Assembly: GCA_023254095.1 (NCBI GenBank)
Contig: JALNLM010000023.1
Location: 1-14,924, forward strand
Direction of reading: 5' to 3'
DNA from: Candidatus Geocrenenecus huangii
GTDB taxonomy: Archaea > Thermoproteota > Nitrososphaeria_A > Caldarchaeales > Wolframiiraptoraceae
Length of the DNA: 14,924 bases
Made by a program: the position numbers and the translations under genes. Every line of letters begins with the position of its first letter. Position 1 is the first letter of the stretch. The notes beneath the pieces were generated by a model. The model was not told the origin of the DNA, made no database searches, and was given only the letters and a program-made list of their open reading frames with translations. This document shows, in pieces, positions 1-14,924 of the stretch.

Positions 1-2
1 TT

Positions 3-935
3 AAGGGTAGAGACTTCATTACTACTAGAGATTTTACGAAGGAGGATCTTGAGTTTCTACTAGATTTATCTTCTCATTTTAAATCAATGTTTTATGGAGG
101 TATGAGGAAAACTCTTAGAGATGTTTTAGAAGGTAGGAATATTGCTTTACTCTTCAAGAAGCCCTCGACTAGAACTAGGAACTCTTTCCAAGTTGCAGCC
201 AGTAGGCTTGGAGCACTTTCAGTATATATGAGACCTGATGAGCTACAGCTTGCTAGAGGCGAACCCATCATTGATACAGCGAATGTTCTAGATAGATATT
301 ATGATGGATTAGTTATCAGAACATTTGAGCAAGCTGAAGTTGAAGAATACGCTAGATACATGAAGAATCCTGTAATCAATGCTTTAACAGACGAGGAGCA
401 TCCATGCCAAGCTATGGCCGACTTACTCACTATAATAGAGAAGAAGAGTAGGCTAGATGGATTAAGAATGGTTTACACCGGAGATGTATGGAATGTATGT
501 CACTCACTTATTACTGTAGCACCTGTATTCGGTATAGATTTGATAATAGCTGTTCCAAGAGGGTATGAGCCTCTACCCGAGATATGGAAGTTTGGTCAAG
601 ATAGAGCTTCGAGAAATGGTACAAGGCTAGAGATCGTTCACGATATCAGAGAAGCCGTGAAGGGAGCAGACATAGTATATGCTAATACTTGGTGGAGCAT
701 GGGTAAGCCTGAGATGGAGAAAGAGAAAAGAAAAATAGACTTCAAACCATTTACGGTAACGGCCGACATCATGAATCTAGCTAAGGAAGACGCAATATTC
801 ATGCATTGTCTACCAGCCTACAGGGGAAACGAGATGACCACAGAGGTAATTGAAGGAAAATGGTCAGTAGTATACGACCAAGCAGAAAACAGATTATGGA
901 CAGAGGCAGCAATATTGGCTGCACTAATCTCATAA
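3..935 (+). CDS. argF: Ornithine carbamoyltransferase-family transcarbamylase, 5'-truncated at the window edge; substrate possibly not ornithine
   Basis: The frame is open from base 3 (KGRDFITTRDFTKEDLEFLLDLS..., a typical OTC N-terminus), so the ATG at 87 is internal. Motifs: STRTR (165-179), HPCQ (399-410), WWSMG (690-704), HCLP (804-815), ENR (885-893). Confidence 0.85.
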   Translation, partial: KGRDFITTRDFTKEDLEFLLDLSSHFKSMFYGGMRKTLRDVLEGRNIALLFKKPSTRTRNSFQVAASRLGALSVYMRPDELQLARGEPIIDTANVLDRYYDGLVIRTFEQAEVEEYARYMKNPVINALTDEEHPCQAMADLLTIIEKKSRLDGLRMVYTGDVWNVCHSLITVAPVFGIDLIIAVPRGYEPLPEIWKFGQDRASRNGTRLEIVHDIREAVKGADIVYANTWWSMGKPEMEKEKRKIDFKPFTVTADIMNLAKEDAIFMHCLPAYRGNEMTTEVIEGKWSVVYDQAENRLWTEAAILAALIS

Positions 936-966
936 ATATAATACTGTACCGGCAATCCACATAGTT

Positions 967-1014
967 CAAAAAGATATATCACCGTAAGATAAAGTAGTTG
1001 TGCTGGTGGAGGTG
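967..1014 (+). promoter_or_regulatory. Putative BRE/TATA-like element and RBS for the aminotransferase
   Basis: CAAAAAGATATATC at 967-980; GGAGGTG at 1008-1014, 5 nt before the ATG at 1020. The RBS is strong and the promoter tentative. Confidence 0.5.
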
Positions 1015-1019
1015 GATAA

Positions 1020-2381
1020 ATGTTTAACTTGGAGTATGAAAAATTCAAGAAGAAGAATAGTACCTCGTGTAGGATATTTGAGGAGAGTAAGCTTTTTACA
1101 CCTTGTGGTGTTCACAGTAATTATAGAGTCCACGACCCGTTTCCAATCTTCGTAAGTAGAGCTAAAGGGTCTAGGATATGGGATGCTGATGGAAACGAGT
1201 ACATAGACTTCAACATGGCCTTCGGGGCCCTCGTAGCAGGTCACTCCCACCCCATAATTGTTGAAGAATTAAAGAAAGCACTAGAAGAAGGTACAATTTT
1301 CGGACATGAATCAAGCGAATCAGTTAAGCTTGCAAAGATACTATGTAATAGGTTCAACCTAGATATGGTTAGATTCAACTCGACTGGCATGGAGGTTACC
1401 ATGTATGCTGTTAGGCTGGCCCGAGCGTACACGGGTAGAAGCAAGATCATGAAGTTTGAAGGATGCTATCATGGAAGCAACGATAATCTACTTGTAAGCG
1501 TTAAACCCCACCTCTCAAAAACTGGACATATTAAGCATCCCATATCTGTGCCTGCCTCGCCGGGACTGTTACCTGAAGTCTCGAAGTACACAGTGGTGGC
1601 TCAATTCAATGATGTGGAATCTGTAGATAAGCTCTTCGGAAAACATGGAGATGAGATAGCTGGAGTGATACTTGAACCAGTAGCGATGAACATGGGCGTG
1701 ATAGAGCCTGACCCAGAATTTCTGAAAACGTTGAGAAAACTATGTGATGAATACAATTCTGTCCTCATATATGATGAGGTGAAAACATGCGGTAAATGGT
1801 TTGGTGGGGCAGAAGAAAAGTATGGTGTAAAGCCTGATTTGAAGACTTTAGGCAAGGCGATAGGGGGAGGAATACCATTATCCGCTATAGGTGGGAGAAG
1901 AGAGATCATGGAGCTTTTTGGGCCGGGTAAGGTCTCTCATGCAGGGACATTTAACGCAAACCCTCTATCAGTCAAAGCAGGAATAACAACGTTAGAGAAG
2001 ATCCTTACTAAAGATGCGTTAAGTAGAGCTGGAAGGTTAGGTGAACAGCTTGCTAACGGATACAGGGATATAGTAACAGACTATAAGATAAAAGCATTGG
2101 TCAGCTCTATAGGCGTAAGCGGAGCAGTACTTTTCACCGACCAAGAACATGTTAGAAACTATCGTGAACTACTCAGATGCGATTTTGGTAAATGGTTTGG
2201 ATACTTCATCTCCATGTTGAATAGGGGAATTATTCCCGCTGCGACAGGACCGGATGAGCAGTGGACCATTTCGGTCCAACACTCTTCAGAAGATGTTGAA
2301 AAGCATATTGAAGCGTTCAAAGAAGTGGCATCAATGATTAAAGATATTAAGCAACCACTGGAAATGGTTGAAGCAGTTTAA
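1020..2381 (+). CDS. Class III PLP-dependent aminotransferase, glutamate-1-semialdehyde aminomutase (HemL)-like
   Basis: WDADGNEYIDF, FEGCYHG, ILEPV, YDEVKT, GKAIGGG (PLP lysine codon at 1854), HAGTFNANP; 453 aa; good RBS. It diverges from canonical HemL motifs, so no symbol is given. Confidence 0.85.
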   Translation: MFNLEYEKFKKKNSTSCRIFEESKLFTPCGVHSNYRVHDPFPIFVSRAKGSRIWDADGNEYIDFNMAFGALVAGHSHPIIVEELKKALEEGTIFGHESSESVKLAKILCNRFNLDMVRFNSTGMEVTMYAVRLARAYTGRSKIMKFEGCYHGSNDNLLVSVKPHLSKTGHIKHPISVPASPGLLPEVSKYTVVAQFNDVESVDKLFGKHGDEIAGVILEPVAMNMGVIEPDPEFLKTLRKLCDEYNSVLIYDEVKTCGKWFGGAEEKYGVKPDLKTLGKAIGGGIPLSAIGGRREIMELFGPGKVSHAGTFNANPLSVKAGITTLEKILTKDALSRAGRLGEQLANGYRDIVTDYKIKALVSSIGVSGAVLFTDQEHVRNYRELLRCDFGKWFGYFISMLNRGIIPAATGPDEQWTISVQHSSEDVEKHIEAFKEVASMIKDIKQPLEMVEAV

Positions 2382-2480
2382 CCCTATCCGAGACGGCTTC
2401 AAAACAGATACGTCTGTAAAGACCCTTTATCCGCATAATAAGGTGCTCAGAGAGTTCGTGGAAGCTAAGCTGAAGATTAA

Positions 2481-2494
2481 AGAAAAATTAATAA
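2481..2494 (+). promoter_or_regulatory. Putative BRE-TATA for the ABC transporter operon
   Basis: AGAAAAATTAATAA, ending about 30 nt upstream of the ATG at 2526. Confidence 0.45.
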
Positions 2495-2525
2495 GTGAAA
2501 GGTAATAACATAATGCACAGAAAAT

Positions 2526-3644
2526 ATGTGGAGAACGTATTATAAAAAGGTTAAGGGTGTTTCCAAGCTTTTACTTATAATAGTAATTGTTGTCATCTTG
2601 ATTGTGAGCGGGATAGCCGCATATACTCTTACCCAGATCCAGACGCCAACAACATCTAGAATTATTTCACCCGGCAAGCTGGTAGTATTTGTCTGGGAAG
2701 ACTTCACAGTTCCAGATGTATTCGATCCCCTCACCAAGAAGTATCCTACACTAACTATCGAAAACAACATATTCACTTCTCAGCCGGAGATGCTTGCAAA
2801 ACTTATGGGGGGATTCAAAGCAGATGTTGTAAGTCCATGCATAGATTTCCTACCTAGACTAATCGAGCAGGATATGCTACAGCCTATCGACTTGGCTCGA
2901 CTCAGCAACTGGAACAACATATTCAAGAGTATCAGAGAGTATCCAGGAATATGGAGAGATGGGAAACTCTACATGGTTCCAACAGCTTTCGGTCTCCAGG
3001 CAGGAGTAACATACAGAAAAGATAAGGTCTCCTCCATAAATAGCTGGGCCGACATATTCAATCCCGCATATAAGAATAGGGTATTGATACTTAACGATGC
3101 GAGAATAGGTATTGTGATGGCTGCGTGGGCTCTAGGCTACGAACATCCATGGAATCTAACAAGCCGAGATCTTCAAAGAATTGCAGAATTCTATAAGGAA
3201 CATAGAGACGTGATCTTAAAGTTTTATGAAAGTGATATAGAGGCCAGAGAGCTGTTAGCCTCTGGGGATGCATGGATTATTGCTGGAAGCGGTCCAGCCC
3301 AATCATATTGGTTGATGTCTGAAGGGATAGAAGCAGAGTTCGTGCTCCCAGAAGGTAAAGGGATAGGCTGGTTATGTGGTTTAAGCATCTTGAAAGCATC
3401 AGAGAACCTTGAAGGAGCACATCTCTACATAGACTACTTCATCTCTGAAGACCCGCAAACATACTATGCTTATGAATGGCTTTACGGTCCAACAAATGAA
3501 AACGTTTTCAGAAAGATTCCAGAAGAGAAGCTTAAGGAGAGTGGGATAGTTGGGCCGGAAACGTTATCCGAGGTCTTGCCACTAATCGATCCGCCAAATC
3601 TGGATGAGTGGCTCCAGGTCTGGGAGAAAATAGTTGCAGGATAA
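2526..3644 (+). CDS. potD: PotD/PotF-family ABC substrate-binding protein with N-terminal membrane anchor
   Basis: Basic N-terminus plus hydrophobic helix; LVVFVWEDF, SINSWADIFNP.YK.RV, PEGKGIGW, A..YIDYF motifs; precedes potABC-like genes. Confidence 0.8.
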   Translation: MWRTYYKKVKGVSKLLLIIVIVVILIVSGIAAYTLTQIQTPTTSRIISPGKLVVFVWEDFTVPDVFDPLTKKYPTLTIENNIFTSQPEMLAKLMGGFKADVVSPCIDFLPRLIEQDMLQPIDLARLSNWNNIFKSIREYPGIWRDGKLYMVPTAFGLQAGVTYRKDKVSSINSWADIFNPAYKNRVLILNDARIGIVMAAWALGYEHPWNLTSRDLQRIAEFYKEHRDVILKFYESDIEARELLASGDAWIIAGSGPAQSYWLMSEGIEAEFVLPEGKGIGWLCGLSILKASENLEGAHLYIDYFISEDPQTYYAYEWLYGPTNENVFRKIPEEKLKESGIVGPETLSEVLPLIDPPNLDEWLQVWEKIVAG

Positions 3645-3651
3645 AGCAGGC

Positions 3652-4713
3652 ATGGTCTTGCTTGAACTAGTAAATATATACAAGTATTACGGGAAGATAA
3701 CCGCTCTAGAAGATATAAATCTAGAAGTTGGGAAGGGTGAACTACTAACAATATTGGGTCCGAGCGGAAGCGGTAAGAGCACTCTACTAAAAATTATAGG
3801 AGGATTCGAGGAGCCCTCGAGAGGAAAGATATACATTAACGGGAAATTAATGAATGGTGTACCACCGTATGCGAGACCTACAAGTATGGTCTTCCAAGAT
3901 CTTGCATTGTTCCCCCATCTAAACGTATTCAACAACATAGCCTACGGATTAAAGATAAAGAAGGCGCCGTCTAATGAGATAAAAAAGAAAGTAAGAGAGG
4001 TGGCTGAGCTACTACATATTGAAGAACTTCTAGATAGAAGGGTAACCCAGTTAAGTGGAGGTCAGCAGCAGAGAGTAGCTCTAGCACGTTCCCTTATACT
4101 CGAGCCTGAAATACTATTGCTTGATGAACCTTTGGGACCCTTAGATGTGAAGCTCAGGAAGGAAATGCAGTTAGAGCTACGTAGAATACAGAAGAGATTA
4201 AACTCTACATGGATATACGTCACTCACGACCATGAAGAAGCAATGGTTATGTCCGATAGAGTGGCTATACTGAATTCTGGTAGGATAATTGATGTAGGGG
4301 TGGTCAAGGAGATATATGAGAAGCCCAAGAATAGATTCATCGCAGAGTTTCTAGGAGAAGTAAATATAATCGAATGCATAGTAGACCATGTAGAAGGTAG
4401 CGCATTCACAGCCTCCAGCGGAGACTTAAGAATAGAAGGATTAACAGCTGGAAAACTAGAGAAAGGTGATAGGGTAAATATCTTGGTAAGACCTGAGAAG
4501 ATCGGAATTACTGTCACTCCGCTAAATGATAGAAAGAACTCCGTGTCAGGGAAAGTGGTAGAGATAATCTATAAAGGAGCCTACAGCGATGTTAAGATAG
4601 AAACTGAGGATTCTAGGGTCTTCATTGCTAGGACTTTTGAGCCTGCCTATCGTGTTGGAGAGAGGGTCTTCCTGAAATGGGATAGGGAAGATGCGGTTGT
4701 GATTAAAGAATGA
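3652..4713 (+). CDS. potA: PotA-like ABC ATP-binding subunit
   Basis: Walker A GPSGSGKS, VFQDLALFPHL, signature LSGGQQQR, Walker B LLLDEP, VTHD, and a TOBE-like C-terminus. The ATG at 3652 is preferred to the TTG at 3634, which overlaps the upstream gene. Confidence 0.9.
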   Translation: MVLLELVNIYKYYGKITALEDINLEVGKGELLTILGPSGSGKSTLLKIIGGFEEPSRGKIYINGKLMNGVPPYARPTSMVFQDLALFPHLNVFNNIAYGLKIKKAPSNEIKKKVREVAELLHIEELLDRRVTQLSGGQQQRVALARSLILEPEILLLDEPLGPLDVKLRKEMQLELRRIQKRLNSTWIYVTHDHEEAMVMSDRVAILNSGRIIDVGVVKEIYEKPKNRFIAEFLGEVNIIECIVDHVEGSAFTASSGDLRIEGLTAGKLEKGDRVNILVRPEKIGITVTPLNDRKNSVSGKVVEIIYKGAYSDVKIETEDSRVFIARTFEPAYRVGERVFLKWDREDAVVIKE

Positions 4714-5579
4714 ATTTAGAGAAGATACGTAGAAAAATATCAATAAATCTTCTATATTCCCTACCAGCGATAATATATCTAACAATCTTCTTTTATATTC
4801 CCCTGATCACAATAATTGTTTATAGTTTCTGGCATGGTGAGCCTCTCTACCGTGTAGTTAGAACCTTCACATTGGAAAATTATGTAAAATTCTATACGGA
4901 AGAATTATCTCAGAATATCTTCATATTAACGAATCTAATATCTATCGCGACATTCCTGGTAATACTGGCGACAGCGTATCCAATAGCGTATTTCCTCGCT
5001 AGGATGGTTAAAGGAGATACAGGTCTGAAAATAATTCTTCTAATACTGATTCCTCTTGAAATGAATTATCTAATCAGGGTATTTGCCTGGAGAAACCTGT
5101 TAGGAGAGAACGGCTTACTGAATAGTCTCCTCATGTTTCTAGGCTTAGTTGAGCAGCCTCTAACAATATTTTTCCACAGTATCCCAGCCATAATCATCGT
5201 GGTGCTACACAATGCATTGCCATACGCTATCATCCCACTCTACATAACTATTAGAAGCATTCCTGAGAGCTTGTATCAGGCAGCCATGGATCTCGGGTCG
5301 AATAGGATTAGTGTATTCTTCAGAGTAACGCTTCCACTTAGTATGCCTGGAGTAGCGATAGCATTCTTATTCATCTATATACCGATGATGGGTGAATTCG
5401 CTATTCCAGCTCTAGTAGGTGGGAAAACATATCTGCTTGGAAATCTAATCGTTAGGCAGTATCTCACTATAGGTAACTGGCCATACGCTTCAGCATCAAC
5501 CATAAGTTTGATATTAACTACTCTGATAGTTATGTTTATTCTTTTCAAGTTCTTAGGGGTTAGGAGGCTTTACGAATGA
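4710..5579 (+). CDS. potB: PotB-like ABC permease
   Basis: Multiple TM segments; AYPIAYFLAR, IRVFAW, EAA-type loop SLYQAAMDLGS...F.RVTLPLS.PG, NWP; ATGA overlap with potA. Confidence 0.88.
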   Translation: MNLEKIRRKISINLLYSLPAIIYLTIFFYIPLITIIVYSFWHGEPLYRVVRTFTLENYVKFYTEELSQNIFILTNLISIATFLVILATAYPIAYFLARMVKGDTGLKIILLILIPLEMNYLIRVFAWRNLLGENGLLNSLLMFLGLVEQPLTIFFHSIPAIIIVVLHNALPYAIIPLYITIRSIPESLYQAAMDLGSNRISVFFRVTLPLSMPGVAIAFLFIYIPMMGEFAIPALVGGKTYLLGNLIVRQYLTIGNWPYASASTISLILTTLIVMFILFKFLGVRRLYE

Positions 5580-6370
5580 GTTTAATCAAGCTTTTCCTTA
5601 AAATATTTACATCAACGGTTATCCTACTACTTATCTACCTACCGATAGCATTAGTCATCCTGTTCTCTTTCAATGATAGCATATACTTCATATTTCCATT
5701 TAAGAATTTCACATTTAAATGGTATGAGAGGCTACTCGAAGACCCCCTATTCTTGAAGAGTATAATCAACTCGATAATTATCGCGTTAGCTGTATCTGCT
5801 GGGTCGCTGTCTATAGGTATTCCAGCATCTTTTGCATTTGTAAGATTGAGGAGGAACACGTTATACGTAGGGTTTATCATGATACCGTTCATCATGCCAT
5901 GGCTTGTAATCGGTGTCTCATCACTGGTATTCTTCCACACTCTTGGGATACCTTTATCTATTCTAACGACTGTCTTAAGCCACATAATCTATAGCATACC
6001 CCTTGTAGTGTTAATCGTGGCGGCTAGACTGATCAGTCTCAACCCAAACTATGAGAAGGCAAGTATGGATTTGGGGGCCAATGAAGTCCAAACATTCACT
6101 TATGTAACTTTTCCATTAATCTATCCTGCGATATCGGTCTCAGCTTTAATAACTTTCCTTTGGTCATTCGATAACTTTATCATAACGTTTTTTACGATAG
6201 GCTCAGAGATCACGTTCCCGATCTGGGTCTGGGGATCCCTAAGGCATCCAACTAATGTCCCAGTTATAACTGCCGCATCATCCATAGTTATATTAGTAGG
6301 CTCTCTAATAGTCTACTTGATGGAGACTTACAGGGTCAAGAAAGGAATAGGAATCTACGCCATAATCTAG
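5576..6370 (+). CDS. potC: PotC-like ABC permease
   Basis: IYLPI..VILFSFN, FTFKWY, EAA loop YEKASMDLGA, SFDNF; ATGA overlap with potB. Confidence 0.88.
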   Translation: MSLIKLFLKIFTSTVILLLIYLPIALVILFSFNDSIYFIFPFKNFTFKWYERLLEDPLFLKSIINSIIIALAVSAGSLSIGIPASFAFVRLRRNTLYVGFIMIPFIMPWLVIGVSSLVFFHTLGIPLSILTTVLSHIIYSIPLVVLIVAARLISLNPNYEKASMDLGANEVQTFTYVTFPLIYPAISVSALITFLWSFDNFIITFFTIGSEITFPIWVWGSLRHPTNVPVITAASSIVILVGSLIVYLMETYRVKKGIGIYAII

Positions 6371-6375
6371 CCTTA

Positions 6376-6431
6376 CCATGGTTGTTCAAGCATCCTCTTC
6401 GGAGAACCTTCAAGGGATGACTTGGTTATGG
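6376..6431. terminator. Imperfect long stem-loop between convergent potC and aor; possible terminator or stability element
   Basis: CCATGG/TTATGG, CAAG/CTTG and CATC/GATG pairings enclose CTC-TTCG-GAG. Confidence 0.35.
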
Positions 6432-6442
6432 AGATACGGGTA

Positions 6443-8260
6443 TCAATATTCAACGTCTATTTCAAGTCTCTTCAATGTTTCCCCTATAGGTCTTCCCTCT
6501 TCATCCCATCCTCTAAGTTTGTAATATTCGGAGAGAGACTCCTTGAACTGATGTAGGTCAACTGTTTTCCCATCTGTTTTTCCACCCTTCAAGGGCTCAT
6601 TGAACATCTTGGGAGGCAGAGTATCGTCTTCCTTCTTGAAGCCTTCTCTAAGATTGAATACTCTAGAGATATTCCAGATTCTCTCGCCGATGATCTTTAA
6701 TTCTTCTACTGTGTAGTCTCTTCCAAGGGCAGGTCTTAGAAGTTTGACCATGTCTTCATAACTCGAAAGCCAGAAATCACATATTATCAGTGACCATTTA
6801 ATGCTATTCAGGTCTTGTAAGTCTTTAACGAGCTGGGCTTTCCCCACAAAGCTGTATGGGTCCATTTCACCGAATGCGTCATATGCTACTGCCCAAGCTC
6901 TGAGATGGCATGCTCCTCTATCTGCTGTAGCGTATGCCAGAGCCATCCCGTACGTCCCCCTAGGATCGTATGCTGGTATCTCAGCCCCCTTCACGTCTAA
7001 TCTCTCTTTCAATGCTTCTCCACGGATCTTTTCAGCGGCTCTTCTTGTCCCCTCAGCGAGCAGATTCCCAAACCCCCTTCTATACGCTATCATCTCGCTC
7101 AACTCGATTAAGAATTCGACATCATTCCAAGAAGGCTTTAATCCGTTAAGATCCTTCTCTGAAATCATTCTCTTCTCATAGAGATGGATCGTGAAACCTA
7201 TTGTAGCTCCGAGAGATATCGTATCCATTCCGAGGTCTGTAGCTACTTCAGCTACTTCCGCAACATCTTTAAGATTTCTCAAACCAGTGTTGGAGCCGAG
7301 CATTGCTAATGTTTCATATTCTGGAGATTTGATCAGTCTAGAGTCGAATTTCAGTATCCTTTTACATGCGAGTGGACAATACGGGCAAGCGTACTTCTTA
7401 GCTGTGGCCTCTTTCACTCTATCCGTGTTGATCTTATCATGGTATTCGAATGATCCTGACATGAAGCCGTATGTTGGTAGAACTCCAGCATTATGTGAAA
7501 TATCAACTATTAATGGTGTACCATCGGTCTGCGCCCATAGATTCTCCGAGGTCTTTACTCTATTCCGTGTTAACTCGACCACGGTCTCCCTGAATTTATC
7601 TGGGTCGTATAGTCTGACATCACCCTTAATGTTCCTAACCACCAGTGCTTTAAGATTCTTAGATCCAAATACTGCTCCAGCCCCCCCTCTCCCATGCACC
7701 CATAATCCGCTATCAACGACGGATGCGAATCTGATGAGGTTCTCTCCAGCTGGACCGATAGCTAGAACACTAGCATTTTCATCTCCTAATTCTTCTTTAA
7801 TACGTCTCGACGTCTCAAGAGTTCCTAAACCCCATAAGTTCTTGGCATCATGAAATTCTACGCCTTTTTCCGTAATCTCAATATAAGTGGGTTTATCAGC
7901 TCTGCCTTCAACTATCAGTAAATCATATCCGGAATACTTCATCCTAACACCGAAGTATGATCCACTATAACTATCACACACGGTATTTGTTAAAGGGGAC
8001 TTGGTAATGATTGGGTATCTTCCAGAGAGGGGGGCGATGGTTCCGGTAAGTGGACCAGTAGAAATGATTATCTTATTATCAGGGCTCAGAGGATCGATCT
8101 TCGGAGAAACTTCTTCAAGTAGATATCTGATGCCTAACCCTCTACCCCCGATATATTTCTCGACGAAGTCTCTTCTCGTCTTCTCGATACTGAAGCCTTT
8201 ACTTGTTAAGTTGATTCTTAGAAGCCTCCCAGTATAACAATACAGTTTTTCATTAGTCAT
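6443..8260 (-). CDS. aor: Tungsten-containing aldehyde:ferredoxin oxidoreductase (AOR family)
   Basis: YTGRLLRINL, YIGGRGLG, KSPLT, IGPAGEN, GRGGAGAVFGSKNLKA, CPYCPLAC (Fe-S), EYET, GMDTIS, RGACHL, C-terminal YYKLRGWD; 605 aa. Confidence 0.93.
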   Translation of the reverse strand: MTNEKLYCYTGRLLRINLTSKGFSIEKTRRDFVEKYIGGRGLGIRYLLEEVSPKIDPLSPDNKIIISTGPLTGTIAPLSGRYPIITKSPLTNTVCDSYSGSYFGVRMKYSGYDLLIVEGRADKPTYIEITEKGVEFHDAKNLWGLGTLETSRRIKEELGDENASVLAIGPAGENLIRFASVVDSGLWVHGRGGAGAVFGSKNLKALVVRNIKGDVRLYDPDKFRETVVELTRNRVKTSENLWAQTDGTPLIVDISHNAGVLPTYGFMSGSFEYHDKINTDRVKEATAKKYACPYCPLACKRILKFDSRLIKSPEYETLAMLGSNTGLRNLKDVAEVAEVATDLGMDTISLGATIGFTIHLYEKRMISEKDLNGLKPSWNDVEFLIELSEMIAYRRGFGNLLAEGTRRAAEKIRGEALKERLDVKGAEIPAYDPRGTYGMALAYATADRGACHLRAWAVAYDAFGEMDPYSFVGKAQLVKDLQDLNSIKWSLIICDFWLSSYEDMVKLLRPALGRDYTVEELKIIGERIWNISRVFNLREGFKKEDDTLPPKMFNEPLKGGKTDGKTVDLHQFKESLSEYYKLRGWDEEGRPIGETLKRLEIDVEY

Positions 8261-8283
8261 AGTATATGTATGGATCTCACAGG

Positions 8284-8297
8284 CTTATATTTTTTCC
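8284..8297 (-). promoter_or_regulatory. BRE-TATA of aor, probably a leaderless transcript
   Basis: Minus-strand GGAAAAAATATAAG ends 24 nt before the ATG at 8260; no SD sequence. Confidence 0.55.
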
Positions 8298-8329
8298 TAA
8301 TACCGCCTCAGCATATTAAGCGCTCCTTA

Positions 8330-8446
8330 TGCGATGATATTATAATCCGCATCGGTATCTCATGTAACTATTAGCAAGCCATGTATTAATAAGACAGGCA
8401 ACTGTGTACAAATGTGAATGTAACTTCGAGTTCCGTTTACATAATC
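8330..8446 (-). pseudogene. Possible decayed alpha/beta-hydrolase 5' fragment
   Basis: One minus frame reads DYVNGTRSYIHICTQLPVLLIHGLLIVT*DTDADYNIIA*, resembling the VNG...PVLLIHG...YRVIA N-terminus of alpha/beta hydrolases. It has no start codon and an internal stop. Confidence 0.3.
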
Positions 8447-8549
8447 TGATCTTTTATCTTCTAGGATGAAGATGATCAGTCTTAACGTTATGATAGGCCA
8501 GCTAAGTAAATCTAGGAGAATCCACTTAACTGTGTCTCTAGCTTTAAGC

Positions 8550-8595
8550 TTTTATAATGGTTGATGAAATAATAATTCGAAGATTGCGTTGAGGT
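8550..8595 (+). promoter_or_regulatory. TATA box and RBS of nusA
   Basis: TTTTATAA at 8550-8557; GAGGT at 8591-8595 before the TTG at 8605. Confidence 0.5.
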
Positions 8596-8604
8596 TGCGT
8601 AGTC

Positions 8605-9039
8605 TTGAGTGAAGGAGTAAGATTAACTGACAAGGAGATCAAGTATATGTCATTGTTTGAAGCAGCTACAGGTGCATCTGTTATTGACTGCATAGATTCA
8701 GGCGACATAATGGTCTTCATAGTTGGCGATGGAGAACTTAAGAAAGTTTTATCGGGAAAAGGTGTAAAGATCCAGCAATTCTCTAGAATTGTTAAGAAGA
8801 AGATAAAAGTCATAGAGTATTCTCCAGACCCCTCCAAGTTCATTGAGAATGCACTTCTTCCAGCTAAAGTAATCGAGCCTATCAGAGTTACCGAGAGAAC
8901 AGACGGAAGGAAGATAGCAGTTGTAACAGTTGATCCTAAAGATAAAGGAGTAGCAATAGGCAAGAACGGTAAAACAATAGAGCTTATACGTTTAATAGCT
9001 AAGAGGCATCACCAGATCGATAACGTCATCGTAACCTAG
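8605..9039 (+). CDS. nusA: Archaeal transcription elongation factor NusA (two KH domains)
   Basis: LTDKEIKYMSLFEAATGA..IDC, KIKVIEYS.DP.KFI.N.L.PA, DKGVAIGKNGK; 144 aa; TTG start. Confidence 0.93.
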   Translation: MSEGVRLTDKEIKYMSLFEAATGASVIDCIDSGDIMVFIVGDGELKKVLSGKGVKIQQFSRIVKKKIKVIEYSPDPSKFIENALLPAKVIEPIRVTERTDGRKIAVVTVDPKDKGVAIGKNGKTIELIRLIAKRHHQIDNVIVT

Positions 9040-9173
9040 CCGAGAATATTGTAGATACTACATACGAGAAAATATTAAATATTAGCAGAGAGAATGATCT
9101 AGGCCTACTTTTAATTTTGACTTTTGCATTATTAAACGCTACTCAAATATTAGTTTTACTCTTGAATAATTAG

Positions 9174-9215
9174 CGAAACATTAAATATAGAGTATAACAA
9201 AAAAAGATAGGAGTG
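9174..9215 (+). promoter_or_regulatory. BRE-TATA and RBS of ppdK
   Basis: CGAAACATTAAATA at 9174-9187; GGAGTG at 9210-9215, 9 nt before the ATG at 9225. Confidence 0.55.
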
Positions 9216-9224
9216 TTTTTGAAT

Positions 9225-11912
9225 ATGTCTGAGAATAAACCCAGAGTACTATTGTTTGAAGAAGCTGTAGGCTTAACGAAATTCGAGCTTGGCGGTAAAG
9301 GATATGGATTAGTAGAAATGACTAGAATAGGGCTGCCTGTACCACCTGGATTAAATATCCCAACCTACGTTTGTAGAGAATACTATTCTACCGGAAGATT
9401 CCCAGACGGCTTAATAGATGAGGTAAGAGAGAAGCTCAGAATCATAGAGGAAAGAGTTGGGAGAAGATTCGGCTCAACCGAGAGGCCTCTTCTAGTGTCT
9501 GTCAGGTCTGGGGCTCCATATTCTATGCCGGGAATGATGGACACAATCTTAAACCTAGGATTGAATGATGAGATCGTTAAGAGTCTAGCTGGAGAAACAA
9601 GGGATGAGAGATTCGCGTATGACTCCTACCGTAGATTGATCCAGATGTTCGGCAAGATAGTTCTAGGAGTCAAAGATGAAAAATTCGATGAAATAATTGA
9701 AGAGCATAAGAAGAAGCTTGGAATAAAACATGACATAGAAATATCCGCAGAAGAATGGAAGAAAATTATCGAGGAATTTAAAGAATTGATTAAGAAGGAG
9801 GCTGGAATAGAGTTTCCCCAAGATCCATGGGAGCAGCTGCGGATGGCTATTGAAGCGGTCTTCAAATCATGGAATAATCCTAGAGCGATAGTCTATAGAA
9901 AGACATACAATATTCCTGAAGACTTGTATACCGCTGTAAATATCCAAATGATGGTCTTCGGGAATCTTGGATTCGACTCCGGCACAGGTGTAGGATTCAC
10001 TAGAAATCCGTCCACGGGGGAGAAGAAACTCTATGGAGAATACTTGCTGAATGCTCAAGGAGAAGATGTTGTAGCGGGAATTAGAACACCTAAACCGCTA
10101 GAGGAGTTGAAGAATGAGCTAACACAAGTCTATGAAGAGCTTCTAAGAGTATCTGAAATCCTTGAAAAACATTTTAGGGAAATGCAAGACTTCGAGTTCA
10201 CGATACAGGAAGGTAAACTATACCTCCTCCAGACGAGGAATGGGAAGAGAACAGCTCAGGCAGCTGTTAAGATAGCTGTAGAAATGGTGAATGAAGGATT
10301 AATTACGAAAGAAGAAGCAATATCCAGAATTGAGCCAAACGACCTAAACCAGCTCCTACATCCTAGAATCGACCCGAACGTCAAGTCTAAACCTATAGCG
10401 AAGGGTCTTAACGCGTCTCCCGGAGCAGCTACAGGAAAAGTAGTATTCACTGCAGATGAAGCAGCAGAACTGGGGTCTAAGGGCGAGAAAGTGATACTTG
10501 TTAGACCCGAGACTAAGCCTGAAGATATACATGGAATGATTGCTGCGCAGGGTATCTTGACGAGTAGAGGTGGGATGACGAGCCATGCGGCTGTGGTTGC
10601 TCGCGGGATGGGTAAGCCAGCGGTAGTAGGAGCGGAAATGATCAAGATCGACCTAGATAAAGAAGTCTTCACTGTTAATGGAGCGCAAGTGAGGAAATTC
10701 GACGTAATAACTATTGATGGAACAACAGGCCACGTCTATCTAGGGGCTGTCCCGACGATAGAGCCCGAGTTGAGCGGCGAACTACAGATCCTGCTCAGCT
10801 GGGCCGACGAGATTAGGAGGCTTGGAGTTAGAGCGAATGCTGAGACTCCTGCCGCGGCACGTAAAGCAAGAGAATTCGGAGCCGAGGGAATAGGGCTAGC
10901 GAGAACTGAGAGAATGTTTAACGCTCCTGACAGGCTCCCAATAGTCTACGAGTTAATATTTGCTGAGACAGAAGAGGAAAGATGGAATGCTGTAAAGAAG
11001 CTTCTACCAATGTTCAAGTCAGACTTTAAACAGATCTTTAGAGAGATGGCTGGATACCCGGTTACAGTCAGGTTACTCGACCTGCCTCTACATGAATTCT
11101 TGCCTAGGATGGAGGAGCTAATACAGGAAGTTACAGAATTGAGGATTAAGGCTAAGAGCCGTAAGAAGGGATATAAGAAAGCCATGAAGCTTCTACAAGA
11201 AAAGGAGCGTATACTTAAGAGAGCCTTACAGCTTGCAGAGCATAATCCAATGATAGGTCATAGAGGATGTAGGCTCGGAATAACATATCCAGAGATATAC
11301 CGCATCCAGACCAGAGCAATACTTGAGGCTGCTTTAGAATTGAAGAAGGAAAGTGTAGAGGTGCATCCAGAGATAATGATACCTTTGGTAAGCGAGGCTA
11401 ACGAGCTGAGCATTCTAAGGAAGATAGTAGAAGATGAAGCAGAGAAGGTGTTCCAAGAATATGGAGACAGAATAGAATTCCACGTAGGAACAATGATAGA
11501 AACTCCTAGAGCAGCTCTAACAGCTTCAGAGATAGCCAAGGTCGCAGACTTCTTTAGCTTTGGAACAAACGATTTAACACAGATGACCTTCGGCTTCAGT
11601 AGAGATGATGCAGAAGCCAAGTTCATGGCCCAGTATCTCGGCAAGAAGATTCTATCCCACAACCCATTCGAGAAGATAGATGAGAAAGGAGTTGGAAGGC
11701 TTGTCAAGATAGGGACGAAGGAAGGAAAACAAGCTAACCCTAAGCTAATCGTAGGAATCTGCGGAGAACATGGAGGAGACCCTGACAGTATAAGGCTCTT
11801 CGAGGAAGCAGGATTAGACTATGTAAGCTGCTCACCATACCGTGTACCGATAGCACGGCTAGCAGCAGCCCAAGCAAGATTAAAAGAACTCGCCGTAAAA
11901 ATAACAGTATAA
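9225..11912 (+). CDS. ppdK: Pyruvate, phosphate dikinase
   Basis: LGGKG, PLLVSVRSGA..SMPGMMDT, NAQGEDVVAGIRTP, LQTRNGKRT, GGMTSHAAVVARG (phospho-His), SFGTNDLTQ, GICGEHGG. The ATG at 9225 is preferred because the GTG at 9213 lies inside the RBS. Confidence 0.96.
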   Translation: MSENKPRVLLFEEAVGLTKFELGGKGYGLVEMTRIGLPVPPGLNIPTYVCREYYSTGRFPDGLIDEVREKLRIIEERVGRRFGSTERPLLVSVRSGAPYSMPGMMDTILNLGLNDEIVKSLAGETRDERFAYDSYRRLIQMFGKIVLGVKDEKFDEIIEEHKKKLGIKHDIEISAEEWKKIIEEFKELIKKEAGIEFPQDPWEQLRMAIEAVFKSWNNPRAIVYRKTYNIPEDLYTAVNIQMMVFGNLGFDSGTGVGFTRNPSTGEKKLYGEYLLNAQGEDVVAGIRTPKPLEELKNELTQVYEELLRVSEILEKHFREMQDFEFTIQEGKLYLLQTRNGKRTAQAAVKIAVEMVNEGLITKEEAISRIEPNDLNQLLHPRIDPNVKSKPIAKGLNASPGAATGKVVFTADEAAELGSKGEKVILVRPETKPEDIHGMIAAQGILTSRGGMTSHAAVVARGMGKPAVVGAEMIKIDLDKEVFTVNGAQVRKFDVITIDGTTGHVYLGAVPTIEPELSGELQILLSWADEIRRLGVRANAETPAAARKAREFGAEGIGLARTERMFNAPDRLPIVYELIFAETEEERWNAVKKLLPMFKSDFKQIFREMAGYPVTVRLLDLPLHEFLPRMEELIQEVTELRIKAKSRKKGYKKAMKLLQEKERILKRALQLAEHNPMIGHRGCRLGITYPEIYRIQTRAILEAALELKKESVEVHPEIMIPLVSEANELSILRKIVEDEAEKVFQEYGDRIEFHVGTMIETPRAALTASEIAKVADFFSFGTNDLTQMTFGFSRDDAEAKFMAQYLGKKILSHNPFEKIDEKGVGRLVKIGTKEGKQANPKLIVGICGEHGGDPDSIRLFEEAGLDYVSCSPYRVPIARLAAAQARLKELAVKITV

Positions 11913-12013
11913 ACCAGCATATACTAAAACATCCATTTAAAATCTCCCAGCTTTCCAACATTCATATACGGAAATCATATAAACACTCTAAGCCTACTCA
12001 AAAATGTAGATTT

Positions 12014-12184
12014 GTATCTAGAGTAACTGGTGGAGAACTATTAAAACGATGCCTAATACAAGAAAATGTAAAATATGTGTTTGGCGTTCCTGGAGACCAG
12101 CTGTATCCATTCTTGGACACAATATACAAGGATGAAAGACTGGAATTTATTACGTTTCGTCATGAAGCAGCAGCTTCTTCGTAA
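12014..12184 (+). pseudogene. 5' remnant of a thiamine-diphosphate-dependent enzyme (acetolactate synthase/POX family)
   Basis: Translates as VSRVTGGELLKRCLIQENVKYVFGVPGDQLYPFLDTIYKDERLEFITFRHEAAASS*, with the TGGELL, VFGxPG and RHExxA motifs. The start position reads GTA, and the frame stops after 56 codons of an enzyme usually about ten times longer. Confidence 0.85.
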
Positions 12185-12276
12185 GCTTTATTCTTATTCA
12201 ATTCTTCTTTATACGTTCTAATACACTCTTCACTAGGGAACCTATACTTCTCCAATCTATACCGCAAATAATTCAT
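12160..12276 (-). other. 38-codon minus-strand ORF, possibly the 5' remnant of a second gene
   Basis: MNYLRYRLEKYRFPSEECIRTYKEELNKNKAYEEAAAS*; purine-rich and coding-like; AGAAAAATTAATA upstream on the minus strand (12302-12290). Family not recognised. Confidence 0.3.
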
Positions 12277-12686
12277 CCTAGAAAATGGATATTAATTTTT
12301 CTAATAATTACTTACTGGGAGACCATGCCTAGCTCATAATGTTTAACATAGACGTGAGAGTTGCTGCGATGCTGACCCCTGCGCTGCCTCCGATACTAGG
12401 TTCTTCCTTGGTCCTAGATTATCCTCCCTAGTATTCTCTCCTTAAATGTATCTAGTTTTTAAAATTTCTAATGATTTTTCAGAGAATATTCTTGCTAGAA
12501 AATACTCCTAGAATTATTATTGAGGGATAGTTAAGGGTAACGTTAAGTAGGTCAATAGTGCAACGACATTACTCTAGCTGGCAGGGCATCGAAAACCTAG
12601 ATACTGCAAAATATCGACTACGTATTTCTCAAGGAACTGGGATGCCGCCTCGAGTTGAAGCTTTCCATCCTCTTCAATGTATAGGT

Positions 12687-12699
12687 AAAGGTTTATGAA
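12687..12699 (+). promoter_or_regulatory. Putative BRE-TATA of rps12
   Basis: AAAGGTTTATGAA, ending 27 nt before the ATG at 12726; no SD sequence. Confidence 0.45.
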
Positions 12700-12725
12700 A
12701 TACTGTTTAATATCAGATTCTTGGA

Positions 12726-13154
12726 ATGGGTAACGGGGAGCATGCATCGAGAAAACTAAAGAAGAATAGAAAGAAGTTTAGATGGAGTCAGAGAGAATAT
12801 CGCGTGAGAATGCTCCAACTTAAGAAGAAGGTAGATCCTCTAGAAGGAGCACCGATGGCAAGAGGAATTGTTATCCAGAAAGTAGGCATAGAGTCGAGGC
12901 AGCCTAACTCAGCTGTAAGAAAAGCTGTAAGAGTGCAACTCATAAAGAATGGTAAAGTAGTAACAGCATTCTGCCCAGGGGATGGAGCATTAAACGTAAT
13001 AGATGAGCATGACGAAGTAATAATCTCCGGCATAGGTGGAACACTAGGGAGATCCATGGGAGATCTGCCTGGAGTAAGATACAAAGTTGAACTCGTAAAC
13101 GATGTACCACTAAAACTACTCATTCTAGGTAAAGTTAAGAAGCCGAGAAGATAG
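12726..13154 (+). CDS. rps12: 30S ribosomal protein uS12 (archaeal S12)
   Basis: [50 protein letters not shown]. Confidence 0.98.
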
Positions 13155-13320
13155 CTTCTACAAATATTGTATTTCTCGAGATATTGGATCAGCAAAATCG
13201 TTAAAAACTTCTTTACAGTAATCTTGTTGTCATGGTGCTAACAGATCGATACCTTTATTCAGAATGCATGAAGAAGATAATTTATGAGGTTATAGGGTTT
13301 GATGCAGGTGGTGCAAGTGC

Positions 13321-14112
13321 ATGGTGCTTGTCTCTCCAACATTAGTAAAGCAGAAAGTAAAAAGCTACCCAATACTTGAGAAGGCTTTCACAATACTAGA
13401 AGAAAGTGTGGAAGTCCAGTCCTACCTCTTGATGGCGAATGTTACTGCTGTTCAGAGGCTCATGTACAATGATCATGGACCCGTGCATTCAAGGATCGTC
13501 GCAGGCTCAGCATTAGAGATCATGGACATACTTTTAGAGAATGGTTATACATCATCTATCGTTAAAGACTCGGTTGGAGACGAGGTGGATTCTAGGCTTG
13601 TAGCAATGATGGGAGCGTATCTCCACGATATAGGTAATGCTATCCATAGAAGCCTGCATCACGTTACCGGTGTAGCTTTAGCATCCCGCTTCCTACCCAG
13701 AATACTTATGAAGATCTATAAGGACAACGTTAAACCATACAGGCTAACCCCTGAAATACTTCACTGCATCTTAGCACATGATGAAAGGGAGAGAGCTTTA
13801 AGCCTAGAAGCTGGAGTATCAAAAGTAGCTGATGGAACCGACATGGCTGGAGGAAGAGCTAGGATACCGTACAAACATGGTAAATCAGATATTCATGCCC
13901 TCTCAGCACTAGCCATAAAGAAGGTTGAGATAATTCAGAGCGAAGATGAAAAAAGACCTGTTAAGATAATCGTTGATATGGAGAACGAAGCGGGAATATT
14001 CCAGATAGAGCAAGTACTAGGCTTAAAGATACAGACTTCAGGAATAGCACAAGCAGTAGAGATAGAGGCATTAAAGAATGGCCTACACTTTAAGACTTTG
14101 ACATTTGGTTGA
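13321..14112 (+). CDS. HD-superfamily metal-dependent phosphohydrolase (COG3294-like)
   Basis: YNDHGPVH, YLHDIGN..HR..H, ILAHD, ADGTDM..GRARIP, DIHALSA; AGGTGGTG RBS upstream. Confidence 0.85.
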   Translation: MVLVSPTLVKQKVKSYPILEKAFTILEESVEVQSYLLMANVTAVQRLMYNDHGPVHSRIVAGSALEIMDILLENGYTSSIVKDSVGDEVDSRLVAMMGAYLHDIGNAIHRSLHHVTGVALASRFLPRILMKIYKDNVKPYRLTPEILHCILAHDERERALSLEAGVSKVADGTDMAGGRARIPYKHGKSDIHALSALAIKKVEIIQSEDEKRPVKIIVDMENEAGIFQIEQVLGLKIQTSGIAQAVEIEALKNGLHFKTLTFG

Positions 14113-14144
14113 AAAACCTCAGAATATATACGTTTCATGTGAAT

Positions 14145-14154
14145 GGTTTAAGAA
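14145..14154 (+). promoter_or_regulatory. Putative TATA of rps7
   Basis: GGTTTAAGAA, ending about 30 nt before the ATG at 14185. Confidence 0.4.
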
Positions 14155-14184
14155 TAAGCTATCAGACATAATTATGACAATAGG

Positions 14185-14766
14185 ATGTCAGAGGAGCTAG
14201 TCGAGAAGTTTAAGATATTCGGTAAATGGAGTATAGAGGGGGTTGAAGTAAAAGATCCTGGTTTAAAAAGGTACATCAATCTTAAGCCAACCATCATACC
14301 TCATTCAGGCGGAAGACATGAGCATAGAAGATTCGGGAAAGCAGAAGTAAATATCGTTGAGAGACTTGCCAACATGTTTATGAGACCTGGAAGAAACGGT
14401 GGAAAAAAGACTAAAGGATTAAAGATAGTGAGAAATGCTTTCGAGATAATATACCTGAGGACTGGTAGAAACCCATTAGAAGTCTTGGTAAGAGCTATCG
14501 AGAACGCTGCACCACGCGAAGACGTAACAAAATTAATCTATGGAGGAATACTCTATCTCAAAGCAGTTGATATATCTCCACAGAGAAGGCTAGACCTAGC
14601 TTTAAGATATATTGCTCAAGCAGCTAGAGAATCAGCATTTAGAAGTAAAAAGAAAGTTGAAGAAGCTTTAGCAGATGAGGTAATCATGGCGGCGGAGAAT
14701 GATAGTAAAAGCTACGCTATAAGAAAGAAGGTTGAATTAGAGAGGATGGCTTACGCATCCCGCTAA
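14185..14766 (+). CDS. rps7: 30S ribosomal protein uS7 (archaeal S7)
   Basis: [20 protein letters not shown]...[51 protein letters not shown]. Confidence 0.98.
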
Positions 14767-14829
14767 CATAGACCTAAGATAAATCAGTCAATAACAATTA
14801 TCTGTTAAGATTAATTAAAATCGAATAAG

Positions 14830-14874
14830 TTTATATAAAGATCAATCAACTTCTATTAGAATATCGGGATATTC
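14830..14874. promoter_or_regulatory. TATA box followed by a perfect 7-2-7 inverted repeat (candidate operator)
   Basis: TTTATATA at 14830-14837; GAATATC-GG-GATATTC at 14859-14874. Confidence 0.45.
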
Positions 14875-14924
14875 GTTCAGTGTTCCTTCCCCCATCTCTC
14901 CGTTTACCTAGTAAATTTATATAA

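Follow-up and report, generated by a model that had tools for sequence, protein, structure and literature searches.

The arginine deiminase (ADI) pathway (ArcA, ArcB, ArcC, and ArcD), described in Pseudomonas aeruginosa, Mycoplasma penetrans, and Halobacterium salinarum, runs from a pentein deiminase through phosphorolysis by an ornithine transcarbamylase (OTC)-family enzyme to ATP made by carbamate kinase (CK), and the same logic may apply to the locus described here. A second precedent is the Thermococcus kodakarensis arginine synthetase pathway, in which an archaeal peptide fermenter takes arginine to citrulline and continues with OTC, CK, and a class-III aminotransferase that acts on ornithine. 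The enzymes of that pathway are ArcE (TK2200), OTC (TK0871), CK (TK2158), and an ornithine omega-aminotransferase (TK2101), and ArcE is of the P-loop NTPase type, a relative of cyclic 2,3-diphosphoglycerate synthetase and not a pentein (PMC11032458). The first enzymes of the T. kodakarensis route and of the route proposed here are therefore unrelated.

Other branches of the OTC family depart from ornithine. In the agmatine deiminase (AgDI) pathway of Enterococcus faecalis (AgDI, putrescine transcarbamylase [PTCase], and CK), a catabolic OTC-branch enzyme acts on a non-ornithine ureido substrate after a pentein deiminase. The Asp of DxxxSMG binds ornithine and defines OTCases, and PTCases are marked by Gln in FxQxSxRT, by (Y/W)(G/W)(V/L/I)x replacing DxxxSMG, and by a C-terminal extension of ~20 residues (PMC4581275). 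The same review describes the diaminopropionate and diaminobutyrate enzymes (DPTCase and DBTCase) as biosynthetic OTC-branch proteins with Asp in HxLP, in which the DxxxSMG Asp is replaced by Thr or Ser (TRWQSMG or (T/S)RWQTTG), a mark of changed specificity (PMC4581275). Finally, the tungsten aldehyde:ferredoxin oxidoreductases (AORs) of Wolframiiraptoraceae and Thermococcales (PMC9246946) share the enzyme family and the organism family of the AOR reported below. The main text of that paper does not contain the words arginine, deiminase, carbamate, ornithine, or polyamine, and it does not connect any AOR subgroup with a cluster of deiminase and transaminase genes.

The locus and its seven genes

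The window, meaning the whole stretch of 14,924 nt that was analysed, corresponds to contig C14 (positions 1-14924) of genome G000, a Candidatus Geocrenenecus (Caldarchaeales) from a hot spring. An earlier note made from the sequence had described six co-oriented genes plus a convergent AOR, and all seven genes are real and positioned as claimed (Table 1). Successive transporter genes share overlaps of 11, 4, and 4 nt. The 14,924-nt window contains no arg, hem, or deiminase gene. The window starts at a contig end, and therefore the earlier remark that no deiminase was in view, while true inside the window, merely reflects that end.

Table 1. Genes of the locus
Feature	Position	Strand	Domains and remarks
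OTC-family transcarbamylase paralog, Asn-type clade	3-935	+	OTCace_N + OTCace (Pfam); first few codons lost at contig start
HemL-like class-III PLP enzyme, proposed omega-transaminase	1020-2381	+	PF00202
Membrane-anchored solute-binding protein, distant PotD/PotF relative	2526-3644	+	SBP_bac_8
ABC ATPase, PotA-like, with TOBE domain	3634-4713	+	ABC_tran + TOBE_2
ABC permease, PotB-like	4710-5579	+	BPD_transp_1
ABC permease, PotC-like	5576-6370	+	BPD_transp_1
AOR family enzyme, convergent on the cluster	6443-8260	-	AFOR_N + AFOR_C

The two enzyme genes at the head of the window are not the housekeeping argF and hemL. Canonical argF was found on C9 (431.8 bits), canonical hemL adjoins hemC on C4 (563 bits), and argG, argH, and an argB-like gene are on C19. 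Thus, the window copies are extra paralogs, and their context is catabolic. Both checks that the earlier note had named as able to refute it, one on argF and one on hemL, turned out in its favor. The HemL-like enzyme passes the NF000818 subfamily model (412.8 > 398) and misses the hemL equivalog TIGR00713 (398 < 527.3). Compared with B. subtilis GSAM, it has seven inserted residues after KFEGCYHG, and the aligned Ser/Arg, the LGK-motif Lys, and the C-terminal Glu are all retained. We rejected glutamate-1-semialdehyde 2,1-aminomutase (HemL) as its identity, as the equivalog cutoff was missed and the neighbouring gene is a transcarbamylase, not a tetrapyrrole gene. Orthologs at 80-95% occur in 6 other genomes of the genus, and in L069 a 47% homolog is flanked by an AOR and a deiminase-family gene, such that the same grouping recurs in a distant lineage.

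The importer resembles PotABCD/PotFGHI at the family level only, as judged from sequence. Its binding protein, which has a hydrophobic N-terminal stretch in the translation, scores 72.7 against a PotD cutoff of 582 and 39.6 against a PotF cutoff of 636, and the PotA (375.9 < 482), PotB (160.5 < 348), and PotC (120.5 < 326) equivalogs are also missed. Seven relatives carry orthologs of the binding protein (60-82%) on other contigs. In the six of these whose loci were examined, the window-type cassette adjoins an ArgE/DapE (M20) deacylase, away from the OTC-like gene, and in four of those six a class-III aminotransferase is also adjacent. The importer is directly 3' of the two enzyme genes in G000-type strains, and gene order around the OTC-like and HemL-like genes is fluid within the genus. 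We conclude that the importer is a separate module joined to the enzyme pair only in the G000 strain type, and the idea that the six co-oriented genes form one conserved unit does not hold. The further claim that transcarbamylase, transaminase, and binding protein all deviate at specificity positions is borne out for the first and in part for the second; the binding protein is shown only as far from PotD/PotF by HMM.

The convergent gene belongs to the AOR family by its domains (AFOR_N, 255.8 bits; AFOR_C, 413.8 bits) and misses the equivalog NF007354 (227 vs 868). There are seven AOR paralogs in G000, and the other six are 29-37% identical to the window copy. Orthologs of the window AOR adjoin the HemL-like gene in G003 (93%) and in an array in G007 (85%), and deiminase-family genes in L069, L073, L075, and L076 each have an AOR (51-52%) as a neighbour. 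We propose, from proximity alone, that the AOR is linked to the deiminase/transcarbamylase pathway set out below.

The Asn-type transcarbamylases

The window transcarbamylase has NTWWSMG and GDVWNV, by translation and alignment, at the places where canonical copies have D-x-x-x-SMG and GDGNNV. The Asp that binds ornithine in OTCases is missing, and the Asn found instead is common to 118 of its 120 nearest relatives. Within the same two motifs, small or polar residues are exchanged for two aromatic ones; the first Asn of the NN pair has become Trp, and the second, equivalent to E. coli N167, is kept. Also retained are STRTR, HPCQ (HPxQ), HCLP (HxLP), the Ser-Met pair, and the Lys of FxKxSxRT (FKKPSTRT). 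The enzyme passes the OTC equivalog TIGR00658 (366.8 > 280.85) and shares 42% identity with the canonical argF product encoded on C9. Putrescine transcarbamylase was also considered and rejected. None of the PTCase signatures is present: TIGR04384 is missed (270.6 < 500), FxKxSxRT has Lys and not Gln, SMG is kept, and the C-terminal extension is absent, the 310-aa window protein ending at PTCase residue 308 of 355.

Asn-type and Asp-type transcarbamylases split with 100/99 support, and the window gene falls on the Asn-type side. The clade has the consensus NTW[WH]SMG with GDxWNV, comprises at least 585 metagenome loci, and is drawn from Bacillota, Chloroflexota, Deltaproteobacteria, Bathyarchaeia, and Caldarchaeales. 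It is apparently a large, widespread, and undescribed group that is without an OTCase-defining residue. Unlike DPTCase and DBTCase, the clade has Asn at that position, keeps HCLP, and occurs in catabolic contexts. The nearest solved structure by sequence is Pyrococcus furiosus OTC (PDB 1pvv and 1a1s; 429 bits to the clade profile), which has the same length and fold family and carries GDGNNV and DVWASMG where the clade consensus has GDVWNV and NTWHSMG. Database sources name the clade "ornithine carbamoyltransferase," and thus the earlier suspicion that standard annotation hides the system was correct.

Genomic context favors catabolism. Among 43 Asn-type metagenome loci, a pentein or deiminase-like gene was found in 14, a GABA-type aminotransferase in 17, and CK in 5, and argB, argG, and argH were found in none. 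In 32 Asp-type control loci, argD was found in 24, argB in 8, argG in 4, and argH in 2, with no pentein or CK. Many Asn-type loci are short (median, 6.7 kb), and therefore the missing pentein in 29 of the 43 is weak evidence. One locus, L077, combines an OTC with NTWYSMG, an aminotransferase, a deiminase, an amino-acid permease, CK, and AOR fragments.

An upstream deiminase-like gene

The earlier note suggested looking for an upstream deiminase and a carbamate kinase, and both were found, the CK elsewhere in the genome. A divergent ADI-like gene lies directly upstream of the OTC-like gene, on contiguous DNA, in G001 (L032/L045) and G003 (L079). In G000, the deiminase gene is on C26, where it runs to base 62 and faces the window start. 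One contiguous stretch of G003 DNA matches both contig ends, that of C26 and the window start, at sites ~300 nt apart. By synteny with G003, we infer that C26 abuts C14 and that the deiminase directly precedes the transcarbamylase in G000 as well. Moreover, a 7,405-nt deiminase contig in X5 and X8 ends near L079 position 296, and a 26.6-kb OTC-like contig in X8 begins near position 288. CK is encoded on C22 (425 > 358), unlinked to the cluster in G000. No deiminase was found in G038 (95% complete), though the OTC-like gene is present.

The deiminase appears to be a distant relative of ADI. Its AF2 model (pLDDT, 91.7) matches ADIs best (Z, 28-30), other penteins at 25.6 or below, and agmatine deiminases most weakly (Z, 22-23). 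Seven residues invariant in 38 family members, D229, R248, E285, R307, H345, D347, and C462, map via L084 to 1rxx, 2aci, and 2abr and correspond to D166, R185, E224, R243, H278, D280, and C406 of P. aeruginosa ADI. The enzyme thus has the pentein fold, the Cys/His/Glu triad, two guanidinium-binding Asp, and two carboxylate-binding Arg of ADI, in which both Arg bind the substrate carboxylate (PMC3474736). The deiminase differs from ADI in an extra N-terminal helical region and in Lys223 (at least 90% of the 38 sequences), which stands where ADI has an Asn (M. arginini N155 and P. aeruginosa N160) in contact with the substrate's alpha-amino group. Ser or Ala occupies the same position in another ADI-like family, a bacterial one whose genes neighbour Asn-type transcarbamylases. 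The arcA equivalog TIGR01078 is missed (21.1 < 489.1), and Pfam PF02274 is passed weakly (34.5 vs 22.8). ArcE is ruled out as the upstream enzyme because the latter is a pentein by fold, and no ArcE-like gene was recognised among the neighbours as classified without an ArcE model.

The proposed pathway and its alternatives

The best reading is that the transcarbamylase and HemL-like genes form the downstream half of a catabolic cluster of the arginine deiminase type, which would yield ATP and go on to break down the amine product. The deiminase encoded at the C26 end would convert L-arginine to citrulline and ammonia, the OTC-family paralog would phosphorolyse citrulline to ornithine and carbamoyl phosphate, and the unlinked CK would make ATP. 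The HemL-like enzyme would then transaminate ornithine at its delta-amino group, and the tungsten-type AOR would oxidise the resulting glutamate 5-semialdehyde to glutamate with reduction of ferredoxin. The Pot-like importer, an inserted uptake module, may supply the substrate or a related amine. Where the ADI pathway exports ornithine, the cluster here has a transaminase and an AOR instead, and the window has no ArcD-type antiporter. We judge the overall scheme of deiminase, phosphorolytic decarbamoylation, and CK, with transaminase and AOR, to be roughly 75% probable. The gene families, the standing of the window copies as paralogs, the synteny, and the catabolic context across the clade are observed, and each catalytic step as well as the substrate is predicted.

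That arginine is the substrate is more tentative, at somewhat less than an even chance. The route from arginine through citrulline to ornithine is the single most likely one because the deiminase keeps both carboxylate Arg and is structurally closest to ADI. Also counted in its favor were the OTC equivalog passed and most OTC motifs kept by the window transcarbamylase, and the T. kodakarensis precedent. Counted against it were the lost Asp and two new aromatic residues of the transcarbamylase; the Lys of the deiminase (Ser/Ala in the bacterial family) and its arcA score of only 21 bits; the GABA-type partner aminotransferases and an aldehyde dehydrogenase of the methylmalonate-semialdehyde dehydrogenase (MMSDH) type in G001; the unlinked CK of G000; G038, without the deiminase, and G005 and G007, in which no OTC-like paralog was found though both have the HemL-like gene; the AOR link by proximity; and the C26-C14 junction as inferred. 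The earlier note's overall interpretation is supported in part: catabolic paralogs, deiminase, CK, and hidden annotation stand. A single conserved unit does not, and its "non-ornithine" substrate is suggested by the residue changes, with the arginine route the more likely one given the ADI-like features of the deiminase.

Possible, though doubtful, is a different substrate for the same scheme, a guanidino carboxylate with no free amino group at the alpha position (4-guanidinobutyrate, 5-guanidinovalerate, or N-alpha-acyl-arginine). The deiminase would yield a ureido acid, which the Asn-type transcarbamylase would cleave to carbamoyl phosphate and an omega-amino acid (GABA, 5-aminovalerate, or N-acetylornithine), and a transaminase followed by AOR or aldehyde dehydrogenase would complete the route. 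Alpha-amino contacts have changed in step, from Asp to Asn in the transcarbamylase and from Asn to Lys or Ser/Ala in the two pentein families, and both carboxylate-binding Arg are retained. Replacement of the Asp is, in the review, the key mark of the non-OTC DPTCase and DBTCase (PMC4581275), and the 100/99 split of the Asn-type from the Asp-type enzymes points the same way. An Asn, however, could also form a hydrogen bond with an amino group, the transcarbamylase scores above the cutoff of the curated OTC equivalog, and the deiminase is nearest ADI in structure with its Arg pair placed as for arginine.

The partner enzymes bear on the same question. Partner aminotransferases score best as GABA-type, and three pass TIGR00700, the GABA-AT equivalog (506.65), in L128, L131, and L132 (545, 548, and 572); none of those seen reaches the ornithine aminotransferase cutoff. 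An Fe-alcohol dehydrogenase precedes GABA-AT in L131, an aldehyde dehydrogenase in the G001 operon passes the MMSDH subfamily cutoff (494 > 448.5), and a transcarbamylase beside deiminase and CK in L074 passes the N-acetylornithine transcarbamylase equivalog (295.5 > 288). ArgE/DapE deacylases recur in L118, L133, L140, and C26, as well as beside the Pot cassette in the six relatives. All of these favor a guanidino acid, but GABA-type transaminases are promiscuous, and the breadth of the candidate list shows that the data constrain the substrate weakly. The Desulfurococcaceae also have this deiminase family, and there the next gene, which overlaps the deiminase gene, encodes a carbamoylase-type M20 amidase (407 > 399) instead of a transcarbamylase. 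A class-III aminotransferase and AOR are nearby, and in L050 CK as well, partners that count in favor of the main reading. The aminotransferases in these loci belong to the diaminobutyrate-transaminase family, whose substrates are alpha,omega-diamino acids, and this counts against a guanidino acid. Equally doubtful is the corollary that the Asn-type clade is a distinct, misannotated catabolic transcarbamylase for a ureido acid with no free alpha-amino group (such as 4-ureidobutyrate, 5-ureidovalerate, or N-acetylcitrulline) in an undescribed ATP-yielding guanidino-acid pathway with divergent penteins, CK, and GABA-type or HemL-like transaminases, ending in a tungsten AOR in these archaea.

It is improbable that the transcarbamylase acts on citrulline or another ureido compound brought in by the Pot-like importer, with the deiminase as an optional feeder. 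G038 would fit, as it has the OTC-like gene (72%), the HemL-like gene (54%), and the window-type binding protein (60%) with no deiminase found, as would the pentein-free loci and the importer that follows both enzymes in G000-type strains. The loci are often short, however, the deiminase gene is immediately upstream of the transcarbamylase gene in G001, in G003, and, by synteny, in G000, and the importer is elsewhere, beside other enzymes, in six relatives. Quite improbable is a polyamine route, in which agmatine would give N-carbamoylputrescine and then putrescine plus carbamoyl phosphate, with transamination, AOR oxidation of 4-aminobutanal, and Pot-type import. Neighbourhoods across the genus do contain two Pot-like cassettes and several saccharopine-dehydrogenase-like genes (weak carboxynorspermidine synthase matches), and the HemL-like gene of G007 is the first in a run of genes on one strand that includes the second Pot cassette and the AOR, but the transcarbamylase lacks the PTCase features and the deiminase keeps both carboxylate Arg and matches agmatine deiminases worst. 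Finally, a redundant anabolic argF and a second GSA aminomutase merely lying beside a transporter and an AOR is very improbable: broad curated models (TIGR00658 and NF000818) are passed and gene order is fluid, but canonical copies exist in proper contexts, none of the 43 Asn-type loci contains argB, argG, or argH while arg neighbours are usual for Asp-type loci, and the HemL-like/deiminase-family/AOR grouping recurs in distant L069.

If the arginine-deiminase-type reading is true, hot-spring Caldarchaeales and several Thermoproteota would gain an arginine-to-ATP route built from an uncharacterised deiminase family and an uncharacterised transcarbamylase clade, and this would connect a tungsten AOR with the catabolism of amino-acid nitrogen. 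If the substrate is instead a guanidino acid, the specificity of the transcarbamylase would be new, as would a deiminase-based route for such acids. Hundreds of genes named "argF" or "ornithine carbamoyltransferase" occur in catabolic and not biosynthetic contexts and fail the OTCase-defining motif. Metabolic reconstructions that score Asn-type genes as arginine biosynthesis are probably wrong.

Window genes and their canonical counterparts

The window comprises the entire contig C14 of a 1.6-Mb assembly of 32 contigs (G000, the source genome), and its gene layout as given in the earlier note was matched by open reading frame (ORF) listing and family scans. The four importer genes overlap one another by 11, 4, and 4 nt. 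To the 3' side of the aldehyde:ferredoxin oxidoreductase (AOR) gene lie genes for archaeal NusA, pyruvate phosphate dikinase, S12, an HD-domain protein, and S7, such that the dikinase gene is interposed between those for NusA and S12 and the HD-domain gene between those for S12 and S7. Loci L056, L058, and L068 have a dikinase gene within a few kilobases of one of the deiminase family. A stretch of ~810 nt after the dikinase gene holds no ORF longer than 57 aa, and a 35-aa ORF within it may, judged by eye, resemble an N-terminal fragment of a thiamine-diphosphate enzyme. No Rfam family was found in the window, that stretch included.

Coordinates of features in the window and in other contigs and loci
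Feature	Sequence	Position	Strand	Remark
OTC-family gene (OTC-like)	window	3-935	+	5' end truncated; ORF listing and family scans
Class III HemL-like PLP enzyme	window	1020-2381	+	ORF listing and family scans
Binding protein, ABC importer	window	2526-3644	+
ATPase, ABC importer	window	3634-4713	+
Permease, ABC importer	window	4710-5579	+
Permease, ABC importer	window	5576-6370	+
AOR	window	6443-8260	-	opposite strand to other cluster genes
NusA-S7 region, interposed genes	window	8605-14766
Pyruvate phosphate dikinase	window	9213-11912
Stretch with no ORF >57 aa	window	11913-12725
35-aa ORF	window	12077-12184
HD-domain gene	window	13321-14112
Deiminase ortholog P0004, 474 aa	G000 C26	1486-62	-	heads toward base 1 of C26
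Third HemL-like paralog	G000 C5	1295-2551	-	L042:1277-2581
Three co-traveling genes	L032 (G001)	7264-10660
HemL-like array	G007 C4 (L106)	1-14000		also L110
Transcarbamylase ORF, 652 aa as called	L074	5149-7107	-
ATCase-type paralog	L128	3943-4887
Permease-like ORF	L128	5544-7061

The argF- and hemL-like copies of the window are not the housekeeping genes. In a profile search of G000, the window copy (366.5 bits) was outscored by an argF on C9 (431.8 bits), the product of which shares 42% identity with that of the window gene. Moreover, C19 carries argG and argH side by side as well as an argB-like kinase gene. The hemL on C4 scored 563 bits, above the equivalog cutoff of 527.3, and is directly followed by hemC; the window copy scored 398 and a third paralog, on C5, scored 388. 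The third paralog adjoins genes for a FecCD-type permease and a Peripla_BP_2 protein. The earlier note had read part of the window as a candidate ureido/omega-amine catabolic system, a reading that would fall if these were the only argF and hemL of the genome, and the canonical genes on C9 and C4 therefore favor it on both points. We conclude that the underlying observation is real.

The upstream deiminase and a separate importer

The statement that no deiminase gene was in view is true within the window but merely reflects the end of the contig. The deiminase predicted to lie upstream was found contiguous with the OTC-like gene in two relatives, G001 and G003, and on contig C26 in G000. In G001, the gene directly upstream of the OTC-like gene encodes a protein of 471 aa that weakly matches the arginine deiminase Pfam family, and an aldehyde dehydrogenase gene, several unassigned genes, and a HemL-like gene lie downstream. 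The G003 contig with the OTC-like, HemL-like, and AOR genes opens on the last 67 codons of an orthologous deiminase-like gene (L079), and contiguous G003 DNA aligns both to the end of C26 (87%) and to the start of the window (94%), with ~300 nt unassembled between them. In two other sequencing runs, a 7,405-nt deiminase contig stops near position 296 of L079, and a 26.6-kb OTC-like contig of run X8 begins near position 288. No contig spanning the gap was found for a G000-type strain, and the G003-type strain alone was bridged (X6 record 16). Synteny and the facing contig ends suggest that the two genes are adjacent in G000 as well. The predicted carbamate kinase is also present, above cutoff (425 > 358) on C22 and unlinked to the cluster. 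RNA library contigs (X15) contain parts of relatives' OTC-like, HemL-like, and AOR genes at ~88 to 99% identity, but DNA is possible in such libraries, so the contigs are not taken as evidence of expression.

The importer is a module of its own and does not belong invariably to the transcarbamylase unit. Orthologs of the window binding protein (60 to 82% identity) occur in 7 of the 40 relatives searched, and in the six relatives fetched, the Pot-like importer cassette lies beside a gene for an ArgE/DapE-family M20 deacylase and never beside the OTC-like gene. A class III aminotransferase gene likewise adjoins the cassette in G001, G003, G005, and G038, and in G000, genes for an M20 deacylase and a class III aminotransferase lie on C26, a few kilobases from the deiminase gene. 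The position of the cassette in the window is real and not a misassembly because the 26.6-kb X8 contig and an X6 contig carry the same insert, 4,105 extra letters between the HemL-like and AOR genes, in the G000-type arrangement. In G003, the AOR gene directly follows the HemL-like gene; in G007, where the search returned no OTC-like paralog, the HemL-like gene comes first in an array of genes that all run in one direction. That array also holds a second Pot-like cassette, a saccharopine dehydrogenase-like gene, an AOR gene (85% identity to that of the window), and another saccharopine dehydrogenase-like gene. The link to the AOR is recurrent and is suggested by proximity, and the main text of the Wolframiiraptoraceae AOR paper does not contain the terms arginine, deiminase, carbamate, ornithine, or polyamine (PMC9246946). 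These arrangements of importer and AOR indicate that the region is a shuffled set of putative amine catabolism modules.

OTC-like orthologs (72 to 96% identity) were found in just 5 of the 40 relatives (G001, G002, G003, G006, and G038), and the other best matches were 41 to 47% identical, the level of canonical argF. Within the genus, five of eight genomes, G000 included, encode the OTC-like paralog, five of eight a close deiminase ortholog (61 to 100%), and all seven examined (G004 left out) a HemL-like ortholog. The G007 deiminase is more distant (47%), and searches of G004 (59% complete) and G006 (84% complete) found no copy. G038, which belongs to a different family within the order, encodes the OTC-like protein, a HemL-like protein (54%), and the binding protein, and no deiminase was found there. 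The catabolic interpretation has support in its main lines, and both the deiminase and the carbamate kinase that it predicted are present, but its joining of importer and enzymes in one system did not hold.

Identity and neighbors of the deiminase

The archaeal deiminase family is small, with 58 clusters labeled Caldarchaeales, Nitrososphaeria, Ignisphaera, Acidilobaceae, and Korarchaeota. The deiminase scored 21 bits against curated arcA (cutoff, 489), and no canonical arcA above cutoff was found in 301 genomes of the phylum; three matches of 180 to 200 bits served solely as an alignment bridge. A fold comparison was needed because the P0004 sequence gave chance-level matches alone against the PDB and the family profile gave just a weak C-terminal amidinotransferase match among solved structures (E, 0.0025). 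A confident AlphaFold model (pLDDT, 91.7), based on 38 members of the family, best matched arginine deiminases (ADIs) (Z, 28 to 30; rmsd, 2.5 to 2.8; ~300 residues), followed by NnhA and amidinotransferases (Z, ~25), ArgZ and DDAH (~24), and agmatine deiminases (22 to 23). Residues were mapped through an ADI-like protein, L084, by hhalign to the family (probability, 96.9) and by phmmer to Pseudomonas aeruginosa ADI entries, with numbering anchored by the D166A and D280A mutant entries. Halobacillus loci L081 to L083 were dropped as a bridge, their ORF being just 316 aa. Family residues D229, R248, E285, R307, H345, D347, and C462 correspond to P. aeruginosa D166, R185, E224, R243, H278, D280, and C406, respectively. 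In ADI, two Arg residues hold the substrate carboxylate, and an Asn and backbone carbonyls hold the alpha-amino group (PMC3474736); motif spacing suggests how the Mycoplasma arginini numbering translates to that of P. aeruginosa. The archaeal family retains all mapped residues but the Asn, in place of which stands a nearly invariant Lys, K223. P0004 is not the arginine synthetase ArcE, as P0004 is a pentein and ArcE is described as a P-loop NTPase-type protein (PMC11032458).

Fetched flanks of 37 genome loci of the family, many of them short, were searched by tblastn. The deiminase-family gene has an AOR gene nearby in 9 loci, an OTC-family gene in 5, and a carbamate kinase gene in 2, with L077 adding a carbamate kinase fragment; class III aminotransferase genes are nearby in several. 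In Desulfurococcaceae, an SSF transporter gene is followed by the deiminase gene and an overlapping M20 amidase gene, the product of which exceeds the cutoffs of the allantoate amidohydrolase subfamily (407 > 399) and the carbamoylase family (314 > 204). Genes for a class III aminotransferase and for an AOR with ferredoxin-type partners are nearby, and L050 adds a carbamate kinase. The putative hydrolytic decarbamoylase there occupies the place of the Geocrenenecus transcarbamylase, which independently supports a sequence from guanidino to ureido to amine. In L069, genes for an AOR, a HemL-like protein (47% identity to that of the window), and a deiminase adjoin one another. Deiminase-adjoining AORs in L069, L073, L075, and L076 are 51 to 52% identical to the window AOR; six other AOR paralogs of G000 are 29 to 37% identical to it. 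We note that three genes of little or no family assignment co-travel beside the deiminase family in several lineages, namely in L032, L055, L058, L059, and L060. In L032 they encode proteins of 542 aa (its L055 and L060 relatives match amino acid permease Pfam families), 310 aa (faint metallophosphoesterase matches), and 274 aa.

Asn-type transcarbamylases and their substrate

The window transcarbamylase retains STRTR, HPxQ, HCLP, the Lys of FxKxSxRT, the second Asn of the NN pair, and Ser-Met-Gly. Canonical copies, including the Pyrococcus furiosus OTC that is the nearest solved structure, read GDGNNV and DVWASMG, whereas the window enzyme reads GDVWNV and NTWWSMG. According to a review of transcarbamylases, ornithine is bound by D231, S235, and M236 of DxxxSMG, a motif that sets OTCases apart from other family members, and DPTCase and DBTCase are distinguished above all by replacement of its Asp; the review lists no Asn-type group (PMC4581275). 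The window enzyme nevertheless scored above the OTC equivalog cutoff and below that for PTCase. N-T-(W/F)-x-SMG and GD-x-(W/F/Y)-NV occur in 118 of the 120 nearest database relatives, and no motif was found by pattern in the other 2. Source labels of the 120 are ornithine carbamoyltransferase and Bacillota, Anaerolineae, Deltaproteobacteria, Bathyarchaeia, and Caldarchaeum. In an unrooted maximum-likelihood tree of 53 sequences, the 37 Asn-type and 16 Asp-type rows fell on opposite sides of a split with support of 100/99, and the Asn is kept in variants such as NTFHSMA.

At least 585 metagenome loci encode a relative, and 80 were typed by motif as Asn-type (43, one with Thr), Asp-type (32), or ambiguous (5). 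Whole loci were searched with reference proteins drawn from the same loci, and each assignment was the best tblastn query.

Genes in typed metagenome loci (median lengths, 6.7 kb for Asn-type and 10.6 kb for Asp-type; related organisms are not independent)
Gene	Asn-type	Asp-type
Pentein deiminase-like	14/43	0/32
GABA-type class III aminotransferase	17/43	0/32
Carbamate kinase	5/43	0/32
ArgE/DapE deacylase	2/43	0/32
argD as best match	1/43	24/32
argB	0/43	8/32
argG	0/43	4/32
argH	0/43	2/32

NCBIfam assignments of immediate neighbors, with ~113 of 129 proteins listed, agree with these counts. Among the matches listed, a 451-aa ADI-like protein is encoded directly downstream in L121, L124, L125, L127, and L149, carbamate kinase occurs in L126, L128, and L132, and aminotransferases above the GABA-AT equivalog occur in L128, L131, and L132. 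No ArcE-like gene was recognized near Asn-type transcarbamylases among 30 ORFs (Pfam) and 13 ORFs (NCBIfam) searched without an ArcE-specific model. In L128, an ATCase-type paralog (TIGR00670, 265 > 237) directly follows the carbamate kinase and Asn-type genes, and another ORF resembles, by eye, a polytopic membrane permease. L160 and L161 encode a transcarbamylase variant in which Met takes the place of the Asp (GMSHYSMG), and L161 carries a DDAH-like gene. The Asn-type transcarbamylases of L119 and L162 have saccharopine dehydrogenase-like genes as neighbors, too.

Which substrate the route would take has two remaining readings. One is a guanidino carboxylate without a free alpha-amino group, a reading that fits each of the points against the other, arginine. 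In favor of arginine, ADI is the nearest match to the deiminase, which retains both carboxylate-binding Arg residues, and the window transcarbamylase scored above the OTC equivalog cutoff. Both residues that contact the alpha-amino group, however, are altered in step, Asp to Asn in the transcarbamylase and Asn to Lys in the archaeal deiminase. Moreover, Ser or Ala replaces that Asn in an unrelated bacterial family, the 451-aa ADI-like proteins encoded beside Asn-type transcarbamylases; the ADI-like controls L084 and L085 keep the Asn. Thermococcus kodakarensis provides a precedent in which arginine is converted to citrulline and ornithine, followed by an ornithine omega-aminotransferase (PMC11032458), and Desulfurococcaceae aminotransferases belong to the diaminobutyrate transaminase family (L050, 407 against 401.6; L077, 387, below cutoff), but the partner transaminases resemble GABA-type rather than ornithine-type enzymes. 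APC-type permeases alongside the cluster in G001, L077, L125, and L143 are consistent with arginine; the aldehyde dehydrogenase of the G001 operon, above the methylmalonate-semialdehyde dehydrogenase subfamily cutoff, and the recurrent ArgE/DapE deacylases count against it. Finally, a transcarbamylase beside a deiminase and carbamate kinase in L074 exceeds the N-acetylornithine transcarbamylase equivalog (295.5 > 288), again against arginine. That ORF has a LivM-like permease N-terminal half, possibly from a wrong start or a frameshift, and the L074 deiminase frame is broken too.

Among the papers listed by the literature searches, we found no deiminase route described for guanidino carboxylates that lack a free alpha-amino group, no mention of a guanidinobutyrate deiminase or carbamoyl-GABA, and no new OTC-branch specificity. 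A nonornithine substrate for the window transcarbamylase is a plausible hypothesis. The most interesting result reaches past the window, to a large clade annotated as OTC that does not have the defining Asp and that consistently sits among deiminases, carbamate kinase, and omega-transaminases.

Follow-up and report, generated by a model that had tools for sequence, protein, structure and literature searches.

A conserved clade derived from ornithine transcarbamylases, with a remodelled amine pocket and a possible role in omega-ureido acid breakdown, in Candidatus Geocrenenecus huangii

Introduction

In ornithine transcarbamylase (OTC; EC 2.1.3.3), the Asp of the DxxxSMG loop binds ornithine, helped by the Lys of FxKxSxRT and by Asn167 (E. 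coli numbering), as set out in sections 5 and 8 of a review of the family (PMC4581275), which are the source of the pocket residue roles used throughout. According to an excerpt of PMC9506655, the same Asp also takes part in deprotonating the amine that reacts. Consequently, replacement of this Asp by Asn could reflect a changed mechanism or reaction direction, and not only a changed substrate.

Several relatives of OTC act on other amines. According to the review sections cited above, putrescine transcarbamylases (PTCs) have Gln in FxQxSTRT, no SMG motif and about 20 extra C-terminal residues, while the enzymes for L-2,4-diaminobutyrate and L-2,3-diaminopropionate (DBTCase and DPTCase) have loops that read TRWQSMG or (T/S)RWQTTG (PMC4581275). 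The review, published in 2015, names a beta-alanine transcarbamylase as an open possibility. For arginine deiminase (ADI), which precedes OTC in the arginine deiminase pathway, the excerpt available from PMC3474736 assigns two Arg residues to binding of the substrate carboxylate. A search of the literature outside subscription journals found no description of an omega-amino-acid or GABA transcarbamylase, of a guanidinobutyrate deiminase or of an NTWWSMG-type motif.

Sequence data and scope

The window, that is, the whole stretch of DNA analysed, comprises 14,924 nucleotides of Candidatus Geocrenenecus huangii (assembly GCA_023254095.1, contig JALNLM010000023.1, positions 1-14,924, forward strand). 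Residue counts compare 181 rows of the variant clade with 93 rows of canonical OTCs. Gene neighbourhoods were surveyed at 89 loci, counting neighbours within 8 kb; many contigs in this set are short, and it includes metagenome contigs that nearly duplicate one another. A scan of genome contigs returned canonical OTCs in 74 of 80 matches because one search pattern was shared, and a motif-specific DNA pattern was then run on metagenome contigs. About four representatives outscored canonical OTCs in a search of sequences clustered at 50%, a figure that is no measure of clade size.

The window transcarbamylase and its motifs

The contig starts inside the transcarbamylase gene, which therefore lacks its first six codons; the translation is 100% identical to P0002 (Table 1). 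Pfam matches (PF02729 at 1.5e-45, PF00185 at 2e-51), an N-terminal carbamoyl-phosphate domain, a C-terminal second-substrate domain and the SxRT, HPxQ and HxLP motifs place the protein in the Asp/Orn carbamoyltransferase superfamily. OTC is every source label seen for it. Its AF2 model (pLDDT 95.3) matches OTC structures at TM 0.93-0.95, with unknotted OTCs as its closest counterparts in structure.

Table 1. Positions of the transcarbamylase, its motifs and neighbouring genes in the window.
Feature	Position	Strand	Remarks
Variant OTC-family transcarbamylase, subclade A	3..935	+	5'-truncated; full form is P0002, 316 aa
K59 of FxKxSTRT and STRTR (phosphate-binding motif)	159..179 (STRTR 165-179)	+	Lys as in OTC; window reads FKKPSTRTR
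HPCQ, carbamoyl-binding motif, intact	399..410	+	Translation, alignments
GDVWNV (Gly to Val, first Asn to Trp; second Asn, E. coli N167, kept)	480..497	+	Translation, alignments
NTWWSMG, 240s/SMG loop; Asn codon 684-686; fourth position Trp	684..704	+	E. coli D231 to Asn
HCLPAYR; HCLP intact (804-815); Tyr for the commonest His	804..824	+	Translation, alignment
ENRLW; Arg (E. coli R319, carbamoyl-phosphate ligand) kept; His to Trp in subclade A only	885..899	+	
Class-III aminotransferase, HemL-like paralogue	1020..2381	+	PF00202; 85 nt downstream of transcarbamylase
PotD/PotA/PotB/PotC-type ABC importer	2526..6370	+	Binding protein 2526-3644, ATPase 3634-4713, permeases 4710-5579 and 5576-6370
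Aldehyde:ferredoxin oxidoreductase (AOR)	6443..8260	-	PF02730, PF01314; convergent with cluster

Alignment to the OTC of Pyrococcus furiosus (PDB 1a1s) pairs GDVWNV with GDGNNV, YANTWWSMG with YTDVWASMG and ENRLW with ENRLH. In the alignment to E. coli ArgI, residues K53, N167, D231, S235, M236 and R319 correspond to K59, N170, N234, S238, M239 and R303 of P0002. The first-pass annotation had described STRTR, HPCQ and HCLP as intact and had located GDVWNV, NTWWSMG and ENRLW; all are in frame and at the right coordinates, and its view of an intact carbamoyl-phosphate site beside a remodelled amine pocket is borne out by the 1a1s, ArgI and clade alignments.

The window protein thus lacks the DxxxSMG motif that defines OTC, reading NTWWSMG, and keeps the ornithine-binding Lys and Asn of OTC as K59 and N170. 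In OTC structures, the loop Asp holds the alpha-ammonium group of ornithine. The two kept residues, the FxKxSTRT Lys and the second Asn in GDxxN, are read here as carboxylate contacts. Asn takes the place of the loop Asp, and aromatic or His side chains would fill the pocket.

A conserved clade within the OTC radiation

The window gene belongs to a conserved, uncharacterised clade derived from ornithine transcarbamylases. Position 234 is Asn in all 181 variant rows and Asp in 89 of the 93 canonical OTCs. Position 169 is aromatic (Trp, Phe or Tyr) in 181/181 variant rows, with Trp in 171, as opposed to Asn in 76 and Asp in 11 of the 93 canonical sequences. Position 237, where canonical OTCs have Val, Ala, Ile or Thr, carries His (154 rows), Trp (26) or Phe (1). 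K59 and N170 are conserved in 181/181 rows, and all of the carbamoyl-phosphate ligands are retained. Altogether, ten clade-specific positions were detected between the variant clade and OTC. Because Asn is invariant across the clade (181/181), sequencing error and chance are ruled out as sources of the Asp to Asn change, and the substitution that had been noted at position 684 is real.

Two further residues were dropped as markers. The letters of ENRLW had been read correctly at first pass, but its Trp (position 305) occurs in only 20 of the 181 variant rows, all within the window's own subclade, and so forms no part of the clade signature. The Tyr of HCLPAYRG is present in 178/181 variant rows and is not diagnostic, because it is also found in 17/93 canonical OTCs.

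The phylogeny that had been proposed as a check gives a monophyletic variant clade (SH-aLRT 100) nested among canonical OTCs and apart from PTC. The PTC clade, represented in the tree by three closely related rows, and the variant clade are separate, each with an SH-aLRT of 100. The clade proteins come from archaeal and bacterial metagenome-assembled genomes labelled Caldarchaeum, Bathyarchaeia, Bacillota, Chloroflexia, Anaerolineae and Deltaproteobacteria. The clade also offers a simple sequence rule for annotation repair: the loop Asp is replaced by Asn, and the first Asn in GDGNN by an aromatic residue.

Neighbouring genes in the window and across the clade

The window aminotransferase scores 412.8 against 398 for NF000818, and 398 against 527 for TIGR00713 (hemL), which puts it below the hemL equivalog cut-off. 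The transcarbamylase-aminotransferase gene pair recurs in a second genome of the genus, G003. Every score of the Pot-type importer lies under the equivalog cut-offs; PotD-type transporters usually point to polyamines. At 5/89 loci, an AOR gene is found no more than 8 kb from the variant transcarbamylase. A riboswitch or other RNA clue to the ligand was sought and dropped: no tRNA was found in the window, Rfam at gathering thresholds gave no ligand clue there, and 15 long clade loci yielded, at the same thresholds, tRNAs and one unrelated TPP riboswitch only.

Across the clade, a deiminase-fold (arginine-deiminase-fold) enzyme is encoded within 8 kb of the transcarbamylase at 31/89 loci, often 1-100 nt away and on the same strand. 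Their bit scores on the arginine-deiminase models are 21-106, where the cut-offs are 414-489. The deiminase-type neighbour in locus L007 retains both Arg residues with which ADI binds the carboxylate of its substrate, and Tyr stands in place of the Asn. Class-III aminotransferases, mostly GABA-transaminase-like, lie within 8 kb at 30/89 loci. Among 24 that were scanned, six pass the GABA-transaminase equivalog cut-off of 506.65 and 12 more score 473-503, although many of the GabT-like neighbours score about equally on the 'acetylornithine aminotransferase family' model. Carbamate kinase is found within 8 kb at 8/89 loci and adjoins the transcarbamylase in L004 and L164 (36 nt); the two that were scanned both pass TIGR00746.

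Within the genus, the variant transcarbamylase is patchily distributed (5/8 genomes). A deiminase-fold gene lies 408 nt upstream of the transcarbamylase in genome G001. In G003, the DNA upstream matches the end of contig C26 of the window's own genome. This is the site of P0122, a deiminase-fold gene at the contig end that faces the gap, and P0122 would therefore adjoin the transcarbamylase across the contig break. The P0122 model (pLDDT 91.7) has arginine deiminases as its top Foldseek matches (probability 1.0). In a profile search meant to map its residues onto solved arginine deiminases, no more than a C-terminal stretch aligned, and this to amidinotransferases (E ~0.003), while phmmer returned no match; its Arg, His, Asp and Cys motifs were therefore read from its own alignment only. 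The ESM Atlas returned generic 'amidinotransferase / arginine deiminase family' clusters only. The arginine synthetase ArcE, considered as the upstream enzyme, was ruled out: in the excerpt available it resembles cyclic 2,3-diphosphoglycerate synthase, whereas P0122 has a deiminase/amidinotransferase fold.

The window's own genome encodes a canonical OTC (GDGNNV, DVFVSMG) elsewhere and, on contig C22, a carbamate kinase that passes its model (425.3 against a cut-off of 358.25). The large subunit of carbamoyl-phosphate synthetase gave no match in this 96%-complete genome, and matched in 14/14 control genomes. As counterpoints to the reading set out below, the window's own aminotransferase is HemL-like and not GabT-like, the transporter is of PotD type, and neither the deiminase-fold gene nor the carbamate kinase is on the window's contig.

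A candidate pathway for omega-ureido acids

From the motifs, clade, neighbours and folds observed, we infer a reaction direction, a substrate and a fate for the products. The rebuilt pocket and the deiminase, carbamate kinase and GABA-type transaminase neighbours suggest that a ureido acid, for example 4-ureidobutyrate, is probably broken down. The favoured explanation, on which confidence is evenly balanced, is that the transcarbamylase serves catabolism, with an omega-ureido acid lacking an alpha-amino group as its substrate, and works in a deiminase-transcarbamylase-carbamate kinase pathway. The arginine-deiminase-fold enzyme probably encoded directly upstream would convert the matching guanidino acid into the ureido acid. 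The transcarbamylase would then turn the omega-ureido acid and phosphate into an omega-amino acid and carbamoyl phosphate, from which carbamate kinase could make ATP. The neighbouring aminotransferase may take over the amine, and the aldehyde so formed may pass to the aldehyde oxidoreductase. In the window's own genome, where carbamoyl-phosphate synthetase was not found, the carbamoyl phosphate may also supply the canonical OTC and ATCase.

The first-pass annotation had suggested that the substrate may lack an alpha-amino group, as in 4-aminobutyrate or 5-aminovalerate; an amine of this kind that bears a carboxylate fits both the GABA-transaminase-type neighbours and the kept Lys and Asn. To judge from sequence and neighbours, the most likely substrate pair would be 4-ureidobutyrate and GABA, with 3-ureidopropionate and 5-ureidovalerate as alternatives. 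More tentatively, and with doubt outweighing confidence, the full route might run from 4-guanidinobutyrate through 4-ureidobutyrate to GABA and carbamoyl phosphate, so that the NTW[HW]SMG clade and its deiminase-fold partners would constitute a hitherto undescribed 'guanidino-acid deiminase pathway'. Arginine oxidation by the 2-oxoacid route in peptide-fermenting anaerobes is expected to end in 4-guanidinobutyrate.

Alternative substrates and pathways

The enzyme could instead act on another ornithine-like substrate with an altered alpha position or a longer chain, the candidates being N-alpha-acyl-citrulline, homocitrulline/lysine or O-ureidohomoserine/canaline. The Asn could hydrogen-bond to an amide, M20 ArgE/DapE-type deacylases occur near 4/89 loci and on the window genome's own contig C26, and saccharopine-dehydrogenase-family genes occur near 10/89, lying 13 nt upstream in three of these. 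This is nevertheless unlikely. The bulky Trp or His, together with the Trp at 169, should narrow the pocket and not widen it, and GabT-type partners predominate among the neighbours. The known N-acylornithine transcarbamylases are knotted and belong to another branch, according to the cited sections of PMC4581275, and the models of the knotted enzymes (AOTCase, SOTCase and YgeW) score the window protein below their cut-offs (NF003384 161.6 against 288; TIGR03316 95.6 against 500).

Somewhat less probable still is a diverged catabolic ArcB that has citrulline as its substrate and belongs to a conventional arginine deiminase pathway, with the neighbouring aminotransferase handling ornithine. The window protein passes the OTC equivalog model TIGR00658 (366.8 bits against a cut-off of 280.85) and retains SMG, the Lys and the second Asn, as in OTC; a deiminase-fold enzyme, a transcarbamylase and a carbamate kinase together make up a set like arcABC, and the fold of P0122 is nearest to arginine deiminases. 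Against this, the Asp that defines OTC, present in 89/93 canonical sequences including catabolic types in PDB alignments, is Asn in 181/181 clade members, the genome has a canonical OTC besides, and the deiminase-fold neighbours fall far below the arginine-deiminase cut-offs. With the ornithine aminotransferase model (cut-off 378), the one GabT-type neighbour with all of its scores tabulated, in L006, reaches 272, and none of the 24 scanned neighbours reaches that model at E 1e-125.

A convergent PTC in an agmatine deiminase pathway, with PotD-type uptake, transamination of putrescine and oxidation of the aldehyde to GABA, is improbable, even though the window holds a PotDABC-type transporter, an aminotransferase and an AOR, and the logic of deiminase, transcarbamylase and carbamate kinase suits agmatine too. 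The window protein scores 270.6 on the PTC model TIGR04384, against a cut-off of 500. Proteins of PTC loci read FEQSSTRTR and have 331-342 residues; the window protein reads FKKPSTRTR, with Lys and not Gln, keeps SMG and has 316 residues, without the longer C-terminus. With the variant clade also apart from the three proteins that pass the PTC model, the earlier judgement that this is no standard PTC is upheld. Furthermore, PTC keeps the Asp (D227 in the cited sections of PMC4581275) that the variant clade has lost, both of the Arg residues by which ADI binds the carboxylate are present in the L007 deiminase-type neighbour, and the agmatine deiminase family was matched by none of the neighbours scanned against Pfam.

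It is very improbable that the enzyme is anabolic, with carbamoylation of an amine as a step towards a cofactor, compatible solute or natural product: DPTCase and DBTCase, recently described anabolic transcarbamylases, likewise differ at the Asp position (PMC4581275, sections cited), but the neighbours here are catabolic (carbamate kinase, deiminase-fold enzymes, transporters, aminotransferases, AOR and aldehyde dehydrogenase), no biosynthetic cluster was seen around the loci surveyed, and the window protein, with HCLP and NTWWSMG, has neither the HDLP motif nor the (T/S)RWQ(T/S)(T/M)G loop of those enzymes.

Implications for annotation and metabolism

The clade proteins are labelled 'ornithine carbamoyltransferase' and their neighbours 'arginine deiminase'. 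Metabolic reconstructions would consequently report an arginine deiminase pathway where something else is probably encoded. If a catabolic role in omega-ureido acid breakdown is correct, omega-amino acids would be a new substrate class for the transcarbamylase family, and guanidino and ureido acids would feed a new ATP-yielding route in anoxic sediments, peat and hot springs. The variant also bears on the origin of carbamoyl phosphate in its own archaeon, where the synthetase was not found. The proposed pathway could be a main source of this intermediate for pyrimidine and arginine synthesis in Caldarchaeales genomes of this kind.

Comparison with described systems

The window protein is most similar to OTC (ArgF/ArcB; P. 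furiosus 1a1s, E. coli ArgI), with a TM of 0.93, approximately 45-50% identity and the same unknotted fold. It shares STRTR, HPxQ, HCLP, the Arg of ENR, the Lys of FxKxSTRT, the second Asn and SMG. In contrast to OTC, it has Asn for the Asp of DxxxSMG, Trp for the first Asn of GDGNN and, before SMG, Trp or His (across the clade) for a small residue, and the variant neighbourhoods differ from arg and arc operons.

Like the PTC of Enterococcus faecalis (TIGR04384), the variant appears to be a catabolic member of the OTC branch, coupled to a guanidino deiminase and carbamate kinase and with a remodelled 240s loop. PTC differs, in the review sections cited, in having Asp, Gln in FxQxSTRT, GDATQV and a C-terminal extension, and in lacking SMG. 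DBTCase and DPTCase are also of the OTC branch and have the loop Asp replaced, with SMG kept in DBTCase (PMC4581275). However, these enzymes, as described there, have HDLP and Lys for the Arg of ENR, are anabolic and belong to antibiotic clusters, whereas the variant keeps HCLP and the Arg in a catabolic context.

At the level of the pathway, the closest parallel is ArcA-ArcB-ArcC, in which a Cys-dependent deiminase-fold enzyme likewise converts a guanidino into a ureido compound, followed by phosphorolysis and ATP formation through carbamate kinase. The variant loci depart from it in a deiminase-fold enzyme that scores far under the family cut-offs, in a transcarbamylase without the defining residue, and in partner aminotransferases that are GABA-transaminase-like.

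The gene and its motifs

The gene at the start of the window encodes a relative of ornithine carbamoyltransferase (OTC), in which Pfam matches both transcarbamylase domains. Its translation is identical (100%) to P0002, the full-length product of 316 aa, and thus only six residues are absent from the window copy. The best solved relative is the OTC of Pyrococcus furiosus, against which gdvwnv pairs with gdgnnv, yantwwsmg with ytdvwasmg, and enrlw with enrlh.

In OTC, ornithine is held by D231, S235 and M236 of the DxxxSMG motif, assisted by N167 and, via water, by K53. Gln replaces that Lys in putrescine transcarbamylase (PTC), and DxxxSMG sets OTCs apart (PMC4581275). When E. coli ArgI is aligned with P0002, K53, N167, D231, S235, M236 and R319 correspond to K59, N170, N234, S238, M239 and R303. 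The Asp is therefore exchanged, and the other five literature residues are retained. The motifs and positions reported in the first-pass annotation were reproduced by translation, by a base ruler and in both alignments.

Features of the window and related loci of the same genome (G000); window motifs were placed by translation and base ruler
Feature	Location	Strand	Remark
Variant transcarbamylase gene	3..935	+	Open frame leaving the contig at its 5' end
STRTR	165-179	+	
HPCQ	399-410	+	
GDVWNV	480-497	+	
NTWWSMG	684-704	+	Asn codon 684-686
HCLPAYRG	from 804	+	
ENRLW	885-899	+	
Class-III aminotransferase, HemL-like	85 nt downstream of transcarbamylase		NF000818 412.8 vs 398; below hemL equivalog cut-off
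PotD/A/B/C-type ABC importer	downstream in window		Every score below equivalog cut-offs
Aldehyde:ferredoxin oxidoreductase (AOR)	downstream in window		Convergent
Stretch between pyruvate phosphate dikinase and ribosomal protein S12 genes	11913-12725		813 nt
35-aa frame	12077-12184		
P0122 gene, deiminase fold	C26:62-1486	-	Stops 61 nt short of contig end
M20 ArgE/DapE-family deacylase	L247 (C26) 4700-5812	+	Beyond deiminase-fold gene
Second class-III aminotransferase	L247 (C26) 5875-7305	-	Beyond deiminase-fold gene
Canonical OTC	L001 (G000:C9) 1495-2454	-	HPLP where HCLP is usual
Second cluster	L248 (G000:C11:50000-66314)		

A variant clade among ornithine carbamoyltransferases

The signature N-T-(W/F)-(H/W)-S-M-G plus GDxWNV is found in 118 of the 120 best database relatives. 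We compared 181 rows of this variant clade with 93 canonical rows, consisting of the OTCs of the retrieved loci and that of the window's own genome. Position 234 (P0002 numbering) is Asn in all 181 variant rows, which rules out a sequencing error, whereas it is Asp in 89 of the 93 canonical rows. Position 169 is invariably aromatic in the variants (W 171, F 5, Y 5), compared with Asn (76) or Asp (11) in canonical rows. At position 237 the variants carry His (154), Trp (26) or Phe (1) rather than a small aliphatic residue, and position 168 is V, I, P or L in 178 variant rows, as against Gly in 87 canonical ones. K59, N170, STRTR, R112, H139, Q142, C275 and R303 are retained in every variant row, and L276 in 177. 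The remodelled second-substrate pocket beside intact carbamoyl-phosphate motifs, first noted for the window's protein, is thus the pattern throughout the clade. ENRLW had been included among the changes; it is present in the window but is a trait of its subclade only (20 of 181 variant rows). The Tyr of HCLPAYRG is not diagnostic, as 17 of the 93 canonical OTCs also have it.

Three subclades can be told apart by motif: A (NTWWSMGKP with FKKPSTRTR; 8 loci, including the window), B (NTWHSMG; 45 loci) and C (NTFHSMGHK; 36 loci). Clustering at 50% shrinks the clade to about four representatives, and some 50%-cluster representatives have further loop variants, including ALTWYAMG and GNTFHPA. Close relatives (P0028, P0181, P0182 and P0183) combine ALTWYAMG with GVIWN, NTFHSMAH with HCGP, or GNTFHPA with GTLHG. 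Judging from these sequences, the pocket of the clade and its close relatives appears to be still diversifying. The 150 best representatives include about a dozen proteins, 460-720 aa in length, in which the OTC-like domain is C-terminal and fused to an additional N-terminal part (P0193, P0196, P0216, P0226, P0234, P0238, P0249, P0286, P0306, P0309 and P0313).

For phylogeny, 277 rows were thinned by identity to 72, namely 32 variants, 39 canonical OTCs and the own-genome ATCase as a single-row outgroup. In a quick search without bootstraps, the variants formed a single clade (SH-aLRT 100) nested among canonical OTCs, with 25 of these as its sister group (support 83). Of 121 Bacilli genomes, three encode a protein that passes the PTC model; these three proteins carry FEQSSTRTR and GDATQV. 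When these closely related rows were added, they formed a separate clade (support 100), and that of the variants remained at SH-aLRT 100. P0002 also fails the membership tests for PTC, DPTCase/DBTCase and the knotted families. The initial view that the protein is not a standard PTC is therefore upheld, as far as three PTC rows can represent that family.

Distribution and carbamoyl phosphate supply

The window's own assembly (1.6 Mb, 96% complete) contains three transcarbamylase genes: the variant, a canonical OTC on contig C9 (GDGNNV, DVFVSMG, HPLPAHRG, ENRLH) and an ATCase-type gene on C15. Pro at the HPLP position recurs in 18 of the 93 canonical rows. The variant occurs in five of eight genomes of the genus, one of the five copies being partial, and in one genome from another family of the same order. 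In all remaining relatives the best match is a canonical OTC, at no more than 47% identity. Because a canonical OTC coexists with it and its distribution across relatives is patchy, the variant is an accessory paralogue. Relatives bear source labels with the names Caldarchaeum or Caldarchaeales and Nitrososphaeria. Three variant carriers have unusually many transcarbamylase-family matches: G042 (Bacillota) has five, G043 (Bathyarchaeia) six and G044 (Chloroflexia) nine.

No carbamoyl-phosphate synthetase (CPS) large subunit was found in the whole own assembly (best match 16 bits) by a search that matches all 14 control genomes. A carbamate kinase passing its cut-off (425.3) is present alongside the canonical OTC and ATCase-type genes. 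Many Thermococcales, including Thermococcus kodakarensis, are reported to be without a CPS homologue and to obtain their carbamoyl phosphate through the arginine synthetase pathway (PMC13260591). By analogy, the variant-transcarbamylase module could feed biosynthesis too in the own genome.

Genomic context

A first scan of genome contigs was poor in variants (6 of 80 loci), and metagenome contigs were therefore searched with a back-translated loop pattern. This yielded 118 stretches, of which 80 were retrieved; in 78 of these, a transcarbamylase frame carries the motif. Together with the window and the loci of its relatives, the census comprised 89 loci, and neighbours within 8 kb were recorded. 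The counts are not independent, given near-duplicate contigs (for example L005, L137 and L162) and many short ones: deiminase-fold proteins of three sequence types (31 of 89 loci), class-III aminotransferases (30), MFS transporters (21), saccharopine-dehydrogenase-family proteins (10), Liv/Urt-type binding proteins (9), carbamate kinases (8), AOR (5), TRZ/ATZ-type amidohydrolases (5), ATCase-like genes (5) and M20 deacylases (4). Where the flank measured at least 4 kb (53 loci), deiminase folds were seen in 19, carbamate kinases in 7 and aminotransferases in 26. In subclade B, the deiminase-fold gene is usually co-directional and separated by 1-100 nt; the usual order in subclade C is transcarbamylase, MFS, aminotransferase. 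The ATCase-like genes lie 1-4.6 kb from the variant (L129, L131, L158, L180 and L193), and that of L180 passes the ATCase equivalog cut-off (258.8 vs 236.95).

Both carbamate kinases scanned pass TIGR00746. Of 27 aminotransferase neighbours, 24, all full-length, were scanned, the omitted ones being the HemL-like proteins of the window and of two congeneric genomes, G001 and G003. Six of the 24 pass the GABA-transaminase equivalog cut-off (506.65) and a further 12 score 473-503, many of them about as well on an 'acetylornithine aminotransferase family' model. One is HemL-like, two match other models only, and three matched no model at E 1e-125. The deiminase-type partner at L007, aligned to the Pseudomonas arginine deiminase, retains FTRD, EGGD, HLD, GGGxHC and both Arg that bind the substrate carboxylate, with Tyr at the deiminase's Asn (residue roles from PMC3474736).

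In the window, the transcarbamylase gene has only the contig end upstream. In G001, a gene on the same strand, 408 nt upstream, encodes 471 aa and matches arginine deiminase weakly, and the transcarbamylase gene is followed by an aldehyde dehydrogenase passing the methylmalonate/malonate-semialdehyde dehydrogenase subfamily cut-off (493.9 vs 448.5). The own-genome orthologue of the upstream protein is P0122 (474 aa, 66% identity), the sole member of its fold family found there. Contig C26 very probably adjoins the window start, because the DNA upstream of the G003 transcarbamylase (96% identical) matches C26:52-268 at 87%. The predicted structure of P0122 (pLDDT 91.7, from a 43-row alignment) has Foldseek matches to arginine deiminases, amidinotransferases, ArgZ and DDAH (probability 1.0, 13-17% identity). 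Its alignment retains YxRD, RRGEE, EGGN, GxRG, HLD and a C-terminal GGGGxRC. These are similar to the motifs for catalysis and carboxylate binding in arginine deiminase, as mapped by inspection, since a profile search gave no alignment to any solved deiminase.

The second cluster, L248, encodes a PotF/PotD-like binding protein, permeases, an ATPase, three carboxynorspermidine-synthase-like (saccharopine dehydrogenase family) proteins and an MMSDH-like aldehyde dehydrogenase (444.2 vs the cut-off of 448.5). We regard it as a candidate locus for the catabolism of polyamines or omega-amines; the same set adjoins the variant in G001 and G003. Elsewhere in the window, positions 11913-12725 hold no ORF of at least 80 aa, no tRNA and no Rfam match. 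The short frame within them seems to resemble the N-terminus of a thiamine-diphosphate enzyme, and the stretch may be a gene remnant.

A possible catabolic pathway

In OTC, the Asp binds the alpha-ammonium of ornithine, and N167, K53 and the SMG backbone bind its alpha-carboxylate, as in the PALO and norvaline complexes; the role of the Asp accords with that given in the first-pass annotation. Read against this, the clade would retain the carboxylate side, lose only the negative charge, and gain bulk at Trp169 and His/Trp237. Such a pocket is as expected for a carboxylate substrate that has no alpha-ammonium and is no longer than ornithine. The partner aminotransferases, mostly of GABA type, and the two Arg of the L007 partner point the same way. 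With GABA, one carboxylate oxygen would take the place of the ornithine alpha-nitrogen; Asp would thus repel GABA, and Asn could give a hydrogen bond. The early proposal of a substrate lacking an alpha-amino group is largely borne out by independent context, but any particular substrate is a candidate.

The linkage to carbamate kinase suggests the phosphorolytic direction. A guanidino acid would become a ureido acid through a deiminase-fold enzyme, a step perhaps taken in subclade C by an amidohydrolase-type deaminase; the variant transcarbamylase would split the ureido acid into an omega-amino acid and carbamoyl phosphate. Carbamate kinase would then yield ATP from the carbamoyl phosphate. 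The amine would be converted to an aldehyde by the aminotransferase or a saccharopine-dehydrogenase-type enzyme, and the aldehyde to an acid or acyl-CoA by AOR or an aldehyde dehydrogenase. Given the GabT partners, GABA is the favoured amine product. For the window's own enzyme, beta-alanine or 3-aminoisobutyrate is possible instead, in view of the malonate/methylmalonate-semialdehyde dehydrogenase-type enzyme of G001 and the bulkier Trp of subclade A. Human Asp263 and Cys303 are believed to remove the proton from the nitrogen that reacts (PMC9506655), so that replacing Asp by Asn might affect catalysis or the direction of the reaction as well.

Relation to known families

P0002 scores above the NCBIfam OTC equivalog cut-off, and OTC is the name used by all sources that label this protein or one of its relatives, yet it fails the DxxxSMG test that defines OTC. 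No such clade is given in the 2015 family review, where a catabolic beta-alanine transcarbamylase is an unproven possibility (PMC4581275). No later description was found in the full-text literature searched, outside subscription journals. The clade is large and mis-annotated, and its substrate class and pathway are probably new. In its probable mode of action the variant resembles the catabolic transcarbamylases from the arginine deiminase and agmatine deiminase pathways, yet it belongs to neither group.
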